A stretch of 64,000 nt of DNA. Origin: Selenomonadaceae bacterium. GTDB lineage: Bacteria; Vulcanimicrobiota; Xenobia; Xenobiales; JADMJV01. The position numbers and the translations under genes were made by a program. The notes beneath the pieces are model-generated. The model ran no database searches. It was not told the DNA's origin and worked only from the letters and a program-made list of their open reading frames with translations. Numbering within the stretch: position 1 is the stretch's first letter; every line of letters starts with the position of its first letter. This document shows, one piece after another, positions 1 through 64,000 of this stretch. The stretch lies in contig JBBCJA010000018.1 of NCBI GenBank assembly GCA_037189585.1, forward strand, positions 887 to 64,886, written 5' to 3'.

Positions 1-268
1 ATGTCATCGATTTGTAGAAATGGGTAGGTTTCATCGTCTGAATCACATCACGGATTTGAGTCCGGTCGAACCCCAATTCGGAAGCTGTTCGCAGGGCTGC
101 CTTGTCAAAAAGAGGTTTTCTACAGTAAAGAAAGCGGCTTTGAAAGCTTCCAAATCATAGGTCGGTCTGTATTTGTCAGCCATACAACACCAACACCTTT
201 ATGGTGTATTTTAGCACCTTATTAGCGGCTCCGATAGAGGAGCGTGACCTTACCCTGCTGCTTCATCG

Positions 269-2014
269 CTAACGTTCGATCCAGGAGACGACGCGGATGC
301 GGTCTTCGATGGGGAGAAATTGTGAGAGGTCGACGGGAACATCTCCGGAAGTACCTTGAGTGGAATCAGCCGCTGCTTTACTCAACTCGGCTGTGAGCTG
401 ACTCCGAAGTTGGATCTTAAGCTCCTCGACGCCCGCGCTGTCGTAGGCCATGGCGGCTCCCCCCCATCCCGCCGCCGGAATTGATGCGTCGTACTTGAGA
501 GCGTTCATTGCCTCACCCAAGCTATCAAGATACACCTCGACATCGGCCTGGTCATCAAGAGTCTGAGTCGGCATGCTAAAAGACATAACACCCTGAACCA
601 CCGAGATATCGACCGGAAATCCTCCGTTAGTAGGCTCAAGATCGATATAGAAAGCGCGGGCCACTTTCAAATCTTGCATTGTGGATGGGTCTTCTGTGGT
701 AGTCCTCATCTCGACTGAGAGCTGTGAAGCTCCAACTTCCACCATACGCGGACCACTTACTGGCAGTAATCGCACCTCAATTCCCCCATTGGTGACCCCA
801 CCTCCCCCTGTCTCTTCCGCTATGACAGGCTCATAAAAAACATTGACGTGGTCAAGCTCGACTCCGGTGGAGGCGTGGCCGGTCAGAAGCGAGCCCACCA
901 GCGTGAGATCAGCGGCTCGTAGGCCCTCTTCGGCGTAAAATAGACCGCGTAAGTAAGAGCGTTCGGTACCGTGCCCCGAGAGAGTCACCCGTCCTCCCGA
1001 GATGACAGCCAATTCCGTCATCCCTTCCAGATTCGTCGCTCCGCCGATGGAGATGTCGCCGGTGGCCACGATGACTCCGCTCCCGCTGACACCTCGAGGC
1101 AAGCGTAGCTCTCCCTCCACGAAGAGGTGGGCATTGGAAAGGGTGAGGGGTTGGGAGAAGGTGACCACACCCTGACCGCGAGCCGAACCGGTCAGCTCCG
1201 CCTCGGACCCCGTGACGGGGAAGTGCTCGCGACCGGAGGTTCGTGGGTCGTAGTCGGTGGGACGCAAGGTCGGAAGGTCGACTTTGCTGGAACCGGCACG
1301 AATCTCTCCGCGAATTTGGACTCCGTCGGCTTTCACCACCTGTCCCGGGGTTTCCACGTCTCCTAAGATCGTACTTCCAGAGGCCAGCATCACAGCCTGA
1401 GCATCCGTTCCGTTGGCCAAAAGGTCGGCGGGTAGAAGGTCCTCCTCTCGAGTCGGAGGCGGCCAGACACCATGCGGTAGTGCGGCAATCAAAACACCGT
1501 TGCGAGTCTCCACTCGACCTCCCGAGGCGATGGCCCAGGGAAAAGGAGGCAGGCGCAAGACAGCCTCCACCCGCCGCTCCACTCCGGCCGAGCGACCCAC
1601 CCCCACCAGGTGAACGGTGGAGGAAGGAACCAAAACATCGTCAGCGCCGTGGGTGTCCTCGGTCCGATTGAGGTTGTTGGTGGAATAAGGCAGCCCCTCA
1701 CGCTGTGCCGTCCCCTGATGAAAGGTCAAAAGTCCGAGCGAATGCGAAGTTTCCAGTCGAATCCCCTCATCGACCAGGCGTGCCTCTCCAAACTCCTTGG
1801 CCTGAAGTATCTGGGAGATCGCCTGCGAAACAACCGAACGGGCCGCGTTGGAAGCGGCCAGCCCGTGCTCTTGCCGACTGGAAAGTTGGAGGTGAGTGAC
1901 GCTCAGGCTGGCTAAGGTGAAAGCCAGAACGGCTAGCACACTCACCGCTAGCAAGGCTCCCCCTAAAGAGAGCCCATGCCGATCCGACTCAGAACTCTTT
2001 CCGACGAACTTCAT
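269..2014 (-). CDS. Large membrane-anchored pilus-associated protein (PilX/GspK-like); paralog of the proteins at 47210..49090 and 56028..58985
   Basis: N-terminal TM helix. Shared blocks with the 626-aa protein: LLTFHQG..LPYSTNNL vs VVTFAEGTGFPHSTNNTYL, and HLFVEGELRL..GSGVIVATGDISIGG vs AFLYVEGDLLIKG..GEGLIVVDGNVTFGSG. Confidence 0.5.
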   Translation of the reverse strand: MKFVGKSSESDRHGLSLGGALLAVSVLAVLAFTLASLSVTHLQLSSRQEHGLAASNAARSVVSQAISQILQAKEFGEARLVDEGIRLETSHSLGLLTFHQGTAQREGLPYSTNNLNRTEDTHGADDVLVPSSTVHLVGVGRSAGVERRVEAVLRLPPFPWAIASGGRVETRNGVLIAALPHGVWPPPTREEDLLPADLLANGTDAQAVMLASGSTILGDVETPGQVVKADGVQIRGEIRAGSSKVDLPTLRPTDYDPRTSGREHFPVTGSEAELTGSARGQGVVTFSQPLTLSNAHLFVEGELRLPRGVSGSGVIVATGDISIGGATNLEGMTELAVISGGRVTLSGHGTERSYLRGLFYAEEGLRAADLTLVGSLLTGHASTGVELDHVNVFYEPVIAEETGGGGVTNGGIEVRLLPVSGPRMVEVGASQLSVEMRTTTEDPSTMQDLKVARAFYIDLEPTNGGFPVDISVVQGVMSFSMPTQTLDDQADVEVYLDSLGEAMNALKYDASIPAAGWGGAAMAYDSAGVEELKIQLRSQLTAELSKAAADSTQGTSGDVPVDLSQFLPIEDRIRVVSWIER

Positions 2015-2087
2015 TTGACATCAAATCTTTCTCCGCTCCAGCCCGCACGGCCTTCACTTCCCTACGTGAAAGCGAAGGCCGTTACGG

Positions 2088-2768
2088 CTAGAAGGCGTTA
2101 CGGTTAGGGTCGAAAGGCTCGTTGTCGGGATGAAGGAGAGAGGGAAAGTCAGGATAGGGCCAGTTCGGAGGAGACCCTGGCTCCTGCTTCGGAGGCAAGC
2201 CCGGGATAGAGACCGGCCAGCCTCCTGGCTTCCCGATGGGGAATCCCGTCTTCGGCAAACCTTCAAGAGCGTGCTGGATCATCGTCCCGACCAGGTCCTG
2301 GCGCCCAAACAAGCCGTCGTCTTTAGGGTCGGCTCCGGCGGTGTTGATCTCGCTGATCACCTTAGGATTGGCCAACAAAAATTCGATGGCGCGGCGGAGC
2401 TCCTTCGGGCAGTTCTGATCCTGCAAGGCCAACTTTAGGTCGTCGACACTGAAGATCTTCTTCTTCGTTTTGCTACCCTTGATGTTGTCGAGATAGTCGA
2501 AATTGTCCAGCAGAACCCGCGCGGCCTTGGCCGGAGTCATCATATTTTCCAGAGCTTCCTTGATTTGCTCGTTCGGCGGAATGAAAGCTCCGATGTCCTC
2601 ACCGAGCTTGCCGGCGAAGGCGCGGTACTCCGCCAACGGGCCGGTGTCGCGCTGTGCAGGTCGAGAATTCTCGGATGGTCTCTCGGCGGGAGCCAAGTCC
2701 GCGGCGCGACCACGACTAGGTCCGTTGAGAGAGGTGGTTGCTAAAGAAAGGTGGGGTTTAATATTCAT
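2088..2768 (-). CDS. Hypothetical protein; start trimmed to MNIKPHL, which has a GGAGG RBS
   Basis: ORF with good RBS (cacacGGAGGatagaaATG). No recognisable domain. Confidence 0.45.
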   Translation of the reverse strand: MNIKPHLSLATTSLNGPSRGRAADLAPAERPSENSRPAQRDTGPLAEYRAFAGKLGEDIGAFIPPNEQIKEALENMMTPAKAARVLLDNFDYLDNIKGSKTKKKIFSVDDLKLALQDQNCPKELRRAIEFLLANPKVISEINTAGADPKDDGLFGRQDLVGTMIQHALEGLPKTGFPIGKPGGWPVSIPGLPPKQEPGSPPNWPYPDFPSLLHPDNEPFDPNRNAF

Positions 2769-2785
2769 TTCTATCCTCCGTGTGA

Positions 2786-3571
2786 GTGAGCGTTCTTTCT
2801 GGTTTGAGATTAGCAACCCAGACGACGATGACCCGACGATGGATCGTGAGCGATGTTAAACTCTTCCGAGGAAGCGGGAGGCCCAGTCCCGAAATTCCAG
2901 TCATGGAGAAACCGTTTGAGCCGGGCCTCTGGAGACCGCTCTATCGCGCCGATGATGGACTCTTCGATGGAGAATTTTTGGACGCGGCGGCTCGCTTCGT
3001 TCGAGAACATCCGCTCCTCGCGGGCACGACTCTCAACTCCCGATTCTCGGGCACTCAAGGGTTCTCTATCGCCATGACCCGCAGCGGATTTCCTCGCCTG
3101 GAAAAGGGCTTCCCTTTCTTTCATCAATACCTGGAAAAAGTGAGCCCCGACCGCTGCAACGCTTTTTTCATCAATCCATTAGTGATCGCGGAAGGGAGCT
3201 ACGTGGGTCCGCACATCGATCGCAGCCTATCCTCCTGGACACGACCCGAGCTCCCTCCCTATCCCGTCAAGGTTTCCGTCCTCTATCTCGACGTGCCCGA
3301 CGATCTTCAAGGAGGTACCCTTCTACTGCACCCTCCCTTGTGGACCCTGGCCTCAAAACCGACCATCACGCCGAAAACCGGACGACTGTTCGAATTCCGA
3401 GGCAACCTTCGCCATGAGGTCGCCGAAGTTAAGCAGGCCAAGACCCCGCGCATCTCACTGGTGATGGAAAATTACGAACTGTCGCCGGAGCTTCTACGAA
3501 AGATTCCCGATTTCTATGTACGCAGCACGCGCACGTTCAACTCTTTCATGGAAGAAGCACTGACCGTGTAA
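2786..3571 (+). CDS. 2OG-Fe(II) oxygenase-like protein (PhyH-like); start uncertain (2786, 2828 or 2903)
   Basis: HxD...H-like pattern (GPHIDRS ... LRHEV). Size ~250 aa. Divergent from 2088..2768. Confidence 0.4.
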   Translation: MSVLSGLRLATQTTMTRRWIVSDVKLFRGSGRPSPEIPVMEKPFEPGLWRPLYRADDGLFDGEFLDAAARFVREHPLLAGTTLNSRFSGTQGFSIAMTRSGFPRLEKGFPFFHQYLEKVSPDRCNAFFINPLVIAEGSYVGPHIDRSLSSWTRPELPPYPVKVSVLYLDVPDDLQGGTLLLHPPLWTLASKPTITPKTGRLFEFRGNLRHEVAEVKQAKTPRISLVMENYELSPELLRKIPDFYVRSTRTFNSFMEEALTV

Positions 3572-3634
3572 CACAAAGTTCACTTTTCGCTGCCCTGAAA
3601 AAGGCACAATAATTTCAGTACTTTTTCAGGAGAT

Positions 3635-5413
3635 GTGTTCGTGACCATTCAGCCCAGCATCCAGGCCACCCGCGCCGTTGCCCCCAACACCGTTCGAGAA
3701 AAAGCCGATAACTGCGGCTGCCCTCATAGCGCGGAGTCCGTGGCCTCGCCCAGCGAAAGCTTTGTCCCCTCGGCCCAGAGCGCCAAGGCCGCTCCCGCTA
3801 GTGACGTCGTGGTCTCGAGCGCTTCGGAGAAAACAGCCGAGCTCCAAGCCCCTCAAGATGGTGAGAAAACCGTTCAGGTTTCGGTCTATCAGCAGGACCC
3901 CTTCGTGGCCAAGCCTATCTTGCTTGAAGTTCCTCAAAACGAAATCGGCTCGAACCTCTCCAGCCCTCGCGTGGTCACCAAGGACAACCGCCCCCTGGCC
4001 AAGCCCGATGCCAACGGCAACTACATTTTGGCGGACCTTTCCGACGGAATCGCCCAAACCAACGCCCACGTGATCACCAACGAGACTCTTCAACTGTTCG
4101 AAGGCTACAAGGGTGGAGAGATCAACTGGGCTTCCGGCAAACAGCTTTCCGTCACCCCTCACAAACAGGAAGGTCGTAACGCCTACTACTCCCGCTGGGG
4201 CGGAACCAACTACTTCTACAGCGAGTCGAAGGGTCTGGGCCACACCATGAAGACGGCCAATTCAACGGACGTGGTCTCTCACGAGACCGGACACGCTCTG
4301 CTCGACGGAATCCGTCCAGGCTTTTTCTCCACCCACGACGACGAGACCGGCGCTTTCCACGAAGCCTTCGGTGATTGCGCGGCGATCTTGTTCGGCCTGA
4401 CCCAGAAGGCCAATCGCGACAAGTTCATCGAGCAGACCGGAGGCGACACCACCAAGCACAACGTCTTCTCCTCGCTTGCCGAAGAGTTCGGCGCGGCCCG
4501 TGTGTTAGACAACGACGACCCATCAGATGACCACAAGACCTGGCTTCGCACCACGCAGACCAGCTTCACCTATGTTCCTCCGTCCAAGCTTCCCGACGGA
4601 CGTGGTAGCGAGACCGAGCTCGGTCGCGAGGTGCACTCTTTCTCGCGCCTCTTCTCCTCGGCTTTCTACGACTCGGTCGTGGCGGTCTACAACCAGGCCC
4701 TCGGCGAAGGCAAGTCGATCGACGAGGCTCTGGTCACGGCCGAGCAGATCAACGGGCCGGCCCTGCTTCGCGCCATCGAGTCCGGCTCGCCCAACCGCGC
4801 GACCTTCAAAGCTATCGCGCTGGGAATGGTCGCGGCCGACAAGGCCAACGGCGGGAAATACGCCGACGGAATGGCTCAAGCGTTCATCAACCGCAAGATC
4901 ATCACCGCCGCCGACATCAAGGCTGCCGAGGAAGAAGCCGCTCAACTGCCCGACGTACGCCTGCCCGAAGGACTGAGCAAGGCCAACGCGGTCAACTTCC
5001 TGGAGGCCAATGCCGAAGCGCTGGGTCTATCGGCCGACATCCCCTTCGTTCCTGAGAACGTTTCCAGAAACGGCAAAGGCGAGACCTTCGTCTCCTTCCG
5101 CTACAGCCAGGAAGTGCCCGTGACTGTGGCCGGCTTGGAGGGCAAAGTCACCGATGTCCAAGGTGGATTGAACCTGACCTTCGACGCCAACGGGAAACTG
5201 ATCGGACGCGCCTTCGATCAGATCACCGGCGACACGGTAGAGCGCGAGATGCAGGGAATCGCCAACATGCAAGCTCGCAACGCCATCGTGGACAAAGAGG
5301 CCGTGGGTCTGTTCAAGAACGGCGGCAACGAGAACCTGTTCAAGTCGGCCATCGAGGGGAACAAGATCGTTCGCCTCCCGATCTCCGGCTGCGACCACGA
5401 GCACCACCACTAA
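3635..5413 (+). CDS. Zinc metalloprotease (HExxH zincin) with disordered Ser/Ala-rich N-terminal region and His-rich C-terminus; GTG start
   Basis: HETGHALLDG motif with downstream EAFGD. RBS caggag before GTG. Ends ...CDHEHHH. Followed by a hairpin terminator. Confidence 0.65.
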   Translation: MFVTIQPSIQATRAVAPNTVREKADNCGCPHSAESVASPSESFVPSAQSAKAAPASDVVVSSASEKTAELQAPQDGEKTVQVSVYQQDPFVAKPILLEVPQNEIGSNLSSPRVVTKDNRPLAKPDANGNYILADLSDGIAQTNAHVITNETLQLFEGYKGGEINWASGKQLSVTPHKQEGRNAYYSRWGGTNYFYSESKGLGHTMKTANSTDVVSHETGHALLDGIRPGFFSTHDDETGAFHEAFGDCAAILFGLTQKANRDKFIEQTGGDTTKHNVFSSLAEEFGAARVLDNDDPSDDHKTWLRTTQTSFTYVPPSKLPDGRGSETELGREVHSFSRLFSSAFYDSVVAVYNQALGEGKSIDEALVTAEQINGPALLRAIESGSPNRATFKAIALGMVAADKANGGKYADGMAQAFINRKIITAADIKAAEEEAAQLPDVRLPEGLSKANAVNFLEANAEALGLSADIPFVPENVSRNGKGETFVSFRYSQEVPVTVAGLEGKVTDVQGGLNLTFDANGKLIGRAFDQITGDTVEREMQGIANMQARNAIVDKEAVGLFKNGGNENLFKSAIEGNKIVRLPISGCDHEHHH

Positions 5414-5441
5414 AAGTCACACTCTTTGAGTGCTCGCGAAG

Positions 5442-5470
5442 GCCTCCCGAATCGGGAGGCTTTTTTCATG
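5442..5470 (+). terminator. Rho-independent terminator
   Basis: GGCCTCCCGAATCGGGAGGC hairpin followed by TTTTTT. Confidence 0.6.
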
Positions 5471-5536
5471 CCCGAAGGGCTTGCAAAACATGATTTCGAT
5501 GTGCTAACTTTAGCACTCGTAAGCAGTCTTCCCGGC

Positions 5537-5611
5537 CGGGGTATAGCTCAGCTTGGTTAGAGTGCTTGCTTAGGGAGCAAGAGGTCCCCAGTTCGAATCT
5601 GGGTACTCCGA
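5537..5611 (+). tRNA. tRNA-Pro with apparent anticodon AGG (A34); CCA not encoded
   Basis: Manual cloverleaf. Acceptor CGGGGTA/TACTCCG (C1-G72) with A73 discriminator, typical of bacterial tRNA-Pro. D-stem GCTC/GAGT. Anticodon stem CTTGC/GCAAG with loop TTAGGGA (U33, anticodon AGG, G37). T-arm CCCAG-TTCGAAT-CTGGG. Confidence 0.8.
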
Positions 5612-5685
5612 TTCTTTTAGGCGAAAACTGCTTACGAAGGGAGACGGTGATTCGTCTCCTTTTTCATTTAGGAAGGGGAGGCGAC

Positions 5686-6141
5686 ATGGAAAAAGTCACC
5701 AACATCGAGCAGTATCTCAACCTATTGGTCTACGTGATCCGAGCCGACGGTATCGTCGATGACCAGGAGATTGGACAGCTTCAGGTCCTCCTCCGCTCTC
5801 GCTGCCCCGAGCCCCTCTCCGATGAAGAGCTTCAACAGATCGCGATGCGACTGACCGCCGAGGGTTCGATCAAGGCGACCGACGATGAACTGGTCAAGGC
5901 AGGCTACGGAATCGATGACCACACCCTCATGCTTTTGGTCCGTGACGCCTATTCATTGGCCGCTTCCGATGGTGAGGTGGACGGCTCGGAGATCCAGACC
6001 CTACGCCGCTTCCTACGGCTGCATGGGGTCCCGGTCGAAAGATTCGCCAACATCGATCTGTGGGCGCGCAATCCAGAGGCCGACCTGGAGATCGGGGTCG
6101 CCCTTCTCAGTCCGGCGAAACCCGCCAATCCAACGCCGTGA
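5686..6141 (+). CDS. TerB-like domain protein
   Basis: GGAGG RBS before ATG at 5686. ADG-V-D-EI / SDGEVDGSEI pattern resembles the TerB family. The ORF-table N-extension overlaps the tRNA and is rejected. Confidence 0.45.
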   Translation: MEKVTNIEQYLNLLVYVIRADGIVDDQEIGQLQVLLRSRCPEPLSDEELQQIAMRLTAEGSIKATDDELVKAGYGIDDHTLMLLVRDAYSLAASDGEVDGSEIQTLRRFLRLHGVPVERFANIDLWARNPEADLEIGVALLSPAKPANPTP

Positions 6142-6142
6142 A

Positions 6143-6850
6143 CTATCGATCGCTTTGGCGTAAGGTTGAAGCGGCACCCCAGAGTAGCCCCGAGAAAAGC
6201 CATCCTGACACCGCGGTCGCGAAGAAGCTAAAGGTCGCGTCCAGGTAGCGGGAGGCCGCGAGCTCGGCTAGAGGGTTGAGCAACGTCAAGACCACCGTCC
6301 AGGCGACCGTCTGCAGACTGGCCATTTCTAAAATGTCGGCCGTTGGCTTTGCCCAGTCCAGGCGAACTGAAGGGACGGACGAGGGGCAGTATCCAGTAGC
6401 GGTCAGTAGGGGGACCGCGGTCAAAAAAACTGCCTGTGGATGCCCCAGGGCCAGGGTGGCGAAACAAAGTGAAACAAGAACCGGGAGGGTGGGGTTTTCC
6501 GCTTCCCGCTCGCGCCAAAGGACACGCAGCAGCCCGAAAACAAGGCTCAGCCGCCAAAAATAAGCCAAAAGAAGCCCCAGGCTCGCCGAACCGACCGCTC
6601 CGAGAGCAAGCCTATCGAGCCATAGACCCCGAAGCGTGATAGAGACCCAGAATCCGCCCAGACAGACGGTCCAGATACCATGCCAGACCCGTGAAACTTT
6701 GAAACCTAGCGTTATTCTGCCCAGAAGAACCGCCAGCAAGAGCCCTCCCCAAATAGGGAGCTCGGCGGACGACCAGGCTGAAGGGGACAAAGAGGCCAAC
6801 GCCACGCTCAGTAGCAGGCCCGAGAAGAGACAAAGCGCGGGAGCCAACAA
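6143..6850 (-). CDS. Polytopic membrane protein, hypothetical
   Basis: Multiple hydrophobic helices. No motif recognised. Confidence 0.45.
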   Translation of the reverse strand: MLAPALCLFSGLLLSVALASLSPSAWSSAELPIWGGLLLAVLLGRITLGFKVSRVWHGIWTVCLGGFWVSITLRGLWLDRLALGAVGSASLGLLLAYFWRLSLVFGLLRVLWREREAENPTLPVLVSLCFATLALGHPQAVFLTAVPLLTATGYCPSSVPSVRLDWAKPTADILEMASLQTVAWTVVLTLLNPLAELAASRYLDATFSFFATAVSGWLFSGLLWGAASTLRQSDR

Positions 6851-6856
6851 ACGAGC

Positions 6857-7735
6857 TTATTGGGCCCGCATATCCCGAGTCAGCCAGGAGAGAACCTCAC
6901 CCATCCGCTGACTCCAGGAATACTCGTCGTGACGCGCTCCCAGGGGTTCGTGGTAGCGTAGGTTTCCGTCGAGTTTCCAACCCTTGGACAAGAGCGCCTC
7001 TCCGGTCTCGCGAGTGCGGTCCCTGACATCCTGAACGCCGTTTCCACCCTCGGGCCTGGCGCCCAACTGGCCACCGCGCAAGGGGCGTTGTCCGAAATTG
7101 TCGCTCGAACCCTCTTCCGTCCCCATGTCCAGCCAGATACGCGGTTTAGGTCCATCGCCTTGCGGTGTCTTGAGGATCTGCTCGGCCATCTGGCCGCTGG
7201 CCCACCAGACAGAGGGCGAAAGCGCGCCGACTGCGGCGAAGACTCCCGGATGAGCGATACCGGTGGCGAGCGACACCAGCCCTCCCATGGAACTTCCCAG
7301 CAGAACCCGCTGCTTTGGATTGACCGAGTAGGTGCTCTCCACTGAGGGAAGCACTTCGTCGAGAAGAAAATCTTCGTAAACCTGACCCTTTCCGCCACCG
7401 TACTCAGGGTCGGCGACGTGACTGTAATCGTCAAGGCGCGAAGAGGCGTTATCGATGGCTACTAAAATCGCCTCAGGCATCCGCCCTTGCCGGGTCATCT
7501 GAGCCACGGTCTCGTCGACCTGCCATTCTTGGCCGGCGAATCCCGTCCGTCTGTCGAACATATTCTGCCCGTCGTGCATGTAGACCACGGGATACGACTT
7601 ATGTTCGGGGTCGTAGTTGTCGGGAAGGCGCACGGTCACGCCGCGCCGTGTTCCCAGGTGTTCGGAGGCTATCTCATGCCGAACGAATCGCCCGGTCAAA
7701 GTGCCTCCTGTTAATGGAGATGAGGAGATAAACAC
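6857..7735 (-). CDS. Esterase family protein (PF00756-like, alpha/beta hydrolase)
   Basis: GSSMGG (GxSxG) nucleophile elbow and VVYMHDGQN motif, typical of enterochelin-esterase/esterase D-like proteins. Confidence 0.65.
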   Translation of the reverse strand: MFISSSPLTGGTLTGRFVRHEIASEHLGTRRGVTVRLPDNYDPEHKSYPVVYMHDGQNMFDRRTGFAGQEWQVDETVAQMTRQGRMPEAILVAIDNASSRLDDYSHVADPEYGGGKGQVYEDFLLDEVLPSVESTYSVNPKQRVLLGSSMGGLVSLATGIAHPGVFAAVGALSPSVWWASGQMAEQILKTPQGDGPKPRIWLDMGTEEGSSDNFGQRPLRGGQLGARPEGGNGVQDVRDRTRETGEALLSKGWKLDGNLRYHEPLGARHDEYSWSQRMGEVLSWLTRDMRAQ

Positions 7736-7850
7736 AAATTCATTTAAACAAACTCACCGCGAAGAATTTTGAACGTTCTGTGACATAGCTCACAAACAAG
7801 AGGTTCATGGCTCACTGCGAAAGGTCCCATTCCAGCTCTATGATGGGCTC

Positions 7851-8270
7851 ATGAAAACCGCCGCCCACGTGATGAACACCAGCTACTCGATGCTACCAGT
7901 GATGGTACTTCAGATTCGTCAAAATCAATTCAGCCTGGGACACTTGCGAGGTTTTCTTCATGAGGCGACTCGAGAATTAGCCGACAGAGACCAACGGTTT
8001 CTTCAGACTCGAACTCGTTACTTTCTGCAGCTACGCTCTCGCCGAGAACGACGCGAAATCGATCCGTGCTTCGAGGCCGAGGAAGCGGCTCTCATTCATG
8101 GCCGCCTGGCCCTGGACGCTCTGAAAGGTTTCATCAAAACTCGAAGACGTACTTTTCTCAACGAAGCGCTCTACAGCTTTGAAGCCTCGGAGTGGCAGTT
8201 CGAGCAGTTGCTCCGACTACGCATGCGCCTGACTCCGAACCAGCAAGAGGACCTACAACGCGCGGCCTAG
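7851..8270 (+). CDS. Hypothetical protein (weak call)
   Basis: ORF only. Overlaps the convergent gene end. Confidence 0.2.
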   Translation: MKTAAHVMNTSYSMLPVMVLQIRQNQFSLGHLRGFLHEATRELADRDQRFLQTRTRYFLQLRSRRERREIDPCFEAEEAALIHGRLALDALKGFIKTRRRTFLNEALYSFEASEWQFEQLLRLRMRLTPNQQEDLQRAA

Positions 8271-8653
8271 CTCTGCAATAGGTGCAGATGGAGATAGTGT
8301 TCCGTCACCTGGCGACTTCCAAGAAAAACCTGGAAACGATAGGCTCCCGGCTCGGGGAAAACCATCTGGTTGACGTCGGACTGAACGTGGACTGTCTGCT
8401 CTTGAACTTCTAAAGTGAAATAGAGCTCTGGGCTTTGATGCAGCATCATCGTGTTGGCCGGATTAAAAATCTTAATCCTTTGCACGTGAAACCCCAATCC
8501 TCCACCCCAGGTCGACAACACCGAGAACCGAGGATATGTTATTGGAAAACTCTTGGCATAAAGATCGGTGAATAGCCCATAAAGGTTCAACTTCCCATCG
8601 GGAGCCGGAACAATGGAGTCACAGTAGAGGAAACTCTTGAGGATCGGTTCCAA
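8267..8653 (-). CDS. Hypothetical protein, encoded 3 nt downstream of the GHKL ATPase gene (operon partner)
   Basis: ORF immediately follows 8657..10264 on the same strand. Confidence 0.45.
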   Translation of the reverse strand: MEPILKSFLYCDSIVPAPDGKLNLYGLFTDLYAKSFPITYPRFSVLSTWGGGLGFHVQRIKIFNPANTMMLHQSPELYFTLEVQEQTVHVQSDVNQMVFPEPGAYRFQVFLGSRQVTEHYLHLHLLQS

Positions 8654-8656
8654 AGA

Positions 8657-10264
8657 TTACCCTTCCATCTCTAGTGCGGCTTCCAACAGACGCGTTTCGG
8701 TTTCCGCGTCCAGTCCGTCGTCGATGGTGATAGCCTTGGTCATCAGATAGGCGGCCAGGACCGGGCGCTGTTGGTACAACTGAAAATGAGGTTCGACGAA
8801 CGGGTGAGTGACATTGACCAGCAGCACCTTCCCCTTAGCGAAACCCAACAAGAAACTCTTCCAATTTCTAGGCTTCTCCTGTTGCTCGGCAATAAAAACC
8901 AGCTCATCTTGCTGAACCTGCTCGAGATACAGCTTGTCGGCCAGGCCGCTGGAATGGCGGCCGAAGTCAGCCGGAACGATACCGCGGTAAGGACTTTTCA
9001 GATGGCGCATCAGGCGAGCCGTTTCCGCCAACAGACGCTGTTTATGGTCGGGCAGCTTCGCCAATACCTCGGGAGCGGCCCAAACCTGCTCTACCGGAAG
9101 GGCGGGTTTACCCTCGCCGATTCTAGCGAGCAAGCGCTCCAGTCCCGGCTCCTCCTCAGGGCCTTTCCATAAAAGGACGGGAACACCCAGTTCTTCGGAA
9201 ACTCGTTTGGTCAAAACATTGGAGGCCGAGCCGTAGAGGAACAGTTTGTGCTTTTTGACGGCTTTGCGTAAGGCGCGAATGCTCGCTCGTCCACCATCGA
9301 CGGTGGGCACCAGCGGCATATTCTCGTACTCCGATGGAAGCTTTCGTCCAAAACGAGATCCCAGGTAGCCGAACAACTGATAGTCGTGACTGTTGGCTGC
9401 TTTCTCGAAGAGCTGTTTACGAAAAGGTCCGTTGACGATCTCGGCCAAAAGAGCCATCGCCTTGTCGTAGTTCTTATCGGTCAGGACGTTGTCGCGGGTC
9501 AGGGTATGCTCGAGGTAGCGGCTACTGACTTTAAAGGCGACCCCCGGGAGATACTCCTTTTCCCCTTCACGCAGCGTCAAGCCTCGATTATAGAAACCGA
9601 AGAACGGCTCGGCGGCATCCGATGGCGCCACAACGATCTCGGTCTCACTCCCTTTGTGAACGAACTCGTAAGGATGGCTCAGGCGAAACTCTTGATTGAT
9701 CGACTCGCCATCGACCGTGATCTCTGATTCGACGTGTTTACACCAGTACTGAATCGTCTCGACGGAACGCTTCTTGGCCCTCTCGAACTCGGCTTGACTG
9801 ACCACCTTGACGATCTGGACTTGAGTTCCCTCGACGGGTGTCGACAAAATGATACGATCGAACTTGCGATCCTCGCGGAAGATCAAGCGCCAGTACTCGC
9901 CGTCTTTGCCCGTGTCGACGATAACGGCGTTGGGGTCGAGGGCGAAGACGGAGACGAAACCGATTCCAAACTTACCGACCTTGGTCAAGTCGTTCTCTTT
10001 CGAGGACGAAAACAGTTGAGTCAGCTTGGTATCAATAACACGGCGGGTCATCCCCTCTCCGGTGTCATCGACATGAATGATCATGATCCCCTGCCCGGGA
10101 GTTTCGGAGGGCTTGAACTCGAACCAGATATCAATAGTGGACGAGCCCGCGTCCATGCTATTTTGAATCAGCTCACGCAGACAAGCGTAAGGGTCGGTGA
10201 ACTGATTGACAAGATTTTCAAGGGTGTCGCCGGCTTCGATGGCGACCTGGGTATCCGAGGCCAA
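8657..10264 (-). CDS. HSP90/sacsin-like GHKL ATPase domain protein
   Basis: N-terminal ELIQNSMDAGS (Bergerat N-box; cf. HtpG ELISNASDA) and GKFGIGFVS (G2 box). 535 aa. Confidence 0.65.
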   Translation of the reverse strand: MASDTQVAIEAGDTLENLVNQFTDPYACLRELIQNSMDAGSSTIDIWFEFKPSETPGQGIMIIHVDDTGEGMTRRVIDTKLTQLFSSSKENDLTKVGKFGIGFVSVFALDPNAVIVDTGKDGEYWRLIFREDRKFDRIILSTPVEGTQVQIVKVVSQAEFERAKKRSVETIQYWCKHVESEITVDGESINQEFRLSHPYEFVHKGSETEIVVAPSDAAEPFFGFYNRGLTLREGEKEYLPGVAFKVSSRYLEHTLTRDNVLTDKNYDKAMALLAEIVNGPFRKQLFEKAANSHDYQLFGYLGSRFGRKLPSEYENMPLVPTVDGGRASIRALRKAVKKHKLFLYGSASNVLTKRVSEELGVPVLLWKGPEEEPGLERLLARIGEGKPALPVEQVWAAPEVLAKLPDHKQRLLAETARLMRHLKSPYRGIVPADFGRHSSGLADKLYLEQVQQDELVFIAEQQEKPRNWKSFLLGFAKGKVLLVNVTHPFVEPHFQLYQQRPVLAAYLMTKAITIDDGLDAETETRLLEAALEMEG

Positions 10265-10415
10265 CGCTCTTTCTCACCTTTCTTTGGCTGGCAGCTTTCT
10301 GGATGACTCCCTCGGTTGCCTTCCAAGGACCGAGAGAGTCCAAAGACGGCCTCAGATCCTCGTGAAAAAGAGGGAACGGGCTCGAGTGCAGACGACTCAT
10401 GGGCACAGAGCCAAA

Positions 10416-10452
10416 TAAAAAAGCCAGCTCTGGGGCTAGCTTTTTTATTTCT
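10416..10452. terminator. Bidirectional hairpin terminator
   Basis: AAAAAAGCCAGCTCTGGGGCTAGCTTTTTT. Confidence 0.5.
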
Positions 10453-10469
10453 ACTGAAAGGAGCTGGAC

Positions 10470-10865
10470 TTACCGGTTATGATAAACCAAGCGGTAAGTG
10501 CCCGGCGGCTCGATCTTGACGAAGAGCCCTGGACGCAGGGAGGTGACAGGAATTCGGTTAGTGTAGCCTAAGTCAGCGACGCGAATACCGCCGGCGTTAC
10601 GCTGTTCAAGCATCGCCAACTGGCCTTCCAGCGACAGCGTCACGCGGTCTTTGAGCCAGGGGCTCTTGAGGCCTTCGATGACGTTGGGCTTGGCCGTGTC
10701 CTGGACCGGCATCGCCGGCGTGATGCCGACACTTTGGGTCAGTGCCTTACGCTGCGCGGCCAAGGCCTGATGGGGGTCGTAACCGCTCAGACTGGATCCG
10801 GAATAGGGATCACGGCTCTTCTTTGCTCGGATCTCCTCAATTTTGTCGCGATAATTATCGGCCAC
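10470..10865 (-). CDS. Hypothetical protein
   Basis: ORF downstream of the PQQ dehydrogenase gene, same strand. Confidence 0.4.
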   Translation of the reverse strand: MADNYRDKIEEIRAKKSRDPYSGSSLSGYDPHQALAAQRKALTQSVGITPAMPVQDTAKPNVIEGLKSPWLKDRVTLSLEGQLAMLEQRNAGGIRVADLGYTNRIPVTSLRPGLFVKIEPPGTYRLVYHNR

Positions 10866-10903
10866 GCGGAACTCCTCGATAAACTTTGGGACGCCTCATC
10901 TTA

Positions 10904-12100
10904 TCACGAACCCGGGTCCTTTGTCACGGCCCAAATGCGCCCTTTTCCGTCGTCGGAAACAAGGATCGTGCCATCGGCAAGCTCGCACACGTCGACCGGT
11001 CGACCATGCACCGGGTGATTTCCGTTCTCTTCACCCAAAAATCCCCAGAGGAAGGGCTTCACAGGATAGGAGGGATCTTTGAGATCGACCGTGACAACCT
11101 GATAACCGACGGGCGAGCTTCTATTCCATGATCCGTGTTGAGCCACCAACAGTTTCCCCTCGAGAATCCCCTGCCAAAGAGGATTTCTGGGGAAATGACA
11201 GCCGAGAGGCGCGACGTGAGCCTGAAACTTGACTAAGGGAAGCCGATAATCTCTCTTGGGAGCCTTCGAGCCGTACTCGGGGTCGGGTTGATTGTCGCCC
11301 CAGAAATAAGGAAATCCGAAATGTGTTCCCGTCTCTTTTTTGGCTAGCCGATTGAGTTCGCAAGGGGGAATGTCGTCGCCCATCATATCCCGTCCGTTGT
11401 CGGTGAAGTAGAGGTCCCCGCTGGTGGGATGCCAGTCGTAACCGACGGAGTTACGAACTCCGTGAGCCTCCACGCGGAAATCCGTTCCGTCGGGCAAAAA
11501 GCTACACACGCTGGCGAAACGCTCGTCGTCGGTCCGTTCGCAGACGTTGCAGGGCGCCCCGATGGAGATGTAGAGCCGTCCGTCGGGACCCGCCTTAAGA
11601 TAACGCCAGCCATGATGCTTTTCCGGAGGGAGATTCTCCAGCACGACCTCTCCTTGAATCCCCTTGGCGAAACCCTTGGACTTGCTATACCTGACCACTC
11701 GGAGAAGCTCCGCCACGTAGAGATCGTCTCCCAGGAAAGCTACCCCGTTGGAGCCGTTGAGTCCGTCCTGAAAGACCTCGACCTTGCTCGCCTTTTGGCC
11801 CTCGATCGTCACCTTGTGGACCTGTCCCTCGCGGGTTCCGACGAAGAGTAATTTTCCGTCGGGAGACATTGCCAGAGAGCGGGCGTTCGGGACATCGGCC
11901 CATTTCGAAACCCTGAAGCCCTCGGCCACAAAGGGGACGAAACCGTCGGAGGAAGGCGAAGCCGGGGAAGCGGCGGTCTGACTTCCAGACGATCCCGCAG
12001 GCGCCGAGCCGGCCCTATCGGGACAAGCGGTGAGCGCAAGAGTCAGGGACAGAAGCATCACCGAGGTCAATTGACGGCGCTTAGGCGCGAAAACAGCCAT
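10904..12100 (-). CDS. PQQ-dependent sugar (glucose/sorbosone) dehydrogenase family lipoprotein (YliI-like beta-propeller)
   Basis: Lipobox LTLALTAC. Start at MAVFAP (GGAGG RBS). Typical soluble aldose dehydrogenase composition. Confidence 0.65.
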   Translation of the reverse strand: MAVFAPKRRQLTSVMLLSLTLALTACPDRAGSAPAGSSGSQTAASPASPSSDGFVPFVAEGFRVSKWADVPNARSLAMSPDGKLLFVGTREGQVHKVTIEGQKASKVEVFQDGLNGSNGVAFLGDDLYVAELLRVVRYSKSKGFAKGIQGEVVLENLPPEKHHGWRYLKAGPDGRLYISIGAPCNVCERTDDERFASVCSFLPDGTDFRVEAHGVRNSVGYDWHPTSGDLYFTDNGRDMMGDDIPPCELNRLAKKETGTHFGFPYFWGDNQPDPEYGSKAPKRDYRLPLVKFQAHVAPLGCHFPRNPLWQGILEGKLLVAQHGSWNRSSPVGYQVVTVDLKDPSYPVKPFLWGFLGEENGNHPVHGRPVDVCELADGTILVSDDGKGRIWAVTKDPGS

Positions 12101-12143
12101 ACCCACACTCTTAGCCGCCTCCGACGATAGGACCTTCGCTGCG

Positions 12144-13337
12144 GTGGTGAAAGCCCCCGTCATGGCAGTAGCGTCACGGTTTGGATGGATACCGTTCTTT
12201 CTGGCTCCGATAGCCATTCTGGCTCGAGGCTACCGGGAGGCCCGAAATAGCATGAGCCTCTCTCTTTTCGAGCCGTTCCCTCGGGGCCGGCTGCCCGGGT
12301 TGTCGATCGTGGTGGCCGCCCGCGACGAAGCCGAGGGGATCCAGGACGCGCTCTCCTCTCTGTTGGCCCAAGACTATCCTCAACTGGAGATCATCTTCGT
12401 CGACGACCGGTCTAGCGACGGCACTTCGGAGATCGCTGACCGACTCCAAAAAGAGCATCCTCAGGGGGACCGGTTGACGGTCGTCCACAACCGAGAGCTC
12501 CCCGATGGCTGGCTGGGCAAAGTGCACGCCCTTCACTTGGGAGTCAAGGCCAGTCGGAATCCCCTCGTTCTCTTGACCGACGCGGATGTAAACTACGCCC
12601 CCCTAGCTCTGCGACGAGCGGTCACGGCGCAACAGGTCCTGGGAGCCGACCATTTGCCGGTAGCGCCCCGTTTTCAGGTGAGCGGCTTCTGGGAGCCCAT
12701 TCTGGTGTCGTACTTCTTCGTGCTTTTCACGGCGCGTTTTCAGCCCTCGACGGTGCATCGCAGAAAAGATCGATTCGTGGGGGTCGGAGCCTTCAATCTG
12801 CTGACCCGGAAATGCTTGGAGCGACTGGAGTTCTTAGAGCCTTTGAAGCTGCAGGTGGTCGACGACCTGCACCTGGGCCGAATGGTCAAGGCCCGGGGAC
12901 TTCGGCAGTTCGCTTTGCTTGGCCAGGACGAGATCTCCGTCCAGTGGTTCACGGGTCTTGCCGGTGTGGTTAAAGGCCTCGAGAAGAACGCTTATGCCGG
13001 ATTAAACTACAGCCTGCTCACGGCGCTTGCCGCAGCCATGGTCTCCACGGCCCCTTTCTGGACCATCCCTCTCTTGGCCTACAAATTCGGATGGGGCCAC
13101 GCCCTGGCCTGGTATCTTTTCCAGATCGGTGTGGGATTTCTGGCCGCTCTGGGGACCGGCGTCGGGACCTGGACCGGGGCGGCCTTTCCCCTGGCCGGTC
13201 TGGTCCTGGGCTACACCATGCTTCGTTCGGCCTTCCTGGCCGAACGACGCCGTGCTATCATCTGGCGTGGCACAAGCTATCCGTTGACCCAGCTCCGCCA
13301 AGCCCATCACGATTTCGTGGAGCGAGAGAAGCTTTAG
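12144..13337 (+). CDS. Family 2 glycosyltransferase with N- and C-terminal TM segments
   Basis: SIVVAARDEAEGI...DYP..EIIFVDDRSSDGT...TDADV motifs (GT-A DxD). Confidence 0.7.
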   Translation: MVKAPVMAVASRFGWIPFFLAPIAILARGYREARNSMSLSLFEPFPRGRLPGLSIVVAARDEAEGIQDALSSLLAQDYPQLEIIFVDDRSSDGTSEIADRLQKEHPQGDRLTVVHNRELPDGWLGKVHALHLGVKASRNPLVLLTDADVNYAPLALRRAVTAQQVLGADHLPVAPRFQVSGFWEPILVSYFFVLFTARFQPSTVHRRKDRFVGVGAFNLLTRKCLERLEFLEPLKLQVVDDLHLGRMVKARGLRQFALLGQDEISVQWFTGLAGVVKGLEKNAYAGLNYSLLTALAAAMVSTAPFWTIPLLAYKFGWGHALAWYLFQIGVGFLAALGTGVGTWTGAAFPLAGLVLGYTMLRSAFLAERRRAIIWRGTSYPLTQLRQAHHDFVEREKL

Positions 13338-14455
13338 CTTTTCGACTTAGCCTCGGCGCGTCTTAGTTCCCAGGGCAAGAGCGCGTGACTGGGGGACAAG
13401 CCCATCGCCTTACGGTAGTCGGCCAGCGCCGACTTGAGATTGTCGGACTGCCCTTCCCTATCGTACATCCGCTCCAGCGTATTGCCCCGAAAGCGAAGAA
13501 GCTCCACGTCGTCGGGATGCCGGGTTAGAGCCTGGTCGAGAATCGTCTTAGCCTTGATCAGGTCACCCGAACGGTAGAGGGCGGCTCCATACTCTCGAGC
13601 CACTTCCGCGTTGTTCGAGTCGTAGACGGAACTGTAGCCCGCCACCGCGTCGTCCACTCGTCCGTCAGCTAAGGCCAGACGAGCCTTGGCCAGAGGGTCC
13701 TCGACCGAAACCGGAGGCTGAGTGACGGCAGGCGTCTGTCCTGTGGCGGGGTCCGAAGTCAAGGGCGGCGCCGTGGTGTTGGAGCTATTAGGAAGCGGGG
13801 CAATGTTGGTCCAATCTCCATTATTAAGCTGGGCGAGCCGCTGCAACTCTACCTGGGCCGGCTGACTACCGACTGCGGCCGCTTTGGTGAATTCATCCTT
13901 GGCTAGCGCCGTCTCTCCCCGAAACAGGCTGATGACCCCTGCCTTATACCAGGTCTCGGCCGGCTGATACTTCCGCTGGGCCAGTTCCAGATAGTCATTG
14001 TAGGCTCCGAACAGGTCCTTTTCCAATTCCTTGAGACGACCGCGCAGAAACTGGGCCCTCAAAGCTGTCTCGGTATCGCGGCTGGTGATGATGATGTTGT
14101 CCACGATCTGCCGCGTCATCACCGTGTTCTGAGCTTTAAAGAACAACTCGGCCAGATCGATACGGTAGTTAGCGGGACGCCGGGCCACCTCGGCTGCGAA
14201 GTCGCCCATCATGGCGAAGCGGAAAGCGTCGTCCACGTGGTTGTACTCGATACCCCAGCGGACCCGCTTGTCCACGTTGGTAAAAAACTCGTCGTTGAGC
14301 AGGCGGCGGTTAGTCTCCAGATGCCGTCGCCATTCGGTGGGAGGAACGGCGAACATTTCGTTCAGCATCTCCCCCGAAGTCGAGGCGGCCCATGCCGTCG
14401 TCCACAAAGTCATGCCCAACAGCGCCGCGGCGCTCCAACGTTTCCAACCTTTCAT
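13334..14455 (-). CDS. Secreted TPR-repeat protein
   Basis: Signal peptide (AAALLGMTLWTTAWA). TPR-like repeats at C-terminus. Confidence 0.55.
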   Translation of the reverse strand: MKGWKRWSAAALLGMTLWTTAWAASTSGEMLNEMFAVPPTEWRRHLETNRRLLNDEFFTNVDKRVRWGIEYNHVDDAFRFAMMGDFAAEVARRPANYRIDLAELFFKAQNTVMTRQIVDNIIITSRDTETALRAQFLRGRLKELEKDLFGAYNDYLELAQRKYQPAETWYKAGVISLFRGETALAKDEFTKAAAVGSQPAQVELQRLAQLNNGDWTNIAPLPNSSNTTAPPLTSDPATGQTPAVTQPPVSVEDPLAKARLALADGRVDDAVAGYSSVYDSNNAEVAREYGAALYRSGDLIKAKTILDQALTRHPDDVELLRFRGNTLERMYDREGQSDNLKSALADYRKAMGLSPSHALLPWELRRAEAKSKS

Positions 14456-14532
14456 GGTCCAACCTCCGTGGCGGGGCCTCTTCTCAAAGAGACTCGCTCG
14501 CCCTTCTTTAACCCAAAGTGTGCCGTCAAACC

Positions 14533-15507
14533 CTAATCGGCCGCGGAGGTTTCGGCTCCCAAGACCGTATTTAACACGTCGAGAGCGAAACGGTCCGCGG
14601 TGAACCAGTCATGATGCCCGTCCTCCACCACCGGGGGGCAGCCGTTGTTCACTCCCCGTTCGGCCAGAGCCTGAACCAGTTGCTGGTTACGGTAGTAGTT
14701 GGAGTCCCCCGGCTCAGCCCATTCGGGCCCGCTGGCTAAAAAAAACCTTGTCCGGTGAAGTTGACCCACAGGCAGATTCTGAGCCAACCAGACGGGCGAA
14801 TGAGCCTTAATTCTAGCCGGGTCGGCCGGTCGACCGAAGATCGGGTCGAAGAGAGGATGGCGCAAAATCGAGTCGTTGGGGCGAATCGGATGGTAGGGGA
14901 AAGAGCCGTCATAAGAGGCCACCACGGAAAAGAGGCCCGGGTTTCGTAGCGCCAGTTGGCACGCGTTAAACCCCCCAAGGGAGAACCCGATAGCGATTCG
15001 ACGAGGATTCAGTAGACCTAAAGATTCCTCAATCTTAGGAAGAAACTCCCAGCGGTAGCTAGTCTCGAAAGCTCCGATCCCGCCTCCTAGAAAGAGTCCC
15101 TTGTTCGCCAGCGAAGGCTCTTTCCAATCGACGGCAAGGGTCAATCCCTGTCGATCATCGCCTCCAAAATCGGGAAAAAGCAGCAAACAGGGAGGCAAAA
15201 GACCGGCCGCGACCCTCTCTTCCAACAGATCGACGAAAGATAGAGGTCGCTCGAGGATATGTTTTGTCCGCGAGCCGTCCTCTTCGGGGTGAAACCATTC
15301 ACTAAAGTGCCCCCGGAACAGCGATATCACCACCGGGCTGAGACGGGGCAGAGCCGGTCCACACGTCTGGTAGAGTCCCACAAACCGCCGTAGACCAAGA
15401 GCAGGCGAGAAAAAAGAGACACGCAAAATCTCGCCACGCGGTATGGAGGACAGATCCGCCATCCGCAGCACCTTCGTCCCCCGAACCAGCGCCTTCCACC
15501 CGGACAC
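14533..15507 (-). CDS. Esterase family protein (PF00756-like)
   Basis: GFSLGG nucleophile elbow. Paralogous in type to 6857..7735. Confidence 0.6.
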   Translation of the reverse strand: MSGWKALVRGTKVLRMADLSSIPRGEILRVSFFSPALGLRRFVGLYQTCGPALPRLSPVVISLFRGHFSEWFHPEEDGSRTKHILERPLSFVDLLEERVAAGLLPPCLLLFPDFGGDDRQGLTLAVDWKEPSLANKGLFLGGGIGAFETSYRWEFLPKIEESLGLLNPRRIAIGFSLGGFNACQLALRNPGLFSVVASYDGSFPYHPIRPNDSILRHPLFDPIFGRPADPARIKAHSPVWLAQNLPVGQLHRTRFFLASGPEWAEPGDSNYYRNQQLVQALAERGVNNGCPPVVEDGHHDWFTADRFALDVLNTVLGAETSAAD

Positions 15508-15740
15508 AAAGAGGCGGTTTGTGGCCGAGCTCTTTAAACCCTACTTCGAGGATTCGGTCGAGAACTTTCGTATAAGAGTACTCTGGGCAAAGCGAAGAAA
15601 AAAAACTCTTCAGAATTGACGGCGATCACCGTCGAGCTTGCTGCTATTGAAGCCGATCTTCGCACCTCCACTGTCAGCTTTTGTCGCGCGCGACTGCGTC
15701 AAGTCTTGGAACGACTCCGCCAACTCAGCGAGGCCTCTAA

Positions 15741-16088
15741 ATGAAACGTTGGTTCGCCATTGCCCTGGCCTTAACGCTGCTCTCTTGTGCCAAGGGACAT
15801 CCCATGGCTGGACAATGGAAAGGGGTCGACGCCGAGGGTCAAGAGGTCGTGCTCTTTCTCTCGCGTGACGGCAAATTTGAAGCTGTGGCTAAAGGGGAAA
15901 GACTGAAAGGCACCTGGGCTGTCGACGATAAAGTGGAACCGAACCGTATCGATCTCGACTTCGAGGGGAAAAAAATCAGTTCCATCGCGAAAGTCCAGGA
16001 AGACAATCTGATGATCGAGCCGGTCGGCCCCGACGGTAAGCTACCCACCGTCTTCAGCAACAAGGCCACCTACTACAAGAGGCAGTAA
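15741..16088 (+). CDS. Small lipoprotein, hypothetical
   Basis: Lipobox ALTLLSCAK. Confidence 0.5.
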   Translation: MKRWFAIALALTLLSCAKGHPMAGQWKGVDAEGQEVVLFLSRDGKFEAVAKGERLKGTWAVDDKVEPNRIDLDFEGKKISSIAKVQEDNLMIEPVGPDGKLPTVFSNKATYYKRQ

Positions 16089-17002
16089 TGAAAAAGACCA
16101 CATCTCTGTTTTTGATACTTTGTCTCGCCGGCACCGCGGCCCTGGCCACGCCGAACTGGAATAAGCTCCGAGTCGACGCCGAACCAGGTGTGGGAGTTGC
16201 CGGACTCAAGCTCAACGAAGCGATTCCCAAAGAGTGGCCGGCGGAGCTAGGAGCTCCCGACCTGTCCTACCGCTACCATGACACAGGCGAGGGATTCCGA
16301 CGTTACTACTGGGGTAAAACCGAGGCTGGTCAGCTAAGTAAAGGGATAGAGGTTCGCACCATCGGGAGAACCTTGGAATCGAGCACCGTGGTGGACATTC
16401 TGGTTCGTGGGATTCGCGCCACTGTTTCAGAAGAAGAGCTCTTTCTCGGTCTACCGGTCGAGCGCCTGGGAAAACGCTCCAAAAGCGTCCAGCGTGATGG
16501 AATGACCACCTATATTCTGCCTGGCCTCATTTTAGAAGCCCAGGACGGAAAACTGTCGGCCCTTCGGGTCAGTTCCCCCGCGGGGACGCGATGGCGATTC
16601 ACCAAGTGGACAGTCCGACCCGGTCAGGAAGTTGGCCCGATCAAACTGGACCGACCGCTGGACGAGACCCTTTTCGCCGACATCGGAGAGCCCCACAAAA
16701 AAAGCAAGACGGAGATGGTCTGGTCCTCCCCCGACGGGACCCAACGCTTGGAGATAGAACTCGACGAACGCTCCTCTGTGGTCAAAAGGATTCGTGGAAT
16801 CGGTCTACCCTGGCGTACCGAGGGCGGTGTCTCGTTGGGAGACTCCACGGCGACCTACCAAGCCAAACATCCTCAGGCGAAAGCCGATATGGGGCGCGAA
16901 TACGGAGACACGGTGGCCAAGCTACCAGGTCTTCGCGCCAACTTTGTCAATGGACGGCTGCGTAGCTTCGATCTCTATCCGATCCCCCAAACAGGGATCT
17001 AG
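16088..17002 (+). CDS. Secreted hypothetical protein
   Basis: Signal peptide MKKTTSLFLILCLAGTAALA. ATGA coupling to the upstream gene. Confidence 0.5.
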   Translation: MKKTTSLFLILCLAGTAALATPNWNKLRVDAEPGVGVAGLKLNEAIPKEWPAELGAPDLSYRYHDTGEGFRRYYWGKTEAGQLSKGIEVRTIGRTLESSTVVDILVRGIRATVSEEELFLGLPVERLGKRSKSVQRDGMTTYILPGLILEAQDGKLSALRVSSPAGTRWRFTKWTVRPGQEVGPIKLDRPLDETLFADIGEPHKKSKTEMVWSSPDGTQRLEIELDERSSVVKRIRGIGLPWRTEGGVSLGDSTATYQAKHPQAKADMGREYGDTVAKLPGLRANFVNGRLRSFDLYPIPQTGI

Positions 17003-18255
17003 GGTGTGTTTTTGAGCCGTGAGGTGATGTAGCCCGCCGCGGGCATCCGACTCAAGTTTTCCAGGACGGTCTGGCGCAACTCGGTCCCGACGTCACGGAT
17101 CTCTTCCAAGACGCGGGCGAACCGGTCATCTCTTAAGATCTTGAGAGTACTCAGGTCTTTCCCCAGGTCGCGCGCATCGATCAGCGCGACCAGTCCGGGA
17201 CAGTTGAGAGACTGATCGACGGAGTCGATAACGACTCCGTCCTCCACGAAGTAGATCCTGGCTTTAGGGTCTAGCTGCATTCGTATGGCGTAAGCTCGTT
17301 CGAGTCCGGTTCCCGGAGCAAGCTCGCCTCGATTGGAAACAGTGGCGTGATTCTCCACGGAAACGCGAAAGCCGGACGTCGAGCGAGCCGGAATCAGCCG
17401 CTCCACCAGGTGGTGCTTCGGCACCGCGGCGCTTGCGACCAGGTCCTCCTGGCTGAACATGCTAGTGAAAAGCGAAACCTTACTTTTTCCGGGGTCGGGG
17501 TCTCCACTGATATCGTAACCGGGATACCGGGGCTGGCCGAATCTGCGGTCGCTCACAGACTTACCGTCGAGACAGACATCGCAAGTGGAAAACTGGCAAA
17601 AGTCGTGCACCACCAGGTTCTCACGATCATACGATCCGGGTCGGCGGAAAAAGAGGTCAAAGATGTCGGTATTGAGAGCGAACCAGCCGGAGGACAATCG
17701 CTCTTCCACGCTACGGTTGAGGACCAACTGAAACGCGGTGCCTTGAATTTCCGTCGAGCGCCGTCCCCGATCCCGCCAACCACCCGCGGCCAGGTCGTAG
17801 TCGCGTCTTTCCCCATCCTGAACCAGCGCGATCTGGATCTGACGCGGCCTGGTCTTCAGGCTGCCCTGCAGTCCGGCGGCCAGGTGACGAAGACAAGGAT
17901 CGGAATGATTAGCATCCACCAACAGGTGGCCGAGAAGGTCGTCGATACTGGTAAATCCCGCCGGAACGGTATCGGAGTTGACCGCCACGCTGTGGACCCC
18001 AGCTTTGATGTCAACCCGGCCGGCCCCCGACAGGTGTAGCGCCTGAACGACTTTGAGAATCCAGTGATAGCTGGAGGGGAGCTGAAACTCCGCCAGTTTC
18101 TCGATGGCCTTCTTAGGGTCCAGGGTGAAAGCTCCGGTCGAGTCGACCTCGCCCGCCTCCCGATAACGGCCCAGCAGATCTTCCATGCCCAAAATGGCGT
18201 CACTCACCAGGGGTTCTTTGCCTCCAAACGGCCATCCCCTCCACGCATCTGGCAT
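16999..18255 (-). CDS. Hypothetical protein, divergent from the FHA-cyclase gene
   Basis: AAGGAG RBS before ATG at 18255. Confidence 0.45.
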   Translation of the reverse strand: MPDAWRGWPFGGKEPLVSDAILGMEDLLGRYREAGEVDSTGAFTLDPKKAIEKLAEFQLPSSYHWILKVVQALHLSGAGRVDIKAGVHSVAVNSDTVPAGFTSIDDLLGHLLVDANHSDPCLRHLAAGLQGSLKTRPRQIQIALVQDGERRDYDLAAGGWRDRGRRSTEIQGTAFQLVLNRSVEERLSSGWFALNTDIFDLFFRRPGSYDRENLVVHDFCQFSTCDVCLDGKSVSDRRFGQPRYPGYDISGDPDPGKSKVSLFTSMFSQEDLVASAAVPKHHLVERLIPARSTSGFRVSVENHATVSNRGELAPGTGLERAYAIRMQLDPKARIYFVEDGVVIDSVDQSLNCPGLVALIDARDLGKDLSTLKILRDDRFARVLEEIRDVGTELRQTVLENLSRMPAAGYITSRLKNTP

Positions 18256-18273
18256 TGAGAGGTCTCCTTACTC

Positions 18274-19590
18274 ATGAGTTCGAAGGCTTGGCCCTTCATG
18301 AGCGCCCACGACCCAGGCCATTCCACAGTAAGGACAGACCCTGGCGTCCATGCTCAGGGACGCCAGTGGTTAAGAAGTGGCTTCGACCTCCTCATTGAGG
18401 GCCCCAGCGACGCGCCGGCCCGACGTGTACCGTTGTGCTACAGCCACATGACGATCGGCAGCCAGGACGGACCGAAGCGCAACGATATCACTCTCGACGA
18501 TCCCGGTTTGGCCAACCGTCAAGCCATCCTCAAACTTATCTCTTCCAACCTCTTCTTCAACAATCTTAATCCCCGCTTTGAGGTGATGGTCAACGGCACA
18601 GCCTGCGCCTTTTGCCAACTCCAACCGGGAGATCGGTTGACCCTGGGCAACCACACTATCACTATTCTCAAGCTTTCCAAGGCGGTCGCCTTTCTGGAGG
18701 GCTACACCGATCCTCATCGGCGACAACACTGGACACTGGGAGATTCCCGCATTCTTCTCGGGCGCCCGGGGAAAAGAAGAAACCAGGTGGAGCTCAACGA
18801 CCCGACCGTCAGTCGAGAGCATGCCACCCTCGTTTATAGCGAAGGTCATTTCGTCATCCAGCCCGACTCATCCCATCCCGTCTGGGTTAACACCGAGATG
18901 GTCAAAGCCATGCAGGTTCTCAATGACGAGGATCTCATTCAGATCGGCCAGCAACTCTTGCGCTTTCGCACTTACAGCGCTCAAAGTCGCCCGCGAGCGC
19001 TGCTGCCCAGCCAGGCCACCATCCTCTTTTCCGATATATGGAACTACACCGCCATGGCGGAGAGTCGTCCACTGGAGGAATCGATCGGGCAACTCAACGA
19101 GGTCTACAAGAAACTGGGTCGCGTGATCATCGAACATCAAGGTTTACTCATGACCTACCTGGGAGACGCCATGATGGCGGTATTCGGCGCCGAGGAAGAT
19201 GCCGGCTCGAGCGATCCCCAGGTGCACGCTGAACTCGCCGTCAAAGCGGGACTGGGAATGTTGGAGGCTCTCCAACAACTCAACGAAGATTGGCTCCGCC
19301 GCGGAATGCCGCGGCTCGATCTAGGGATCGGAATCGCCACCGGCGAGGTGATGATGGGCGACGTCGGAGTCACCGGACACCGCGAGTTCGCCGCTATGGG
19401 CGACACCACCAACGTGGCTTCCCGAATCGAGAAAATGACCCGCGAAAACGGAATTCACCTTCTGATCAACGAGGAAACCGCGCGTCGGGTCAAGCACGCT
19501 TTCGAACTCGTCGAACTGGGTACTGTGGAAGTTCGGGGGCGAAGAAAACCGGTCGACCTGTACCAAGTGGTCGGACCTAAAGAGTTGTAG
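18274..19590 (+). CDS. Class III adenylate/guanylate cyclase with two N-terminal FHA domains
   Basis: FHA signatures (TIGSQDGPKRNDITLDDPGLANRQAIL; LLGRPGKRRNQVELNDPTVSREHATL). Cyclase motifs (ILFSDIWNYTAM, GIATGEVMMGDVG, DTTNVASRIE). Start uncertain (18274/18298). Confidence 0.8.
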   Translation: MSSKAWPFMSAHDPGHSTVRTDPGVHAQGRQWLRSGFDLLIEGPSDAPARRVPLCYSHMTIGSQDGPKRNDITLDDPGLANRQAILKLISSNLFFNNLNPRFEVMVNGTACAFCQLQPGDRLTLGNHTITILKLSKAVAFLEGYTDPHRRQHWTLGDSRILLGRPGKRRNQVELNDPTVSREHATLVYSEGHFVIQPDSSHPVWVNTEMVKAMQVLNDEDLIQIGQQLLRFRTYSAQSRPRALLPSQATILFSDIWNYTAMAESRPLEESIGQLNEVYKKLGRVIIEHQGLLMTYLGDAMMAVFGAEEDAGSSDPQVHAELAVKAGLGMLEALQQLNEDWLRRGMPRLDLGIGIATGEVMMGDVGVTGHREFAAMGDTTNVASRIEKMTRENGIHLLINEETARRVKHAFELVELGTVEVRGRRKPVDLYQVVGPKEL

Positions 19591-19908
19591 ATGAAAGAGC
19601 GATTGAAAGAAAAATGGGGGATCACAACGGAGGCCCAGTTCTGGGTGATCATGCTGATCTTCTCGCTGGCCGGCTCCAGCACGGTTTGGGTGCGCAAGCC
19701 CGTCTTCGCTCTGGTGGGAGTCGGACCTCAAACTCCCTTTATCCTGAAGTTTCTACTCTGGCTCGCCGTCATTTTTCCCGCCTACCAAGTCATGCTGATG
19801 CTCTGGGGTACCCTATTGGGACAGTTCCGCTTCGTCTGGTGGTTCGAAAAGAAGATGTTACGCCGCTTCGGCCTTTTTCGTAACGAGCCGCCTCAAGAAC
19901 GTCCTTAG
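19591..19908 (+). CDS. Small membrane protein, translationally coupled to the cyclase
   Basis: ATG abuts the cyclase stop. Two or three TM helices. Confidence 0.45.
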   Translation: MKERLKEKWGITTEAQFWVIMLIFSLAGSSTVWVRKPVFALVGVGPQTPFILKFLLWLAVIFPAYQVMLMLWGTLLGQFRFVWWFEKKMLRRFGLFRNEPPQERP

Positions 19909-20002
19909 TGGGACTCGGCGCACTAAGACCCGTCTAGAAACAATCTGGCGCATCTTATTCCCAGACAGGCCCTAAGTTATCTCGCTAGGAGCCCTTGGAC
20001 GC

Positions 20003-20608
20003 TTGCCGAAGCCCCCGGACGTGCGGCGAGTTCGAAGGGCGAGAATCTTACTATTTCTGCTACTGGGCACGGGAATCTGTGCCGCAGCGGGATTCGCCTA
20101 TCAGATCTGGCCCAGCCCACGAGAGGCGCTGATCGTCAAGGGAGCTCGAAGCTGCCTGGGCGACATCTACGACTCGGACTACTTCGAGGGAGGGCCTCCT
20201 CCGCGGGGGCGTGGAGCCTGCACCGACGTGGTCTACTGGGCTTATCTACCAACCCTTGACCTTCAATCAGCCGTGGACGAGGACCGCAGGGGGTTGCCCG
20301 AGGCGGCTCGGCTCAAGATCGATCGGAACATCGACTATCGATGGTGCCCGACCTTAATCGGATACTTCCAGCGCCACGCTCTCAGCCTACCCACCGAGGT
20401 CACTTGGCGAACGGTTCTGACCTTTCGCCCGGGCGACGTGATCTTCTACGACGACCACCGAGGGGCGGTCGGACACGTCGGTATCGTCTCAAGCCGATGG
20501 TCTTTTGACGGAAAGCCGCTCCTGATTCACAATCCCGGGCCTCGTGCCGTCGAGGAAAATGCTCTAACTTCGAACAGAATCGTAGGTCACTTCCGACTCA
20601 GAGATTAG
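20003..20608 (+). CDS. Secreted/anchored hypothetical protein (possibly DUF1287-like); non-ATG start
   Basis: N-terminal TM. Conserved C/H residues. Terminator follows. Confidence 0.35.
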   Translation: MPKPPDVRRVRRARILLFLLLGTGICAAAGFAYQIWPSPREALIVKGARSCLGDIYDSDYFEGGPPPRGRGACTDVVYWAYLPTLDLQSAVDEDRRGLPEAARLKIDRNIDYRWCPTLIGYFQRHALSLPTEVTWRTVLTFRPGDVIFYDDHRGAVGHVGIVSSRWSFDGKPLLIHNPGPRAVEENALTSNRIVGHFRLRD

Positions 20609-20611
20609 CCC

Positions 20612-20640
20612 GAGGTCAACCCGGGGTTGACTTTTATGAA
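20612..20640 (+). terminator. Rho-independent terminator
   Basis: GGTCAACCCCGGGGTTGAC perfect hairpin followed by TTTT. Confidence 0.6.
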
Positions 20641-21215
20641 AATTTCCTGAACAGACTTGACAGTTCTTCTCCAAGTCCGTACATTGGACAACGTAGAGTA
20701 ATACCCAGTAGGAAAGTGTAGTCCACCGAAAACGGTTTCACGCCATGTTGAACGCAACGTCACATAATCCGATGCCAAGCCAAGGCTTTCGCTCCGTCCT
20801 TACCGACGGCGGCGTGTCGTCGCTCGGCCACGGCAGGGGACGGAAACTCGGAGGTCGCGCTACCGGCTAGTTCAAAGCAGATAATGCTAAGACGAGCGGT
20901 AGCGCTCATCTCCGAAACAACGTCGGAGGTGGGCGTTTTTCTTTCTCCTCACAACTATCACACCCATGACCTATCGCTCAAATAACGTTCCTACCACGAA
21001 CGAGCAACAGAATAGCTTAGGGCACTCACCCCTCAAGGTCGTGGGGGTGTCCTCCGGGCGAACCTAAAATCGCCAAGTTCTAAGCTCTCGTTCGCGGCCC
21101 GGAGGCCCATGTAATTCGGCCTGGCTGGGGGTGTCCAGGGTCCTCTCCTGGACACCCTCCTAGCCCTCTTATGCCTGGAGTAATACCAATTATGAACTAT
21201 GGACATAGACTTCAT

Positions 21216-21351
21216 GAAGCGGCGGTCTCGCTAGGAGATTCCGGAGGCCTCGCTGGCTGTCGAAGAGCGCTCCCGCTCCGTTAAGGGTGGGCTCTTCGAG
21301 AGCCAACCCGCCTGACCGGAGGTACGGGTGCAAATCCCGTCCGCTTCACCA
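21216..21351 (+). ncRNA. tRNA-like structured RNA element A (candidate Y-RNA-like / tRNA mimic) with encoded CCA
   Basis: 7-bp acceptor GAAGCGG/CCGCTTC, then A-CCA. D-arm-like GTCTC-GCTAGG-GAGAT. T-arm ACGGG-TGCAAAT-CCCGT. The anticodon arm is replaced by a ~23-bp imperfect helix (GGCTGTCGAAGAGC/GCTCTTCGAGAGCC closed by TCCGG-AGGC/GCCT-CCGGA). Confidence 0.45.
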
Positions 21352-21382
21352 TCTCATCTGAGTTCTTTCAAGGAGAAAACTC

Positions 21383-21583
21383 ATGTTGCATCTACGATTC
21401 GAAGGTCGCTCTTACGATATCCCGTCAGAGCAACTACATCTGTCCCAGGCCATCACCGACCACCAGATCCTCGATCGGGTGGCCCGTCACCTCGACGTCG
21501 CGCCGGAGCGACTGCGCCACTACGTGGTCGACCGGCGTCCGAGCGGTGTGGTGATGGTTCGACCCGAGGCCGTCTACGGCTAA
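21383..21583 (+). CDS. 66-aa protein ending in Gly (candidate beta-grasp/Ubl-like?)
   Basis: Strong RBS AGGAGaaaactcATG. ThiS-sized (66 aa). C-terminal ...VYG*. Confidence 0.4.
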   Translation: MLHLRFEGRSYDIPSEQLHLSQAITDHQILDRVARHLDVAPERLRHYVVDRRPSGVVMVRPEAVYG

Positions 21584-21625
21584 ATCGCCCTAAAAATTTG
21601 GTTCGTCTCGAACGCGACCCAACCT

Positions 21626-21715
21626 GAAAAGCTTACATACTAGCTCATCGGTAGAGCGCTCCACACCTAACGGAACGGTTGCGGGTTCGATTCCCGCGTG
21701 TAATCAAAGCTTTTC
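21626..21715 (+). ncRNA. tRNA-like structured RNA element B (candidate Y-RNA-like) closed by a long terminal stem
   Basis: Canonical D-arm TAGCTCATCGGTAGAGC and T-arm GCGGG-TTCGATT-CCCGC. Degenerate anticodon arm. Ends pair as AAAAGCTT-ACAT / GTGT-(AATC)-AAGCTTTT. Confidence 0.4.
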
Positions 21716-21802
21716 TAACTCGCGCGTTCGAAACGAATCTCTAAAGTTGTTGGTCGTCGCGACCTCATCGTGAGAACTTACACACGGATTCCATCCACTT
21801 GA

Positions 21803-23341
<1,539 letters not shown>

Positions 23342-23342
23342 A

Positions 23343-23380
23343 CTTCAGTGGCGCTCGAGCCGTCTCGGGCGCCACTGAAG
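23343..23380 (+). promoter_or_regulatory. Perfect 12-bp inverted repeat hairpin immediately after the rsr-like stop (intra-operon attenuator/processing site?)
   Basis: CTTCAGTGGCGC-(14 nt)-GCGCCACTGAAG starting 2 nt after TAA. No T-run. Confidence 0.5.
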
Positions 23381-23428
23381 TCGGGTTCCGCGGAGCACTC
23401 TGACCTACCGCACGAAAGGAGCCCGAAA

Positions 23429-24256
23429 GTGCTCAATCTCATCCACAAGATAGCTCGGACTGAAGAAGCTCTCGGCAAGGATCTGATCCTGGCCCCGCAC
23501 CCCCTGGGCGGCAAGGTCCGCGTTCGGATCGACGGTCTGCTTCACGAGTTCGTCTCCGACCCGGCCGACTTCGAGGGTTGGGGTCTTTTCACCGCCGCCT
23601 CCGACCGTGATGCCAGAGTGAAAGAGGTGGCGAGCCTGTCCCAGATCTCGAACTACCTCGAGCGCTTGCCCGCCACCCGGATGGTCCTGGTCAGTCCGCG
23701 GAAGGGCAAGTGCTGGAAGGCCCTACCCGCCAACCGTGACGAGTTCGCTCGTCGCTTTCGGCGAAGCGGTCCGCAGGCGCTGCACCTCGTCGAGCGAGGC
23801 CGCGCCTTCGAGACGGTCATCGCGCGCTTTGACGGAGCCAACTTCTGGTACGACAAGGTCGATCGAAAGACCGACCCTACCCTTCCCAACAAGCTGGGCC
23901 GAGCGCTGCGAGCCTTCACCCCGGCCGAGGAGGTTCGCCTGCCGGGCCTGACCCCGGAGATGCGGGACGTGTATCGTCAGATCCACGACCCCAGCTCTCC
24001 CCAGGCCGTGGCCCGCTGCTCCGAAGCACGCCTGCGACGCGCCTTGGAGCAGGGCGGCGGCTTCCTGGAGTCGTTCACCGATTGTGGCGACTTTTGGAAC
24101 ACCCGCTGGACCACCGGCGATGGCGAGACTCACGTGTCGGCCATTGCCAAAAACGACCTGACCGTGGTCAGCGCTGGTATCTGTCTGTCCGGCGAGGACC
24201 AGAAGTTCGATCTGGCCTCTTTGGTGGGCGTGGTCGAAAGACAAGAGGAGTGGTGA
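23429..24256 (+). CDS. Hypothetical protein (275 aa), middle gene of the operon; GTG start with AAAGGAG RBS
   Basis: The ORF-table start at 23348 lies inside the hairpin, so it is trimmed to GTG 23429. No recognisable domain. Confidence 0.45.
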   Translation: MLNLIHKIARTEEALGKDLILAPHPLGGKVRVRIDGLLHEFVSDPADFEGWGLFTAASDRDARVKEVASLSQISNYLERLPATRMVLVSPRKGKCWKALPANRDEFARRFRRSGPQALHLVERGRAFETVIARFDGANFWYDKVDRKTDPTLPNKLGRALRAFTPAEEVRLPGLTPEMRDVYRQIHDPSSPQAVARCSEARLRRALEQGGGFLESFTDCGDFWNTRWTTGDGETHVSAIAKNDLTVVSAGICLSGEDQKFDLASLVGVVERQEEW

Positions 24257-24260
24257 CGCC

Positions 24261-24896
24261 ATGACGTCGACCTATCACGAAGAGCTGTATCGAACTTCGC
24301 AAGCCATGGCGCGCCTGCGCGACACCCGGGTGACCGTGTGTGGCGCGGGCGCTCTGGGTGCCAACCTGGTGGAGAGCCTGGCCCGCACGGGCTTCGCGCG
24401 ACTGAAGGTCATCGACCGCGACCGGGTGGAGGAGCGCAACCTTTCCACCCAGCCGTACCAGATGGACGACGTGGGCGGACACAAGGCTCTGGTCTTGTCT
24501 CATCTGGTCTATCGCGCGGTCGGCCTCGAGATGGAAGCGGCGCGCGCCGAATTGAACGGTCGTAACGTGGCCAAGCTGCTGGCCGGAGGCGACTGGCTGG
24601 TGGACTGCTTCGACAACAGCGCGGCCCGCGCCGCCGTCTCGGCCTATGCCCGTAGCACCGGCACACCGTGCCTGCACTCAGGACTTGCCAATGGCTACGC
24701 CGAGGTCATGTGGGACGAGGTCTACCGGGTTCCGGGTCCGGCCCAGGACGACGTCTGCGACTATCCTCTGGCCCGCAACCTGGTCACCCTGGCGGTCGCC
24801 GTCACCGCGGAGACTCTCATCACCGCCATCTTGACTGGGGAGCGGCGCAATCAGACCGTCACCCTGGCCGACCTCGACATTCAGCCCTACCAGTAA
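24261..24896 (+). CDS. ThiF/MoeB-family E1-like adenylyltransferase (minimal, no CxxC)
   Basis: Rossmann VCGAGALGANLVESLARTGFARLKVIDRDRVEERNLSTQ. DCFDNSAAR motif. TPCLHSG region. Confidence 0.75.
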   Translation: MTSTYHEELYRTSQAMARLRDTRVTVCGAGALGANLVESLARTGFARLKVIDRDRVEERNLSTQPYQMDDVGGHKALVLSHLVYRAVGLEMEAARAELNGRNVAKLLAGGDWLVDCFDNSAARAAVSAYARSTGTPCLHSGLANGYAEVMWDEVYRVPGPAQDDVCDYPLARNLVTLAVAVTAETLITAILTGERRNQTVTLADLDIQPYQ

Positions 24897-24964
24897 GCGC
24901 CGGGACGAAAAGTTTCTCCGAAGAGGGAGAACCACATTCCGCCTATGTATGTTATAACCTAGGC

Positions 24965-27511
24965 ATGACATCGACCTCCCCCTTTGGCGAGATCCTCGCC
25001 CCGGCCGGCGACCAGGCCTCTTTGGAAGCAGCTCTGGCCGCTGGTGCCGATGCCGTCTACTTTGGCTTAGACGAGGGTTTCAACGCCCGGGCGCGCGCCT
25101 CCAACTTTCGTATGGAGCGCCTGCCCGAGGTGGTGGCGATGATCCATCGCGCGGGGGCGCGCGCCTATCTAGCCTTGAACACGCTGGTCTTCGAGGAAGA
25201 GCTACCCAAGCTCGAGCCCATTCTGCGCGGTGTGGCCAAGGCCGGGGTGGAGGCCTTGATCGTGCAAGATCCCGCCTTGTGCCTCTTAGCCAAAGCTATC
25301 TGCCCCGAGCTCGAGCTTCACGCCAGCACCCAGATGACCGTCTCCAGCCCCGAGGGAGCAGCCTTCGCCGAGGAGCTCGGAGTCACGCGGGTGGTCGTGC
25401 CGCGCGAACTCTCGATCAACGAGATCCGCACCTTTCGGCAGGGCACCGAGCTGGAACTCGAGACCTTCATCATGGGCGCGCTCTGCGTCTCCTGGAGCGG
25501 TCAGTGCCTCTCCAGCGAAGCCTGGGGCGGACGCTCGGCCAACCGGGGTAAGTGCGCCCAAGCCTGTCGCCTACCCTATGAACTGGTGGTCGACGGAGAG
25601 ATTCGCCCTCTAGGAGATGTCAGTTACCTCCTGAGTCCCCAGGACCTGGCCGGCTTTCGCGCCGTCGAGGACCTGCTTGAGATTGGGGTCCACACCCTCA
25701 AGATCGAGGGGCGACAGAAAGGTCCCGACTACGTCCACCACGCGGTCAGCTCTATGCGACGCTGGGTCGACTCGGTCAAGGAGCATCGTCAGGACCCCAA
25801 GCGCCTGTCCGAGGACCTGCGCGATCTGACCATCGTCTATTCGCGCGGCTTCGGAGACGGATTCTTAGCCGGAAGCGATCACCAGACCTTAGTCGACGGA
25901 CGCACCCCTCGCCACCGCGGACTGTTCCTGGGCACCGTGGTCGACGTGGTCAAGAACAAGGTCATCGTGGACCCCACGCCCCTTCCCGTGCCCCAATCTC
26001 CCGGCACGGTCTCCTCTCCCCTCCCTCCTCTAGGCGGTGTCGGCGAGGCGGCTTCCGGCGTGCCTCCGGCTCCCTTAAAGCCCGAGGCCGGGATGGGCGT
26101 GGTCTTTTCCCAGGGCGATGAGCAAGAGCACGAGCAAGGTGGACCGATCTTTCGCGTCGACCAAAGCCTGGGCGACTGGGCTCTCACCTTCGGGCGTCCA
26201 GGACCGGACCTGCGCAAAGTGCGCAAAGGCGCCCGAGTCTATGTGACCAGCGACCCCAAGCTTGTGGTTAAAAGAATGGAGACGCCTCACTGCCGCATCC
26301 CCCTGCGCCTGGAGGTTCAAGGCAAGGAAGGCGAGCTACTCACCGTACGGGCCAACGCTCAAGGCTTCGAGGCCGAATCGGAAAGCGCGGTCGCTCTGCA
26401 GCCATCGCAAAATCGCGAATTGACCCGCGAGATCTTGACCGAAAACTTAGGGGCCCTGGGCGGAACCCCGTTTCACCTGGTTGAGATAGAGCTCGATCTT
26501 CAACCCGGTCTTTTTCTCCCTTTAGCCAACCTGCGCGAAATCCGGCGCGACATCGTGGAGCAGCTCGAGCCCTGGATCCTCGAGGGAAGCGGGCGTCGGG
26601 TGCGTAGCGCCGGCCAGCTGGAGAGCCTACGCCGGCCGACCGAACCCCGACCCTCCGACACCAAGCCCACCCTGGTCGCCTTGTGTCGCACGATGGAGCA
26701 GCTGGAGGCGGCGATCTCAAGCGGCCTGGAAGAGGTCGAGCTCGACTGGATGGAGCTCGTCGCGTTAAACGCCGCCGTCGATCGAGCGCGCGAAGCCGGT
26801 TTAAAGGTCGGACTTGCCACCGTCCGTATTCAAAAGCCGGGCGAGCAGGTTTACGACAGGCGTCTGGAGCGTTTGAAGCCCGACTCGGTCCTGCTGCGGC
26901 ACTGGGGCGGGGTCATGCACTTTCGAGAGCTCCAAGACCGGCCAGTTCTGCATGGCGACTTTTCCCTCAACGTCACCAACTCTTTGACCGCCAACCACCT
27001 ACTACGCATGGGCTTGGAAACCGTCACCGCCTCCCACGACCTGGACAAGAACCAGTTGATGGCGCTCTTGAAAGCCGTCGACCCCGCGCGAGTGGCAGTG
27101 ACCGTGCATCATCACATTCCCACTTTTCACACCGAGCACTGCGTCTACTCTCATCTGTTGAGCCAGGGACGCGACTTCCGCAGCTGCGGCCGTCCCTGCG
27201 AAGCCCACCAGGTCTCGCTCAAAGACCGGGTCGGGCTAGAGCACCCGGTGATCGTAGACGTGGGATGTCGCAACACAGTCTTCAACGCTCTAGCTCAGAG
27301 CGGCGCGTTTCTGATGTCCGATCTGGTCCAACTGGGAGTGCGCAGGTTCCGCCTCGAGTTCGTGCGAGAAAGCCGAGAGGAAACACAACGCGTGCTGCGA
27401 GGGTACGGCGAGCTTCTGCGCGGGCAGATCTCGATCGCCGAACTGATCTCTCGCCTTCAGGTGATCGAACAGTTCGGCGTGACCCGAGGAACCATGCAGC
27501 TCTTGGGTTAA
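24965..27511 (+). CDS. Peptidase U32 family protein (RlhA/YdcP-like) with long C-terminal extension
   Basis: U32 signature region (TFIMGALCVSWSGQCL...KIEGRQKGPDYV). Start at MTSTSPF. The ORF-table N-extension is rejected. Confidence 0.7.
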   Translation: MTSTSPFGEILAPAGDQASLEAALAAGADAVYFGLDEGFNARARASNFRMERLPEVVAMIHRAGARAYLALNTLVFEEELPKLEPILRGVAKAGVEALIVQDPALCLLAKAICPELELHASTQMTVSSPEGAAFAEELGVTRVVVPRELSINEIRTFRQGTELELETFIMGALCVSWSGQCLSSEAWGGRSANRGKCAQACRLPYELVVDGEIRPLGDVSYLLSPQDLAGFRAVEDLLEIGVHTLKIEGRQKGPDYVHHAVSSMRRWVDSVKEHRQDPKRLSEDLRDLTIVYSRGFGDGFLAGSDHQTLVDGRTPRHRGLFLGTVVDVVKNKVIVDPTPLPVPQSPGTVSSPLPPLGGVGEAASGVPPAPLKPEAGMGVVFSQGDEQEHEQGGPIFRVDQSLGDWALTFGRPGPDLRKVRKGARVYVTSDPKLVVKRMETPHCRIPLRLEVQGKEGELLTVRANAQGFEAESESAVALQPSQNRELTREILTENLGALGGTPFHLVEIELDLQPGLFLPLANLREIRRDIVEQLEPWILEGSGRRVRSAGQLESLRRPTEPRPSDTKPTLVALCRTMEQLEAAISSGLEEVELDWMELVALNAAVDRAREAGLKVGLATVRIQKPGEQVYDRRLERLKPDSVLLRHWGGVMHFRELQDRPVLHGDFSLNVTNSLTANHLLRMGLETVTASHDLDKNQLMALLKAVDPARVAVTVHHHIPTFHTEHCVYSHLLSQGRDFRSCGRPCEAHQVSLKDRVGLEHPVIVDVGCRNTVFNALAQSGAFLMSDLVQLGVRRFRLEFVRESREETQRVLRGYGELLRGQISIAELISRLQVIEQFGVTRGTMQLLG

Positions 27512-27526
27512 AGTCCACTGGGCGCA

Positions 27527-29797
27527 CTAGGGCTGTTCGATCAAACCCATCTCTCCATTGTATTGCGGGTAGTCCGCCGGAACACCGACCTTCACGTGAT
27601 TGGGGCCGGAGCAGAAGACTTCGTAGATCTCGTAGTCGCCGTTGTCACTCTTTCGCAGTTTGTAGGTCGAAGAGTAGGTGTCTTTCTCGGCGGCGGGGCA
27701 CTCAGGAATGGTCCTGAGGTAGTTTGGAGTCAGCTGGGTCATCGACTTGGGATAGGCTCCCGACCAATCGGTGGAATACATCTCCAAGGCCGTTCCGATA
27801 TTCTTCTGGTTCGACTTACAGGCCGTCAGTTGGCCCTGAGCCCTGGCCTTGGCGAAGTTGGGGACCATGATAGCCGCGCCAAAGCCCAACATCGGACCCG
27901 AACCGATCCCGTAGCATCGGTATTCCAGCCCATCCTGGCGGACGGCAAGCCCGGAAGCGCCTCGCAGACCGAGCTCTCGCAGCTTGTCCATCCCCGCCAA
28001 CAGAGCTGGCGCCCCCGGGTCATCTTTGGGGACAGCTTTTGTAATTGCCTCGAGCAGGGGGGTCAGGTCTAAAAAGTCAGCCTGAACCAAACTATCACCA
28101 CCCCACTCCAAGATCTTCCTCATCTCCGGCTGATCGGCTACCGAACCTTTGGAGACATCCGCCAAGGCTTTGCCTTGCGGACCATAATTGAAGAGCAGTC
28201 GAGCGGGAGCGTCGGTCTTCATCTTCAGGTCAGCCATAGGGATATCATAGACCTTCTCCTCTCCAGCCTTGGGCTCGGCTCCAGCATCCGGCAGGCCTTT
28301 GGCCAACAAGTTGTGGGCCAGGCCGATATCCTTGACCGGGGCGGCTACCACGAAAGAAGGCTGTGGTTCCGGCTCTTCATCATCTTCTGAAGAGCCTCTA
28401 GGAGGAGCCTGCAGACCTTCAGCCGAGGTGTAGGCTGGCAAGTTCTCCGCCCCGTGGTGTTGACCGATACAGGCTACCGAATAGCTGTCGGCGGTGTGCT
28501 GATAAGAGGTGGAATAGGTGTCGGAGCCAGCGCTCGGACAAAGAGGAATCGTCTTGAGATAGTTGGGGGTCAAGAGACCGACGTTGGTTGGATAGGCTCC
28601 CGACCAGTCGGTGGAATACATCTCCAAGGCTGTCCCCAGATTCTTGAGATTGGACTCACAGGCTGTCAACTGGCCCCGCGTGCGCGCCTTGCCGAAATTC
28701 GAAGTGACAACAGGACTGGTCTGCTCGATAAAGTCGCTCCCAACGGCGATCTCGCCGTCAAAGGCCGTCCATGGATTGCCGACAGCCATTAGACCCACCG
28801 AAGCCATAGCGGCCTGCTGTCGGGTCTCTGGACTCAGGGTCATGATGGCCACGACGGTGTTGAAGAACCACTCGGCATCGATGGCCTGACAGAAACTCAG
28901 CTCCTTGCCGATCCCTTCCAAGGTGGCTTTACTAACTCCACCCTTGACCAGAAGCTTCTGAGCGAGCTGGCTGTCATCTTGAGTCACCTTCAAAAATCCA
29001 TAGCTCTCCCGATCCTTGAAGTTGTAATTTCCGACCATGTAGCCCAGACAAGCCAGGCCTTTGAAGGTTCCCTCATCGGTTCCGGGCGGTTTCTGGACCT
29101 GAGCCGTCTTCACCAAGCTTGGGATATCCAGGTAGAAAGCGGCCAGAGAGCTGTCTCCGCCGACCTTACCTTTAGCTTCCACAAAGGTCTGAACTTTGTC
29201 CAGGCCCTCAGCTTGCGAGGCGGATTTGATAGCTAGCGCCGCGGCCTCGGAAGAATCTCCGAGATAGAGCCAGGACGAATCATGCCCGTAGTACTGACCC
29301 ATCGCATTAACGCGGAACGTCACATTCTCGATGGTCTCGGTTTTCTCGGACTTCGGCGCTTGGGAAGCGAGATACTTCTCCAGCCCGTCGGCGTCGCGTA
29401 GCCCGATCAAGCCGAGCATAGCCGGCTTTGGAGTATCAATTCCAGCGAAAGCCGCCCGACCGTCGAAGAACTTGACCAGATCGGCCAACGGGATACCGAG
29501 ATCTTTCTGAATATCCGCGGAAAGCTCTTCCCGCTTATCAGTCGGAACCTTAGCCAGCACATCCTTGATGTCGCTCTCGATGGCTTTCGGGTCCAACTGT
29601 CCCGACAGCTTGACCATCATGGCGAAGCGCGACTCCGCCGGAAGGTGTTTGGCCAGGTCGAAAGCCGAACCGCCAAGTCCAGCCAGGCCGGCTCCGCCCT
29701 TCTTAAAGAACCAGTAGCCTCCCCCCAGCACACCTAAAACAACTATGACGATGAGCGCCCATACCGCGGCGGCACCTCGACTCTGACAACGGGACAT
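27527..29797 (-). CDS. Secreted/anchored protein with two tandem pilin-like (post-prepilin-helix, DUF1559-like) domains
   Basis: Two copies of GQLTAC.SN.KN.GTALEMYSTDWSGAYP...LTPNYL.TIP.CP. N-terminal TM. GGAGG RBS at MSRCQ. Confidence 0.55.
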   Translation of the reverse strand: MSRCQSRGAAAVWALIVIVVLGVLGGGYWFFKKGGAGLAGLGGSAFDLAKHLPAESRFAMMVKLSGQLDPKAIESDIKDVLAKVPTDKREELSADIQKDLGIPLADLVKFFDGRAAFAGIDTPKPAMLGLIGLRDADGLEKYLASQAPKSEKTETIENVTFRVNAMGQYYGHDSSWLYLGDSSEAAALAIKSASQAEGLDKVQTFVEAKGKVGGDSSLAAFYLDIPSLVKTAQVQKPPGTDEGTFKGLACLGYMVGNYNFKDRESYGFLKVTQDDSQLAQKLLVKGGVSKATLEGIGKELSFCQAIDAEWFFNTVVAIMTLSPETRQQAAMASVGLMAVGNPWTAFDGEIAVGSDFIEQTSPVVTSNFGKARTRGQLTACESNLKNLGTALEMYSTDWSGAYPTNVGLLTPNYLKTIPLCPSAGSDTYSTSYQHTADSYSVACIGQHHGAENLPAYTSAEGLQAPPRGSSEDDEEPEPQPSFVVAAPVKDIGLAHNLLAKGLPDAGAEPKAGEEKVYDIPMADLKMKTDAPARLLFNYGPQGKALADVSKGSVADQPEMRKILEWGGDSLVQADFLDLTPLLEAITKAVPKDDPGAPALLAGMDKLRELGLRGASGLAVRQDGLEYRCYGIGSGPMLGFGAAIMVPNFAKARAQGQLTACKSNQKNIGTALEMYSTDWSGAYPKSMTQLTPNYLRTIPECPAAEKDTYSSTYKLRKSDNGDYEIYEVFCSGPNHVKVGVPADYPQYNGEMGLIEQP

Positions 29798-30028
29798 CGC
29801 TTCCCCCTCCATGCTAAATATGTTCTCTTGTATCACAAACCCAAGAAGCAAGATACCTATAGTAAAAAAATTAACGAAGCTTCCCTCACCAGGGAGAGCT
29901 TCCAGCGCGTCAAATCTTCTCTGACTGTGTCACGCAAGAAACGGCGTAAAAGAGCTCACCGAGCGCCCGTGGGAGAAGTTCCAGGGACGCTTGTCCCGGC
30001 TCCCTTCTCGACCCCGACGGAAGTTCGG

Positions 30029-31000
30029 ATGATTCGTTACAAGTGTACCGCCTTTCGCGAGGAGACCCTGGAGCCGGTCCGCCCCTCCGAACTGGTCACG
30101 GGAGACGACATCCTCTGGGTCGATGTCGACGGGTTGGCCGACGCCGAGGCCGTGGCCAAAATTGGAGAGAGATTCACCATCCATCATCTGGCCATGGAGG
30201 ATGTGCTCTACAGCCACCAGTCCAAAGCCGATGACTTCGGAAACCACTTGCAGATCTGCTTTCCCACGCTGGCTGAAGGCGAAGCCGCCACCGAGCCCAT
30301 CTCGATGTTCGTGGGACCTCATTTTGTCCTGACCTTCCAAGCCGGTATCCCGGGCGATCCCTTCGAGCCGGTTCGAACCCGTCTCAGAGAGTCGCGTGGC
30401 CAGATCCGAGAGCGCGGTAGCGACTATCTGGCCTATGCGTTGCTCGACGCCACCATCGATGCCTACTTTCCTCTAGTGGACTCCTGGTCGGACCAACTGT
30501 TGGAACTCGAGGGAGCGGTGATGGAGCAGCCAACCCCCGAACTCTGGGGCGAAATCTGCGGACTGCGCGCGAGGGTGTTGTCTCTACGCCGCACTTTAAG
30601 GCACTTCCGCGAGGCCATCGCCATCCTGGTCCGCTACGAGGGACCTTTAATTCAGCCGGATAACCGACCCTTCTATAGCGACCTTCACGACCATCTGATG
30701 GAGCTTGTCGATGCGCTCGACGGGTTACGAGAGACCTCGGGAGAGCTGATGGGAACCTTTCACGCTCGCCAATCCCAACGCACCAACGACATTATGCAGG
30801 TGCTTACCATCATCTCCACCATCTTTATCCCGCTCTCCTTCATCGCCGGTGTCTACGGAATGAACTTCGATCGGAATTCTCCTTACAACATGCCCGAGCT
30901 AGGCTGGACCTACGGATATCCCTTCGCTCTCGGCCTGATGGGGATGCTCGGCCTGACCTTTCTCGTCTACTTTTGGCGCAAGGGGTGGATAGGACGGTAA
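30029..31000 (+). CDS. corA: Magnesium/cobalt transporter CorA
   Basis: YGMNF (GMN) motif, two C-terminal TM helices, ~324 aa from MIRYK. Confidence 0.8.
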   Translation: MIRYKCTAFREETLEPVRPSELVTGDDILWVDVDGLADAEAVAKIGERFTIHHLAMEDVLYSHQSKADDFGNHLQICFPTLAEGEAATEPISMFVGPHFVLTFQAGIPGDPFEPVRTRLRESRGQIRERGSDYLAYALLDATIDAYFPLVDSWSDQLLELEGAVMEQPTPELWGEICGLRARVLSLRRTLRHFREAIAILVRYEGPLIQPDNRPFYSDLHDHLMELVDALDGLRETSGELMGTFHARQSQRTNDIMQVLTIISTIFIPLSFIAGVYGMNFDRNSPYNMPELGWTYGYPFALGLMGMLGLTFLVYFWRKGWIGR

Positions 31001-31082
31001 TCGCCACCTGGATGCGCCTTCGGTCGAAGGACTCCATTACCCTTAGTGGGCTAGAGTCACTGAAAAGCAGGAGATGGAGAGT

Positions 31083-31298
31083 ATGGAAAAGTTAAGCGAC
31101 GGCGCTATCGTGGAATGGTCTTGGGGAACCGGGGCCGAGATGGGTAAAGTACAACAGGGATTCACCGAGAAGGTCTCGCGCAACATCGACGGAGAGACGG
31201 TGACCCTGGAGGCGACTCCGGACGACCCTGTCTACCTGGTCGAGAAGCTAGATGGTAGTCAAGTGCTCAAAGTTCATTCCGAAATTCGGGTCGTGTGA
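31083..31298 (+). CDS. DUF2945 / Hva1-TUDOR-like small protein
   Basis: G.IVEWSWG.G...GKV pattern. AGGAG RBS 9 nt before the second ATG. Confidence 0.5.
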   Translation: MEKLSDGAIVEWSWGTGAEMGKVQQGFTEKVSRNIDGETVTLEATPDDPVYLVEKLDGSQVLKVHSEIRVV

Positions 31299-31378
31299 CG
31301 AATCAAGGCTATTGGTATACCCCCTAAGGATACGCCGGTTCACTTCTCCAGGAAGACGCTTGGTGGAATACTTCGTGC

Positions 31379-33244
31379 ATGGCAACCCCCACAAAAACCA
31401 AGGCGAAATCCAAAAAAACCAGGACCTCAAAATCTTCCAACGGAACAGCTTCCCAAGGCCGGGCGAAAGCGAAAGCCAAGCCCAAAACAAAATCTCTCAC
31501 GACCCAGGCGGCGAGCGAGCCGAATTTACCCGGAATGGGGTCTTTAGTTCATCCTGAAGGGGTGGGCTTCCGTGTCTGGGGGGCCAACGCCGAGCGGGTC
31601 GAGGTGATGGGAGACTTCGACGAATGGCGGGGACAGGACCTCATCCATGAAGGAAACGGCTACTGGTATGGCTTCATCCCCGAGGCGAAAGTCGGTCAGC
31701 AGTATCTCTACCGGCTAAGTCACGGCGAGAGTCAGGTCACCCGCATCGATCCCTATGCTCGCAACCTGACCAACTCGGTCGGCAACGGGATCATCTATGA
31801 CCCCGAAGCTTTCGACTGGGAAGGCGATCAACGCCTACAGATGGACCGTCGCGATCTGGTCATCTACGAGATGCATCTGGGCACCTTCGCCGGCTCCTTC
31901 GCCGAGGCGGCCGAGCGGCTTCGCTACTTGGAGGCGTTAGGGGTCAATGCTATCGAGTTGATGCCGGTGACGGAATTTCCCGGCGACCTTTCCTGGGGCT
32001 ACAACCCCGCCCACCTTTTCGCCGTGGAGATGAGCTACGGCGGTCCCGACGGGCTCAAGCTTTTCGTCAAAGAGGCCCATCGCCGCGGCATAGCGGTGAT
32101 TCTCGACGTGGTTTACAACCATCTTGGGCCCGACGACCTCGATCTGTGGAACTGGGACGGCTCCGATCCGGAAGGTAGAGGCCCCTATTTCTATCCCGAC
32201 GATCGCGCCGAGACCCCCTGGGGGCACACGCGCCCGAACTATGAAAAGCCCGAGGTACGCCAATTCCTGCGCGACAACGCGCTGATGTGGCTCAACGAGT
32301 ATCATCTGGATGGACTGCGGTGCGACGCCACCGTCTACATCCGCCGTAGCCGAGCCGAGCATGAAGGCGGCTGCGACCTGCCCGAGGGGTGGAGCCTGAT
32401 GCAGTGGATCAACTCCGAGTTGCAGGCCATGGAGCCTCGTCCCATCACCATCGCCGAGGACCTGCAGAACAACGACTGGCTGACCAAACCGGTGGAGCAA
32501 GGAGGGAGCGGATACGACGCGCAGTGGGACCATCGTCTGGCCGGCCCTTTGCGGGAGATGCTGACCGACCCGAGCGACGACGCTCGTAGCGCCACTCGCC
32601 TGGCCCAGGTGCTGGAACAGTGCTACAACGGAGACGCTTACCAGTCGGTCATCTTCACCGAAAGTCACGATGAAGTGGCCAACGGAAAAGCCCGAGTTCC
32701 ACAAGAGATCGATCCCGACAACCCCACCAGCTTTTGGGCCCGCGCGCGTTCGTCCTTGGGCGCCTTCGTGGTGTTGACAGCACCGGGTATTCCGATGATT
32801 TTCCAGGGTCAGGAGCGTTTCGAGGACGGATGGTTCCGGGACGACCGGCCTTTAGATTGGTCTCCCAAAGGACGAGACCGTGACATTCTCCATCTTTATC
32901 ACGAGCTGATCCTTCTGCGCACCGGACGAGAACCCGGTGCCCCGGGGCTCAATCGCCACGGACTCGAGATCGTGGGACTGCATGAAGAGCAGGGCTGGCT
33001 GGCCTACCGTCGCTTCGACTATCACTCGGGCCATCCCGGAAGCCTGGTTCTCGTCTCGCTCAAGTGCACGTCCGTGGAAGTGGCTCTGGAGGGTCTGACT
33101 GACGGCCTTCTAGTCCCCCGCTTCTCCTCGGGCTCGGCCCTGCGCGAGGAAGACGTCCCCGAACCGGAACCGGTTCAGGTGGAGAACGGAGCTTTTCGAG
33201 CGCCTCTTCCCGGCTACTCGGTCTCTGTCTACTCCTGGGAATAA
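31379..33244 (+). CDS. GH13 alpha-glucan-active enzyme (malto-oligosyltrehalose trehalohydrolase TreZ-like / short GlgB-like) with Lys-rich N-terminal tail
   Basis: GFRVWGANAERVEV (CBM48-like), YEMHLGTF, ELMPVTEFPGDLSWGYNP, HLDGLRCDA, FTESHDE. Confidence 0.65.
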   Translation: MATPTKTKAKSKKTRTSKSSNGTASQGRAKAKAKPKTKSLTTQAASEPNLPGMGSLVHPEGVGFRVWGANAERVEVMGDFDEWRGQDLIHEGNGYWYGFIPEAKVGQQYLYRLSHGESQVTRIDPYARNLTNSVGNGIIYDPEAFDWEGDQRLQMDRRDLVIYEMHLGTFAGSFAEAAERLRYLEALGVNAIELMPVTEFPGDLSWGYNPAHLFAVEMSYGGPDGLKLFVKEAHRRGIAVILDVVYNHLGPDDLDLWNWDGSDPEGRGPYFYPDDRAETPWGHTRPNYEKPEVRQFLRDNALMWLNEYHLDGLRCDATVYIRRSRAEHEGGCDLPEGWSLMQWINSELQAMEPRPITIAEDLQNNDWLTKPVEQGGSGYDAQWDHRLAGPLREMLTDPSDDARSATRLAQVLEQCYNGDAYQSVIFTESHDEVANGKARVPQEIDPDNPTSFWARARSSLGAFVVLTAPGIPMIFQGQERFEDGWFRDDRPLDWSPKGRDRDILHLYHELILLRTGREPGAPGLNRHGLEIVGLHEEQGWLAYRRFDYHSGHPGSLVLVSLKCTSVEVALEGLTDGLLVPRFSSGSALREEDVPEPEPVQVENGAFRAPLPGYSVSVYSWE

Positions 33245-33265
33245 GTGGGACCACTACGGCTCCAG

Positions 33266-33349
33266 GATCAGAAAATTTTGGATTCCTGTCCAAAGTTCTG
33301 GGATCGGCAAGCCATTTTAGGATCAAAAATTCGGGATTCCTGTCCAAAT
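33266..33349 (+). repeat. Two tandem copies of a 28-nt motif GATCA(G/A)AAAATTYKGG-WTYC-TGTCCAAA (third copy at 62475..62503)
   Basis: Direct sequence comparison. Confidence 0.6.
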
Positions 33350-33359
33350 TCTAAAAAAG

Positions 33360-33392
33360 CGAGCCCTCGTCCTTAGGGTCGAGGGCTCGCCT
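33360..33392. terminator. Bidirectional hairpin terminator between convergent GH13 and lon
   Basis: GCGAGCCCTCG-(10)-CGAGGGCTCGC with T-runs on both sides. Confidence 0.6.
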
Positions 33393-33418
33393 TTTAGGGT
33401 CTCAGGCTCCGCTCCGTC

Positions 33419-35803
33419 TTAAGTCGCCGCTTTCTCGGGCTTGAGCACCTTGGCCTCGCGCGCCACTGCCCCCAAGCGCTTGGAGACGTCCGGTAGCGCC
33501 ACCGCCAGGACCTGCTCGATGTGCTCGGCCAGCACGAACTCCATCTCATCGCGGGCCGACTGCGGCAGCTTCCTCAAGTCCTTCTCGTTGAGGGCCGGCA
33601 GGATGACCTTGGTCACACCTTGTCGACGCGCGGCCAGGACCTTCTCCTTGATACCGCCCACCGGCAAGACCAGTCCGGCCAGGGTTACCTCACCCGTCAT
33701 CGCCACGTCGTGGCGTACCGGAATATTGGTGTAGGCCGAGGCCAAAGCCGTAACCATCGTCACACCCGCCGAGGGCCCATCTTTAGGAATGGCGCCCGCC
33801 GGGACGTGCACGTGCAGTCCTCCCTCGGAGACGGTCTCTTTGGAGAGTCCGAACTCCTCGGCTCGGTTGAGGATGATGGACTGGGCGGCCTTGACCGACT
33901 CGCTCATCACCTCTCCCAACTGACCGGTCACGGTCAAACCTTTGCCCGAGGGGATACGAAGCGCCTCCACGTAGAGCACGTCTCCGCCCACCGGGGTCCA
34001 AGCTAGACCCGTGGCCACTCCCACCGCGTCGTGGTCGCGCGCCTTGTCCTTAACGATGCGGTCCGGCCCCAGAAGCTCTTGAACCAGCTCCTCATCGACC
34101 GTCACCGGTCCTTGCTCTCCCTTCTCCAGGTAGCGAAGGGCTAGTTTCCGGCTCAGTTTGCCCAGAGCCCGCTCCAACGAGCGCACCCCGGCTTCCCGAG
34201 TGTAGGAACGAATCAGCTCAGACAAAGCCTCATCCGTGACCGTGACCAGCTCCTCCTTAAGGCCCGCTTGTTCCAACTGACGTGGAGCCAGATAGCGACG
34301 AGCGATGGAGAACTTCTCCTCCTCGGAGTAGCCGGAGAGACGGATGATCTCCATACGGTCCAACAGCGGAGCGGGGATTCCGTCGGTCGTATTGGCCGTT
34401 AAGATAAACATCGTCTTGGAGAGGTCAAACGGCAGGTCCAGATAGTTGTCCCGGAACTTGTCGTTTTGAGCCGGGTCGACCACTTCCAAGAGAGCCGCGG
34501 CCGGGTCTCCTCGGAAGCCTCGCCCCAACTTGTCCACCTCGTCAAGCATCAGTACGGGGTTCTTGGTTCCCGCTCTTCTCAAGGCCGTGATCAGACGCCC
34601 GGGAAGGGCGCCCACGTAGGTGCGGCGGTGTCCGCGAAGCTCGGCTTCGTCGGAGAGTCCGCCCAGGGCTACCCGCTCGAACTTGCGTCCGATGGCACGC
34701 GCGATGGACTGGCCCAGGCTGGTCTTACCCACACCGGGCGGACCGACGAAGAGCAGAATGGGAGACTTGGCTTCGGCGTTGAGACGCATCACCGCCAGGT
34801 GCTCCAAGATCCTCTCTTTGATCTCCTCGAGACCATGGTGGTCCTCGTCAAGAACCTGGCGCGCCTCGGGCAGCTCGAACTCGTCCGGCGTGGTAGAGTT
34901 CCAAGGAAGGTCCAGCGCCAGCTCCACGTAGCCACGGGTGATCTGGTAGTCAGGAGAGGAGGGGTTCGCCCGCTCGAGACGGTCGATCTCTTTCTTGAGC
35001 TCTTTACGAACCTCGTCGGTGAGCTCCAACTCCTCGAGCCGCTTACGGAACTGCTCGACCTCCTCGGCCTCTCCGCCCTCTTCTCCTAGCTCTTCTCGGA
35101 TCGAGCGAAGTTGGCGTCGCAGGATGTGTTCGCGTTGCTCCTGGTCCAGCTTTTCCTTGGTGTTGGAGCTGATCTCCTGACGGAGCTCGGCTACCTCGAG
35201 CTCGTAGCGCAAGAGCTCGAGCGCGGTCGACAGCACTGCGGCGCGAGATGACGCCTCTAACACGCGCTGGCTCTTCTCGATGGTAAGGCCTGCGGCCGGA
35301 GCCAGGAAGTAAGCCAGCTGCAAAGGCTCGGAAAGGTGAGTGGTCAGAGGCATCAGATTCTGCCCGTGAGGGCCAGCCAGTTGCAAGAACTTCTGGGCTA
35401 CTCCCTGCAATTCACGATGGAGCGCCTCGACTTCCGTGCCTTCGTCGGTCATCGGAGGCAGAACTTCAACTTCAGCGTGTCGATACTTGCCGTTGTCAGT
35501 GGTTCTGGTATCCATGGCTAAAAGCTTAGCTCGACCGATACCGGTCATCAGAACCTCCATCCGGCGGCCCTGCTGATAAATCTTCTGTATACGCACCAGG
35601 GTGCCCACCCGGTACAGTTGGTCGATGCTGGGATTCTCCAGCACGGGGTCTTTCTGCGTGACGACGAAGAGTGTGCTCTCCTCGGACTCGGTCGCCACGC
35701 GAACAGCTTCTTGGGAGGTGTCCCTGGCTACCGTGATCGGCATCATCGCGTAGGGAAACATCACGGCGTTTCGCAGGGTCACCATAGGATAGGTGGCGTT
35801 CAA
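33419..35803 (-). CDS. lon: ATP-dependent Lon protease (LonA)
   Basis: GPPGVGKTSLGQSIA Walker A, DGPSAGVTMVTAL catalytic Ser region, N-domain. Confidence 0.95.
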   Translation of the reverse strand: MNATYPMVTLRNAVMFPYAMMPITVARDTSQEAVRVATESEESTLFVVTQKDPVLENPSIDQLYRVGTLVRIQKIYQQGRRMEVLMTGIGRAKLLAMDTRTTDNGKYRHAEVEVLPPMTDEGTEVEALHRELQGVAQKFLQLAGPHGQNLMPLTTHLSEPLQLAYFLAPAAGLTIEKSQRVLEASSRAAVLSTALELLRYELEVAELRQEISSNTKEKLDQEQREHILRRQLRSIREELGEEGGEAEEVEQFRKRLEELELTDEVRKELKKEIDRLERANPSSPDYQITRGYVELALDLPWNSTTPDEFELPEARQVLDEDHHGLEEIKERILEHLAVMRLNAEAKSPILLFVGPPGVGKTSLGQSIARAIGRKFERVALGGLSDEAELRGHRRTYVGALPGRLITALRRAGTKNPVLMLDEVDKLGRGFRGDPAAALLEVVDPAQNDKFRDNYLDLPFDLSKTMFILTANTTDGIPAPLLDRMEIIRLSGYSEEEKFSIARRYLAPRQLEQAGLKEELVTVTDEALSELIRSYTREAGVRSLERALGKLSRKLALRYLEKGEQGPVTVDEELVQELLGPDRIVKDKARDHDAVGVATGLAWTPVGGDVLYVEALRIPSGKGLTVTGQLGEVMSESVKAAQSIILNRAEEFGLSKETVSEGGLHVHVPAGAIPKDGPSAGVTMVTALASAYTNIPVRHDVAMTGEVTLAGLVLPVGGIKEKVLAARRQGVTKVILPALNEKDLRKLPQSARDEMEFVLAEHIEQVLAVALPDVSKRLGAVAREAKVLKPEKAAT

Positions 35804-36046
35804 ATTCTTAAGACCTCTTTCTATGGCCCTTTGGGGATCGGTCCCTGGGCCTTGATGGCAAGAATAAATGACCGACCGGTTTGGATGCAGTGGCAGGGCG
35901 TTAGATTTCTGTTAGCGGCGGCGTGTTCAGAAAAGACATGAGATTGTACAAGTCGCGGCCACAGGTCAGCGCCGCGCATGCTTTCCCTGATACGCTTTTG
36001 CAACAGGTCGTAACAGCGGCCTTAGTTAGAGTTAGGAGAGCTACTG

Positions 36047-36361
36047 ATGGGGACCTTTGAGAAAATTACGAATCGAATTTTTCCTCCAACTCCTCCTCCC
36101 CAATTCGTCGAAACTCATCTGCAGTTCCGCCGAAACGATAGCTCAAATTTCAAACTCGAGGCCGACACTCTAGAGAAGTATCACACTCACTCCAGGAAGG
36201 AAGAGGATGTCCGTCACATGGCCCGTGTCGTTGATAGCTATCAACACGTCATTTCCCTTGACGGAGATACCAGCGATCTTGATCCACGTGCCGGTCATGT
36301 CGTCTCCGCGGCGACTAATGAAGAATACCACTCGATACCGGCCAGATCGGAGACTAACTAG
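36047..36361 (+). CDS. Hypothetical protein (weak call)
   Basis: ORF only. Confidence 0.2.
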   Translation: MGTFEKITNRIFPPTPPPQFVETHLQFRRNDSSNFKLEADTLEKYHTHSRKEEDVRHMARVVDSYQHVISLDGDTSDLDPRAGHVVSAATNEEYHSIPARSETN

Positions 36362-37403
36362 GCCTGGAGGCCGAAGTCGCGGAGCGCCACTCTCCGGGAG
36401 ATGAGCCTTCCCACTTGTGAAAGGCTCGAGAAAAGGAGTTGGGATCCTCATAGCCCACGAGGTAGGCGACCTCGTGGATGTCCAGCGGAGAGTGAAGGAG
36501 GTAGTGGTGGGCCAACTCACGGCGCGCCTCCTCGAGAAGATGACGGTAGGTGTGGCCTTCCTCGATGAGGCGGCGCTGCAGCGTGCGAGGGCTGGTTCGC
36601 AGCTCCTGAGCCACGTCCTCGAGTTGAGGGCGCCGACCCGCGGCGAGGGTCTTGATCGCGGCTTTGACTTGACTTCCCAAAGAGCTGTCTTCCCACTGTT
36701 GGGACAGCTCTTTTTCGAGTTGAGGCGCCACCATCTCCAGCAAGTCGGGATTGTAGCTTAAGAAGGGGCGGTCCAAATCCTCGCTCAAGAAGACCATCAC
36801 GTTTCTATCCCTATCAAAACGGACCGGACAGCCGAAGTGCCTCTCGTAGGTCTCTCCATAAGCTTCGGACCGAGCGAGGTCGAGTCGGAGGGGACGAACA
36901 TCCCTGCCGGTTCCCCGACGTACGATCGTCAATAACCAGGAAAAACAGACGTCGACTTGGGTGGGCGGCGCCTCTTCGTCGACAAGAAGCCAGAGGAAGT
37001 CCACGAAGCTTTCATCACCGTGCTGCTCAACCCTGATCTCCTGAGGTCCGGTGAGGCGCTTGAAGCGCGAGATACGCTCTAGCGCATCTCGAAAGGAGTG
37101 AGAGTAGAGCGCCGTGATCGACACGGGGTCGTAGCGCTCGACCCGCTGCTCGCTGCCGAGTTTCAAACCGATGGTGGGGTCGCCACTGACGTCGCGAACC
37201 GCGTTGAAGAAGGCGAATCTCTCCTCGGTGGTCATCCAGATCTTGCCCTGGTCGAGAAAGCCGGCTGGAAGTCCGGCCCGACGTAAGACCGCGGCAGTCG
37301 AGACCTTCAAGTCGCGAAGTTGAGCCGCGAGGATGCTAGGCATCCGAAAGCGGGTGGCCTTGAACTGCTCACGCGAGCCTTGAAGGTCTGTCTTCTTGCC
37401 CAT
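36354..37403 (-). CDS. AraC-family transcriptional regulator
   Basis: C-terminal HTH (DVAQELRTSPRTLQRRL...YLVGYEDPNSFSRAF). AAAGGAG RBS at MGKKTD. Confidence 0.8.
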   Translation of the reverse strand: MGKKTDLQGSREQFKATRFRMPSILAAQLRDLKVSTAAVLRRAGLPAGFLDQGKIWMTTEERFAFFNAVRDVSGDPTIGLKLGSEQRVERYDPVSITALYSHSFRDALERISRFKRLTGPQEIRVEQHGDESFVDFLWLLVDEEAPPTQVDVCFSWLLTIVRRGTGRDVRPLRLDLARSEAYGETYERHFGCPVRFDRDRNVMVFLSEDLDRPFLSYNPDLLEMVAPQLEKELSQQWEDSSLGSQVKAAIKTLAAGRRPQLEDVAQELRTSPRTLQRRLIEEGHTYRHLLEEARRELAHHYLLHSPLDIHEVAYLVGYEDPNSFSRAFHKWEGSSPGEWRSATSASRPS

Positions 37404-37653
37404 GTCACTACTCCTTTGACCATCCTGGAGAAGATCATCTCCACCAAGTCGCACTGATTCTACCCCACCTAAGTCTAGAGGCTACTCACGCCATCTAGTC
37501 TTTCGGAAAGCGCCAACGGTCTAGCTCTTCACGCCAAATCCTTGACGTATCCCGCTAGAACATTGGCGCTCTCGGAATTCCATCCTGAAGGATACCGCGC
37601 TTAGAATCGAGCCATGTCCAGGAACTCTTCTCGAAGACATCGGAAGGAGAACA

Positions 37654-38538
37654 ATGTCGCTTGCCAACAACGGAGAACTCTCAATGAACCGACGAAGATT
37701 CATCGCGGTGGGAATCGACCTGGGCGCGACCCTGGGTTCGCTTATCGTAGCCAAAGGCTCCGATGCTCAGATTCTCTCGAAAGGCAAGGACGACAAGACT
37801 GTGGAGAAAGCTCGAATTTTTATAACCGGCTCAGCTGACGGGCTAGGCTACGCCGCGGCCGAGACACTGCTTACCGCGGGACATGAGGTCGTCATCCACG
37901 TCCGGTCTAGCGCGCGCCTGTCTGCCGTGAAAGACCTGGTGGGTCAAGGTGCTGTCGCGACAATCGGAGACCTTTCCAAGCTCGACCAGATACGCGATCT
38001 CGCGAGGCAGGTCAACGAGCTCGGTCGGATGGACGCGGTGATCCACAACGCGGGCATTCTCTCCGGCCCGCGACTGCTCGTCGTCAACGTCGTGGCTCCG
38101 TATCTACTCACAGCGCTGCTCCAGCGCCCTCAACGGCTGATCTATCTGAGCAGCAGCATGCACACGGGAGGTCAGGCAAGTCTAACCGGCATGGATTGGT
38201 CTGGTCGTTCCTCCACCGGCTCTTATTCGGACAGTAAGCTGTTCGTCACGACTCTGGCGGCGGCGGTCGCCCGGCTTTGGCCGGACGTTTTGAGCAACGC
38301 GGTCGATCCGGGTTGGGTTCCCACCAAGATGGGAGGAGCCAATGCGCCGGACGATCTGCGGCTAGGACATCTGACGCAAGAATGGCTTGCCACCAGCAAC
38401 GACCCAGAGGCGCTGACCAGCGGGGGATACTGGTATCACCAAAAACTCCGGAAGCCGCACTCTTCTGTTCATGACACAAAATTCCAGGATCAGCTGCTGG
38501 CCGAGCTCGCCCGTGTCACGGACACTCCACTGAGGTAA
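37654..38538 (+). CDS. Short-chain dehydrogenase/reductase with Tat-like signal peptide
   Basis: RRRFIAVG twin-arginine motif. TGSADGLGYAAA Rossmann. NAGI. Confidence 0.7.
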   Translation: MSLANNGELSMNRRRFIAVGIDLGATLGSLIVAKGSDAQILSKGKDDKTVEKARIFITGSADGLGYAAAETLLTAGHEVVIHVRSSARLSAVKDLVGQGAVATIGDLSKLDQIRDLARQVNELGRMDAVIHNAGILSGPRLLVVNVVAPYLLTALLQRPQRLIYLSSSMHTGGQASLTGMDWSGRSSTGSYSDSKLFVTTLAAAVARLWPDVLSNAVDPGWVPTKMGGANAPDDLRLGHLTQEWLATSNDPEALTSGGYWYHQKLRKPHSSVHDTKFQDQLLAELARVTDTPLR

Positions 38539-38589
38539 CCTATCCAGCGTCACTCGACTTTAATTAGGCGCCTTACTAAATATCAACTC

Positions 38590-39112
38590 ATGAGCATGCT
38601 TGCGCGGAAACATCTTGCCTTGCTGGAGGGAGCCGAGCGTCGGACCTTTGCCGATACCGATAATATACGCGCATGTTTCGAGATACTGGCACTTGCTGGC
38701 GCGATTGACAGAGATTGCGCTGTTCGACTTGCTCCCTTCCATCTTTCAGAGGGCAAGTTCGTGCTCTTAATTTTCTTCTGCACGAGCAACCTGACGGTCT
38801 GTCAACTCACGAATTGAAAGGGCGGGTGTGACGCGCGCCACGATTACCGGGCTACTCGATGGCCTTGAGCGCGATGGCTTCGTCGCGCGACGCACCAGTC
38901 TAGACGGTCGACGGAGAATCACGGTCGTTCTGACCGAGCATGGGCGGAAGACTACGCACGAGCTTCTTGACAGCCACAACACGTGGATAGCCTCTCTTTT
39001 CGGGGAATTTACCACCAACGATCTCCAAACACTCCATGCACTCCTTCGACGCATCTGGAAAAATCTCGACGCTGGTGAGAAACCAGAAGAGAGACAAGAG
39101 CCCCGGTCATGA
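38590..39112 (+). pseudogene. MarR-family regulator disrupted by a frameshift (N-part 38590..38817 in frame 1, C-part 38828..39112 in frame 2)
   Basis: N-terminal MarR-like LSEGKFVLLIFFC.SNLTVCQL, then stop. The winged-helix continues (RATITGLLDGLERDGFV) in another frame. Confidence 0.55.
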
Positions 39113-39648
39113 GCGGTGGCGCCGTCCAGAGAATTCCGGCAGATCGACTTGCGCGAATCAATGCTGGGGAAGAAGCCGCCACGCTGGCCGAATGCCTTGC
39201 TGTCGATTTTGCAGAGCTCTTGAGTCATGTCTTGCCGGAAATAGGGAACGATGCCCTAGCCGAGATGAGACAAGCTGCATCAGTCGGCATCTCCCGACGT
39301 ATGCCCCTTGCCGCTCGCTTAATCACGGATCGACTCGGGTTTTCCGCTCAAGAACAACTTGCAGAACACTCGTCGGACACGGCGCGCGGCTGGGCCTGCT
39401 TTATGCTCGGCGCCGGCGAAGGAATGGACCTCCCCCAGCGGCTTGCGGCGATCAGGCCCTATGCCGATGCTCGACATTTCGGTGTACGCGAATGGGCATG
39501 GATGGCGGTTCGTCCCCACCTTGCGGCCGAACTTGAACTCGCGATCCCTTTGCTAGTCGGCGACTGGACATCTGACCCATCCGAGCGTATCCGCCGCTTT
39601 GCCTCGGAAGCTCTCCGGCCACGCGGTGTCTGGAGACAACAACGATGA
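39109..39648 (+). CDS. HEAT-like DNA alkylation repair-like protein (weak assignment)
   Basis: C-terminal GVREWAWMAV...DWTSDPSERIRRFASEALRP resembles AlkD-family tails. Confidence 0.3.
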   Translation: MSGGAVQRIPADRLARINAGEEAATLAECLAVDFAELLSHVLPEIGNDALAEMRQAASVGISRRMPLAARLITDRLGFSAQEQLAEHSSDTARGWACFMLGAGEGMDLPQRLAAIRPYADARHFGVREWAWMAVRPHLAAELELAIPLLVGDWTSDPSERIRRFASEALRPRGVWRQQR

Positions 39649-40256
39649 AGGCAAACCCACTGACTTACGAAGGTAAAGTAGCCCTTGTCACCGGAGCGGC
39701 TTCCGGTATGGGGCTGGCCACAGCCCAAGCTTTCGCGGAAGCTGGAGCCGCAGTCGTTCTCGCCGACTACCGAGTGGAGCTCGTCGAGCAGGAGGCCGAG
39801 AAGCTGCGGGCTTCCGGCGCGCAAGCTTTGGCGCTCGCCTGTGACGTGAGCGACGAGGCGTAGGTTGCCGCCATGATGGAACGGACGGTGGCCGAGTTTG
39901 GCCGCCTGGATGCCGCTTTCAATAACGCGGGCGTCATGGCCAAGCTGGCCCCCACCGCGGAGAGCACCCTCGAAGAATGGAACCGCGTTATCAACATCAA
40001 CCTGCGCGGCGTTTGGGCCTGCCTGAAACACGAGATCCTCCAGATGCAGAAGCAAGGAAGCGGCGCGATAGTCAACAACGCCTCGGTCGGCGCTCTGACC
40101 GGCACCGGGTATTCCTTCCTACATTGCCTCGAAACACGGCGTGATCGGGTTGATCCCGAGGACTCTTCGGAAGATAGGCTCTGCTACTTTGGAGGAAATT
40201 CTGACAAACGGAGAAATGTCTATCCAATGTATAGACAGAAGTATAGCTCTCTATGA
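39645..40256 (+). pseudogene. SDR-family oxidoreductase pseudogene: in-frame TAG at 39861-39863 plus a frameshift before the YxxxK site
   Basis: VALVTGAASGMGLA...CDVSDEA-TAG-VAAMMERTVAEFGRLDAAFNNAG...NNASVGALTG, then YIASKHGVIGL only in the +1 frame. Confidence 0.6.
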
Positions 40257-40495
40257 GAGCCAGGGTTACCAAGTGGGGAAATAGCCTGGGCTTGCGACTC
40301 CCCAAAGCTCTCTCCCAGCAACTTGGCATTGAGGAAGACGGATACGTGGAGATGGAGGTCTTCCAAGGGCAGTTAGTGATCCGGCCCTCCTCTCCCCCTC
40401 CGCTTTCTCTGGAAGAACTGGTCGGCCGCATTACCCCTGAGAATCGGCACGAAGAGATGGATTGGGGCGGGGCCGTGGGAGCCGAATTTTGGTAG
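40253..40495 (+). CDS. mazE: MazE/PemI antitoxin (AbrB/SpoVT fold)
   Basis: VTKWGNSLGLRLPKALSQQLGI. Confidence 0.8.
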   Translation: MRARVTKWGNSLGLRLPKALSQQLGIEEDGYVEMEVFQGQLVIRPSSPPPLSLEELVGRITPENRHEEMDWGGAVGAEFW

Positions 40496-40827
40496 CAGGC
40501 TATGTTCCCCAACGGGGAGATCTTGTTTGGATAGACTTTGACCCACAAAAAGGGCGTGAGCAGAGAGGGCGGCGCCCGGCCCTGGTTCTTTCTCCTCAAG
40601 AGTACAACCTCAAGAGTGCCCTGGCCTGGTTCTGCCCCGTCACCTCGAAGGTCAAGGGATATCCATTCGAGGTCCCCCTACCCGAAGGACAAAAGATCCA
40701 GGGAGTGATTCTGACTGACCAGGTCCGCAGCCTAGACTACAAAGGGCGGCGGGCTGAGTTTATCGCACGTGTAGACAACGAGATTTGCCAAGCCGCCCTG
40801 GCTCGTGCCAGAACACTTTTGAGTTAG
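40462..40827 (+). CDS. mazF: MazF/PemK endoribonuclease toxin
   Basis: YVPQRGDLVWIDFDPQKGREQRGRRPALVLSP...KGYPFEV closely parallels E. coli MazF. Confidence 0.85.
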   Translation: MGRGRGSRILVAGYVPQRGDLVWIDFDPQKGREQRGRRPALVLSPQEYNLKSALAWFCPVTSKVKGYPFEVPLPEGQKIQGVILTDQVRSLDYKGRRAEFIARVDNEICQAALARARTLLS

Positions 40828-40838
40828 TTTGTCTGGCA

Positions 40839-42383
40839 TCAGCGTCCATCCCATCGCCGCAGAGGGGTCCAATCGGGCGGTGGCTGAAGCTGGGCGTTAC
40901 TGCCCACGATCACGTCCTGACTGACCTGCCAGTACTTCTGGACGTGGTGGGAAAGGTTATGAACGGCTCCCGTGTTGGGATTGATGAAGTCGTCCCGCTC
41001 GTTGATGCCATTGACCGTGTGGTGCTGCATCGTGTTGAAGGTGTTGCTCTGATTCTGCCAGCCGCTCATCTGCATGTCTCCCATCGCCATGTTGTTCTGA
41101 TGGATCTGAGTGTTGGACTGGCCCACCATGGCGATGTCGTTCATCCGCTGCTGATGCAGTGAGTTATTGAGATTAGCCCACTGGTTGTTGAGCTGACTCT
41201 GCTGAAACATCTGGTTTCCGAACATCGCTGAGGAGCGAGCCTGCTCGTTTTGTTTCCAAGCGGGATTGCTCTCCACACTTTGGGCTACACCTAGAAAGAC
41301 CGCCTCAAACTTCGGCATAAGAACAGCCGGCGCCTGATACCAGTAGGTATGGCCGCCCATCCAGCGGCCGGTGTTTCCCAGTGGAAAGCCACCCAGCTTG
41401 AGTACCCGAATGATGTCTCCCGGGAGCCAGATACGGACTTCAGCCTGGTCGGGCTTACCTTGGTCGGTGTAGCTTAACATGCGACAGCCCGGCATACTCT
41501 GCTGCCAGCGCGGCCACAACACATGCTCCACCGCCGGACGCAAACCATGAAAGGGACAGATGGTCTCCCCCATCGCTTGGGCCATCCCATGACCCGCGTT
41601 CGAGACCAGGCGGCCCAGCATACCGAAGAGCCCTTCATCCGGAGCCGCCTGACGCGGCAGCTCTCCCTGAATAAAGGTCTGATACTCAGGCTCGAGAGCC
41701 AAAAAGATATGCCCCGAAGACTCAGCGAAAACGCGGGCCATCGGCTGGCGCATCCCGGTCATGCTCGGCGGCGGTACCAGGCGTGACTGGCATTGCCATC
41801 CCAGCGGAAGGTCCAAGACGAAGGCGCCTTCCTGAGGTTCACACCAGCGCTGCCTTGGGATCGGCGCGATGGGATTGAGAGAGGCGAGCATCTTTCCGAA
41901 CTGGGTCTCCAGTTCGCCTTGAAAGTTGGGGCGGCTCCGCCCTACCGCCAGTGTCCCCCCTTGCGGTGTTAAGTGCACGGAGATCACCCCTCGCCACTCC
42001 GGCCCTTCGAAAGCAGCTCTGAGATAGCTGTCGCTACTCCCCTCGAGAATCTCGCCTTGATGTCCAGGCAAGGTCGCAAGATACAACTCCGCGTGCTGAG
42101 CGGCGTTTATCATGGTCTGGGCCGGGAGAAGAACGAGCTCGAGTTGGGCTAAGAGCTCGGGGCCCTGAAAGGTTACCCCGGCTCCTTCTGAAGCAACCGC
42201 CTCCCATCCGTCCGGGGAAACGGTCGCGAACCCACGCCAGGCATTCTGGTAAAGCTGATATCCCGGCTCGATGTCCGGCGCTTTCAAAATCGTGGCGGTA
42301 CTCGGCGCACCGCATCGCTGGCAAGCGGTCTGCTCCCGAAGAACCTCCCCATCGCAATGCTGACAAAAAGACTTCAAAATCAT
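40839..42383 (-). CDS. Zinc-ribbon protein with Q/N-rich C-terminal low-complexity (prion-like) region
   Basis: N-terminal CQHCDGEV...CQRCG. C-terminal ~120 aa rich in Q/N/M (NQMFQQSQLNNQWANLNNSLHQQ...). Confidence 0.5.
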   Translation of the reverse strand: MILKSFCQHCDGEVLREQTACQRCGAPSTATILKAPDIEPGYQLYQNAWRGFATVSPDGWEAVASEGAGVTFQGPELLAQLELVLLPAQTMINAAQHAELYLATLPGHQGEILEGSSDSYLRAAFEGPEWRGVISVHLTPQGGTLAVGRSRPNFQGELETQFGKMLASLNPIAPIPRQRWCEPQEGAFVLDLPLGWQCQSRLVPPPSMTGMRQPMARVFAESSGHIFLALEPEYQTFIQGELPRQAAPDEGLFGMLGRLVSNAGHGMAQAMGETICPFHGLRPAVEHVLWPRWQQSMPGCRMLSYTDQGKPDQAEVRIWLPGDIIRVLKLGGFPLGNTGRWMGGHTYWYQAPAVLMPKFEAVFLGVAQSVESNPAWKQNEQARSSAMFGNQMFQQSQLNNQWANLNNSLHQQRMNDIAMVGQSNTQIHQNNMAMGDMQMSGWQNQSNTFNTMQHHTVNGINERDDFINPNTGAVHNLSHHVQKYWQVSQDVIVGSNAQLQPPPDWTPLRRWDGR

Positions 42384-42568
42384 ACAGTATCACCTTACCT
42401 TACAATTCTATCTCTTTCGGTGACGTCGGTCACGTGAGAAGGTGCAAGTCAATGGACGGACAGCCGTTAGCTCCGGTCCGACTCATGAGGCCGGTGACTC
42501 CGATAGGTCCTGTAGAGATTCGAGACCTCTTGGAATGAAGATTACCTGACACGGGCGAACGGGCCGGC

Positions 42569-43393
42569 ATGAAACGCGCGGCGCTGGTCTATGATTTTGA
42601 CGGAACCTTAGCACGGGGGAACATTCAGGAGCATTCTTTCATCCCCGGACTCGGCATCGAGATCGAGGATTTTTGGCAGCGCTCGAACGGGGCGGCCCGC
42701 GAGCACGACGCCGATCAGATTCTCACCTATATGTATGAGATGATGGTTCAGGCCAAGTCTCGTGGGCTGAAGCTGACCCGAGACTCTCTCTTAGAGCACG
42801 GTCGTACCGTGCCATTTTTCGACGGGGTGGAGAGTTGGTTCGGCCGGGTGAACGCCTATGCTCAGAGTCAGGGGCTTGCCCTGGAGCACTACGTCATCAG
42901 CTCGGGCATCCGCGAGATGATCCTCGGTTGCTCCGTCGCTCAGGAGTTCCGGCAGGTTTTCGCCTCGAGCTTTCTCTACAATGAAGAGGGAGAGGCGGTA
43001 TGGCCGGCCTTGAGTATCAACTACACTACCAAGACCCAATATCTGTTCCGCATCAACAAAGGTATCGACAACTGCTGGGACAACGAGGCCATCAACCGCT
43101 GGGTTCCTCCCGGAGACCGCCGTCTGCCCTTTGAGAACATGGTGTTTTTAGGCGACGGTGAAACGGATATCCCCTCGATGAAGATGGTACGTCATCAAGG
43201 CGGTTACGCCGTGGCCGTGTTCGACCCCGAGAAATGGGATAGGCTGCAGTCGCGCATTACCGGCCTGATCGCCGAAGACCGCACCAACTTCGTCGCCCCT
43301 GCTGACTATTCCGAGGGCAGTCAGCTGGAAGTCACCGTGCGCGGCCTCCTGGGGCGAATCGCCGGACCAAAAGAGTGTACGACATCTTTATGA
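42569..43393 (+). CDS. HAD-superfamily hydrolase
   Basis: YDFDGTL motif I. FLGDGETDIP motif IV. Confidence 0.7.
   Translation: MKRAALVYDFDGTLARGNIQEHSFIPGLGIEIEDFWQRSNGAAREHDADQILTYMYEMMVQAKSRGLKLTRDSLLEHGRTVPFFDGVESWFGRVNAYAQSQGLALEHYVISSGIREMILGCSVAQEFRQVFASSFLYNEEGEAVWPALSINYTTKTQYLFRINKGIDNCWDNEAINRWVPPGDRRLPFENMVFLGDGETDIPSMKMVRHQGGYAVAVFDPEKWDRLQSRITGLIAEDRTNFVAPADYSEGSQLEVTVRGLLGRIAGPKECTTSL
43242..43390 (+). repeat. Direct repeat copy 1 (3' end of HAD gene)
   Basis: ~150 nt, ~85-90% identical to 49149..49290. Confidence 0.7.
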
Positions 43394-43430
43394 AAGGGAA
43401 TCACGAATAGCCTTTGGGTCTCTCACCGCC

Positions 43431-44849
43431 TTGGCGGCTTTTCTTCTTTCTTGCTCGACCGCTGAAAGGAGCTTGAAGGCGGAACCGCCAGCCTTGGAAG
43501 CGAAGCGGCGGGGCATGACTAGAGCTCGTCGGGGTATGCTGGTGGCCGGGGTGCTGTTGGCTCTTCTTTTCCTGGGCGGCTGGCTGGCTGACCGGGCTTG
43601 GAACAGGCAGGCCGAGGAGGATGTTCGACGGAGGCTGCTCGATTCGCTGAGCAACGACCAGAGAAGAAAACTGCTCAATGTATCTAAAGACGAACTTCTA
43701 CGTCAGGTCTCTGGAATCGAACAAGAGCTCCAGTGGCTTCAGTCCACTCCATGGGGAGCCGAGGTATGGGAGCAAGGTCGTCTCTTGGGACAGACACCGA
43801 TGCCCCGACCCAAGGGCGACACGACCTTAGAACTTCGCACTCCGTGGCGAAGGGCGACGGTTGGTCCTGGGGAATTGCAGGCGACCCTCTCCCCAAATCT
43901 CCTCACCCTGAGCTTACGCCTGGCTGGGCTGCTGGGGTTGGCTCTCATCGGGCTATCCTTTCGCTCTCGTCCCGAGCCTATCGAAGCCGTCGAAACCGTC
44001 GAGGCAATCGAGGAACGAAAGCCCGTTGCCGAGTCGGATCGCTTTGGAGACTTCGAGAGACTAGAGCTCTGCGGCGAAGGAAGCATGGGTACTGTCTACC
44101 GCGCCCGTTCGAGCAAAGCCGACAATCGTTCGGTCTACGCGCTGAAGATTCTCCATCCCCAATGGAGCCAGGCAGAGGAATTTCGCCAACGCTTCGAGCG
44201 AGAGTACCACATCTGCCGGCAGCTCGATAGCGACCGAGTGGTGCGGGTTCACGCCCACGGCGAAAAGGACGGTCGACTTTGGATGGTCATGGATTTCGTC
44301 GAAGGCCCTACCTTGACCGAGTGGTTGGCTTCAACCCCTCGTCAGGAGTGTGAGATTCTAGAGATAGCCGTGGCTATCTGCGACGGACTCTCCTACGCCC
44401 ACGGCCTGGGTATCGTGCATCGCGATCTTAAGCCCGACAACATCCTTGTCAGCGGCGAGAGGTCGCCCGTGATCACCGACTTTGGACTGGCTCGCAGCCG
44501 CCACTACGCTACCATCACCCAGGCCCATACCGTGCTCGGAACCCCCGCCTATATCGCCCCTGAGCAAGTCGAAGGGTCCACCATCAACGGCCAAGCCGAT
44601 CTCTATTCTCTGGGCTGCATACTTTACGAAGCACTCGCCGGGAGACCACCGTTCCAAGGCGAGGCTATGCAAGTGGTGTTAGCTCAGCTCACCAAGCAGC
44701 CAGAGCCTCTCTCCGAGTACGTCAAGGTTTCTCCGGCCTGCGAGGCTTTAGTTCATCGCCTTTTGGCCAAAGACAAGTCGAGCCGCTACGCCTCCGCCGA
44801 AGAGGTGCGCCAAGATCTGCTGGCCGCCAATAAGGGCGCGATCGCTTGA
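43431..44849 (+). CDS. Hanks-type Ser/Thr protein kinase with N-terminal TM and coiled region
   Basis: [39 protein letters not shown]. Confidence 0.8.
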
Positions 44850-46129
44850 AGTCTCGCCAGTCGTTGATCAGGCTCCGCCCTCAGTAGCTTCTCCACTAAT
44901 TCCGCGAAAGCCGGTGGACAGTCGAGGCGCACTTGGGCCAACGGCCGATACCGCTCCTGAGCTTGCGCGGCTAAAATTTGTAGCCCTTCGCACTCGGCAT
45001 ATGGTCCAGCTCCACAAGCCCAGGCGTACAAAGTACATCCCAAGGCGTAGTAGTCCGAAGCGGCCACAGCGCTGCCTTGAAGCTGCTCAGGCGCCATAAA
45101 GCCCAAAGTTCCCGAATGGCCGCTAGTCTCTCCCTGCTCCGACAGCCGCCCAGCGACCCCGAAGTCGAGAAGATGGGCCTTCCCTCTTGCATCAATGATC
45201 ACGTTGGCAGGCTTAAGATCGCGATGCACGATACCCTTGTCGTGGGCGTAATCGAGCGCCGTGGCCAGTTGCTCCGCCCAAACCTCGAGCTGTGCGAACG
45301 ACGGCCTAACGATCTCCTCACTTCTTCTTCCTTCCACCAGTTCCGTGACGAGCCAGACAAAATCTGTGCTCTCGCCCCAGTCCAAAAGATGAACGATGTG
45401 CGGGTGGGAGAGAGTTCTCCAGACCTCCACTTCGTCGCGGAAGCGGTGACGCGCCTCTGGGTCATCGGTCCAATCGGAGCGCAATACCTTCATCGCCAGT
45501 GGCTCTCCCCCATCCAAGCGGCGCACACGGTAGACGCGGCTCATACCTCCCCGCCCAAGCTCTCCCTTGATTCTATAGCCGAACAGCTCCACTCCCGGGT
45601 GCAACTCTTTTCGAGCTAGCGACTCGCTCAGACGTCGCTGTCGGCGTAGAACCGGGCGAACCCTAAAGAACCCAAACCCGGCAAGGATGAGCACAACGGA
45701 AAGGAGCGGAGCGAAGTCGCGCGCCGCGTAGCACAGAGGCGACAGAACCCACCACCTGGAACGCATCTCCACCATCCGTTCACCCCGAGCGAGCTCCTCA
45801 GGGGAAAGATGAACCGTCTCTTCATGGTATCCTGGCAAGGAGAGAATTAAGGTAAAGTCCGCCCTCTCCTCAAGGCCGATAGGGAGAGGGCCTGGAGTGT
45901 ACCCAATGGGGTTTCTGTGGAATCCGCTCACGCTCATGGAGTAGGTATCGACTCTAGCGCCGCTCGGGCGGCTCCGGAGATAGATGGCCCCGAGAGCTTC
46001 TCTTTTGGGCCAAGAAAGCCAAATTTGCCCCAAGAGCAGAATGCAACTTATCGCGGCTATCCCATAAGTTTGACGACGCAACTTCTCCACTCCGGCTAGT
46101 GCAGCATTCGGCCAACACCTCCCTGCCAT
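44786..46129 (-). CDS. Ser/Thr protein kinase with N-terminal PEGA-like domain and TM
   Basis: [39 protein letters not shown]-terminal SRPSGARV...GYTPGPL. Confidence 0.8.
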
Positions 46130-46197
46130 CCGTGTGTTGAAGTCTTCAGTCGTGAAGTATTCTTCCCACCGGTGCGATCTGTTAAAATACCGCTGTC

Positions 46198-46602
46198 GTG
46201 AGGAAAAGGAGCAAATATGGATTCTCCTTAGCGGAGTTGATGCTCGCTTTTGTCGTGCTTTCCGTTCTCTCGGTCGTGCTTATCGGAGTCGTTCCCTCCA
46301 CGATTATCGGTCTCAAGGGGGCAAGCCAAAGGGCCAATGCGGCACTGCTGGCTCAAACCCAACTCGAGGAGCTTCGCCGCACCGGATTTAGCTCCGTCAC
46401 CCCGACTCTCGAACCGTATCCCACAGCCGTGATGGAGCGGACCGACTATACCTACCGAGTCGAGGTGGAAGAGGCCCGACTGAGCAGCGGAGAGGCCATG
46501 AGTCCTGATGTCGCCAAGCTAGCCAGCGTGGTGGTTGAGTGGCGGAGTAAGAGCGGACCCCAGACTTATACCGCCAGCGCGGTGATGTTCAAGCGGATAT
46601 GA
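46198..46602 (+). CDS. Prepilin-type minor pilin/pseudopilin
   Basis: [19 protein letters not shown] class III signal (G|FSLAE). Confidence 0.75.
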
Positions 46603-47213
46603 GCCGTCAAAGTGGAGTAAGCTTAGTGGAGGTCATGATCGCCGGCGGCCTCCTTTTACTCGTCACCGCGATGATGGTCGCTCTGCTCCTACCCTCCTTT
46701 TCTCTCTTCCGCAAACAGGGAGGGCAGTCGGATGCCTATCGCGTGTGTCTGCAAACCATCGAAAAATTTCGCCTGGAGATGCTCAACACTCAACTGGAAT
46801 GCCTTACTATCACCCCGGATCTGCAAGCCATCGCCTGGCAGGAGACTCTGGCGGATCCTCCTTTCTCCGTGACCAGTGGAGAGCCGCTCATGAATGACAT
46901 CTTCACAGTTTTGCACTACCGTGATCGACGAGTGCTAATAACGCGCAGCGAACCGAGTGGGACCGGAACCTCCACTATCCCCTCGCGACTGGGCCTTGAT
47001 GAGGTGATGGAATTGCGTGCTCGTCAAACGAGGACCCTGGCCCGCGATATCACCGCTTTTGAAGTTCGCGACAACGACCCGGACTCGCCCCTCACAACGC
47101 CTCCCATTCGTATGTCTTTGACCTGCACTATCGATACCAAGGGAAGAGCCAGCAACGACGAAGAGTCCTTTAAGATGAACGTAACCGTCACGCCGAGGAG
47201 CCAACGCTGGTGA
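46599..47213 (+). CDS. Prepilin-like minor pseudopilin (GspJ/PilW-like)
   Basis: SGVSLVEVMIAGGLLLLV. ATGA overlap with neighbours. Confidence 0.6.
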   Translation: MSRQSGVSLVEVMIAGGLLLLVTAMMVALLLPSFSLFRKQGGQSDAYRVCLQTIEKFRLEMLNTQLECLTITPDLQAIAWQETLADPPFSVTSGEPLMNDIFTVLHYRDRRVLITRSEPSGTGTSTIPSRLGLDEVMELRARQTRTLARDITAFEVRDNDPDSPLTTPPIRMSLTCTIDTKGRASNDEESFKMNVTVTPRSQRW

Positions 47214-49090
47214 GAATTTCAATTCGTGGAGCTGTCTCCCTACTCTCCGTACTCTGCCTGGTGGGGATCGTGATGATTCTCGCTTCGGCCATGGTCGGAG
47301 TGTTCTCGATGAATCTGAACATGACCCAAAAGTCGTTCAACGGCTCCATCGCCGAATCCGAAGCCGAAGCTGGGATAGCCGAAGCGCTTTACCGTATCAC
47401 CGACGCCAATGACAACAATATCGACAACAGTCAACAGCCGCCCGCGGTAAAGTACGGCCGCTCCAGCGAGACGATTCGAGGCACCATCACCCCGAAACTC
47501 AGTCCAGAGGAAGCTTACCACGTCGTAACTTTTGCCGAGGGGACCGGATTCCCACATTCCACCAATAACACCTATCTCGATCGCGATACCGGCTCTTTGG
47601 GACGGGCCGTGCCTGACGGGATGTTTCACATCGTCTCCACCGGCTACTGCCGTGGTCAATATCGCACCATCGAGGCCTTGATCTCCAAACCTCCCTTTCC
47701 TTTTGGTCTGGCCACCTCCGGAAAGTTGGTGTCGCCCGATCCTTTCGTCGTCAAAGGGGTCTCCTCGATATCCGACCTACTCGACGACAAGGAAGATCGC
47801 CCTGGACATATTCTTTGTAACTCCCCAGAAGGCGTAACGATCGGACAGAGCGATCCGCCTCGACCAACCTACATCAGTGGTTTCGTGAAATCGGTCGGAC
47901 CGATCTCCATCGAGCAGCCCGCCCAAGTTTTAGGAGGGTTGCGCCCAGGAGCCGATGCCTCCACTCTTGCCACTATCGATGTCAAGAAGTTCAGGAATGA
48001 AGGTCAGCCCGGAGTTGTGACGATCAACGATCCGAACTTCGTCAGAGATCAGACCATGGACATCATGTACTTTTACTCTGGCAACCTGCTCACCTACGAG
48101 CGTTCGGTCAAGCTCAACAAGGCCTTTCTTTATGTCGAGGGCGACCTCTTGATCAAGGGTCCGGTCACTGGTGAAGGCCTGATCGTGGTGGACGGAAACG
48201 TCACCTTCGGCTCAGGCACAGCCCTAGATGGCGCCAACAAGATGGCGGTACTCGCCTCCGGCGACATCACGATTCGGGGGGCCAACAACTATTTCACCGG
48301 CCTCATTTACTGCGGAGGAGACTTTACAGCCTCCAACGTGACGGTGGTAGGGAATACCGTGGTCAACTCCCCCGATCCTGAGAAAGGTAAAGCGAACCTG
48401 GAGAATGTGACGATGATCAGCAACACCGAAACAGCGGACATGACGATCACCATCACTTCAAGTAGTCACGCCGAGGGGCAGGATAACGCCCCCGATGCTG
48501 TCATTCCGCTCGGTATCACCTCAGACACCTTCGGGTTACCCACGGACTGGGATTACTCCAATGGTGGCGGTGGTGGGCTTGGTGGCTGGATCGACCCAAA
48601 AAATCCCCAAAGCATGTACGTGGAAATTTTGATGGATCTCTGGCAGGCCTCTCTTGACCCCTCTTCCCAATTCCCCGTCCTGGGAATGAAACCGTCTGGA
48701 AAAGGTGTCGACGGTATCTGGGATCAAGCGACCGCTCTCTACGAGCTCGCGAGCCAAAATCGAAGTGTCAGTGACCAGATCAACCAGTTGGAATCGAGCA
48801 AAGAATCCGCGCAGGGAAACCATGAACTCTTGGCCCAAATTGAAGCTCAAATTCAAGCACTCGAAGCATCACAAGCCGAGGCCAAGATCGTCTTTCAAAC
48901 CGCGGCGGCGGCTCTCGTCAATTCTATTTACAACCACATGAAAGCCCACGCCGACGGCGATGGAACGTACGACGACGGCACTGTGGACATGGACATCGTC
49001 ATCAAGCAGAGATTCAACCTCAACGAGTATCTTCCCGAGAGCGAACGGGTCAAGATCGCCTATTGGCGGGTTCATCACCGCCGCTTCTAG
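47210..49090 (+). CDS. Large pilus-associated protein (PilX/GspK-like), paralog of 269..2014
   Basis: N-terminal TM, shared sequence blocks with 269..2014. Translationally coupled to the pseudopilin genes. Confidence 0.55.
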   Translation: MRISIRGAVSLLSVLCLVGIVMILASAMVGVFSMNLNMTQKSFNGSIAESEAEAGIAEALYRITDANDNNIDNSQQPPAVKYGRSSETIRGTITPKLSPEEAYHVVTFAEGTGFPHSTNNTYLDRDTGSLGRAVPDGMFHIVSTGYCRGQYRTIEALISKPPFPFGLATSGKLVSPDPFVVKGVSSISDLLDDKEDRPGHILCNSPEGVTIGQSDPPRPTYISGFVKSVGPISIEQPAQVLGGLRPGADASTLATIDVKKFRNEGQPGVVTINDPNFVRDQTMDIMYFYSGNLLTYERSVKLNKAFLYVEGDLLIKGPVTGEGLIVVDGNVTFGSGTALDGANKMAVLASGDITIRGANNYFTGLIYCGGDFTASNVTVVGNTVVNSPDPEKGKANLENVTMISNTETADMTITITSSSHAEGQDNAPDAVIPLGITSDTFGLPTDWDYSNGGGGGLGGWIDPKNPQSMYVEILMDLWQASLDPSSQFPVLGMKPSGKGVDGIWDQATALYELASQNRSVSDQINQLESSKESAQGNHELLAQIEAQIQALEASQAEAKIVFQTAAAALVNSIYNHMKAHADGDGTYDDGTVDMDIVIKQRFNLNEYLPESERVKIAYWRVHHRRF

Positions 49091-49148
49091 GGCCCCACGA
49101 CTGTCACTCGAAATAAGTGTTGAAAACTGTACAGCGTGCTCTCGGGAC

Positions 49149-49290
49149 CGGCTGCAGTCGCGCATCACCGGTCTGATAGCCGAAGACCGCACCAACTTCG
49201 TCGCCCCCGCCGACTACTCCGAGGGAGTCAGCTGGGGGTAACCGTGCGCGGTCTCCTCGGACGGATCGCCGGACGAAAAGTACGTCATCC
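49149..49290 (+). repeat. Direct repeat copy 2: degenerate fragment of the HAD gene 3' end, preceded at 49107..49136 by a 3'-end fragment of gene 50642..51040
   Basis: Sequence alignment to 43242..43390. The fragment is frameshifted relative to the intact gene. Confidence 0.7.
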
Positions 49291-49312
49291 GTGAATTGCC
49301 TGTCCTCGACGG

Positions 49313-50584
49313 CTAGTTACCAGAGGGCTCCGCTGCGAGCTTCTCAGGTCGGTCCACCCGCCCCATCATGAGTACCGCGCCGCTGCCGCTATGTCGTAGG
49401 AGAAAGGCGAAAGGCCGCTCGAAGGTCAAAACCTTTGGTGGGGGTTTGACAGCCGACCCTCTCCGGCTCACGACCACGGCTGTGGCAGCGGCGGCTTCCG
49501 TACCCTCTTCATCCACTTTCACGTATGTCTTGTGATAGATGTTGAGCTCAAGTCGCTCGGGACTATCCAGGATCAGCATGCGGGTCAGATCGGGGTTCTT
49601 CACGACCTGCGCTAGACCGATTTCTCGCCAGGCCTCGGTCAGCTCGAAGGTGGGCACCTCGAATTCGAAGCGTGGTAGTCTCAGGGTGACCTCCTCCGCG
49701 GATTCGCTCGGCTCGAGGTAGAAAGAGGAGAGCGCCTTGTCGGGCTCTATTCCCTGGTCCGGCAATAAAAAGACCATCTCGAAGCCCTCCTGATAGGGCA
49801 AGGTCACCCCGGTCGCCCCCCGCAGGCGGAAGCTGGCGACCCCTGGGCGTGTCATCATCGGGGTTTGTAGTGTCTCTCCCGAGGAAGTCGTGAAGGTTCC
49901 CGGTCGAGTGTGTTCTTTCTCGAACTTACTCCGCCAGCTCCCCTTGAAGTGCAGGGCGGAGACCAGCACGCTGACGGTATCGCGACCGAGCGTGGGTAGA
50001 AAATCTTTGATCAGACCGGCGGTACGCTCGGCCACCCAGTCGTTGATGACTTGTGTCGCCCTCTTCGGGTCAGTGGAGAAAGGTAGAACTTGAACAGGAT
50101 CGGTCAGTAACGGCTTGATCTTGACGGAGTAACTCTCGACAAGCTTGACCGACTGATCCAGATAAATTTTCTGGGCCAAAGCCAGAGATTCGGTCTCGTC
50201 CAAACCGCCGGCTAGCTTCGTCAGCTCCCCGAGGACCTCTCCTTTCAGCCCGGTGGCCGCGGCGATCTCCTCTTTGGTTCTCCCTTCAGCTCCCTCTTGC
50301 ATCAGACCTAACAGAAGGTAAGAGCCCAGCGGACTGACAGCCAGGTTTCCGGGCTTCTTCCCGGCCACCGCTTCGTACAAGTTCTTGTTGAAGTTAGCCA
50401 ACCCAACACTAACCTCTTTAGAGATAACGAGCTCGGGGACTGCGGAGGGTGGAGGTGCCACCAGCTTCTGAACGGGTGATGGAGAGGCTGTCTGCTGTGG
50501 CCCCGGTGGGAGCGAGGAAGGTTGGCAAGCGGAAATAAGGAGGCCTCCGAAGATGCCCAAAGCCAAGAGTTTGAGTGAGTTCAT
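49313..50584 (-). CDS. Serpin (serine protease inhibitor) lipoprotein
   Basis: C-terminal serpin signature FERPFAFLLRHSGSGAVLMMGRVDRP. Lipobox LLISAC. Confidence 0.85.
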   Translation of the reverse strand: MNSLKLLALGIFGGLLISACQPSSLPPGPQQTASPSPVQKLVAPPPSAVPELVISKEVSVGLANFNKNLYEAVAGKKPGNLAVSPLGSYLLLGLMQEGAEGRTKEEIAAATGLKGEVLGELTKLAGGLDETESLALAQKIYLDQSVKLVESYSVKIKPLLTDPVQVLPFSTDPKRATQVINDWVAERTAGLIKDFLPTLGRDTVSVLVSALHFKGSWRSKFEKEHTRPGTFTTSSGETLQTPMMTRPGVASFRLRGATGVTLPYQEGFEMVFLLPDQGIEPDKALSSFYLEPSESAEEVTLRLPRFEFEVPTFELTEAWREIGLAQVVKNPDLTRMLILDSPERLELNIYHKTYVKVDEEGTEAAAATAVVVSRRGSAVKPPPKVLTFERPFAFLLRHSGSGAVLMMGRVDRPEKLAAEPSGN

Positions 50585-50641
50585 AGCTGTCCTAGTCGTG
50601 CGGAGGGCTCTCTTATTCCAGGAAGTCCGCTCGGGAGGAAA

Positions 50642-51040
50642 TCACTCGAAGTAGGTGTTGAAAACGGTATAGGATTTGAGTAGCTTCTCCGCCATCGCGT
50701 TACGCCTAGTTGCATCCTTCTCGCTAGCCATGGTGTTGACCATCTCCATGTACGGGACCAGCCAGTTGTGCAGCTGATCGTGCGCCGGACCCGTCATGGT
50801 GCAGTTGGAGACAAGTTTTTGTAGATTGGACTGAAGCTCCCGATGGAGCAGTTGTTTCTGGGAGTTTGAGGCGGAAGGGTATTCGCGAAGGTCTTTTTCC
50901 ATAGCACGCAGGTAGACCATCATCTTAGGCTCCACTTTCCAACGCTCACCGGCATTGAGATCGAGCTTCGTTTCTGAATCAGCCCAGGTGGGAGCTGAGG
51001 AAAGTAAGAGTAGGGCTAGAACGAGGAGTAGTTTGGGCAT
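50642..51040 (-). CDS. Small secreted protein, upstream of the serpin in the same operon
   Basis: Signal peptide LLLSSAPTWA. Confidence 0.5.
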   Translation of the reverse strand: MPKLLLVLALLLLSSAPTWADSETKLDLNAGERWKVEPKMMVYLRAMEKDLREYPSASNSQKQLLHRELQSNLQKLVSNCTMTGPAHDQLHNWLVPYMEMVNTMASEKDATRRNAMAEKLLKSYTVFNTYFE

Positions 51041-51176
51041 GAAAAATATGTTCCTTTCCGATTCGTTAAGTCGATTTTGCTGGTGGTCGCAACGATAGTC
51101 ACTTCACTTACCTCTCCAAGCATAGACTGGAAGAGATGAGGACGACTTGATCAGAGTCATGCTCGGAGAGCATCTT

Positions 51177-51941
51177 CTAAAAGAGAGAGGCGTCAAGCTC
51201 CTCGAAACTTGTCATGACTTCAAACCCGAGTCCGCGATAGCAACGGATGGCAACCTCGTTGGCCGCCCGAACGTTTAGTCCGATATGATCGACATCCTGG
51301 AGGAGGCGACGACATAGCGTTCCTACCACGCGATTTGCCAAGCCGCGTCCGCGAAAGTCAGGATGGGTTGCTATGTTTCCCAAAGCGGCCACTTTGTAGC
51401 GTGGAGACCAGACGTGAACGCCAGCCACGCATGCTAGTCGTCCATCCATGCGCAGCCCCAGGTAGCGTTCCGTCACCAGCATGATGGGGTCGAACCAGTT
51501 CCCGGGATAGCTCTGGTCATAGAAGGCCACAAGCTCAGTCTCAGTGTCTTGAGTAAGGGTCTCGACAGCCGGGTCCTCCTCGGGCAACTTCTCCGGCCGC
51601 TCTAAAGCCATGCGTAGGGTCGTCATCCGGCCGCTGACCTGATAGTGCTGCTCAAGGACTGTTACCAATCCCGGCGCGATCTGAGCATGGAAGTGCCTGG
51701 GCAACAAAGATGCCGCCTGAGCCAATAGTTCACGCGCACCGGCCGTTTCCCTCATAGCCAAAAGGGCCGGTGGAGAAGCGGCATAGAGCAACATCACCGC
51801 CTCGAGGTCGTCAGAAGAGTACCAAGAGGTACGAGGCCAATAGAGGGCGTCCAAGTCACCCAACTCGTAAAGGTGAAGAAGAGGGTCTCTAGCCAGGCTC
51901 CGTTCGATAAGATCGCGATCGTGGAGAATAAGCACCCCCAC
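51177..51941 (-). CDS. GNAT-family N-acetyltransferase
   Basis: C-terminal RGRGLANRVV...GFE motif A. Confidence 0.65.
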   Translation of the reverse strand: MGVLILHDRDLIERSLARDPLLHLYELGDLDALYWPRTSWYSSDDLEAVMLLYAASPPALLAMRETAGARELLAQAASLLPRHFHAQIAPGLVTVLEQHYQVSGRMTTLRMALERPEKLPEEDPAVETLTQDTETELVAFYDQSYPGNWFDPIMLVTERYLGLRMDGRLACVAGVHVWSPRYKVAALGNIATHPDFRGRGLANRVVGTLCRRLLQDVDHIGLNVRAANEVAIRCYRGLGFEVMTSFEELDASLF

Positions 51942-52005
51942 GCCTTCAGGCCCAACGCGGTCTTACCCTTGAAAAGGGCTCGATACTAAGCTCTTCTGAG
52001 CCTTC

Positions 52006-54606
52006 CTAGAACCGGTCAGGCACTTCTAGTCGAACTCTCAAAAATGAAGATCGAAGTGACGTGGTGGGGACATCGACAAAGAGAAATTTCTCTCCACCAG
52101 GAGCCGCGTCCCAAAGCCTACTATCCGTGGGTGAGGCGTGAGGGAGCTGGAGTAGCCGCGTGGGGCTCTCGGAATAATCCGGCTTGAGGACCCAAAGGGC
52201 TCCATCACGTTCAAACAAGAGCCTACCGTCCTGTAAAAAGACAGGGTGCCGACCCGGCCCGACACGCCGAAGTTCTCCTTCCGGCAGTCCGCGAAGGTAG
52301 ACCTCTTCCAAGCCGCTTTCGTTAGAAACAAAAGCCAGGATCTTCTCATCCGTGGAAACGTAAGGATGGCGTTCATCAAAAGGCGAGCTAACAACGGCTC
52401 GAGGCTCCTCGCCCGGTTTGACGACGTACAGGTCATGGTCACCGGCCTCGGTCTCTTGTTCAAACCAGATCCCCGAAGGCGTCCAACATTTCACGAACTG
52501 ACGCCGGGAACTCGTGGTGATTCGAGTCATCCGACCAGGTTTATCGAGGTCGAGAACGTAGATGTTGAAAGGTCCCTCTTGATCGGAGCTCACCGCCATA
52601 GTCGTGCCCTCGGGGGCGAAGGCAAAGCTTACGGTATTACCGCGATGAGTCACTCGGCGATCGAGGCGAGTCGAAAGCTCTCGGAACCATAGGGCGCGTA
52701 CATCGTCGTCAAAGCGGCGATAGCAAAGCACTTTGCCGTTCGGCGACAGGCGTGGCTCGACTCCATCAAACAACTCATCGGAGAGTGTCTCGCCCTGAGC
52801 GTCAATCCAAAGAACATGTCCCTCTCCCGTCTCCTCCGGCTCAAGATAGGCAAGCGTCCCCTGAGCCGCGCTGAAACCCGCCGCTCCTTTCTCGACGTCA
52901 CACCAGATTCGGGGAAGAATGACCCGATCGTTTTGCAGCAGCGCACCATCCCGAACCGCAAAGGTTCCTGTATCGGTAGGCCAACCCGAGTAGGCCTGGG
53001 TGGCGACCACACTGCGCTGACCGGTGGAGAGTTCGAGTCGCTCCACTCGACCAGAGGCATAGGTTCCACCGGAGCGCCGAGAAAAGTACAGCCCGTCTTC
53101 ATCGGCTCTGGGCCAACCCAGGACCGAATCTCCCGACTTGGGGTCGGGTGTCAGGAGCTTCTGAACCTTTCCTCCTCCTCCGCTAGCGACGCTGCTAATC
53201 CCACCCGAGGTTGTGGCAAAAACGATCCTCTCATCAACTGTCCAAGTGCCCCCCAGAAACTGATCGATGCGCAGGTCGTCGACGACTCTAGTCACCGGCC
53301 CCCCCTCCAAGGAGACCCAGACCAGACCCTTGCGGCCCAAAAATCCGAGACGGTCTCCCTGAGGAGAAAAGAAGGGGAAAGCTCCGTTCTCACTTCCGAC
53401 GATCAATCGACCCTCGGCCTGGTCGAACGGTTGAAAGAAAAGTTGGCGCCCCTTCTCGGTGAGAACGGGAACGACCACAGCCCGGCCATCCGGACGAAGT
53501 GCCGGTAGCGGATGTTCCACAGCCAAACTGATCCCTGGAGGGAGTGAAACGGAAAGATAAAGCGGTGTGGGAGAAGGTGAGAAAAGTGCCCTGCTTGGCG
53601 CGCTCTCCTGCCCTAGCAGAAAACCTACGCCGACGGCAATTCCAACTAGACCGAGTATGGCGCTGGTCAACCCGAGACGGAAGGGAGAGCTCCCTTTCAC
53701 CTCGGGGCGTGGGTGAGCGCTCGTCTGTCTGAGAGAGCTAGAGCTCGGCTGCTTGAGCGAGACGACTTCAGCCCCGGAGGTCGACACGAGCCTTTCTCCA
53801 ACCTCAGCCATGCTTTGCGGACGATCCTCCGGAGCTTTCCGTAGGCAATCTTTCAGTAAAGCCAAGAGTGAGCCCTGGTCGGGCACCAGGCTCCAGTCCG
53901 GCTCGTTGGTGAGTATGGCGTTGAGAGTCGCCGCGAGATTGTCCTTGGGGAAGGCCAATCGTCCCGTCACGGCCTCGTACAGACAACAACCCAAAGACCA
54001 GATCTCGGTCCGAACATCAGCGGACACCGCCCTGATCTGTTCCGGAGCAAGATAGGGAGCGGTCCCAACCAGGGTGCCTTCTCGCGTCGAGAACTCCGCC
54101 GCGCCGGTCAAGGTACCTTGCAGCTCCTTAGCCAACCCGAAGTCGAGTAGCTTCACCCGGTCGCGCGCCCCAATCATGATATTTCCAGGCTTGAGATCGC
54201 GATGAAGAATCTGACTTTGATGAGCTGTCTCCAGCGCCTCGGCCGCCTGGGCGAAGATCCGGCGAGCGCGGTCGAGGGGAATGGGCCCGGACTCAAGAAG
54301 CTTCTCCAAGGTCTGTCCCTCGACAAGCTCAAGAATCAGACATAGGGTACCCTGGTCGTCCTCCAGGTCGTAGATAGCGCCTATCCCGGGGTGATTGACC
54401 GCCGCGAGCAGCCGAGCCTCACGTTGAAAACGCGCGACTTTCTCCGGCTCGCTTGTCATCGACTCGGGCAAGACCTTGACAGCGACATGGCGCTCGAGGC
54501 GGGTGTCGATGGCTCGATAAACGGCCCCCATTCCACCTTCACCGATCTTCCCAAGGATGCGATACGGTCCGATCTCTTTGTCGGAAGCTAGACTCAACGA
54601 CGCCAA
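52006..54606 (-). CDS. Ser/Thr protein kinase with TM and C-terminal TolB-like beta-propeller domain
   Basis: GEGGMGAVYRA, AVKVL, HRDLKPGN, DFGLAKE, GTAPYLAPE. C-terminal WD/TolB-like repeats. Confidence 0.8.
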   Translation of the reverse strand: MASLSLASDKEIGPYRILGKIGEGGMGAVYRAIDTRLERHVAVKVLPESMTSEPEKVARFQREARLLAAVNHPGIGAIYDLEDDQGTLCLILELVEGQTLEKLLESGPIPLDRARRIFAQAAEALETAHQSQILHRDLKPGNIMIGARDRVKLLDFGLAKELQGTLTGAAEFSTREGTLVGTAPYLAPEQIRAVSADVRTEIWSLGCCLYEAVTGRLAFPKDNLAATLNAILTNEPDWSLVPDQGSLLALLKDCLRKAPEDRPQSMAEVGERLVSTSGAEVVSLKQPSSSSLRQTSAHPRPEVKGSSPFRLGLTSAILGLVGIAVGVGFLLGQESAPSRALFSPSPTPLYLSVSLPPGISLAVEHPLPALRPDGRAVVVPVLTEKGRQLFFQPFDQAEGRLIVGSENGAFPFFSPQGDRLGFLGRKGLVWVSLEGGPVTRVVDDLRIDQFLGGTWTVDERIVFATTSGGISSVASGGGGKVQKLLTPDPKSGDSVLGWPRADEDGLYFSRRSGGTYASGRVERLELSTGQRSVVATQAYSGWPTDTGTFAVRDGALLQNDRVILPRIWCDVEKGAAGFSAAQGTLAYLEPEETGEGHVLWIDAQGETLSDELFDGVEPRLSPNGKVLCYRRFDDDVRALWFRELSTRLDRRVTHRGNTVSFAFAPEGTTMAVSSDQEGPFNIYVLDLDKPGRMTRITTSSRRQFVKCWTPSGIWFEQETEAGDHDLYVVKPGEEPRAVVSSPFDERHPYVSTDEKILAFVSNESGLEEVYLRGLPEGELRRVGPGRHPVFLQDGRLLFERDGALWVLKPDYSESPTRLLQLPHASPTDSRLWDAAPGGEKFLFVDVPTTSLRSSFLRVRLEVPDRF

Positions 54607-54832
54607 GTCCCTATAGCGACCTTGCTCTCCACAATCCCCATCCAGAGAAATTGCTCGAGGAGTGAGGTTGTTCCTTGCCAGGAGGAGGCGCCCTTTCAGG
54701 TCACTTTATCATACTACGGGAACTGAGTATGGCGGGTCAGGAACGAAGAACATCAAGCCTGAGCCTGACGGAGACTAGGCGATAAGTAAGGAGCCCGACA
54801 TTTGCCGGGCTCCTTACTCTCGAGCGAGGTCG

Positions 54833-55585
54833 CTAATGGAAGGCGGCCAAACGGAAGGTGATGCTGTAGGTGTGCGGTTTGCCGCGCTCGTTCTGCAGCA
54901 GCTTGATCTCGGCTTCCAGCATTCGGGTGTTGTCCGAGGCGGCTCCCTTTCTTGGATTAACCGTGGTCAAGGATTCCGCCCCGCCGGAACCGCCCGCTCG
55001 ACGGACGAACTGGACACGAAACCCGCCGAACTCATCGGTGGCAAGAGTTCCTTCAGGACCGGCGTTAGGGACGCTCACATTGGGGAGCAGGATGTCGCGC
55101 ATCATCACTCTTTGTTTGGCGGGCTCCACCATCGAAGGAAGGGTGGACGAGACACCGGGCAAGAGGTCTTTCTTCACGATCTCTTTCTCCCAGCGAACCA
55201 GGGATCCGGTCAAGGCATCGTCACCACGACTGACGGTGTAGAGCACATGCTTGTCCCATTGGGGCGCGCCCCACCGATTGATCAGAGGCTTTCCCCGAAG
55301 TTCCGGGTCGTAAGCCCGATTGGAGACCAAGGACATACCCGGAGCTTCGGTCGATCTTTCCGCGTTGGGAAAGACCTCTATGCTGGCAAGCGCCGACTCG
55401 TTCACATCGCGCTTGATCCACTCCACGGCCTTCTCCGTCTCTCCACTAACCAGATAGCTAGAGGCGGTCGCCCTCTGCCCACCCCAGATCAGGTTGGAGA
55501 TCGACCAGAGGAGGACGCCGGCCAGGACCGCCAGGGCGAAGTAAACGACCAGCTCCATGATTGTCATACCGCGTTGGTTTCTCAT
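54833..55585 (-). CDS. Prepilin-type minor pilin/pseudopilin
   Basis: QRGMTIMELVVYFALAVLAG. GGAGG RBS at MRNQRG. Confidence 0.7.
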   Translation of the reverse strand: MRNQRGMTIMELVVYFALAVLAGVLLWSISNLIWGGQRATASSYLVSGETEKAVEWIKRDVNESALASIEVFPNAERSTEAPGMSLVSNRAYDPELRGKPLINRWGAPQWDKHVLYTVSRGDDALTGSLVRWEKEIVKKDLLPGVSSTLPSMVEPAKQRVMMRDILLPNVSVPNAGPEGTLATDEFGGFRVQFVRRAGGSGGAESLTTVNPRKGAASDNTRMLEAEIKLLQNERGKPHTYSITFRLAAFH

Positions 55586-55587
55586 CA

Positions 55588-56031
55588 CTACCTCCATACC
55601 GGAACTCGAACTTCGAGCTTCTTGTTGTCGCTGGTCAGGGTCTGATCGGTCTGGGTGTCTCCCACCCCTTCACGCCAAGTGATGGTCACGGTCACGACAT
55701 CGGAGTTACCCGTCGCCGTTCCCACAAAGCTCCCGTTCTCGTAACTAACCGTCTTCTCGAAAGCCATCTCTTGCTGGCGGTTTCCTACCCAAACAGTGAC
55801 CGGAGCTTCGTCTTTTAACGACCATCGCTGGGGTGCGGGGTTACCGTAGGTATGAGCCTCGATGTCGTCCATCATCCCCTGGGCCATCATGATGGCGACA
55901 CTTCGATTGCGACTGGCCACCGCGACCTGGTTGCTGTTGGAGAAGATGGTCAGGAAGGCCACCAGGACGACCAGAGAGACTGCCAGAGAGACGATGATCT
56001 CCATCAGAGAGAATCCACGTTGACGTTTCAT
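55588..56031 (-). CDS. Prepilin-type minor pilin/pseudopilin
   Basis: KRQRGFSLMEIIVSLAVSLVVL. ATGA coupling to the 985-aa gene. Confidence 0.75.
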   Translation of the reverse strand: MKRQRGFSLMEIIVSLAVSLVVLVAFLTIFSNSNQVAVASRNRSVAIMMAQGMMDDIEAHTYGNPAPQRWSLKDEAPVTVWVGNRQQEMAFEKTVSYENGSFVGTATGNSDVVTVTITWREGVGDTQTDQTLTSDNKKLEVRVPVWR

Positions 56032-58985
56032 AGCTCCCAACCTCCCGCGGTCATATGGTGGGTCACCGGCGGAGGTCCGACCTGAACCGCCAGTCCGCTG
56101 TCGTGGGCCGCTCCGTAGGCCTCGAAAGCCGCCCGCTCAAGCGCCGTCGCGCCTGGCACTTCCTTGGGCAAGTAGAGGGACGCCTGGTTGAAGTAGGGAT
56201 AGTAGAGGAAGTTACCCACGTTGATGCTGCCGTTGCGAGCCAGTAGGGTTCCGATAGTGAGATCCGCCTGGCTGCTGATGCTCTCCTCAGCCACCAACAT
56301 TCCGCTGACCTGACGAGCCTCCGCTCCGATTTTGATATTCCGCCCGTGGATCAACAGGCCAGCGTACTCCTTGAGATACTTATCGGCATCAAGGACGTTG
56401 GTGTTGGCCAGAAGGTCGCCCAGCAAGTTACGTCCGTGGTTACCTAGCCTTGTTTGGAATCCGCTAACGAAATCCTGATAAAAGTCATCCACCGCGTCCT
56501 CATCGCGCTTGACTTCATCCACGATGGCGTTGGCTACATCCATAATAGGTCCGAACCCACCCGGGGCCAGAATTCGAGCCGCCTCTTCGGTCAACTTGGA
56601 GACACACTGTTTGAGAGCCCAGGCTACCGTGTGCTGGCTGGTCATCCTCTCCAGAAAACCGCGGACTTCGTTCTCCAGGTTCTCGGGGTCCAGCTCGCTC
56701 GACGTCAGCAAGGTTCGAGCCGCTCCGGCCGACCGCAAGGCCGCCCCTAAGTCGAGGTTGTGCGCCATCGGTACGACTCCGTTGCCGAAAGGCCACCAGT
56801 CGCTCTGGGGGTAAAGGTTCTCACCCAGGGTGGCGTTGAGTCCGGCCGTGTAGGCGAAAGTCTTGGCGCGGAAGGCGAAGACCCAGAGGTTCTCCTTGGG
56901 AGATGGGGCCGGAGCGATGGCCACTACCGGCGGAAAGGGTATCGTCACCAGCTGGAAAGTGGTGGCATAGCGGGCGTAATACGGGTTGCGCAGGTGGAAC
57001 GGTCCAGCCAATTTCGAGAGTAGTGGAGCCGCCTGCTCGACTAGATTGCGCACTGTGTTGGCGCCCTCGGCGGTACCGGGAAGGTCCAGCGCAGCGATCA
57101 GGTCGGCGATGGTGTGGGCCGCGTAGGTTCCGTGAGGAATGGTGACGTCGCCGTCGACCAACAGAGCCGAGCTGATGGGATGGATCTCCCCGGGTTCGCC
57201 GGCCACCATAATGGAGCCGAATTGCGGGCTTCCTTGGCACTCGAAGTCGCCTCTGACGATCAACGTCGCGCCCTCTTCGAAGAAAACCCTGCCGCTAGGG
57301 GCGAAGGCGTCCGAGATGGAGACCGTCGCCACTGGAGAAGCCAGTTTAAGATTCCCGTTGACGATCATCACCGTCCCCCGCTGCAGCCAGAGGTCTCCCT
57401 GAATCTCCATACTGCCGTCGTAGCGCAGCGTTCGGGAGGCGGGCACGGTCCAGGTGCTGCGAGAGACAAACTTATCTCCCGTCCACTCGAAGCCGGGCAC
57501 CTCGTCGGCCGGACCGTAGTGAACCACACGGACATCGGTGCTGACGGCAGCTGCGATATCCTTGAGATCTCCGCCTCTGCAGATAGAGGTGACGAGTTCC
57601 GCCATCTTCCCCATCGTCTTAGAGTAGTTCCATCCCCATTGGCCGTCGCGGCCTTCCGGATCTTCCTCTCGGGTCTCGGGAAGAGGAGAAGAGCCCGACC
57701 CGATCCTACCTTCGGCGATACCGGCGGCTTCTTCAGCCGAATCTTCCAGAAAATCCTCGATCTGCTCGAAGGCGCGCCGGGCGTCGGCCAGTTCGTCGTT
57801 GGCATCGTCTAAGGCGTCCCGGTTATGATCGTTGGGATTGGCGGTATAGGCGGCTTGAGCCGCATCCTTGGCGGCCTGGGCCTCCTCAAGCTTTCGCCGA
57901 GCTTCTTCCAACAGGCGAGCCGCGTCCTCTTGCTCTCTGGCTATCTCGCTCAGGCGGCCCAGGTCAGGATCGTGTTGGCGAGAAAATCCGAGGTCGGGCT
58001 GAAACGGAACGTGCAGCCAGACTTCCCAAACCAGCCCGGGAACGACCATACTGGCACCCGGTATGATGGGAGTGGGAAACTTCCAGGCCTGGCGCAGGCT
58101 GAGCACGCTCTCTGGATTGAAGTCGCCACCAAACATAATGTTGAGCATGTCGGCGAGACCCATCCGCTCACTGATGAGGGAAGTCTTGTTGCCGCTGGCC
58201 GTGCTCCCGGCAAGCGTGGATCCGGCCGCGGCCAAACCTTCTAGTAGCTCGTTCTCGTATGCCGGCAGGGGAAGATTACCGTTGAAACCCAAACCGGCTC
58301 CGGCTTCGATGGTAATGCTACCGGCCCGGGAGTGAGCTTCTCCGTAGGCGAGATCCTCGATGGTGATATCGCCCTGAGCGCCTAGCAGCGCCGGCACTCC
58401 CGAGTAAGCCTCGCTAGAGGCGGTCTCCTCATCGTGCTCGGGGTTCTGCCAGCCCGCGACCTCGCCCAACTTGATATTCCCCTTTGGAGCGTAGGCGGCG
58501 TAGCCTGGAATCTCGCTTTCCACCATCCGGTAGCCGCCCTTACGAACACCGGCCTTCAGGCCGCCAAGTCCGGTCGCCGTAACCTCTAAGTAGCGATGAG
58601 CGTGAGCCAGATTATCCGTCTTGAGATCAGGTAGTCCACTCCACTTTCCGCCGGTCTGTTCGAACAGCTTCTTGGCATATTGGGGTTCGATCTTGTTGGC
58701 GTTGTCGTCACCGGTGACATCCTCGATCTGGGTTCCTAATCCCAACCCCCAGGGCACACTTTGACCCAACAGTCTTTCTCGTACCGCGAAGTTACGGGAT
58801 TCTCGAAATCTCAACTCGGCCTCGGAATGAAGCAACGCCCCTCGCGATGTGGTCTGTTGATGGTGCAAGGCGATGACGACGACCATGAAAACGGCGATGA
58901 TACCCAGGACCATCGCCAATGTACTGCCCCTGCGTCGTCGCCGCTGGCGACTTAGTGAATTGGTGGACATAGCGGCTATTCTCAT
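56028..58985 (-). CDS. Large (985 aa) membrane-anchored pilus-associated protein, first gene of a minor-pilin operon; distant paralog of 269..2014 and 47210..49090
   Basis: Arg-rich N-terminus then TM (RRRRRGSTLAMVLGIIAVFMVVV). AAGGAGG RBS. Confidence 0.55.
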   Translation of the reverse strand: MRIAAMSTNSLSRQRRRRRGSTLAMVLGIIAVFMVVVIALHHQQTTSRGALLHSEAELRFRESRNFAVRERLLGQSVPWGLGLGTQIEDVTGDDNANKIEPQYAKKLFEQTGGKWSGLPDLKTDNLAHAHRYLEVTATGLGGLKAGVRKGGYRMVESEIPGYAAYAPKGNIKLGEVAGWQNPEHDEETASSEAYSGVPALLGAQGDITIEDLAYGEAHSRAGSITIEAGAGLGFNGNLPLPAYENELLEGLAAAGSTLAGSTASGNKTSLISERMGLADMLNIMFGGDFNPESVLSLRQAWKFPTPIIPGASMVVPGLVWEVWLHVPFQPDLGFSRQHDPDLGRLSEIAREQEDAARLLEEARRKLEEAQAAKDAAQAAYTANPNDHNRDALDDANDELADARRAFEQIEDFLEDSAEEAAGIAEGRIGSGSSPLPETREEDPEGRDGQWGWNYSKTMGKMAELVTSICRGGDLKDIAAAVSTDVRVVHYGPADEVPGFEWTGDKFVSRSTWTVPASRTLRYDGSMEIQGDLWLQRGTVMIVNGNLKLASPVATVSISDAFAPSGRVFFEEGATLIVRGDFECQGSPQFGSIMVAGEPGEIHPISSALLVDGDVTIPHGTYAAHTIADLIAALDLPGTAEGANTVRNLVEQAAPLLSKLAGPFHLRNPYYARYATTFQLVTIPFPPVVAIAPAPSPKENLWVFAFRAKTFAYTAGLNATLGENLYPQSDWWPFGNGVVPMAHNLDLGAALRSAGAARTLLTSSELDPENLENEVRGFLERMTSQHTVAWALKQCVSKLTEEAARILAPGGFGPIMDVANAIVDEVKRDEDAVDDFYQDFVSGFQTRLGNHGRNLLGDLLANTNVLDADKYLKEYAGLLIHGRNIKIGAEARQVSGMLVAEESISSQADLTIGTLLARNGSINVGNFLYYPYFNQASLYLPKEVPGATALERAAFEAYGAAHDSGLAVQVGPPPVTHHMTAGGWEL

Positions 58986-59347
58986 AACTTGAGCCTCCTT
59001 CGATCTGATCCGTCCAGGCCAGACAGAGGACCACTCTAATCTCTTTTCGTGGTCCCCAATCCCGACCCACGTTAACAGCGTAAAACTGTGCCAGATCTAG
59101 CTCCGTGAAATCACCCACCTTGTATGGGGAAGCACATCGTGTTCCGGGCCACAAATGGGTGGGATGGACCAGGTGGGATAGGAAATAGGGCAGAACTTGA
59201 AAAAGCTAAATACGAAGCGATGAAGGGCTCCGCCTTGGGGATAGGGATGGGATGCTCTGGTATAAACACCTTTCCCGACCCCTCTAGTACGAAATTCCTA
59301 AAGGCGATCAAGAGTCCCACGCGACGAAGTAAAACTTGGAGGATACC

Positions 59348-59716
59348 ATGAAACCCATTGAATGCGATTTCTGCGCGCTCGCTCCCTCCGAGGTGACGGT
59401 AACTCGGAAGGACCGTCAAGGAGCCGTCCGCGCCTGCCTTCGTCTCTGTCGTCGCTGTGTCGATCTGCAACAATACATCACGCTCGTGCAAGACAAGGTC
59501 TTAAACGAGAAAGCGCCGTGCCTGGTCTGCGGACGCCCCGCTTCTGTCGAGACCGTGAGCCGGGGTCCGAATGACAAACTTCTCGGCCGCGCCATGCTGT
59601 GCTCTTCCTGCACCAACCCTCCTCCCCCCAACCTTCCGGCGATGCTCCGCATTAGCAACCTCTGGACCCCTGGGGTCCTAGAGCTACCCCAACCGGCTCA
59701 ACGCGTCAGGCCATAA
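59348..59716 (+). CDS. Cys-rich small protein (zinc-ribbon-like), hypothetical
   Basis: GGAGG RBS. CDFC...CLRLCRRC...CLVCG...CSSC. Confidence 0.4.
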   Translation: MKPIECDFCALAPSEVTVTRKDRQGAVRACLRLCRRCVDLQQYITLVQDKVLNEKAPCLVCGRPASVETVSRGPNDKLLGRAMLCSSCTNPPPPNLPAMLRISNLWTPGVLELPQPAQRVRP

Positions 59717-59727
59717 GCCGTGGTCGC

Positions 59728-62424
59728 CTACAGGCTGTCCTCGCAGGCCGCCTTTCCGTGGGTCTGAGCCAGGTCTTCCAAGCAGCGGGCGACTAGCGCT
59801 GTCCATCCCGTCTGATGACAGGAACCCAGGCCTTTTCCGCTTTCGGCATGAAAGTACTCGTGAAACAAGAGCCCTTCGTTCCAGAGCGGTCTAGGGTGCC
59901 GTGAGGAGGCGTCGGGGTCCGAGGGGATCTGTCCGTCGCCGCGGACTTGAAACAGAGAAACGAGCCGTGCCTCAAGATCGCGCGCGGCTTCCAGTAGGGT
60001 GACCCAGCGACCGCTCCGCGTGGGCAGCTCCACCTTAAATTCGTCACCATAGAAGGCGTAATAACGCTTCAGGGCGTCGATCAGAAGATAGCTGGTGGGG
60101 AACCAGATGGGACCCCTCCAGTTGGAGTTTCCTCCGAACATTCCACTACGAGACTCTCCCGGCTCGTAGGAGACTTCAAACCGCTGGCCGGCGTATTGGA
60201 TGGAGAAGGGGTGTTCCTCGTGGTACTTAGAGAGGCTGCGAATGCCGTAGGGCGAGAGAAACTCATCCTCGTCAAACAGACGTTCCAGCAACGACTTCAA
60301 CCGGCTCTCCGGCACCAGCGATAGAAGCATCTTACCGCCGTCGGAGCTATGCTGTAGATGGCGCGCCAGTTCCGGCTGTTCATTGAGGAACCAGCGAAAT
60401 CGTGCGTGAAATCCCTCCATTTTCTCCAACTGCTCTCTATCTAGAATCTCGACGGCGATCAGCGGAAGAAGTCCCACCAGAGAGCGAATACGGATTGGGA
60501 TGTGGGGAACATCCTCGTTGTTCGGTATGACGAAGTCGTAATAAAAGCGGTCCTCGGCATGCCACAAACCTTTGCCGCAATCGGAGTTGACCGAGTTGGC
60601 GATGGCCACGAAGTGTTCGAAGAACTTGGAGGCAATGTCCTGATAAGGCTCGCTCTTGACCGCGAGCTCGAAAGCCATCTGCAGCATACGAAGCCCGAAG
60701 AAACCCATCCAGGCGGTGGCATCCGACTGATTCAGCTCGCCCAACGACTTGGGGAAGCGGCTCCGGTCGAAGGCTCCGATGTTGTCGAGTCCCATGAAGC
60801 CTCCGGTGAAGACGTTGTCTCCGTCGGCGTCGGTGCGGTTGACCCACCAGGTGAAGTTGAGAAGCAGCTTGTGAAAGGCGCGCTCCAAGAAATTCCGGTC
60901 CCAACCTCCGGTGGCCCGATAGACCCGTAAGCAGGCCCAGGCATGCACCGGCGGATTGACGTCGGAGAAGTTGAATTCATAAGCCGGAAGCTGCCCGTTC
61001 GGATGCATGTACCACTCGCGCAGCATCAAGAGAAGCTGCTCCTTGGCAAAGGACGGATCTAGAGCCGCCATCGGGTAAGCGTGAAAAGCCAGGTCCCAGG
61101 CTGCGTACCATGGATACTCCCAGGTGTCCGGCATCAAGATCACATCGCGGTTGTACAGGTTTCCACGCCAGTCGAGATTGCGAGCGCGCTCCTCCGGCTT
61201 GGGCGGTGGCAGCTGAGTGGGATCGCCCTCGAACCAGTCTTTCACCGAGTAGAAGTAGAAGGTCTTCGACCAGAGCAGCCCGGCATAGGCCTGTCGCCAA
61301 ATCCTGCCATCCTCTGGAGTTAAGCCTGGGTTCAGGCTGTCGTAATACTCGTCGGCTTCCTTCCGTCTCTTCTTCAATGTGTTGTCGAAACCGTGGAAAG
61401 GATTTTTGCTCAGCTCCTCGGGAGTGGTCAGCAGGAAATCGAAAGTCCGAGACTCTCCACCGACGAGTTCCATTCGATACAAAACACCCGCCTTGGTCCC
61501 TTCGCGGCGAGGATTGACGGCGTCTCGATGACGGTTCACGACATAGCGATGAAAGGCGTTCTTGACGTAAGGGGTCTCGTTGGCGACTCCCCATAGCAGT
61601 TTTTGGTCGGTCTCGTTGTCGGTGAAAAGAATCTCCCCGCTCGACTCGCGCCAGGCGAAAACGAGCTTCCCCAGCTCATCGTGTTGAAGGCCCAGACGAT
61701 TTTGCCCCAGCTCCTCAAGCTCGGGTCTGGGGCTGTAATCCTCCCCCTGGCGCCCCCACTTCCACACGTTGCGATACCAGATCTGAGCCAACAAGCAGAG
61801 CTCCGCGGCATGCTCACCGCGATTGGACACGACGTAACGGATCAACGTCGTGTCGGGACCGCCTTTGGCATAGATGACGTCGAGGTCAAAGAAAGCGTTG
61901 TCGTCCAGCACACCGGTGTCGAGCAGCTCGAACTCATCGTCATCTCGGTCGCGCTCCCGATTGACTCGCCGCAACTCCTGATAAGGGAAGGCGGCCTGAG
62001 GATAACGATAGCGGCCCCGGCAGTAAGAGTGGGTCGGGGTCGCGTCGAGGTAGTAGTAGAGCTCCTTGACATCCTCCCCATGGTTTCCCTCGGGACCGGT
62101 CAGTCCGAAGAGTTTCTCCTTAAGATGGTCGTCCCGACCGTTCCATAAAGCGGGAGAGACGGCGATACGACACTGGCGGTCGCACCAACCGAGCAGTCCG
62201 TCCTCGCCCCAGCGATAGACGCGACTTCGCGAGGTTTCGTAGTCAAAGGAGGTCCAGCTCTGGCCTCCTCGAGAATAGTCCTCGCGAACTGTGGCCCATT
62301 GGCGGGCCGGAAGGTACGTACCCCAGCGCTTCCAATTTTTCGCGCGTCTCTCATCTTCGGCCAGACGTCTACCCTCGGCCGTGTCCTTCGGTTCTTTCTT
62401 TCTGACCACACCTTTTGCCATGGT
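59728..62424 (-). CDS. GH63-like glycoside hydrolase (MGH1/YMR196W-type). The start is assigned to MAKGVV at 62424. The uninterrupted ORF itself extends to 62535, and nt 62425..62535 are treated as probable 5'-UTR/promoter, see the 28-nt motif finding.
   Basis: N-terminal NWKRWGTYLPARQWATVREDYS block typical of this family. (alpha/alpha)6 C-terminal domain composition. Confidence 0.6.
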   Translation of the reverse strand, partial: TMAKGVVRKKEPKDTAEGRRLAEDERRAKNWKRWGTYLPARQWATVREDYSRGGQSWTSFDYETSRSRVYRWGEDGLLGWCDRQCRIAVSPALWNGRDDHLKEKLFGLTGPEGNHGEDVKELYYYLDATPTHSYCRGRYRYPQAAFPYQELRRVNRERDRDDDEFELLDTGVLDDNAFFDLDVIYAKGGPDTTLIRYVVSNRGEHAAELCLLAQIWYRNVWKWGRQGEDYSPRPELEELGQNRLGLQHDELGKLVFAWRESSGEILFTDNETDQKLLWGVANETPYVKNAFHRYVVNRHRDAVNPRREGTKAGVLYRMELVGGESRTFDFLLTTPEELSKNPFHGFDNTLKKRRKEADEYYDSLNPGLTPEDGRIWRQAYAGLLWSKTFYFYSVKDWFEGDPTQLPPPKPEERARNLDWRGNLYNRDVILMPDTWEYPWYAAWDLAFHAYPMAALDPSFAKEQLLLMLREWYMHPNGQLPAYEFNFSDVNPPVHAWACLRVYRATGGWDRNFLERAFHKLLLNFTWWVNRTDADGDNVFTGGFMGLDNIGAFDRSRFPKSLGELNQSDATAWMGFFGLRMLQMAFELAVKSEPYQDIASKFFEHFVAIANSVNSDCGKGLWHAEDRFYYDFVIPNNEDVPHIPIRIRSLVGLLPLIAVEILDREQLEKMEGFHARFRWFLNEQPELARHLQHSSDGGKMLLSLVPESRLKSLLERLFDEDEFLSPYGIRSLSKYHEEHPFSIQYAGQRFEVSYEPGESRSGMFGGNSNWRGPIWFPTSYLLIDALKRYYAFYGDEFKVELPTRSGRWVTLLEAARDLEARLVSLFQVRGDGQIPSDPDASSRHPRPLWNEGLLFHEYFHAESGKGLGSCHQTGWTALVARCLEDLAQTHGKAACEDSL

Positions 62425-62583
62425 GGCGCCTTCTTGGAAAATATCCGAATCCTTCATGCCAAGAAGCCCGTCAAGATCAGAAAATTCTGGCTTCATGTCC
62501 AAACGAAAGAGAGAAGAAAGTCGGCGCACCCACAAAAAAGCCCCGCTCTTAAGCGAGGCTTCCCTTGAATGGAAAAATCGAGT

Positions 62584-63423
62584 TTAGGACTTAGCGGCCC
62601 GCACGAATCCGGTCAGGCCGGGGTCACTGAAGGAATGCTTGCGTCGGGCAACCTTGTCGGACGTGTTACCTTCAATGGTATTGAAGGTTCCATCCTTATT
62701 GACCCCGGTCACCAGTCCGACGTGGGACTTGCCGTTCTGTTTCCAGACAACCACATCGCCCTCACGCAGCATTCCTGGATTACTTTTAGCCTGTGACGCG
62801 GGGATGAACTTTCCGTTGTCCTTACCCCATTTCAAAATGCCCGCTACCGAAGACTGGTGTCCCATCGCTGAGCCGCCGGAGTTCTTCAAGGCGGTGGAAA
62901 CGAAGTCCGCGCACCAAGCCTGCCAACGCCCATTTGAATAGCCACGAACCGTGTTGGGATTATTCCGCTCACTGACGCCTAGCTGGCTCTCGGCCCAGCG
63001 AACCGCGGCCGAGCCCTGTCCTCCGCCCGGTATTGCTCCACCCGGGTCGTTGACTCCGGTTCCACCGGGGACGTAGCTGTGGTCACGGCCGGTGTTACCG
63101 CCGAGAAAGTTCCCGCCTCCGGGAATACCGCCACCGAAGTTGGGCATTCCACCGCCCATACCAGGCATCCCGCCACCCATTCCGGGGACTCCGCCACCGA
63201 AGTTGGGCATCCCCATCGGCATTCCGCCCATGTTGCCCATTCCGCCGCCCATCATGTTGCCCATCATCAGGGTCATCATCATTTGCATCATCATCTGCAT
63301 CATCTGCATCATCATCTGCTGCATGGGGTTACCGCCGCCCATCATTCCCTGGTTGCCACCACACTGGCATCCACCCATTCCGGGGAATCCGCCACCGAGC
63401 ATCGACATCATGTTTAGCGCCAT
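62584..63423 (-). CDS. CHAP-domain peptidoglycan hydrolase with N-terminal Met/Gly/Gln-rich low-complexity region
   Basis: C-terminal CHAP (WCADFVS...GHVGLV). N-terminal MMMQMMQMMMQMMM and MGGGMP repeats. Confidence 0.6.
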   Translation of the reverse strand: MALNMMSMLGGGFPGMGGCQCGGNQGMMGGGNPMQQMMMQMMQMMMQMMMTLMMGNMMGGGMGNMGGMPMGMPNFGGGVPGMGGGMPGMGGGMPNFGGGIPGGGNFLGGNTGRDHSYVPGGTGVNDPGGAIPGGGQGSAAVRWAESQLGVSERNNPNTVRGYSNGRWQAWCADFVSTALKNSGGSAMGHQSSVAGILKWGKDNGKFIPASQAKSNPGMLREGDVVVWKQNGKSHVGLVTGVNKDGTFNTIEGNTSDKVARRKHSFSDPGLTGFVRAAKS

Positions 63424-63619
63424 CGGGTTTCTGTGTCTCCTTGCGAGGAAGTTCTTAAGGACATTATAGACTTGGGGAAACGCCTGTTGAAAACCTCAAA
63501 CATTAACCAGATGTTACAAATGTTGCCAGATATTACAAAAACGTTGTGCTGACGTAAATCCTTGGTCAAGGATTTCACACCTGGTTTACACTTACTCCAA
63601 GATAGGACGAGTCACCCGA

Positions 63620-63961
63620 TTAAAGCTTGCCGAACAGGTCCTTGAGGAGATCCTTCTCGGCTTTCTGACTCTCCTGAAGGTCATCGAACAGAGAGGGCAG
63701 TTCCCCGCGCTCTTTCCGGGCTTTATCGCGCTCTTGAGCAAAAAGGTCGGGCGCCGAATCCTCAGGCTCGAGATCGGGAGGAAGCTCCAACATGCGGTGC
63801 AGTCGGGACTTCTCGGACTTGATAGAGTGCTTCTCCCCCTTGAGCTGCTTTTTGAGTTTGGCGTCAAGTTCGCGCTGCTCTCCCAGCGACTCCTTAATCC
63901 AATCGGTGGCTCCACTGGCCTCCAATTCTTCTCGGCTCGGCATATCCTCGTAGGGGTCCAT
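63620..63961 (-). CDS. Hypothetical charged protein
   Basis: ORF only. Confidence 0.35.
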   Translation of the reverse strand: MDPYEDMPSREELEASGATDWIKESLGEQRELDAKLKKQLKGEKHSIKSEKSRLHRMLELPPDLEPEDSAPDLFAQERDKARKERGELPSLFDDLQESQKAEKDLLKDLFGKL

Positions 63962-64000
63962 GGCAGCTCCTTTCTAGGCCTGGCCTTCGACGGCGGAGGC

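Follow-up and report, generated by a model that had tools for sequence, protein, structure and literature searches.

A conserved tRNA-Pro(AGG) gene with genome-encoded wobble adenosine in a small clade of Vulcanimicrobiota

Wobble adenosine in bacterial tRNAs

Of the four bases, adenosine is the one least often found at the wobble position of bacterial tRNAs, and the reason for its avoidance has been a long-standing question. In a survey of 319 genus representatives, nearly all ANN tRNAs except ACG were absent from all or most genomes (PMC4041420). As of 2021, bacterial inosine at position 34 (I34) had been reported on tRNA-Arg and rarely on tRNA-Leu (PMC8266599), and non-Arg tRNAs with A34 have been described for Leu, Thr and Ser (PMC8007984, PMC8072771, PMC11472039, PMC13249217). 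The subject of this study is a tRNA-Pro gene with the anticodon AGG, carried on a 64-kb stretch of DNA with 58% G+C (hereafter the window). It belongs to the genomic class of non-Arg A34 tRNAs of bacteria, having A34 in a four-codon-box tRNA that is fixed in its lineage (11 of 11 copies). The literature searched contained nothing specific on a natural bacterial tRNA-Pro(AGG) or tRNA-Pro(IGG), and within that literature this is the first documentable case of tRNA-Pro(AGG) in Vulcanimicrobiota.

The tRNA-Leu(AAG) of Lactobacillales, which becomes IAG in Oenococcus oeni, Streptococcus pyogenes and other streptococci, resembles the window tRNA in that it has A34 and serves a four-codon box other than that of Arg (PMC11472039, PMC13249217). 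It replaces its G34 isoacceptor clade-wide, and positions 35 and 37 set its loop apart from that of Arg(ACG), as seen in S. pyogenes (PMC11472039) and as also holds for the window tRNA. The S. pyogenes TadA, unlike that of E. coli, is adapted to this tRNA-Leu(AAG) (PMC11472039). The two cases differ at position 35, which is A in the Lactobacillales tRNA and G in the window tRNA, and it is for Leu only that I34 and an adapted TadA are experimental findings.

The same anticodon as in the window has been studied in two laboratory constructs, both in Enterobacteria, whereas the window tRNA is a natural, clade-fixed gene. A G34A mutant of the Salmonella tRNA-Pro(GGG), in the account of Chen 2002 given by PMC3711424, was not deaminated and came close to the wild type in its reading of CCC. 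The second construct is an orthogonal M. jannaschii tRNA placed in E. coli. Here, the E. coli TadA edited an AUG anticodon to about 50% and AAG to about 15%, did not detectably deaminate AGG, and lost its activity on AAG altogether when A37 was changed to G (PMC11066159). G35 was not accepted by E. coli TadA (PMC11066159), and variant TadAs are known to accept A35 (PMC11472039). The unmodified AGG tRNA read CCU and CCC in a ratio of 56:44, with CCA and CCG at about 1% each (PMC11066159).

Natural tRNAs with an unmodified A34 also exist. Mycoplasma capricolum has such a tRNA-Thr(AGU) (PMC3711424), and O. oeni has two, for Thr (AGU) and Ser (AGA); both contain G35 and stay unmodified, although I34 is present on the A34 tRNAs of this species for Arg and Leu (PMC8072771). 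These tRNAs share with the window tRNA a natural A34, a family box and G35 (PMC3711424, PMC8072771). They differ from it at position 36, which is U or A against G36 in the window tRNA, and their hosts are AT-rich Firmicutes or Mollicutes, in contrast to the G+C content of the window. G36 belongs to the UACG motif of TadA.

A last parallel comes from eukaryotes, in which tRNA-Pro(AGG) is converted to IGG by ADAT2/ADAT3. The anticodon and the replaced G34 isoacceptor resemble what is proposed for the window, but the window tRNA keeps the bacterial C1-G72 pair. To our knowledge, no enzyme of the ADAT2/ADAT3 type occurs in bacteria. ADAT2/ADAT3 is a heterodimer with relaxed sequence specificity (PMC9643335).

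Against this background, the window gene offers a natural, clade-wide fixed A34 in a poorly known phylum, and it does so in the proline box, the one codon box in which laboratory work had already shown that an unmodified A34 works.

The tRNA-Pro(AGG) gene, its clade and its occurrence elsewhere

The features of the locus, all on the forward (+) strand of the window, are as follows.

3635-5413, +: gene for a 592-aa protein without a Pfam match; its orthologue lies directly 5' of the tRNA in all relatives
5438-5466, +: intrinsic-terminator-like hairpin with a U-run closing the 592-aa gene, GAAGGCCUCCCGAAUCGGGAGGCUUUUUU (from folding)
5481-5510, +: promoter-like motif (from sequence reading and conservation)
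5537-5611, +: tRNA-Pro gene, anticodon AGG, 75 nt (ARAGORN; Rfam RF00005), with the minihelix CUUGCUUAGGGAGCAAG
5570-5576, +: anticodon loop, U32 U33 A34 G35 G36 G37 A38 (sequence reading)
5572-5574, +: anticodon, A34 G35 G36, with A34 at base 5572 (sequence, ARAGORN and Rfam)
5636-5665, +: intrinsic-terminator-like hairpin (GGGAGACG/CGUCUCC) followed by UUUUU, 25 nt past the tRNA 3' end (from folding)
5686-6141, +: gene for a TerB-domain protein of 151 aa, used as the handle for fetching relatives

ARAGORN called a tRNA-Pro with the anticodon agg at exactly 5537-5611(+), its sole tRNA call within the 64-kb window, and Rfam gave a full-length match of its model RF00005 to these 75 nt, with a score of 61.3 bits against a gathering score of 29 (E = 7.7e-11). 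The sequence, CGGGGTATAGCTCAGCTTGGTTAGAGTGCTTGCTTAGGGAGCAAGAGGTCCCCAGTTCGAATCTGGGTACTCCGA, has the canonical tRNA shape, with stems of 7, 4, 5 and 5 bp, a 7-nt anticodon loop, U33, G18G19 and the T-loop UUCGAAU. The pairs of the cloverleaf are standard throughout (21/21), a G4-U69 wobble in the acceptor stem included, and the gene is without an encoded CCA end. The full set of ProRS identity elements is present (G35, G36, A73 and G72, the last in the bacterial C1-G72 pair), along with G37 for TrmD. In structure and identity elements, the gene is thus that of a bacterial elongator tRNA-Pro. The sequence-only reading from which this work started had described a clean cloverleaf with proline identity elements (C1-G72, A73, G37) and an AGG anticodon in a TTAGGGA loop, and both descriptions were borne out, the anticodon by ARAGORN and Rfam alike. 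In the Rfam alignment, the anticodon arm reads CUUGC-UUAGGGA-GCAAG, and since the perfect 5-bp stem CUUGC/GCAAG fixes the loop, a single register is possible, with A34 at base 5572. A different register or anticodon, for instance one giving GGG or UGG, which that reading had named as a way to be wrong, was rejected on the agreement of ARAGORN and Infernal together with this stem.

The gene looks like a monocistronic unit, because it has a promoter-like block of its own and terminators on both sides, and its expression is suggested by the promoter-like motif and the terminator. The upstream hairpin at 5438-5466 (-19.3 kcal/mol, z = -4.83, with 0 of 200 shuffles as stable) recurs with its T-run at the same place in most relatives and is the putative 5' boundary of the tRNA transcription unit. 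The promoter-like motif is made up of a -35 element TTGCAA (5481-5486), an 18-nt spacer ending in TGc (5502-5504) and a -10 element TAACTT (5505-5510), an arrangement of the extended -10 type that ends about 26 nt before the mature 5' end of the tRNA. Across nine loci, TTGC(A/G) and, 18 nt further on, TRTGMTARNTT were the sole conserved blocks of the upstream flank, which is otherwise 47-66% identical. The downstream hairpin at 5636-5665 (-16.7 kcal/mol, z = -4.23, again 0 of 200 shuffles) is retained with other loop bases in L074, a relative introduced below. A consensus promoter and terminator scanner applied to 5200-5900 reported neither the promoter-like motif nor either hairpin terminator. 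Its negatives are unreliable in this genome, where it missed two strong hairpin-plus-U-run terminators upheld by folding; the assignment of the motif and the hairpins is based on direct reading, folding and conservation.

The TerB gene starts 75 nt downstream of the tRNA, and relatives of the locus were gathered through its homologues. These numbered 14 proteins with 51-91% identity, and contigs were taken for six of them, giving ten loci. Every one of the ten had a tRNA-Pro(agg) inside the gap of about 300 nt between the gene for the ~590-aa protein and TerB. A Logan contig (L001) with an identical TerB copy matches the window at 100% over 11.2 kb. The same arrangement was found separately, by a scan of genome collections, in a MAG titled "Vulcanimicrobiota bacterium" (L074, JAEXNA010000251.1); in the genes around the tRNA, its coding DNA shares about 70-76% with that of the window. 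This MAG, along with the source names "Vulcanimicrobiota", "Candidatus Xenobium" and "Eremiobacteraeota" on homologues of a neighbouring ATPase, puts the window in the Vulcanimicrobiota. Altogether, the syntenic tRNA-Pro(AGG) was seen in 11 independently assembled contigs from different samples, drawn from Logan, ENA, JGI and NCBI and representing about seven lineages.

A34 is present in all 11 sequences, and the tRNA is 97-100% identical across the syntenic copies, in contrast to flanks that share only 47-66% (140 nt upstream) and 29-59% (110 nt downstream) with the window. The sole variable site among the 11 tRNAs is the pair 7:66, where the window and L124 have A-U and the others G-C, so that the change A7-U66 <-> G7-C66 reads as compensatory. 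A test for covariation on the 11-sequence alignment found this one event, with 137 of 500 shuffles scoring as high, which is not significant alone, and the argument for the reality of the gene therefore rests on an invariant tRNA set against diverged flanks. Near-identity of the tRNA beside flanks at 29-66%, with the compensatory change at 7:66, indicates purifying selection, and the sequence comparison supports conservation of tRNA-Pro(AGG) throughout a small clade of the Vulcanimicrobiota, a phylum formerly called Eremiobacterota/WPS-2.

The clade that has the AGG gene at this site appears to be shallow, since its ATPase is at least 83% identical inside the clade and synteny is gone at 71-43%. 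Divergence within the clade is much greater for TerB and the intergenic DNA than for the ATPase. Outgroups reached through the HATPase_c_3 neighbour (71%, 58%, 47% and 43% identity) had lost synteny and had no tRNA within 10 kb. No integrase or other sign of an island was seen beside the window tRNA, and its neighbours are syntenic across the clade. As a separate observation, the gene for the ~590-aa protein, single in the window, is tandemly duplicated in the lineage of the Vulcanimicrobiota MAG (3942-5401 and 5812-7400 in L074; 6016-7758 and 7928-9697 in L128); the protein, which has no Pfam match, ends in a His-rich tail (…CDHEHHH).

A search of JGI metagenomes for versions of the window tRNA with any base at position 34 gave two matches and no GGG version. 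The first match, at 965-1042 of L122, is a tRNA-Pro(CGG) that agrees with the window tRNA at every base of the anticodon arm, variable loop and T arm but differs from it in the acceptor and D arms; the second, around 1858-1893 of L123, resembles tRNA-Pro(UGG) but comprises its 3' two-thirds only, has no tRNA call and is possibly a remnant of an integration site. Being an unrelated CGG gene and a 3' UGG fragment, they were set aside as uninformative on the ancestral state. A phage origin was rejected: six matches to the A34 pattern were found in viral contigs, none of them like the window tRNA. Five of the six were tRNA-Pro(AGG) of the Lachnospiraceae type, one of which is cut at the contig end, and the sixth (L134) lacks the acceptor end of a tRNA-Pro.

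How widely tRNA-Pro(AGG) occurs was assessed by scanning one genome per GTDB species with the pattern TTAGGGA-N6-GGTC-N5-TTCGAATC, which returned at least 120 loci. Among the 120 pattern matches listed, ARAGORN called at least 119 tRNA-Pro(agg) genes in at least 117 loci. By record title, at least 74 loci belong to Lachnospiraceae and other Clostridia (many of them Acetatifactor), at least 37 to Cytophagales and other Bacteroidota, at least three to Succinivibrionaceae/Enterobacterales, and at least one each to Puniceicoccales, Vulcanimicrobiota and an unclassified bacterium. ARAGORN made no such call in three of the listed matches, from Prochlorococcus (L023), a Myxococcales MAG (L026) and a Planctomycetia MAG (L117). 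The last of these is a fragment, with a 3' half resembling tRNA-Pro(AGG) and a 5' half of unrelated sequence.

The sequence-only reading had held that A34 is essentially restricted to tRNA-Arg(ACG). This is correct for most bacteria, but tRNA-Pro(AGG) emerged as a recurrent exception (at least 117 loci), rare overall yet fixed in clades, and the literature greatly understates how common it is in uncultured Lachnospiraceae and Cytophagales. The tRNAs of Lachnospiraceae (Acetatifactor), Cytophagales (e.g., Chryseolinea, Cyclobacteriaceae), Succinivibrionaceae and Puniceicoccales share with the window tRNA the loop UUAGGGA, C1-G72 with A73 and the overall cloverleaf, and those of Clostridia also share the acceptor stem CGGGGUG/CACUCCG with its G4-U69. 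They belong to other phyla and, among the matches listed, are 64-81% identical to the window tRNA, and for these reasons A34 probably arose independently in the window clade. The literature searched contained no experimental study of these tRNAs from other phyla. Cultured members of the Lachnospiraceae and Cytophagales (e.g., Acetatifactor muris, Chryseolinea lacunae and Dawidia soli) would be easier organisms in which to take up the question of A34.

Adenosine or inosine at position 34

The 43 long ORFs of the window contain 1046 proline codons, of which 37% are CCC, 32% CCG, 20% CCU and 11% CCA, making CCC the commonest and CCC with CCU, the pyrimidine-ending pair served by a G34, A34 or I34 tRNA, 57% of the total. 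All four CCN codons specify proline, and because of this either A34 or I34 could operate without miscoding. By analogy with the tRNAs described above, tRNA-Pro(AGG) probably reads CCU and CCC. The codon usage of the window gave no signal to separate I34 from A34, as the C:U ratio of 1.8 for proline and the 11% of CCA are both in line with other family boxes.

The reading we favour, at what we judge to be an even balance of probability, is that of an unmodified A34 tRNA-Pro that has replaced the usual G34 isoacceptor. The gene would encode a functional, separately transcribed elongator tRNA with a genome-encoded A34, which in this small clade of Vulcanimicrobiota would hold the place of tRNA-Pro(GGG) as the reader of CCU and CCC. 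We infer that the genomes of the clade lack a GGG gene and that A34 most likely stays adenosine. The identity elements recognized by ProRS (G72, A73, G35 and G36, as for E. coli ProRS) exclude base 34, so that normal charging would be expected. TrmD methylates G37 and has G36-G37 as its motif; since this motif is present, the tRNA would be expected to carry m1G37. In the G/C-rich CCN box, an unmodified A34 would pair with U by Watson-Crick geometry and also accept C.

Precedent speaks for this reading. The bacterial A34 tRNAs with G35 that have been tested so far are all unmodified, and the unmodified proline form is a competent reader of CCY, from which repeated fixation of a G34-to-A34 change in the proline box can be understood. 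The recurrent, independent appearance of tRNA-Pro(AGG) in several phyla fits such a low-cost change. The sequence-only reading had concluded that A34 implies either I34 made by a TadA of expanded specificity or an unusual decoding of CCU. An expanded TadA is not implied, as the unmodified AGG tRNA in E. coli is not deaminated by TadA and still reads CCU and CCC at 56:44 (PMC11066159); the reading of CCU by A34 is ordinary. By these analogies, ordinary reading of CCU and CCC by an unmodified A34 is at least as likely as I34.

Two points count against an unmodified A34. If A34 and G34 were equivalent, toggling between them would be expected, and A34 is invariant in 11 of 11 copies; this is weak counter-evidence, because nearly the whole tRNA is invariant. 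In addition, the precedents all come from organisms whose TadA had no cause to adapt, whereas the TadA of Lactobacillales did adapt to a tRNA-Leu(AAG) whose loop departs from that of tRNA-Arg(ACG) at 35 and 37, as the window tRNA does (PMC11472039).

This leads to the second reading, which we consider a real if tentative possibility, in which a TadA widened from UACG to UAGG loops converts A34 to inosine and the resulting tRNA-Pro(IGG) reads CCU, CCC and CCA, as in eukaryotes. The proline loop retains U33, A34, G36 and A38 of the canonical Arg loop and differs from it at 32, 35 and 37, and CCC, with which inosine pairs well, is the commonest proline codon. The strict retention of A34 in about seven lineages, and the fixation of tRNA-Pro(AGG) in large clades elsewhere, would fit a locked-in modification. 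The usual bacterial reader of CGA is tRNA-Arg(ICG), and as CGA makes up 17% of the Arg codons in the window ORFs, a working TadA in this organism is suggested. The adaptation of the S. pyogenes TadA to Leu(AAG) and the I34 on the O. oeni tRNA-Leu(AAG) provide a natural precedent for widening (PMC11472039, PMC8072771).

Inosine is opposed by the loop itself, U33-A34-G35-G36-G37, which departs from the TadA motif U33-A34-C35-G36 in having G35 for C35. The G35-bearing bacterial A34 tRNAs tested so far all proved unmodified (PMC11066159, PMC8072771 and PMC3711424, the last in part by way of its account of Chen 2002). Reports of bacterial I34 have been confined to Arg and, rarely, Leu (PMC8266599), and a bacterial tRNA-Pro(IGG) is absent from the literature searched. 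A tblastn search with E. coli TadA found no TadA gene in the window or in the fetched loci of the clade. Elsewhere, a TadA homologue about 44% identical to that of E. coli lies about 2.0-2.3 kb from tRNA-Pro(AGG) in two Lachnospiraceae MAGs (L072, 3898-4362; L110, 2991-3467). These are two of the 74 listed Clostridia loci, and the proximity may be coincidence; the two TadA sequences are natural candidates in which to look for a widened specificity.

The two readings carry different consequences. Unmodified, the tRNA would work like the Salmonella G34A tRNA-Pro; edited, it would work like eukaryotic tRNA-Pro(IGG) and the tRNA-Leu(IAG) of Lactobacillales. Were A34 unmodified, the clade would prove from nature that a four-codon box can be served by A34, and this would argue that miscoding or cross-reaction with TadA, rather than decoding ability, lies behind its avoidance elsewhere. 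Were it I34, bacterial TadA would have a natural substrate range beyond the one now known, a point of relevance to how eukaryotic ADAT arose and to base editors derived from TadA. It is conceivable, though we would lean against it, that TadA has been widened to G35 loops in the window clade, and perhaps in the Lachnospiraceae and Cytophagales clades too, making tRNA-Pro(IGG) a third class of bacterial I34 after Arg and Leu. Such an enzyme would be a natural intermediate on the path completed by eukaryotic ADAT2/3, and TadA variants of novel sequence preference could be drawn from it.

A third explanation, which we regard as improbable, is that the AGG tRNA is an auxiliary or redundant isoacceptor and that a tRNA-Pro(GGG) elsewhere, a UGG tRNA reading all four codons, or both, does the main work; its contribution would then be a mere boost to CCU reading or some specialised, possibly non-translational role. 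The window has one tRNA, the wider tRNA set of the organism lying beyond it, and in many bacteria a modified UGG tRNA suffices for the whole CCN box, with B. subtilis mo5UGG reading CCC according to Yamada 2005 as referenced in PMC6063277. However, near-perfect conservation between flanks at 29-66%, along with a promoter-like motif and a terminator of its own, speaks of strong selection that would be unusual for a redundant gene. Moreover, the 117 listed AGG loci of other taxa, each a stretch of at most 8 kb, contain no Pro(GGG) gene (0/117) and no other ANN tRNA, although CGG or UGG genes sometimes adjoin the AGG gene. Lastly, an artefact, either a tRNA-Pro(GGG) misread as AGG through a G>A error of sequencing or assembly, the sequencing error being one that the sequence-only reading had allowed for, or a decaying pseudogene copy, can be dismissed with near certainty, as no supporting point was found for it in this analysis and it is contradicted by the identical A34 in 11 assemblies made independently from samples of various origins and taken from several sources, the intact cloverleaf with its compensatory change and the high Rfam score.

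A tRNA-like element beside a Ro60-like gene

A second locus of the window, at 21.6-23.3 kb, came to attention through a weak match to the Rfam tRNA model at 21634-21703(+), which scored 33.8 bits and was without an ARAGORN call. This element has perfect D and T arms but defects in the acceptor and anticodon stems, and it lies (region 21600-21740, +) inside two long-range helices, GAAAAGCUU/AAGCUUUUC and GGUUCGUCUCGAACGCG/CGCGCGUUCGAAACGAAUC, and a 156-nt region around it folds at -50.7 kcal/mol (z = -4.59). Bacterial Y RNAs of the YrlA type combine a Ro-binding stem, formed from both RNA ends, with a tRNA-like domain, and are encoded beside rsr (PMC4201824). By this analogy, the element is likely a YrlA-type Y RNA; the Rfam Y RNA families gave no match at 21600-21740, and the exact motif GNCGAAN0-1G was not seen there.

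About 100-170 nt downstream of the tRNA-like region, depending on the start codon, begins an ORF (21803 or 21875 to 23341, +) for a protein of 488-512 aa. Pfam gave weak VWA matches only and no TROVE match for this protein. Identity between its family and cyanobacterial "vWA domain-containing proteins" of about 477 aa is 62-65%, which is unusually high across phyla. In the AlphaFold2 model of the protein (pLDDT 71.5), helical repeats take up about 290 aa and a VWA domain comes after them, and the 13 best full-length PDB matches of the model are all Ro60, Rsr or TROVE structures (E 1e-9 to 3e-7; TM 0.43-0.49). Because a YrlA-like architecture (PMC4201824) adjoins a protein with a Ro60-like model, this locus, which Pfam and Rfam had missed, probably represents a divergent Ro60 orthologue with a Y RNA.

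Follow-up and report, generated by a model that had tools for sequence, protein, structure and literature searches.

Element A, a 136-nt element in a 64,000-nucleotide stretch of DNA (hereafter, the window), is a non-decoding RNA gene with the shape of a tRNA, in which a long rod stands in place of the anticodon arm, and it is real and conserved. It belongs to an operon that consists, in order, of a leader, element A, a 66-aa ORF that probably encodes a ubiquitin-like protein (Ubl), two Y-like RNAs (elements B and C), a Ro60-like protein, an OB-fold protein and an E1-like enzyme (Table 1). The parts of element A follow one another as GAAGCGG-CG-GUCUC-GCUAG-GAGAU-(81-nt helix)-GGU-ACGGG-UGCAAAU-CCCGU-CCGCUUC-A-CCA.

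Table 1. Features of element A and of its operon, in positions of the window
Feature	Position	Strand	Remarks
Element A, tRNA-like RNA gene with encoded ACCA	21216..21351	+	136 nt; fold, homologs, covariation
Element A, acceptor 5′ strand GAAGCGG	21216..21222	+	pairs with 21341-21347; invariant in 7/7 family members
Element A, D-like hairpin GUCUC/GCUAG/GAGAU	21225..21239	+	5-bp stem, 5-nt loop
Element A, long imperfect helix at the anticodon-arm position	21240..21320	+	fold; 8 pairs with compensatory changes
Element A, GUCGAAG, match to GNCGAAN0-1G	21259..21265	+	read from the sequence; first G in the G.G mismatch
Element A, T-arm ACGGG/UGCAAAU/CCCGU	21324..21340	+	stem invariant in 7/7; local match to the T-arm of the tRNA model
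Element A, acceptor 3′ strand CCGCTTC, discriminator A and CCA	21341..21351	+	discriminator 21348, CCA 21349-21351
Element B, Y-RNA-like RNA	21600..21745	+	terminal stem around tRNA-like module 21634-21703; fold
Element C, second Y-RNA-like stem-loop RNA	21746..21860	+	fold, nhmmer
Conserved leader, same transcription unit	20657..21215	+	found in 10/10 clade loci
Promoter-like site in leader	20657-20685	+	
Conserved 41-codon leader ORF	20745-20870	+	
Terminator-like hairpin plus U-tract in leader	20901-20937	+	
Structured leader domain	~21020-21200	+	10 covarying pairs
66-aa ORF, Ubl-like	21383..21583	+	tblastn: 88 loci; C-terminus ...RPEAVYG
Ro60-like protein, 487 aa, helical-repeat ring and vWA domain	21878..23341	+	AlphaFold and Foldseek; weak Pfam vWA
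Conserved ~275-aa protein with OB-fold domains, no Pfam family	23429..24256	+	
ThiF/MoeB-type E1-like adenylyltransferase, 211 aa	24261..24896	+	Pfam ThiF E = 2.6e-29; NCBIfam and PADLOC E1 models

The MFE fold of element A is the same as its centroid fold and is cloverleaf-like, with a 7-bp acceptor, a D-like hairpin, the rod, a T-arm and a single-stranded ACCA. Its free energy is -71.1 kcal/mol, compared with -54.2 ± 4.1 for dinucleotide shuffles (z = -4.09), and only 1 of 200 shuffles was as stable. An earlier, sequence-only reading had described the 7-bp acceptor, the discriminator A, the encoded CCA and the T-arm (ACGGG-TGCAAAT-CCCGT), and all of these were found as it had placed them. 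It had also described a D-arm-like hairpin with GG in the loop; the hairpin is present, and the GG straddles the boundary of loop and stem. Its helix of about 23 bp is likewise present, but the MFE fold gives about 27 pairs and a terminal loop of 10 nt, and the loop of 22 nt that it had proposed arises only when weak distal CCC/GGG pairs are ignored. Viewed from its base, the rod starts with an invariant 5-bp UCCGG/CCGGA stem, above which come a GA bulge on the 3′ side, four base pairs, an internal loop and then a helix interrupted by a G.G mismatch, and about 22 further imperfect pairs stand above the 5-bp base, where an anticodon loop would be. In the T-loop, U54, C56, R57 and A58 are kept and position 55 is G, not U. 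Together with the conserved GG in the D region, these residues make a tRNA-like elbow plausible, even though position 55 is G. The acceptor pair 3-70 is A3-U70.

ARAGORN applied to the window called no gene at element A and found only an ordinary tRNA-Pro at 5537-5611, and Rfam at gathering thresholds called this tRNA-Pro and the module at 21634-21703, with nothing at element A. Scans with Rfam at E ≤ 10, of positions 20500-22200 and of element A alone, returned local T-arm matches of 9-13 bits only, and no YrlA, Y_RNA, tmRNA or full tRNA match to the element. The earlier statement that it is not a tRNA, tRNA-Sec or tmRNA is supported; the Y_RNA/YrlA, tmRNA and tRNA covariance models, which had been suggested as a check, all leave the element uncalled. 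For the tRNA model RF00005, the acceptor and T-arm are present and the anticodon loop is absent, and the match is a local one of 12 bits to the T-arm. For the tmRNA models (RF00023, RF01851 and RF04321), the element has A3-U70 and its 136 nt leave no space for a tag ORF or pseudoknots, with tmRNA_permuted giving a weak local T-arm match of 13 bits. The metazoan-type Y RNA model RF00019, whose RNAs pair their 5′ and 3′ ends in a terminal stem with the conserved bulged helix that binds Ro60, gave no match, and the ends of element A form an acceptor, not the candidate binding helix. For YrlA (RF02553), the gathering threshold of 69 bits was not reached and no match was obtained even at E ≤ 10. 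The Rfam consensus of YrlA shows the order T, closed acceptor, D, and this permuted architecture is absent from element A, where the order is acceptor, D, rod, T, acceptor with open ends. Its location, 527 nt upstream of the Ro60-like gene at 21878-23341(+), is that expected of YrlA, which is encoded on the strand of a Ro60 orthologue and no more than about 4 kb from it. The proposed likeness to a Y RNA/YrlA tRNA mimic therefore stands as to the combination of a tRNA-like module with a long helix, and fails as to membership in YrlA, because there is no RF02553 match, the order is unpermuted and the acceptor is open.

Related metagenomic loci contain six further distinct versions of element A in the same place of the operon, and the seven versions, those of the window, L082-84, L085, L090, L091/92, L097 and L098, make up a family of 135-256 nt in a single clade. 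The Ro60-like proteins of these relatives are 75-85% identical to that of the window. All seven versions are on the operon strand, preceded by the conserved leader and followed by either the Ubl ORF or the next Y-like RNA. In the covariation alignment (A4), from which the variable distal helix was trimmed, 95.8% of the alignment cells are standard pairs, and nine pairs changed on both sides, a number reached by none of 500 shuffles, the statistics being limited to seven sequences of one clade. When the partners were slid as a control, pairing fell to 33-56%. The helices, for which the sequence-only reading had asked covariance among homologs, are thus supported by these nine covarying pairs. 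By place, the compensatory changes fall on one pair of the D hairpin, two of the rod base and six of the rod proper; in the D hairpin one pair changed from C-G to U-A, and another from G-U to G-C. The acceptor and T stems never vary across the seven versions. The G-U pairs, such as that of columns 10 and 24 in six of the seven sequences, settle that the element is encoded on the + strand.

The last 37 nt at the 3′ end are 89-97% identical between loci, whereas identity is 44-56% at third codon positions in the adjacent gene and 56-81% in the leader. That this core is far more conserved than its neighbors points to sequence-specific recognition, not shape alone, and the alignments indicate that the tRNA-like head is under purifying selection at the sequence level. 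In the rod, the 3′-side bulge (GA or GU) above the UCCGG/CCGGA base is kept in the family, and the G.G mismatch occurs in 6 of the 7 rods, flanked by CU...UCGAA and UUCGA...AG. The distal rod is free in length: it may be no more than a short hairpin or may carry an insert of over 100 nt, and the version of L097 reaches 256 nt through such a distal insert. CCA is encoded in all seven versions, with A as discriminator in five, G in one and U in one, and U precedes the element (position -1) in six of them. The ordinary tRNA-Pro of the window (5537-5611) has no encoded CCA.

The motif GNCGAAN0-1G, which in YrlA RNAs is close to the 5′ end on the Ro-binding strand, has been proposed for recognition of these RNAs by Rsr/Ro60 (PMC4201824). 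In element A the match is located inside the rod, not near the 5′ end, and it is exact in four of the seven versions (window, L091, L097 and L098), has one mismatch in L090 and is absent in L082 and L085; the chance expectation is about 0.06 per element (about 6%). This GUCGAAG is the sole specific link of element A to Ro60 binding, and a weak one. The surroundings of the motif, GGCUGUCGAAG, resemble GGCUGGUCCGAAG, the start of vertebrate Y RNAs, and this may serve as a lead.

The statement that element A is next to a Ro60-like gene was confirmed, as this gene is on the same strand 527 nt downstream and its product matches Ro60 over the full length of its predicted structure. By sequence, Pfam gave only a weak vWA match to the 487-aa protein and no TROVE match, and no sequence match was found in PDB. 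In the Foldseek search of PDB with its AlphaFold model (pLDDT 77), the best 13 matches were all Ro60/TROVE, with E values of 2.6e-12 to 2.3e-9, 459-511 aligned columns and a TM score of about 0.6. The modeled structure indicates that the protein has the Ro60 fold, although its family is too divergent for Pfam TROVE. More than 2,700 homologs exist, those listed being named only "vWA domain-containing" or "hypothetical", and they occur in cyanobacteria, Armatimonadota, Myxococcota, Actinomycetota and the clade of the window itself. The OB folds of the ~275-aa operon protein are of the RNA-binding type.

The 66-aa ORF starts after a gap of 31 nt from element A, and its C-terminal RPEAVYG is invariant in 88 loci except for FYG in L095 and IYG in L060. 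This near-invariant end and the neighboring ThiF-type enzyme suggest a ubiquitin-like protein paired with its E1. From its promoter-like site, conserved short ORF, terminator-like hairpin and structured domain, we infer that the leader upstream of element A acts as a translation-sensing attenuator. T-box-like feedback, by pairing of a leader UGGN with the NCCA of element A, was also considered and was rejected, as no aligned UGGN covaries with the discriminator, in a comparison whose power is low with only two sequences of variant discriminator.

The Y-like RNAs of the operon differ from element A in sequence. The module of element B (21634-21703) scores 33.8 bits with the Rfam tRNA model, above the gathering threshold, and nhmmer with element B gave 172 matches in 80 related loci. 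Elements B and C have in common the signature CGCGACC...CUUACA, and the Y-like RNAs of related operons, two to six per locus, all start with CGCG[AC]CC...C[UC]UACA, which is missing from element A. If this signature is the binding site of the Ro60-like protein, element A binds something else. Other tRNA-related RNAs are also found in such operons. Cyanobacterial versions carry an 84-nt RNA resembling the tRNA-like domain (TLD) of tmRNA with conserved G3.U70, the alanine identity pair, and arrays of 5-18 tRNA genes, most of them encoding CCA, are found upstream of the Ubl ORF in L095, L022, L025 and L031. The last tRNA of the array is 35-312 nt before the Ubl ORF, and arrays occupy this place in 4 of 88 loci.

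The distribution of element A was determined with a covariance model (R1) built from the family. R1 gave 117.6 bits at element A and no other match in the 64-kb window, and 30-121 bits on the seven family members, six of them at 100-121 bits and L097 split into partial matches of 39 and 30 bits. Over 98 sources (805 kb of related loci), only the seven clade members exceeded 30 bits, the rest being ordinary tRNAs at 14-30 bits. The scan thus confirms the narrow distribution, and the cross-matches to ordinary tRNAs confirm the tRNA-likeness of the element. With nhmmer, element A had no match in 80 genome loci carrying the same operon, mostly of cyanobacteria, with some Chthonomonadaceae, one Polyangiales genome and one Actinomycetota genome. 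Of 10 informative related loci, two lack the element, namely L088/L089 (81% identity) and L099/L100 (71%), where its absence is clean, and a third, L081 (92%), has it disrupted, with an apparent perfect 28-nt palindrome of its first 11 nt in its place. These cases indicate that element A is accessory and that the system works without it. A metagenome scan by the Ro60-like protein returned four loci, with no further homolog of element A among them, an exact-pattern scan of viral contigs gave no match, and BLAST against plasmid and phage collections found nothing. With tblastn, the Ro60-like protein itself matched two plasmid records, which are unannotated or uninformative.

We favor, as a tentative reading whose probability falls somewhat short of even, that element A is a non-decoding tRNA mimic processed by RNase P, and an accessory RNA of the Ro60-like/Ubl/OB-fold/E1-like system, which is probably stress-induced. 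What the analysis shows is how element A is built and conserved, its covariation, its setting in the genome and the Ro60 fold of the gene next to it; for its transcription, processing, protein binding and function we infer the following course. Transcription would start at the promoter at about 20657-20685 and run through the attenuator-like leader, RNase P would cut at G21216 to release the 5′ end, and the 3′ side would be trimmed back to the encoded CCA. A 12-bp stack of acceptor and T-arm, U(-1) and RCCA are the classic bacterial determinants of RNase P cleavage, and with these features the operon transcript very probably yields element A as a discrete, tRNA-shaped RNA; the encoded CCA allows exonucleolytic maturation of the 3′ end. 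In this RNA the rod replaces the anticodon arm, and it is conserved over its proximal ~25 bp (GA bulge, G.G mismatch and GUCGAAG) and variable in its distal part. Conservation of sequence covers the head and the proximal rod and stops short of the distal rod, so that the conserved part, consisting of the invariant tRNA-like head and the proximal rod, is most simply explained as a protein-binding platform. Candidate partners are the Ro60-like ring and the OB-fold protein of the operon. Most likely, the rod would dock on the Ro60-like ring, or else on the OB-fold protein, in the way that Y RNAs dock on Ro60 by their stems, and a tRNA-binding partner would be engaged by the tRNA-like head, whose CCA is free. 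By analogy, element A would then work like a Y RNA/YrlA tRNA mimic of reversed connectivity. The closest precedent is YrlA of M. smegmatis, with its RNase P cleavage and CCA (PMC4201824).

A less probable reading, though still an appreciable one, is that element A is a processing or punctuation element, or the relic of a tRNA gene, and that the released RNA itself has no function. It would derive from a tRNA gene like those of the arrays upstream of this operon in other lineages, with an anticodon arm that degenerated into the rod, and its main role would be to offer an RNase P site that separates the leader from the downstream mRNA/Y-RNA precursor, or to stabilize transcript ends, mascRNA at the 3′ end of MALAT1 being a comparable case. 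All features of an RNase P substrate are indeed present, the element is dispensable, being cleanly absent in L088 and L099, and CCA-encoding tRNA arrays fill the same place in L095, L022, L025 and L031. However, a pure shape signal should tolerate compensatory change, yet the acceptor and T stems are invariant and the core exceeds its neighbors in conservation; conservation extends to the proximal rod with its bulge and G.G mismatch, none of which RNase P requires. Moreover, only 4 of the 88 loci have arrays before the Ubl ORF, and no similarity by eye was found between element A and the last array tRNA of L095, a tRNA-Pro.

The invariant CCA and acceptor stem may instead indicate a chargeable acceptor RNA, although we consider this quite unlikely. 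In one version an aminoacyl-tRNA synthetase would load the CCA, and the RNA would serve ribosome rescue or signaling in the manner of a tmRNA or tRNA; in the other the 66-aa protein would have its invariant C-terminal Gly adenylated by the E1-like enzyme of the operon and then transferred to the terminal ribose. The Ubl-like ORF (...RPEAVYG) adjoins element A, a ThiF-type E1 is encoded in the same operon and the cyanobacterial operons carry the 84-nt TLD-like RNA with G3.U70. Against this, element A itself has A3-U70 instead of G3.U70, the discriminator varies (A, G or U) amid fixed surroundings, which is unexpected for recognition by a synthetase, a tag-peptide reading frame would not fit and element A is missing from most of the operons in which the Ubl and E1 genes are retained. 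For E1-to-RNA transfer we know of no precedent. The fuller proposal, that the E1-like enzyme would esterify the C-terminal glycine of Ubl to the CCA adenosine, or a synthetase would charge the element, and that the conjugate would be used by the Ro60-like/OB-fold machinery in translational stress, is very improbable. It is no more credible that element A is an ordinary member of the YrlA/bacterial Y RNA family. The tRNA-like module with a helix, the GUCGAAG motif and the position on the strand of the Ro60-like gene less than 4 kb away would fit such a member, but neither RF02553 nor RF00019 matched at E ≤ 10, the signature of the Y-like RNAs of the same locus is missing and the connectivity is the opposite of the T, closed acceptor, D order of YrlA, so that membership is contradicted on the defining architecture (PMC4201824). 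TruB modifies the T-arm of YrlA, and G55 in the T-loop of element A leaves this enzyme no U55 (PMC4201824). The idea of an intron-containing tRNA gene or a tmRNA fragment can hardly be maintained. ARAGORN with intron search calls two of the seven homologs at default, but their anticodons disagree (Val and Gly), a lowered threshold adds Pro and Ser, the putative introns are at the non-canonical positions 27-36, no 7-nt anticodon loop with U33 is found at the base of the helix and group I introns do not account for the inserts of 40-184 nt. In tmRNA too, a long helix stands at the anticodon position, and the T-arm match to tmRNA_permuted is 13 bits, but element A has no G3.U70, no tag ORF, no match to a tmRNA model and a true D hairpin. 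Neither of these identities, which the sequence-only reading had named as grounds for giving up its view, thus holds.

To our knowledge, Ro60 has no known RNA partners other than bacterial Y RNAs, and all of the described ones that mimic tRNA share one permuted design. Element A presents the same idea of a tRNA-like head on a rod beside a Ro60-type gene, with the opposite connectivity and a CCA end fixed in the genome, and it belongs to a large, unannotated family of Ro60-like operons with Ubl, E1-like and OB-fold proteins. No description of element A or of a Ro60-like/Ubl/E1/OB operon was found in the searchable literature, and the work on cyanobacterial tRNA arrays notes nearby RNA-processing genes with no mention of Ro60, TROVE, ThiF, vWA or tRNA-like RNAs (PMC8421152). 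If element A binds the Ro60-like ring, it would be a handle on the purpose of the tRNA-like module of Y RNAs, and also on the workings of this uncharacterized and probably translation-stress-induced system. If transfer from the E1 to the CCA were true, a ubiquitin-type activating enzyme would be performing a chemistry akin to aminoacylation. We consider the interest of element A to be moderate to high, as it is tempered by the narrow distribution and dispensability and raised by the reversed architecture, the fixed CCA and the unexplored operon.

Among known systems, mascRNA/MALAT1 and the viral tRNA-like structures (TLS) are, like element A, tRNA mimics, and they are recognized by RNase P and/or CCA-related enzymes. 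The T-loop of the TYMV TLS, GGGGUGCAACUCCCC, resembles that of element A, CGGGUGCAAAUCCCG. However, mascRNA and the TYMV TLS are eukaryotic or viral and of unrelated context, and the likeness is limited to the T-arm and falls short of every family threshold. The long tRNA arrays (L-arrays) share with element A the encoded CCA and, in four related loci, the same position before the Ubl ORF (PMC8421152). Their tRNAs belong to stress-linked accessory sets (Santamaria-Gomez et al. 2021, PMC8421152), but they are canonical decoding tRNAs called by ARAGORN, whereas element A is without an anticodon loop and ARAGORN does not call it. The tRNA-like domain of tmRNA and the 84-nt cyanobacterial TLD-like RNA combine, like element A, an ACCA acceptor with a T-arm and are non-decoding, and the long helix P2 of tmRNA replaces the anticodon arm as the rod does. 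Unlike tmRNA, element A has no G3.U70, no pseudoknots and no tag reading frame, and it has a true D-like hairpin. Yrn1 of Deinococcus radiodurans and elements B and C are, as element A is, tRNA-like noncoding RNAs of Ro60 loci with the unpermuted order D, AC, T. In Yrn1 and element B, in contrast to element A, both ends of the RNA are part of a stem prolonging the acceptor position, and a free CCA is lacking; elements B and C bear the CGCG[AC]CC...C[UC]UACA signature that element A lacks.

YrlA is circularly permuted and consists of a Ro-binding stem, a T arm, a closed acceptor stem-loop and a D arm (Chen et al. 2014, PMC4201824). In YrlA the two ends of the RNA are in the Ro-binding stem and a loop closes the acceptor, whereas in element A the ends are in the acceptor and a loop closes the rod. 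Element A also differs from YrlA in the G55 of its T-loop, in the lack of an RF02553 match and in a linked Ro60-like protein too divergent for Pfam TROVE. In M. smegmatis, RNase P opens the acceptor loop of YrlA and CCA is then added (PMC4201824), so that CCA is added in that RNA and encoded in element A. Once processed, however, the M. smegmatis RNA has, as element A has, an open 7-bp acceptor with CCA (PMC4201824). YrlA and element A are both located just upstream of a Ro60-type gene on the same strand, the helix of element A carries a GNCGAAN0-1G-like sequence that is exact in four of the seven versions, and both RNAs join a tRNA-like D/T/acceptor module to a long helix at the anticodon position.

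The two Y-RNA-like elements B and C, which lie in tandem in the Ro60-like operon and both begin with the signature CGCGACC...CUUACA, are better candidates for the Y RNA than element A, the tRNA-like RNA gene whose long helix in place of the anticodon arm had led the sequence-only reading to compare it with bacterial Y RNA. Element B encloses a tRNA-like module at positions 21634-21703 (33.8 bits with the Rfam tRNA model), in which the D, AC and T arms follow in unpermuted order, and nhmmer found 172 matches to this RNA across 80 related loci. Within the window's clade, each locus carries 2-6 Y-like RNAs.

The leader of the operon is kept in all 10 clade loci (10/10), unlike element A. Element A is absent from two of these loci, L088 and L099, and in L088 the breakpoints match the ends of the element A RNA within 1-2 nt. 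In the closest relative, L081, whose Ro60-like protein is 92% identical, the place of element A is taken by a perfect palindrome, CATGAAGCGGCGGT|ACCGCCGCTTCATG (2073-2100 of that locus), composed of the first 11 nt of element A together with the reverse complement of those 11 nt. Either the locus has truly been rearranged, with an acceptor-stem hairpin left behind, or the Logan contig was misassembled here.

Inspection of the 5′ part of the leader (20657-20945) suggests the arrangement of a leader-peptide attenuator, with a short conserved ORF between a promoter-like site and a terminator-like hairpin; a strand that could act as antiterminator (GCGCUACCG / CGGUAGCGC) overlaps the ORF at its 3′ end. 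Such an attenuator would turn the operon on under impaired translation. The second domain of the leader had no Rfam match, and RNAalifold with 8 loci gave 48 pairs, 10 of which showed compensatory changes. An additional long-range or pseudoknot helix could form between CCUCCGGGC (21050-21058) and GCCCGGAGG (21098-21106).

Features of the Ro60-like operon and its relatives (window positions unless a locus is named)
Feature	Position	Strand	Remarks
Promoter-like site	start of 20657-20945 region	+	TTGACA-17-TACATT; upstream of leader ORF
Leader ORF	20745-20870	+	41 codons, conserved; C-terminal end ...GRKLGGRATG*
Terminator-like hairpin and U-tract	20901-20945	+	downstream of leader ORF
Leader second domain	~21020-21200	+	conserved structured RNA
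66-aa protein	21383-21583	+	C-terminus RPEAVYG, essentially invariant in 88 loci
Y-RNA-like structured RNAs (B, C)	21600-21745, 21746-21860	+	between Ubl ORF and Ro60-like gene
ThiF-type E1-like enzyme	24261-24896	+	minimal, 211 aa; same operon as 66-aa protein
Canonical tRNA gene arrays	L095 26-2142; L022 119-1639; L031 109-935; L025 14-829		
84-nt RNA	L023 1066-1149; 13 further cyanobacterial loci, e.g. L010 2608-2691		

The Ro60-like protein (21878-23341, +) has the Ro60 fold across its full length and is not detected by Pfam TROVE. Of its more than 2,700 homologues, those that are named carry no label beyond 'vWA domain-containing' or 'hypothetical', and the window protein is 60-65% identical to those of cyanobacteria. 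Because Pfam TROVE is blind to this family, surveys that look for bacterial Y RNAs by way of Ro60 would overlook it if they depend on TROVE. The 66-aa protein and the ThiF-type enzyme look like a ubiquitin-like protein and its cognate E1; no E2 or JAB gene was found in the window operon or in the close relatives examined.

A few distantly related forms of the operon (L095, L022, L031 and L025) carry arrays of 5-18 canonical tRNA genes each, most with encoded CCA, in the space 5′ of the Ubl ORF. This location ties long tRNA arrays to the Ro60-like operon, a tie that is not mentioned in the array literature examined. The sole canonical tRNA of the window is tRNA-Pro(AGG) (5537-5611, +), whose CCA is not encoded, whereas that of element A is.

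In 14 cyanobacterial loci an 84-nt RNA opens the Y-RNA cluster, with CCA encoded in only 2 of the 14. Its G3.U70 is constant while the acceptor stem otherwise covaries, and its 3′ part matches Rfam tmRNA weakly (22.5 bits). With its 5′ GGGGCCGCGAUUGGUGUUCGAC..., T-arm and ...CGGCUCCA, this RNA resembles the tRNA-like domain of tmRNA.

Follow-up and report, generated by a model that had tools for sequence, protein, structure and literature searches.

A 66-codon open reading frame (ORF) that lies between two tRNA-like elements and upstream of an E1-like gene raises the question of whether it is a gene at all and, if so, what its product does. A first-pass annotation of the window, i.e., the whole 64,000-nucleotide stretch of DNA that was analysed, had proposed a small ubiquitin-like (Ubl) partner of the E1-like enzyme, and had given equal weight to a leader peptide or a spurious ORF. 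The product is called Ubl66 in the following, and the features that bear on the question are these (basis of each assignment in brackets):

21216..21351, + strand: tRNA-shaped non-coding RNA (predicted fold, encoded ACCA 3' end)
21371..21375, + strand: Shine-Dalgarno (SD) sequence AGGAG (sequence; 7 nt before the Ubl66 ATG)
21383..21583, + strand: Ubl66 gene, 66-aa beta-grasp-like protein (homologues, motifs, coding signal, AlphaFold)
21600..21746, + strand: Y-RNA-like non-coding RNA (Rfam tRNA match, fold, handle motif)
21878..23341, + strand: divergent Ro60/TROVE + vWA protein, 487 aa (family profile, intact MIDAS motif)
23429..24256, + strand: protein X, 275 aa from GTG 23429 (homologues, AlphaFold, Foldseek)
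24261..24896, + strand: minimal ThiF/E1-family adenylyltransferase, 211 aa (Pfam ThiF, E=2.6e-29)

Conservation of the Ubl66 gene

The ORF reads from an ATG at 21383 to a stop at 21581-21583 and specifies 66 amino acids, MLHLRFEGRSYDI...RPEAVYG, directly followed by the stop codon, so the reported end in VYG is borne out by the sequence. The reported AGGAG ribosome-binding site is likewise present, and an Rfam tRNA match, predicted RNA folds and the Pfam ThiF match agree with the placement of the ORF between two tRNA-like elements and upstream of an E1-like gene. An SD-like motif precedes the ORF in 78 of 81 orthologous loci, and all 81 use ATG as start codon. Searches returned 580 homologues at E≤0.01, almost all of them 66 aa long, and relatives are encoded by 453 of 185,579 species genomes. 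The residues AVYG stand right before the stop in 86/86 locus copies and in 120/120 proteins listed, and the longer string RPEAVYG-stop occurs in each of the 206 copies inspected. Besides RPEAVYG, an N-terminal HxRxEGRS and a DRRP motif are invariant, and many invariant residues are arginines (R5, R9, R51, R52, R60). Among 79 unique coding sequences, variable columns number 45/27/65 at codon positions 1/2/3, and the invariant tail residues are spelled by two to four synonymous codons apiece. Judged by this conservation, the ORF is a genuine, highly conserved gene, and the substitution pattern shows that it is under strong purifying selection; Ubl66 is translated from an SD-led ORF set between Y-RNA-like transcripts.

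A leader peptide, a regulatory upstream ORF or a chance ORF within a non-coding RNA region would suit the shortness of the ORF and its position between two structured RNAs. Against any of these stand the fixed length of the 580 homologues, the retention of amino acids while synonymous codons drift, the confident predicted fold of the product (see below), and the occurrence of the same domain fused in frame to another protein. With both the ORF and its C-terminal Gly fully conserved, this alternative was dropped and retains practically no probability.

Predicted fold of Ubl66

The AlphaFold model of Ubl66 (pLDDT 92.4) has the order strand-strand-helix-strand-strand (b-b-a-b-b) and begins with strands at residues 2-6 and 9-13, in line with the beta-strand start predicted earlier. 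After the last strand follows a free tail of five residues (pLDDT about 72), which gives Ubl66 a hallmark of Ubl modifiers, an exposed C-terminal tail ending in Gly, invariant in 206/206 copies. In a beta-grasp, a mixed sheet grips a single helix and its last strand runs parallel to the first. The layout of Ubl66 is what a minimal version would look like, and the model is compatible with that fold, which is unconfirmed because fold and profile searches matched nothing: Foldseek of the model against PDB and BFVD gave nothing better than E=0.58 (TM ≤0.51), and the Ubl66 family profile reached no better than E=0.48 against PDB sequences. By hhalign, the family scored below 2% probability with ten known Ubls, i.e., ubiquitin, NEDD8, SUMO, ThiS, MoaD, Urm1, SAMP1/2, UFM1 and GABARAP (GABARAP 0.8%, UFM1 0.5%), which is no better than with five non-Ubl controls. 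Pfam models of ThiS, ubiquitin and TGS were not matched by any of 31 aligned members at E≤10, and the USP7 Ubl-region model matched Ubl66 below threshold (E=0.0078, 16 bits vs. a 27-bit cut-off). NCBIfam and PADLOC gave no match for Ubl66, nor for the Ro60-like protein or protein X. A further hallmark of such modifiers, resemblance in sequence or profile to an established Ubl family, is thus lacking in the Pfam, hhalign and PDB profile searches. In UniProt, three members carry the automatic names “Ubiquitin-like domain-containing” or, in one case, “TGS domain-containing”. Of the earlier expectation that the protein would end in Gly or Gly-Gly like ThiS and MoaD, the terminal Gly stands; the penultimate residue, however, is an invariant Tyr, so that the end is Tyr-Gly instead of the Gly-Gly of ThiS/MoaD.

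Flanking RNAs and a divergent Ro60 protein

The upstream RNA is predicted to fold into a 7-bp acceptor stem (GAAGCGG/CCGCUUC), a D-arm, a greatly lengthened anticodon arm and a T-arm (ACGGG-UGCAAAU-CCCGU), followed by the encoded ACCA end (MFE -71.1 kcal/mol, z=-4.29, 0/200 shuffles equally good), and its 3' half is kept in a related locus, L005. ARAGORN called neither of the two elements beside the Ubl66 gene a tRNA, and Rfam did not call the upstream one. Inside the downstream RNA, the Rfam tRNA match spans 21634-21703 (33.8 bits, E=6.7e-05); the region of about 21600-21746 folds into a stem, an internal loop and a second stem, then D-, anticodon- and T-like arms. The conserved internal loop of the closing stem forms a “handle” (...GCGACCCAACCUGAAAAGCUUACAUAC ... 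AAGCUUUUCUAACUCGCGC...), with the tRNA-like module on top. Over 86 loci, the gene strand bears 311 copies of the handle motif and the other strand 4; the handle helices covary (128 unique handles), and a locus may hold up to six RNAs with differing modules. The arrangement characteristic of Ro60/Y-RNA systems, an adjacent RNA with a long stem, a conserved loop and a variable module, is thus found here. Some modules in cyanobacteria appear to mimic two loops of 23S rRNA, the sarcin-ricin and the GTPase-centre loop.

The gene between Ubl66 and the E1 homologue is by profile comparison a divergent Ro60, an identity that the first-pass annotation had missed. Its family profile matches human RO60 (9nen, E=4.8e-16), a phage TROVE protein (9l5y, 8.9e-14), Xenopus Ro60 (2.5e-11) and D. 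radiodurans Rsr (1.7e-7), the aligned part of the query being positions 23-431. Searches with a single sequence or with a 16-member profile failed or were marginal, and Ro60 was reached only when 50%-identity representatives were assembled into a profile of 47 members; Pfam TROVE was not reached, and vWA_Ro60 matched only below threshold. The product has the architecture of Ro60, a TROVE ring followed by a vWA domain with MIDAS, and none of the MIDAS residues D300, S302, S304, T362 and D386 varies among 47 diverse members. The two tRNA-like elements, also not recognised as such in the first-pass annotation, are Y-RNA-like predicted partners of this protein.

The E1 homologue and protein X

The ThiF homologue is encoded 2.7 kb downstream of the Ubl66 ORF. 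Invariant in it are GxGxxG, D52, K75, D115/D118/N119, R123, C137 and C166, which comprise the ATP/Mg adenylation residues and two cysteines, while the Arg of NLxRQ is replaced (NLSTQ). Its best solved relatives tie: TcdA (3e-14), Uba1 (6e-14), Uba4 (9e-13) and MccB (1e-12). The closest NCBIfam models are ThiF equivalogs, all below cut-off (PRK08644, E=5.8e-24), and the ThiF domain scores 1e-13 to 1e-15 with the E1-E2 models of PADLOC.

Protein X is encoded directly upstream of the ThiF homologue (median gap 27 nt), and its ORF is open also from GTG 23348. Its 914 homologues are about 275 aa long and lack Pfam domains; the protein consists of an N-terminal helix, one or more IF1/S17-like OB folds and a C-terminal a/b domain (AlphaFold pLDDT 82.5). 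Foldseek matches IF1/S17 at a probability of 0.99, the whole-protein search being dominated by the OB fold. In the model, the C-terminal domain comprises a helix, a four-strand meander, a Cys loop with the invariant GICLSG and a further helix; the invariant Cys, the only invariant one in the protein, lies within SAGICLSGxDxxFDLxSLVGV, and there is no nucleotide-binding motif. When this domain was compared by hhalign with three E2s, AGICLSG alone aligned with GSICLDIL (probability 0.6%), and Pfam, Prok-E2 included, gave no match for X homologues from four clades. From these comparisons, X is not recognisably an E2.

Cluster conservation, fusions and a JAB peptidase

The cluster consists of Ubl66, Y-RNA-like RNAs, the divergent Ro60, the OB-fold protein X with its invariant Cys, and the ThiF-like E1, and the order Ubl, Ro60-like, X, ThiF is kept in Cyanobacteriota, Eremiobacterota/Vulcanimicrobiota, Armatimonadota and high-GC metagenome contigs. 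Among the 63 loci with at least 7.5 kb of downstream sequence, the Ro60-like gene follows the Ubl gene in 59, X is present in 52, and ThiF, within 8 kb, in 47; a co-encoded E1-type enzyme with an intact active site, as expected for a Ubl modifier, is hence part of the cluster. The E1 gene is never adjacent to the Ubl gene and may lie up to about 7 kb away. The tightest linkage of Ubl66, likewise overlooked in the first-pass annotation, is to the Ro60-like gene and the RNAs, not to the E1.

In other lineages, the Ubl domain precedes the Ro60-like protein in one polypeptide, joined to it through the Gly end: P0252 reads ...RPEASWG-AVTT-Ro60 on two independent contigs, P0280 is a further case, and L096 (63.5 bits to the Ubl profile) has the junction RPEAVFG|LFRRRR, which is kept in a diverged copy, L091. 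The fusion P0316 in L091 was not accepted on its own, the contig having frameshifts, but only once the clean paralogous contig L096 matched the junction. In the long-linker fusion paralogues P0253, P0266, P0283, P0286 and P0287, the Ubl-like domain lacks the Gly tail. Phage-like contigs that carry the fusion show no ThiF in their available sequence.

In 3/3 contexts looked up for this family, X and ThiF are separated by a Prok-JAB peptidase (PF14464, HTHP..S..D). The peptidase is present in one subclade (L091, L096, L097 and one further place), and was found neither in the window cluster nor in 90 of 91 loci scanned. In L096 it accompanies a fused Ubl, in L097 a free Ubl ending in RPEAVFG-stop. 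A JAB beside a free, already mature Ubl points to deconjugation, and hence to conjugation. A DUF1287/CHAP gene at 20003..20608 was rejected as a candidate deconjugating peptidase: an N-terminal hydrophobic segment suggests export, and the gene is also absent from the cyanobacterial and Armatimonadota clusters listed.

Putative role of Ubl66

The reading that we consider moderately probable is that Ubl66 is an E1-activated Ubl modifier acting on or with the Ro60-like RNP. The idea of a Ubl partner for the E1 gains strong comparative support from the co-conservation of the ThiF gene across phyla and from the Prok-JAB of the subclade; the beta-grasp fold that had been envisaged for it is compatible with the strand order and free tail of the model, but was confirmed by none of the searches with Foldseek, hhalign and Pfam. 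In favor of a modifier speak the conserved gene with its invariant C-terminal Gly, the confident compact fold, the automatic names and weak USP7-Ubl match, the conserved cluster, the invariant E1 active-site residues, the Cys in X, the fusions and the JAB. Against it weigh the unconfirmed fold, the penultimate Tyr, an E1 gene that never adjoins the Ubl gene while RNAs and the Ro60-like gene are linked more tightly, the replaced NLxRQ Arg, TcdA as the closest solved E1 relative by a hair, an X not recognisable as an E2, and a window cluster lacking a JAB. Fused forms also keep the aromatic-Gly pair although it is not a free C-terminus there, and the tail may for this reason have a docking role.

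The main rival, to which we assign a clearly smaller though appreciable probability, is that Ubl66 is a non-covalent RNP subunit, a small TGS-like or Ubl-like adaptor that is never activated. It might bind the tRNA-like RNA or else the Ro60-like protein, e.g., by presenting an acidic residue or the carboxylate of its C-terminus to the vWA MIDAS. The substrate of the ThiF homologue would then be RNA or some other molecule, by analogy with TcdA, whose substrate is t6A in tRNA. The linkage to the Ro60-like gene and the Y-like RNAs would fit such a subunit well, as would the Ro60-like fusions (including the long-linker paralogues without Gly tail), the invariant MIDAS motif, the invariant arginines, which could bind RNA, the TGS name of one member, the rank of TcdA among solved relatives, and the phage-like fusion contigs in which ThiF was not seen. 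Docking, however, would not need all 206 free copies to stop exactly after Gly. The JAB beside the E1 in the subclade, including the locus with an already free Ubl, and the co-conservation of an E1-family enzyme with a Cys-bearing partner across phyla likewise argue against it, and the lead of TcdA over Uba1, Uba4 and MccB is negligible.

tRNA thiolation by TtuB/TtuC and Urm1/Uba4 provides a precedent for a third reading, in which Ubl66 is a sulfur carrier of the ThiS/MoaD/TtuB type that is thiocarboxylated by the ThiF homologue and thiolates the tRNA-like RNAs, possibly via X. Its size, its C-terminal Gly and a ThiF-family partner nearest the (below cut-off) ThiF equivalogs would agree with this, as would the adjoining tRNA-like RNAs with T-arms. 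Nevertheless, we regard a sulfur carrier as improbable: Ubl66 ends in Tyr-Gly, the Pfam scan of 31 members gave no ThiS/MoaD signal, and the cluster has no rhodanese, cysteine desulfurase or PP-loop ATPase. Neither the window cluster nor the related loci show a link to thiazole, molybdopterin, sulfur-insertion or sulfurtransferase genes, X offers one invariant Cys and no nucleotide-binding motif, and the Ro60 fusion and the JAB suit conjugation better.

If Ubl66 is an E1-activated modifier, its Gly66 carboxylate would be adenylated by the ThiF homologue and the activated protein handed to a conserved Cys, either C166 of ThiF or that of X, which occupies what would be the position of E2s in bacterial Ubl operons. 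Ubl66 would then be joined to an amine of a target. The likeliest target or partner might be the Ro60-like protein itself, because Ubl-Ro60 fusions occur elsewhere and a JAB stands beside the E1 in such lineages. The conserved handle of the Y-like RNAs is where the Ro60-like ring would be expected to bind; the variable modules appear to mimic tRNAs or, in the case of some modules in cyanobacteria, 23S rRNA loops. Attachment of Ubl66 would switch the state of the RNP, plausibly upon damage to translation RNAs.

A bolder and rather unlikely extension is that the cluster represents a new kind of surveillance system, built of decoy RNA arrays on a shared Ro60-binding handle. The decoys could mimic tRNAs, anticodon stem-loops and two 23S rRNA loops (sarcin-ricin and GTPase-centre), and would report attacks of ribotoxins, anticodon nucleases or phage factors on the translation apparatus by signaling via the Ubl/E1 module. 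In the most radical version, the acceptor of the E1-activated Gly66 could be, instead of a protein, the ACCA 3' end encoded in the tRNA-shaped RNA just upstream of the gene; if this were true, a protein would be “charged” onto a tRNA mimic.

Comparison with known systems

No account of the cluster was found in the literature, where a 2016 NAR survey of RNA repair may hold an earlier one; a gene cluster of Ubl/E1, Ro60 and tRNA-mimicking RNAs has apparently not been described before. To our knowledge, the roles assigned so far to bacterial Ubl conjugation are cofactor sulfur chemistry or an anti-phage defence that acts on proteins, and those assigned to Ro60/Y-RNA particles in bacteria are RNA decay and RNA repair. 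The cluster joins both: it firmly couples a Gly-ended Ubl, an E1 and, in some lineages, a JAB with a Ro60 homologue and with RNAs that mimic tRNA or, in cyanobacteria, rRNA. Should the Ro60-like particle indeed be modified by the Ubl, we would know of no earlier link between ubiquitin-like modification and an RNA-quality-control RNP in bacteria, and the question of what Ro60/Y RNA systems sense would become accessible to testing. Experiments are feasible because the cluster occurs in culturable Nostoc strains and other culturable cyanobacteria.

With ThiS-ThiF and MoaD-MoeB, the pair shares a 66-aa protein with C-terminal Gly and compact b-b-a-b-b layout, and a partner nearest ThiF-type NCBIfam models. 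It differs in the Tyr-Gly end, in the absence of thiamin or molybdopterin genes nearby and of sequence or profile similarity, and in a partner of just 211 aa without the NLxRQ arginine. TcdA/CsdL is an E1-like tRNA t6A dehydratase that works without a Ubl; as the top solved relative (E=3e-14) and a tRNA enzyme it recalls the tRNA-like RNAs of this cluster, which, unlike TcdA, has a co-conserved Gly-ended small protein and, in the subclade, a JAB; the score gap to Uba1, Uba4 and MccB is also negligible.

Two eukaryotic parallels concern the tail and the partner. Mature GABARAP ends in ...ESVYG, as against ...EAVYG in Ubl66, and Atg7 and UBA5 are the non-canonical E1s of ATG8/ATG12/UFM1. The single C-terminal Gly after an aromatic or hydrophobic residue and the compact E1 without a separate Cys domain resemble ATG8/GABARAP, ATG12 and UFM1, whereas homology is undetectable by hhalign, and the present system is bacterial and has no lipid or UFL1-type machinery. 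The MIDAS domain of midasin (Rea1) binds the Ubl domains of Ytm1/Rsa4, and a vWA/MIDAS protein and a Ubl domain may likewise be partners here, where the MIDAS is invariant and the Ubl sometimes fused; there is no AAA+ motor, and the likeness is one of analogy only.

The cluster resembles bacterial Ro60 (Rsr) and its Y RNAs, e.g., YrlA (Chen et al. 2014, PMC4201824), in having a TROVE+vWA protein beside modular RNAs, in which a long, internally looped stem is joined to a tRNA-like domain that bears D- and T-arms. Unlike bacterial Rsr, the protein of the cluster is too divergent for Pfam TROVE, and up to six RNAs per locus carry differing modules. The handle reads GCCCYAAC...GCUUACAUAC / AGC...AACUUGC here vs. 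GNCGAAN0-1G reported for YrlA (PMC4201824). Finally, the partners are a Ubl, an E1 and X, instead of RtcB, RtcA or PNPase.

Like Bil/Bub/CBASS-type operons, the cluster encodes a small protein with a terminal Gly and a ThiF-family E1, which is directly preceded by a Cys-bearing protein; the subclade adds a Prok-JAB. Prokaryotic Ubl conjugation operons, e.g., Bil/Bub and CBASS Cap2/Cap3, combine a Ubl with E1-like, E2-like and JAB proteins. Here, by contrast, there is no recognisable E2 but an X of IF1-like OB fold(s) and a novel Cys domain, the window version has no JAB, and Ubl66 is a single domain with a Tyr-Gly end; and the cluster is built on a Ro60 homologue and structured RNA arrays, which none of those operons is known to have.

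A Conserved 66-Residue Gene

The 66-codon ORF studied here (Ubl66, a candidate ubiquitin-like protein or Ubl), which we consider somewhat more likely than not to encode an E1-activated modifier, belongs to a cluster of genes and RNAs with the following features in the window:

21216-21351 (+): tRNA-shaped RNA directly upstream of the Ubl gene, fold z-score -4.29
21371-21375 (+): Shine-Dalgarno sequence AGGAG
21383 (ATG) to 21581-21583 (stop) (+): Ubl66 ORF, 66-aa product MLHLRFEGRSYDIPSEQLHLSQAITDHQILDRVARHLDVAPERLRHYVVDRRPSGVVMVRPEAVYG
~21600-21746 (+): Y-RNA-like RNA, a hairpin-closed fold enclosing the Rfam tRNA match
21634-21703 (+): downstream tRNA-like match, Rfam tRNA model, 33.8 bits, E=6.7e-05
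21878-23341 (+): Ro60-like 480-aa protein gene, profile match to RO60
23429-24256 (+): X, a ~275-aa protein
24261-24896 (+): ThiF homologue (E1-like), Pfam ThiF, E=2.6e-29

The first-pass annotation had described an AGGAG-led 66-aa ORF upstream of an E1-like gene: ribosome binding site, ATG and stop are all present, and the Pfam match at 24261-24896 bears out the E1-like gene. Among 5.8 billion proteins searched, 580 are Ubl66 homologues (E<=0.01), almost all with a length of exactly 66 aa; with each species represented by a single genome, relatives turned up in 453 of 185,579. The 80 retained loci are mostly from Cyanobacteriota and include several window-like Eremiobacterota/Vulcanimicrobiota/Xenobia MAGs and one Burkholderiales MAG. 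In an alignment of 31 members (down to 53% identity), 18 columns are invariant, including H3, R5, E7-G8-R9-S10, D50-R51-R52-P53, and the final seven residues R-P-E-A-V-Y-G. Both the ORF and its C-terminal Gly, whose conservation had been proposed as a check, are thus retained: AVYG directly precedes the stop in 86/86 locus copies and in 120/120 among the proteins listed. Across 79 unique coding sequences, 45 of the 66 codons vary at the first position, 27 at the second, and 65 at the third; each residue of the invariant tail is spelled with two to four alternative codons, and every one of the three stop codons is used. Orthologues start with ATG (81/81) and mostly carry a Shine-Dalgarno-like motif (78/81). 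The homologue set, the fixed length, the codon-position pattern, and this synonymous drift rule out the earlier alternative of a leader peptide or chance ORF.

The AlphaFold2 model of Ubl66 (31-sequence alignment; pLDDT 92.4, pTM 0.78) predicts strands at residues 2-6, 9-13, 47-51, and 57-61, the first two agreeing with the β-strand start noted before, as well as a main helix (26-37), two short ones (15-18 and 41-44), and a tail of lower confidence (62-66). This element order, with a free tail past the last strand, resembles the minimal β-grasp of ThiS, SAMP2, and protein G B1. However, Foldseek gave a best E of 1.1 against the PDB (TM <=0.44; scattered PB1, parkin/ubiquitin, and POTRA matches) and of 0.58 against BFVD, profile searches of PDB sequences and Pfam returned no ThiS, ubiquitin, or TGS match, and hhalign scored ten known Ubls no better than controls. 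Weak signals are a sub-threshold match to the Pfam USP7 Ubl region (E=0.0078) and the automatic UniProt names of three members (“Ubiquitin-like domain-containing protein,” “TGS domain-containing protein”). The predicted strand and helix order suits the β-grasp proposal, the searches did not confirm it, and the fold is therefore graded as compatible but unconfirmed.

Organization of the Cluster

The order Ubl, ~480-aa protein, ~275-aa X, and ~211-aa ThiF homologue recurs in Nostocales, a window-like MAG, Armatimonadota, and high-GC metagenome contigs. Of 63 loci whose downstream sequence spans at least 7.5 kb, the fetched flank contains the 480-aa gene in 59, X in 52, and ThiF in 47. X and ThiF are direct neighbors throughout (median gap 27 nt); the median gaps from Ubl to the 480-aa gene (1.75 kb) and from there to X (1.86 kb) are occupied by RNAs in cyanobacteria.

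On its upstream side, the cluster is bounded by a strong terminator-like hairpin (20901-20947, +; 15 pairs, then a T run); no feature is assigned to the ~270 nt (20950-21215) from there to the first RNA. In cyanobacteria, two additional genes, neither of which occurs in the window, lie between Ubl and the Ro60-like gene: one for a 241-aa protein without family match (L001:10470-11195 in Nostoc; 53 cyanobacterial loci) and one for a 60-aa protein whose C-terminus bears a SEC-C-like Cys motif (L001:11398-11580; 35 loci). A peptidase-U32 family gene lies directly 3′ of ThiF in the window (24968-27511) and in the window's close relative (L005:13456-16011), and is absent from this position in cyanobacteria. 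Certain members of the U32 family act as tRNA/rRNA hydroxylation factors; the link to the cluster may be coincidental synteny.

The Ro60-Like Protein and Its RNAs

For the 480-aa protein, Pfam gave weak vWA matches only. Scanning 1.84 billion representatives in full with HMMER yielded 946 related clusters, and a profile of 47 diverse members matches human RO60 (E=4.8e-16), a Thermus-phage TROVE protein (8.9e-14, covering positions 23-392), Xenopus Ro60 (2.5e-11), and D. radiodurans Rsr (1.7e-7). Together with five invariant MIDAS residues, these matches identify the protein, at the sequence level, as a divergent Ro60. One relative (P0256, 901 aa) is split by an intein that carries a LAGLIDADG endonuclease domain.

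The two tRNA-like elements reported to flank the ORF are real, as an Rfam match downstream and a tRNA-shaped fold upstream; ARAGORN calls neither as a tRNA. The upstream RNA combines an acceptor stem of 7 bp with D- and T-arms, a hugely extended anticodon arm, and an ACCA end that is encoded; equally good folds arose in 0/200 shuffles. The downstream RNA folds into outer stem, internal loop, and inner stem, followed by D-, anticodon-, and T-like arms. Y-RNA-like RNAs of the cluster share a handle (stem and internal loop) reading ...CGYGCCCYAAC-(stem)-GCYUACAUAC on the 5′ and ...(stem)-AACUUGCRCG on the 3′ side. Its 9-nt core occurs 311 times on the gene strand versus 4 on the other (1.2 Mb, 86 loci), up to six handles are found per locus, and in 69/86 loci a copy lies no more than 400 nt upstream or 500 nt downstream of Ubl. 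Both handle helices covary (128 unique handles; e.g., CG 74/UA 43 at one pair, AU 60/GC 40 at another). The modules held by the handle vary from tRNA-like domains with differing anticodon-like loops to bare stem-loops, and tRNA-like matches accompany the cluster in Armatimonadota, high-GC contigs, and loci with a JAB peptidase. In 33-40 of 85 loci, all cyanobacterial, a module combines the sarcin-ricin-loop sequence AGUACGAGAGGA with a near copy of the 23S rRNA L11/GTPase-center region (Rfam LSU rRNA match, model positions 1093-1148, 55.9 bits), and looks like a structured mimic of two ribosomal sites contacted by translation factors and ribotoxins. Such modules lie at L001:14376-14601, L003, L058:1790-2018, and L076:13687-13910; the window has none. 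At L001:9757-9965, an outer tRNA-like frame equivalent to the upstream RNA has its anticodon arm replaced by an entire nested handle RNA with its own tRNA-like module.

Several Ro60-like proteins are also matched by the Ubl profile at their N-termini. In P0252, which was seen on two independent contigs of phage-like character with a tRNA array, ...MRPEASWG-AVTT- precedes the Ro60 N-terminus, and P0280 reads ...LRPDAKLG-ADDED... The 600-aa fusion of L096 comprises a full Ubl domain (63.5 bits), RPEAVFG followed by LFRRRR, a 24-aa linker, and the Ro60-like part, a junction kept in L091, a diverged second copy. By the Rosetta-stone argument, these fusions suggest that Ubl66 works with the Ro60-like protein. 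Fusions occur on the phage-like contigs L086:1-9147 and L087 (seven tRNA genes, HNH, NUDIX), and on L088 (thymidine kinase) with an X homologue; this 8-kb contig has no recognizable ThiF, and a 221-aa gene at the ThiF position has no family match.

Several lineages encode a second Ro60 paralogue, which coexists with free Ubl, X, and ThiF and has a more divergent N-terminal Ubl-like domain without Gly tail (motif D[IV]GDLS[TS]D) and a long, repetitive Leu/Arg/Gly-rich linker of 150-250 aa (L016:9884 onward, L033, L050, L089:5674-8043, L090:5057-7285). Such tailless domains, the invariant MIDAS, and the tighter linkage of the Ubl gene to Ro60 and RNAs would suit the main rival explanation, in which Ubl66 is a purely non-covalent subunit and ThiF acts on RNA like TcdA. 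All free Ubl copies terminate exactly at Gly, however, and some clusters include a JAB peptidase, so that we regard this explanation as rather unlikely.

E1-Like Protein, Protein X, and JAB Peptidase

The ThiF homologue retains GxGxxG, D52, K75, D115/D118/N119, and R123, and has two invariant cysteines (C137, C166); where ThiF and MoeB have NLxRQ, it has NLSTQ. Its solved relatives TcdA, Uba1, UBA7, Uba4, and MccB are essentially tied. X, which probably starts at the GTG at 23429, has 914 homologues and no Pfam domain. Its model (pLDDT 82.5) shows an N-terminal helix, β-barrels matching IF1 and S17 (Foldseek probability 0.99), and a C-terminal helix/four-strand/loop/helix domain, whose loop bears the invariant Cys (SAGICLSGxDxxFDLxSLVGV). 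This layout and the “GICL” motif are reminiscent of E2 enzymes, although neither Pfam nor hhalign supports E2 membership. A solitary X homologue (L092:9001-9849, Gammaproteobacteria MAG) adjoins a sigma-54 activator; the genes called within 9 kb to either side include neither ThiF nor Ubl nor a Ro60-like gene.

Between X and ThiF, a Prok-JAB peptidase (PF14464, intact H-x-H...S..D; 156 family members) is encoded in L091, L096, L097, and at one additional site, an arrangement found in 3/3 contexts looked up. Since Ubl is fused in L096, processing at Gly is plausible there. The L097 Ubl is free and already ends RPEAVFG-stop; the JAB there can therefore only be a deconjugating enzyme, implying conjugation. 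RNA-repair genes lie near two JAB-type clusters (L097:1666-2316 and the ERZ1426840 place): a LigT/2′,5′-RNA-ligase-like 2H phosphoesterase at one, RtcB and a DEAD-box helicase at the other.

A sulfur carrier would fit the size of Ubl66 and its ThiF-family partner, but appears highly improbable: the terminus is Tyr-Gly, genes for sulfur transfer are lacking, and neither the JAB nor the Ubl-Ro60 fusions fit. For the favored role as E1-activated modifier, we infer that Gly66 would be adenylated by the ThiF homologue, the acyl group taken over by a conserved Cys on ThiF or X, and Ubl66 then joined to a target, for which the Ro60-like RNP is the most plausible candidate. The residual probability falls to unforeseen chemistry, including the radical possibility that the ACCA end of the neighboring tRNA-shaped RNA receives the activated Gly.

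Comparison With Known Systems

In the literature searched, one pertinent survey excepted, neither an association of Ro60 with Ubl and E1 nor handle RNAs that mimic rRNA were found to be described. Ubl66 and ThiF would work like a prokaryotic Ubl/E1 pair, but Ubl66 has no sequence similarity to any Ubl family and no Gly-Gly end, and the cluster has no recognizable E2. Ubl, E1, Cys-bearing partner, and JAB, the toolkit of prokaryotic ubiquitin-like conjugation systems, are found together in JAB-type loci, while the window version is without JAB. The handle RNAs have the architecture of bacterial Y RNAs such as YrlA, whereas the sequence of their handle is not that of the motif published for YrlA (PMC4201824). 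By profile and RNA architecture, the context matches a Ro60/Y-RNA particle in which both protein and RNA are divergent, and the whole cluster may represent a new kind of system.

Follow-up and report, generated by a model that had tools for sequence, protein, structure and literature searches.

The locus considered here raises the question of why the 3' end of a gene for a HAD-family hydrolase occurs twice in the same orientation, with a block of kinase and pseudopilin genes between the copies, and why the second copy is preceded by the end of yet another gene. It lies in a stretch of 64,000 nucleotides from a Selenomonadaceae bacterium (hereafter the window, by which we mean this stretch at its full length), and the features discussed are listed in Table 1. 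We consider it reasonably probable that the repeats are the scar of a recombination event in the strain-variable DNA that separates the HAD gene from a GNAT acetyltransferase gene, where two diverged versions of the interval were stacked and then eroded. The scar is an ordinary one and not a new mobile element, and no new mechanism is implied.

A blastn search of the window against itself, a check proposed in the preliminary description of this DNA, recovered as the strongest self-match of the 64 kb the pair 43236-43373 and 49144-49280 (138 nt, 87.7% identity, one gap, E = 5.5e-42), and global alignment carries the homology between the HAD gene and its downstream copy (HAD') on to the stop codon of the latter at 49292-49294, with two small indels. 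The claim of a second, degenerate and frameshifted copy of the final ~150 nt of the HAD gene is thereby upheld: HAD' reads DRLQSRITGLIAEDRTNFVAPADYSEG in frame, followed by a 1-nt deletion at ~49224 and then by SQLGVTVRGLLGRIAGRK. The intact HAD protein has 98% aa identity to one homologue (P0001) and 95% to two others (P0139 and P0141).

Table 1 Features of the HAD-GNAT interval in the window, with strand and basis of assignment
Feature	Coordinates	Strand	Basis
HAD-family hydrolase gene, intact, 274 aa	42569..43393	+	Pfam HAD
Repeat copy 1, last 158 nt of the HAD gene	43236-43393	+	self-blastn
5' relic of DUF6929/DUF6910 lipoprotein gene, ~70-98 nt	43390..43487	+	blastn, tblastn, alignment
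Five-gene kinase/pseudopilin cassette	43488..49090	+	Pfam and NCBIfam
kinA, Hanks-type kinase	43515-44849	+	Pfam
kinB, Hanks-type kinase	44786-46129	-	Pfam
pil1, pseudopilin-like	46198-46602	+	Pfam and NCBIfam
pil2	46599-47213	+	Pfam and NCBIfam
pil3	47210-49090	+	Pfam and NCBIfam
Spacer, pil3 stop to X' relic	49091..49103		alignment with L058 tail
X' relic, last 9-10 codons and stop of a diverged copy of gene X	49104..49134	-	repeat search, translation, shuffle test
9-nt filler (CGTGCTCTC), X'/HAD' joint	49135..49143		read from sequence
HAD' relic (repeat copy 2), last ~50 codons of a diverged HAD allele	49144..49294	+	self-blastn, alignment
Serpin gene, 423 aa	49313..50584	-	Pfam Serpin E=5.6e-71
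Gene X, intact, 132-aa secreted protein, upstream of serpin gene	50642..51040	-	
GNAT acetyltransferase, conserved right-hand neighbour	51177..51941	-	Pfam

The second relic, X', derives from gene X, a member of a very rare family for which only four protein clusters were found, and for which a metagenome scan returned a single relative at 37%. X' matches 50642-50672 at 27/31 positions and encodes (C)TVFNTYFE and a stop on the minus strand. When the 28-mer at the 3' end of X was searched with at most three mismatches, just two sites matched, as against 0/100 dinucleotide-preserving shuffles. The copy noted earlier at 49107..49136 is therefore real, but its actual position is the one given in Table 1.

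As had been suggested, 49091-49312 is a patchwork of 3'-end fragments, and we regard these as relics left by a rearrangement. The spacer after pil3 ('TTCTAGGGCCCCAC') is homologous to the last DUF6929 codons of a sister strain ('TTCAAGAGTCCCAC' in L058). Beyond it, the truncated 5' sides of X' and HAD', the interiors of two unrelated genes, face each other across the 9-nt filler, and the HAD' stop lies 18 nt from that of the serpin gene. At the other end of the interval, the DUF6929 relic has an ATG that overlaps the stop codon of HAD, and it loses its frame after codon 2 through a 4-nt deletion. The relic aligns clearly with the intact gene (343 aa, with the L058 protein assigned by Pfam) to ~43461 and weakly to ~43487; blastn of the sister-strain contigs L058-L063 against the window stops at 43459, and tblastn with the L058 protein matches 43395-43508. 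The window has lost this DUF6929 gene, which formerly lay between the repeats.

The genes that now occupy the interval have the composition of their surroundings, the GC content and tetranucleotide usage of both the cassette and the serpin-X pair being typical of the window. In the cassette, the pil genes encode two N_methyl pseudopilins and a 626-aa protein (Pfam). PADLOC matched the kinases to PD-T4-6 and mad6, but these are generic kinase-domain matches and were rejected as evidence of a defence system.

Arrangements in related strains show how variable the interval is. The sister strain (L058-L063) carries HAD-DUF6929-X' without the kinase/pilin cassette, and in more distant relatives (L075/L076 and L078/L079) HAD faces GNAT directly. 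Contig L072, from another sample, contains the 3' end of DUF6929, the cassette and then an X' relic of 166 nt with an in-frame stop; window 43490-48573 has 93-94% nt identity to L072 and L073. Contig L074 has the order X' relic, HAD' relic, serpin, X, is 94% nt identical to the window over 49285-50681 with the same HAD'-serpin junction, and lacks the 140 nt of HAD' that the window retains. It ends in a 30-mer (k-1) shared with the tail of L058, so that the two adjoin in the assembly graph, a link between sister-sample contigs and not one continuous contig. Of two further contigs, L077 has HAD (only 82% nt identical to that of the window) followed directly by kinA, and in L065 the X-serpin pair adjoins a RecG-like gene instead of GNAT. 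A search of the HAD-kinA gap of L077 for a trace of DUF6929 gave no significant match (96/500 and 30/500 shuffles were as good). Neither HAD followed directly by serpin (an empty site) nor HAD - serpin - X - GNAT was found among the contigs reached. Upstream of HAD, synteny with the more distant relatives is lost, and further rearrangements have therefore occurred. A scan of genome contigs with HAD returned relatives at no more than 59% identity plus one contig-edge fragment at 81% (L053), none of them syntenic, and the contexts of three HAD homologues at 83-87% (P0002, P0005 and P0007) were likewise not syntenic.

Relic lengths across these strains separate primary from secondary junctions. 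X' sits at the same place in L072, L074 and the window, with lengths of 166, ~83 and 31 nt, respectively. HAD' retains codons ~224-272 in the window, and in L074 codons ~207-218 fused to its last 8 nt; since the two keep different pieces, their common ancestor must have had a longer HAD'. Because the L074 junction differs and the three X' relics are of different lengths, the junction at 49135-49143 must be a later, secondary deletion particular to the window lineage. Relatives without the cassette, with which the preliminary description had suggested a comparison, do exist. In each of the three strains sampled, later deletions have taken away the original joint, and the last 30 nt of L072, where it might have been expected, have no HAD homology. 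The length of L072 (5902 nt, against a repeat spacing of 5908 nt) suggested a circle, an interpretation rejected because its ends do not overlap.

The nature of the relics is indicated by their substitutions. HAD and HAD' are separated by 14 synonymous and 2 non-synonymous changes (dS 0.54, dN 0.02), a synonymous excess with P about 1e-6 against neutral expectation, and a hand count over three sequences gives ~9 synonymous to 1 non-synonymous HAD'-specific changes, plus one frameshift. For X and the L072 X' relic, dS is 1.1 and dN 0.11 (dN/dS about 0.1). Because the changes are almost only synonymous, as expected of displaced alleles under purifying selection, the relics derive from diverged, recently functional copies and are not decayed local duplicates; judged from these counts, both diverged as functional genes and were truncated late. 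Over 135 nt, HAD' has 16-17 differences from the HAD genes of the window and L058, and 26-28 from those of L077 and L075. This grouping, together with the typical composition, points to an exchange within one lineage complex. The divergence of HAD and HAD' (16 differences) is barely above that of the window and L058 orthologues over the same stretch (13), and gene conversion may have blurred the history. The gap in dS between the HAD pair and the X pair, with ~35 synonymous sites each, may also reflect two separate events.

A plausible history would begin with the interval in two diverged forms, HAD - DUF6929 - (kinase/pseudopilin cassette) - X' (A-type) and HAD' - serpin - X (B-type). The A-type haplotype is seen in L058, L072 and L077, and the B-type only as the X-serpin pair in the other context of L065. 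A single illegitimate joint would have linked the interior of X' to that of HAD', and a homologous exchange elsewhere would have finished the event, either by homology-facilitated illegitimate recombination (HFIR) of linear DNA or by integration of a circularised fragment through a single crossover. The face-to-face truncated 5' sides have the geometry expected if one haplotype had been joined by its end to the beginning of the other. Both versions would thus have been stacked in tandem, not swapped, leaving inner copies of X' and HAD' that were redundant and truncated, and which deletions could trim differently in each strain. In the window lineage this would have ended with 31 nt of X', ~150 nt of HAD' and a DUF6929 gene reduced to a 5' relic of 70-98 nt. 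As to which side was donor and which recipient, the kinases are probably old neighbours of HAD, because the two are already adjacent in L077, and the later arrival may just as well be the serpin-X side.

The preliminary description had favoured a Campbell-type single crossover or other rearrangement that brought the kinases and the minor-pilin operon into the locus. The geometry does fit one homologous exchange, but the ~150-bp repeats do not mark an original crossover or att boundary, and it may not have been this event that delivered the cassette. In its specific form, the proposal has a circular DNA, which carried ~150 bp of the HAD 3' end together with both kinases and the pilin operon, enter the HAD 3' end through one crossover. 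This seems to us unlikely, even though direct repeats flank a 5.9-kb interval and the X' relic sits where the joint of the circle would be expected, other samples preserve the cassette as one block, and incoming linear DNA is known to circularise and integrate by a single crossover (PMC3240628). Against it, the repeat boundary is not original (L074 has HAD' upstream of it, and X' in L072 is at least 166 nt), DUF6929 lay between the repeats and occurs in the sister strain without the cassette, and the 82%-identical relative suggests that the kinases were already beside HAD. Nor are there replication, mobilisation or integrase genes: Pfam and NCBIfam revealed no plasmid genes at the locus, and a plasmid megablast of 42-52 kb gave no match. 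A site-specific integrative element (genomic island) at the HAD 3' end, with the repeats as attL and attR, is very improbable. Duplication of a gene 3' end at both ends of an insert is indeed a classic island signature, yet neither the interval between the repeats nor its flanks contain an integrase, recombinase, excisionase or transposase (Pfam, NCBIfam and PADLOC found no integrase or recombinase among all genes from 40.8 to 51.9 kb), and a 138-nt repeat at 88% identity, whose longest exact run is 29 nt, is unlike short, near-identical att cores. The composition is host-typical, relic lengths vary by strain, and no tRNA gene lies near the repeats, the only one being at 5537-5611.

An old tandem duplication of the HAD...X segment, with independent replacement of cargo (DUF6929 and cassette in one unit, serpin in the other) and decay of the inner copies, would yield the observed order HAD...X' / HAD'...X, and purifying selection on both copies is compatible with long-functional paralogues. 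We nonetheless find this rather improbable, as the cargos (DUF6929, kinases and pseudopilins versus serpin) are unrelated and would require at least two extra replacements, self-blastn shows no other similarity between the units, and distant relatives have a single HAD facing GNAT and no X. Moreover, HAD' is no more diverged than sister orthologues, while X and X' are much more so. There is also the question of whether the patchwork exists at all, since the sequence comes from an assembled metagenome and related contigs end precisely at the repeated 30-mer, which shows that mixed strains confuse the assembly graph at this place. A chimeric contig is nevertheless scarcely credible: exact matches are short (29 nt for HAD, 11 nt for X), and a k-mer misjoin would merge copies and not leave truncated duplicates attached to sequence of unrelated kind. 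A Logan contig (L057) has the same arrangement at 100% identity, and independent samples (L072, L074) repeat the cassette-X' and X'-HAD'-serpin junctions at ~6% divergence; the patchwork is therefore not a one-off assembly artefact.

The proposed stacking of two diverged versions has parallels in known systems. Flexible genomic islets are stretches of strain-variable content between core genes, turned over by recombination and a deletion bias. The HAD-GNAT interval resembles them in holding from 0 to 7.8 kb of varied cargo in close relatives, mostly through deletions, and differs in that relics of flanking genes are preserved, leaving its history partly readable. HFIR is documented, and so is the route in which a fragment is ligated into a circle and then integrates by a single crossover (PMC3240628); HFIR is known from Acinetobacter, Streptococcus pneumoniae, Pseudomonas stutzeri and E. 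coli (PMC3240628; references in PMC5361080). In HFIR, one homologous anchor and one illegitimate joint add foreign or allelic DNA with no integrase, and a truncated resident gene can remain beside the incoming copy, much as here; however, the event at this locus is read from a scar, and its joint is so eroded that the 3-8-bp microhomology typical of HFIR is no longer legible. Campbell integration likewise leaves direct repeats of the homologous region flanking an insert, whereas here a plasmid or phage backbone is absent, the two repeat copies differ by 12% in an allelic pattern of synonymous changes, and their present ends are secondary deletions not shared by descendants. Displaced 3' ends and orphan genes are also documented for T6SS and Rhs arrays (PMC5361080, which for C-terminal displacement cites, among its sources, Jackson et al. 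2009). There, too, modules are stacked and not swapped: the arriving module has a conserved upstream part, and the previous 3' end is shifted downstream, where it persists as an orphan. Here, by contrast, toxin and immunity genes play no part, the displaced ends being those of a HAD hydrolase and a small secreted protein; a single stacking step can be seen, and the orphan is decaying, with no apparent selective reason for it to be kept.

Among ~94%-identical strains of this uncultured lineage, the HAD-GNAT interval gains and loses modules, namely the two-kinase/pseudopilin cassette, the DUF6929 lipoprotein, and the serpin with its small secreted partner. It is doubtful, though conceivable, that the interval is an integrase-free hotspot that stacks cargo modules with the 3' ends of HAD and X as recurring anchors. 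If so, displacement of the Rhs/T6SS-orphan kind would extend to these ordinary, non-toxin genes, and the diverged HAD/HAD' repeats would permit occasional loss of the 5.9-kb cassette. For other loci, synonymous and non-synonymous counts within a fragment offer a means of telling a displaced allele from a decayed local duplicate, and relic lengths across strains a means of recognising which junctions are primary.

The patchwork itself has no function, and the sole effect we foresee is that rare recombination between HAD and HAD' could remove the intervening 5.9 kb. Its segment, 49091-49312, contains no terminator-like site, Rfam gave no match and its RNA fold is unexceptional (z = -0.09). Annotation should treat both this segment and 43390-43487 as gene relics instead of ORFs, and the mechanically called ORFs at 48869-49195, 48960-49241 and 49136-49294 are spurious.

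When the window was compared with itself by blastn, as the preliminary description had proposed, the strongest internal match within the 64 kb joined 43236-43373, at the end of the intact HAD hydrolase gene, to 49144-49280, in a relic of a diverged copy (HAD'), over 138 nt at 87.7% identity with one gap (E=5.5e-42); in a global alignment the homology reaches, across two small indels, a TGA at 49292-49294. In one frame HAD' reads DRLQSRITGLIAEDRTNFVAPADYSEG and, after a 1-nt deletion, SQLGVTVRGLLGRIAGRK, matching the C-terminus of the hydrolase. Nine bases to its left lies a second relic, X', which shares 27 of 31 positions with the last 31 nt of gene X and whose minus strand encodes (C)TVFNTYFE*; a 28-mer search of the X 3' end, allowing up to 3 mismatches, found two sites only (X and X'), and none in 100 shuffles. 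Both recurrences had been noted beforehand and are borne out, their coordinates being off by a few bases, and the gene identities then given for the segment agree with Pfam. The patchwork of relics has no Rfam match and no unusual folding in an Rfam scan and RNA fold, and the mechanical ORFs of 52-108 aa that span it should not be annotated as genes.

Features of the window discussed in the text (window positions)
Feature	Position	Strand	Description	Basis
Second strain-variable patch	35953-40256
AraC regulator	36354-37403
adh_short gene	37654-38538		full
adh_short fragments	39645-39863, 39873-40256		two, adjacent
MazE/PemK toxin-antitoxin pair	40253-40827		directly after adh_short fragments
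514-aa protein	40839-42383	-	no family (sub-threshold zinc-ribbon match only)
HAD hydrolase	42569-43393		274 aa	Pfam
DUF6929 5' relic	43390-~43487
Cassette (kinA, kinB, pil1-3)	43515-49090		five-gene unit: two kinases, three pseudopilin-like genes
Two Hanks kinases	overlap 44786-44849		convergent, overlap 64 nt	Pfam
Catalytic-loop segment shared by both kinases	44394-44441 / 45203-45250		48 nt, 90% complementary
Two N_methyl pseudopilins and 626-aa protein				Pfam
Patchwork	49091-49312
X' relic	49104-49134
HAD' relic	49144-49294
Spurious ORFs	48869-49195; 48960-49241; 49136-49294	-; +; +
Serpin				Pfam
X	50642-51040	-	no Pfam family
GNAT				Pfam

Across 45 aligned codons, 14 synonymous and 2 non-synonymous changes separate HAD from HAD' (dS 0.54, dN 0.02; P ~1e-6 against the neutral expectation), and a site-by-site comparison of the window HAD, HAD' and the HAD of L058, a related strain's contig, assigns to HAD' alone about 9 synonymous changes, 1 non-synonymous change and the frameshift. 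The three clear differences between the 31-nt X' and X are likewise synonymous, and the longer X' relic of a second related contig, L072 (52 codons), gives dS 1.1 and dN 0.11 against X. Because these changes are predominantly synonymous, both relics were functional during nearly all of their separate history and were truncated recently; they are alleles that were displaced and not local duplicates that decayed. Over 135 nt, HAD' shows 16-17 differences from HAD of the window and of L058 (13 differences separate those two) and 26-28 from HAD of the next relatives, which places its source in a close lineage. In GC content and tetranucleotide composition, both the cassette and serpin plus X are typical of the window.

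Relative contigs from other samples were obtained by protein searches and exact-protein context look-ups. In L075/L076 and L078/L079 (HAD 80-82% nt identical), HAD and GNAT are convergent and 52-75 nt apart, so that the conserved frame is HAD-GNAT, and 43.4-51.1 kb of the window is variable filling; L075 is collinear with the window further right, across the glycoside hydrolase at 59.7-62.4 kb. Upstream of HAD the window is not syntenic with more distant relatives. The gene for the 514-aa protein, 98% conserved in the sister strain, stands in place of the GT2/TPR gene of L075, and synteny thus breaks immediately left of HAD; the same replacement probably applies relative to L077, where only a short unidentified ORF is present.

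Closer relatives divide the filling in different ways. The contigs L058-L063 are ~94% nt identical to window 39645-43459, and in them HAD is followed by a gene for a 343-aa DUF6929/DUF6910 lipoprotein, whose ATG overlaps the HAD stop and whose 3' end extends 14 nt into an X-like 3' end on the opposite strand; the contigs terminate within this X-like end (L058, L059 and L061 exactly 30 nt past it). In L074, 94% nt identical to window 49285-50681 and read in window orientation, a ~83-nt X' relic is followed by ~100 nt of unknown sequence and then by a HAD' relic, the serpin and the X 3' end. The HAD' relic of this contig, GTTACGCGGTGGCCGTGTTC (HAD codons YAVAVF), belongs to a 34-nt match to 43189-43222 and runs straight into ATCCGTGAATGGCCTGTC, a junction of HAD' end and serpin that it shares with window 49286-49303. 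The 30-mer found at both L074 ends and at the tails of L058, L059 and L061 is the k-1 overlap expected of a k=31 graph, through which the natural path is HAD-DUF6929-X' relic-HAD' relic-serpin-X, without the kinase/pilin cassette.

L072, present in four samples, and L073 match window 43490-48573 at 93-94% nt identity and have the order DUF6929 3' end, kinA, kinB, pil1-3, X' relic; this relic spans 166 nt, is only 80% identical to window X and has a TGA in place of the X Cys, after which homology is lost. In L077 (HAD 82% nt identical), HAD is followed after 150 nt by a kinA homologue (62% aa identity), whose leader is homologous to that of L072 kinA. L065 has X (72% aa) and then the serpin (76% aa), adjoining a RecG-like gene. 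None of the relative contigs retrieved has a pure HAD-serpin-X-GNAT order.

Homology to the DUF6929 strains extends at least 66 nt beyond the HAD stop, so the stretch that follows is a DUF6929 5' relic, with a 4-nt frameshifting deletion, and the left breakpoint lies outside HAD; the similarity to the L072 kinA leader begins at ~43488. The right cassette end is followed by a spacer, TTCTAGGGCCCCAC, with homology to the final DUF6929 codons of L058, TTCAAGAGTCCCAC; ancestrally in this lineage the cassette therefore had the DUF6929 3' end on one side and X' on the other. The HAD' parts kept by the window and by L074 are complementary, and X' lengths in three strains are 166, ~83 and 31 nt, so the relics of the common ancestor must have been longer. 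The window junction at 49135-49143 is thus not the primary recombination joint but arose by a deletion at a later stage. Since TTC microhomology occurs at both cassette borders, cassette gain and loss are both possible, and lack of the cassette in the L058 type could be ancestral or due to deletion. An old cassette, later deleted in the L058 type, is favoured by the linkage of HAD and kinA seen in the distant L077; in that case every change after the joint would be a deletion.

We consider it reasonably probable, as the best explanation, that two diverged haplotypes of one interval, HAD-DUF6929-(cassette)-X' and HAD'-serpin-X, were united by one illegitimate joint and then trimmed by deletion. 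The joint would have linked the X' interior to the HAD' interior and, with homologous exchange elsewhere, made both cargos co-resident; deletions would then have cut back the redundant inner copies, in a different way from strain to strain, and also removed DUF6929 in the window. The pathway could have been homology-facilitated illegitimate recombination of linear DNA, or a fragment could have been closed into a circle by ligation and have entered through a single crossover; both are documented (PMC3240628). The preliminary description had pointed to a Campbell-type insertion or other rearrangement. In its specific form, with a circle carrying ~150 bp of HAD plus the cassette, we think the Campbell model unlikely: the window junction is secondary, DUF6929 lay inside the repeats, a sister strain lacks the cassette and the HAD-kinase linkage is old. 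A Campbell-type pathway may nonetheless have served the primary event. What holds of that proposal is that rearrangement stacked two gene sets at the HAD-GNAT interval; the repeats as now seen are not the crossover sites, and the event need not have brought in the kinases and pilin operon, the cassette probably being an old neighbour of HAD.

Tandem duplication, to which we give a little less credence still, requires unrelated cargo in both units and fits poorly with relatives having a single-copy HAD-GNAT. An integrase-driven island is very improbable, given the absence of a recombinase or tRNA nearby, long repeats of 88% identity and normal composition; misassembly is equally hard to credit, as the longest exact matches between copies are just 29 nt (HAD) and 11 nt (X), the structure is truncated and duplicated, not merged, and parts of it are reproduced in other samples. 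The patchwork is a real and well-resolved but ordinary scar of recombination, within a strain-variable islet of an uncultured bacterium, and adds one more example to a known class. In outcome it is similar to T6SS/Rhs arrays, with their displaced 3' ends and orphan genes (PMC5361080).

Several further observations concern these genes. Other samples carry the cassette at 93-94% nt conservation; there are weak matches of pil1 to 'Verru_Chthon cassette protein B' (TIGR02598, E=2e-6, below cutoff) and to XpsI, and of pil3 to GspK. The X family is very rare, with only 4 clusters among 5.8 billion proteins; X has a signal peptide, and its CTMTGPAHDQLHN motif is invariant. In two lineages, those of the window and L065, X is the immediate upstream neighbour of the serpin, and more distant homologues lie downstream of an RND efflux/OEP operon (L066). 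In the sister strain (L074 ends, L058 tail) X and X' agree exactly over 30+ nt at the 3' end, against just 11 exact nt in the window, which suggests gene conversion between intact X and relic in that strain. Within the 45 aligned codons, window HAD' has no difference of its own at codons 12-30 and 10 in the other 26, and codons 12-30 may be a conversion tract.

Elsewhere, at the window's second strain-variable patch, the L058-type strain has a HisKA_3 kinase in place of the AraC regulator and full adh_short gene of the window; homology with that type resumes at 39645, within the two adh_short fragments. A 160-nt direct repeat (27704-27859 vs 28544-28699; 76% identity, E=1e-24) within ORF 27527-29851 (-) is probably an internal domain duplication, and near the window's right end a 28-nt direct repeat (63173-63200 vs 63371-63398) has 96% identity and 198-nt spacing.
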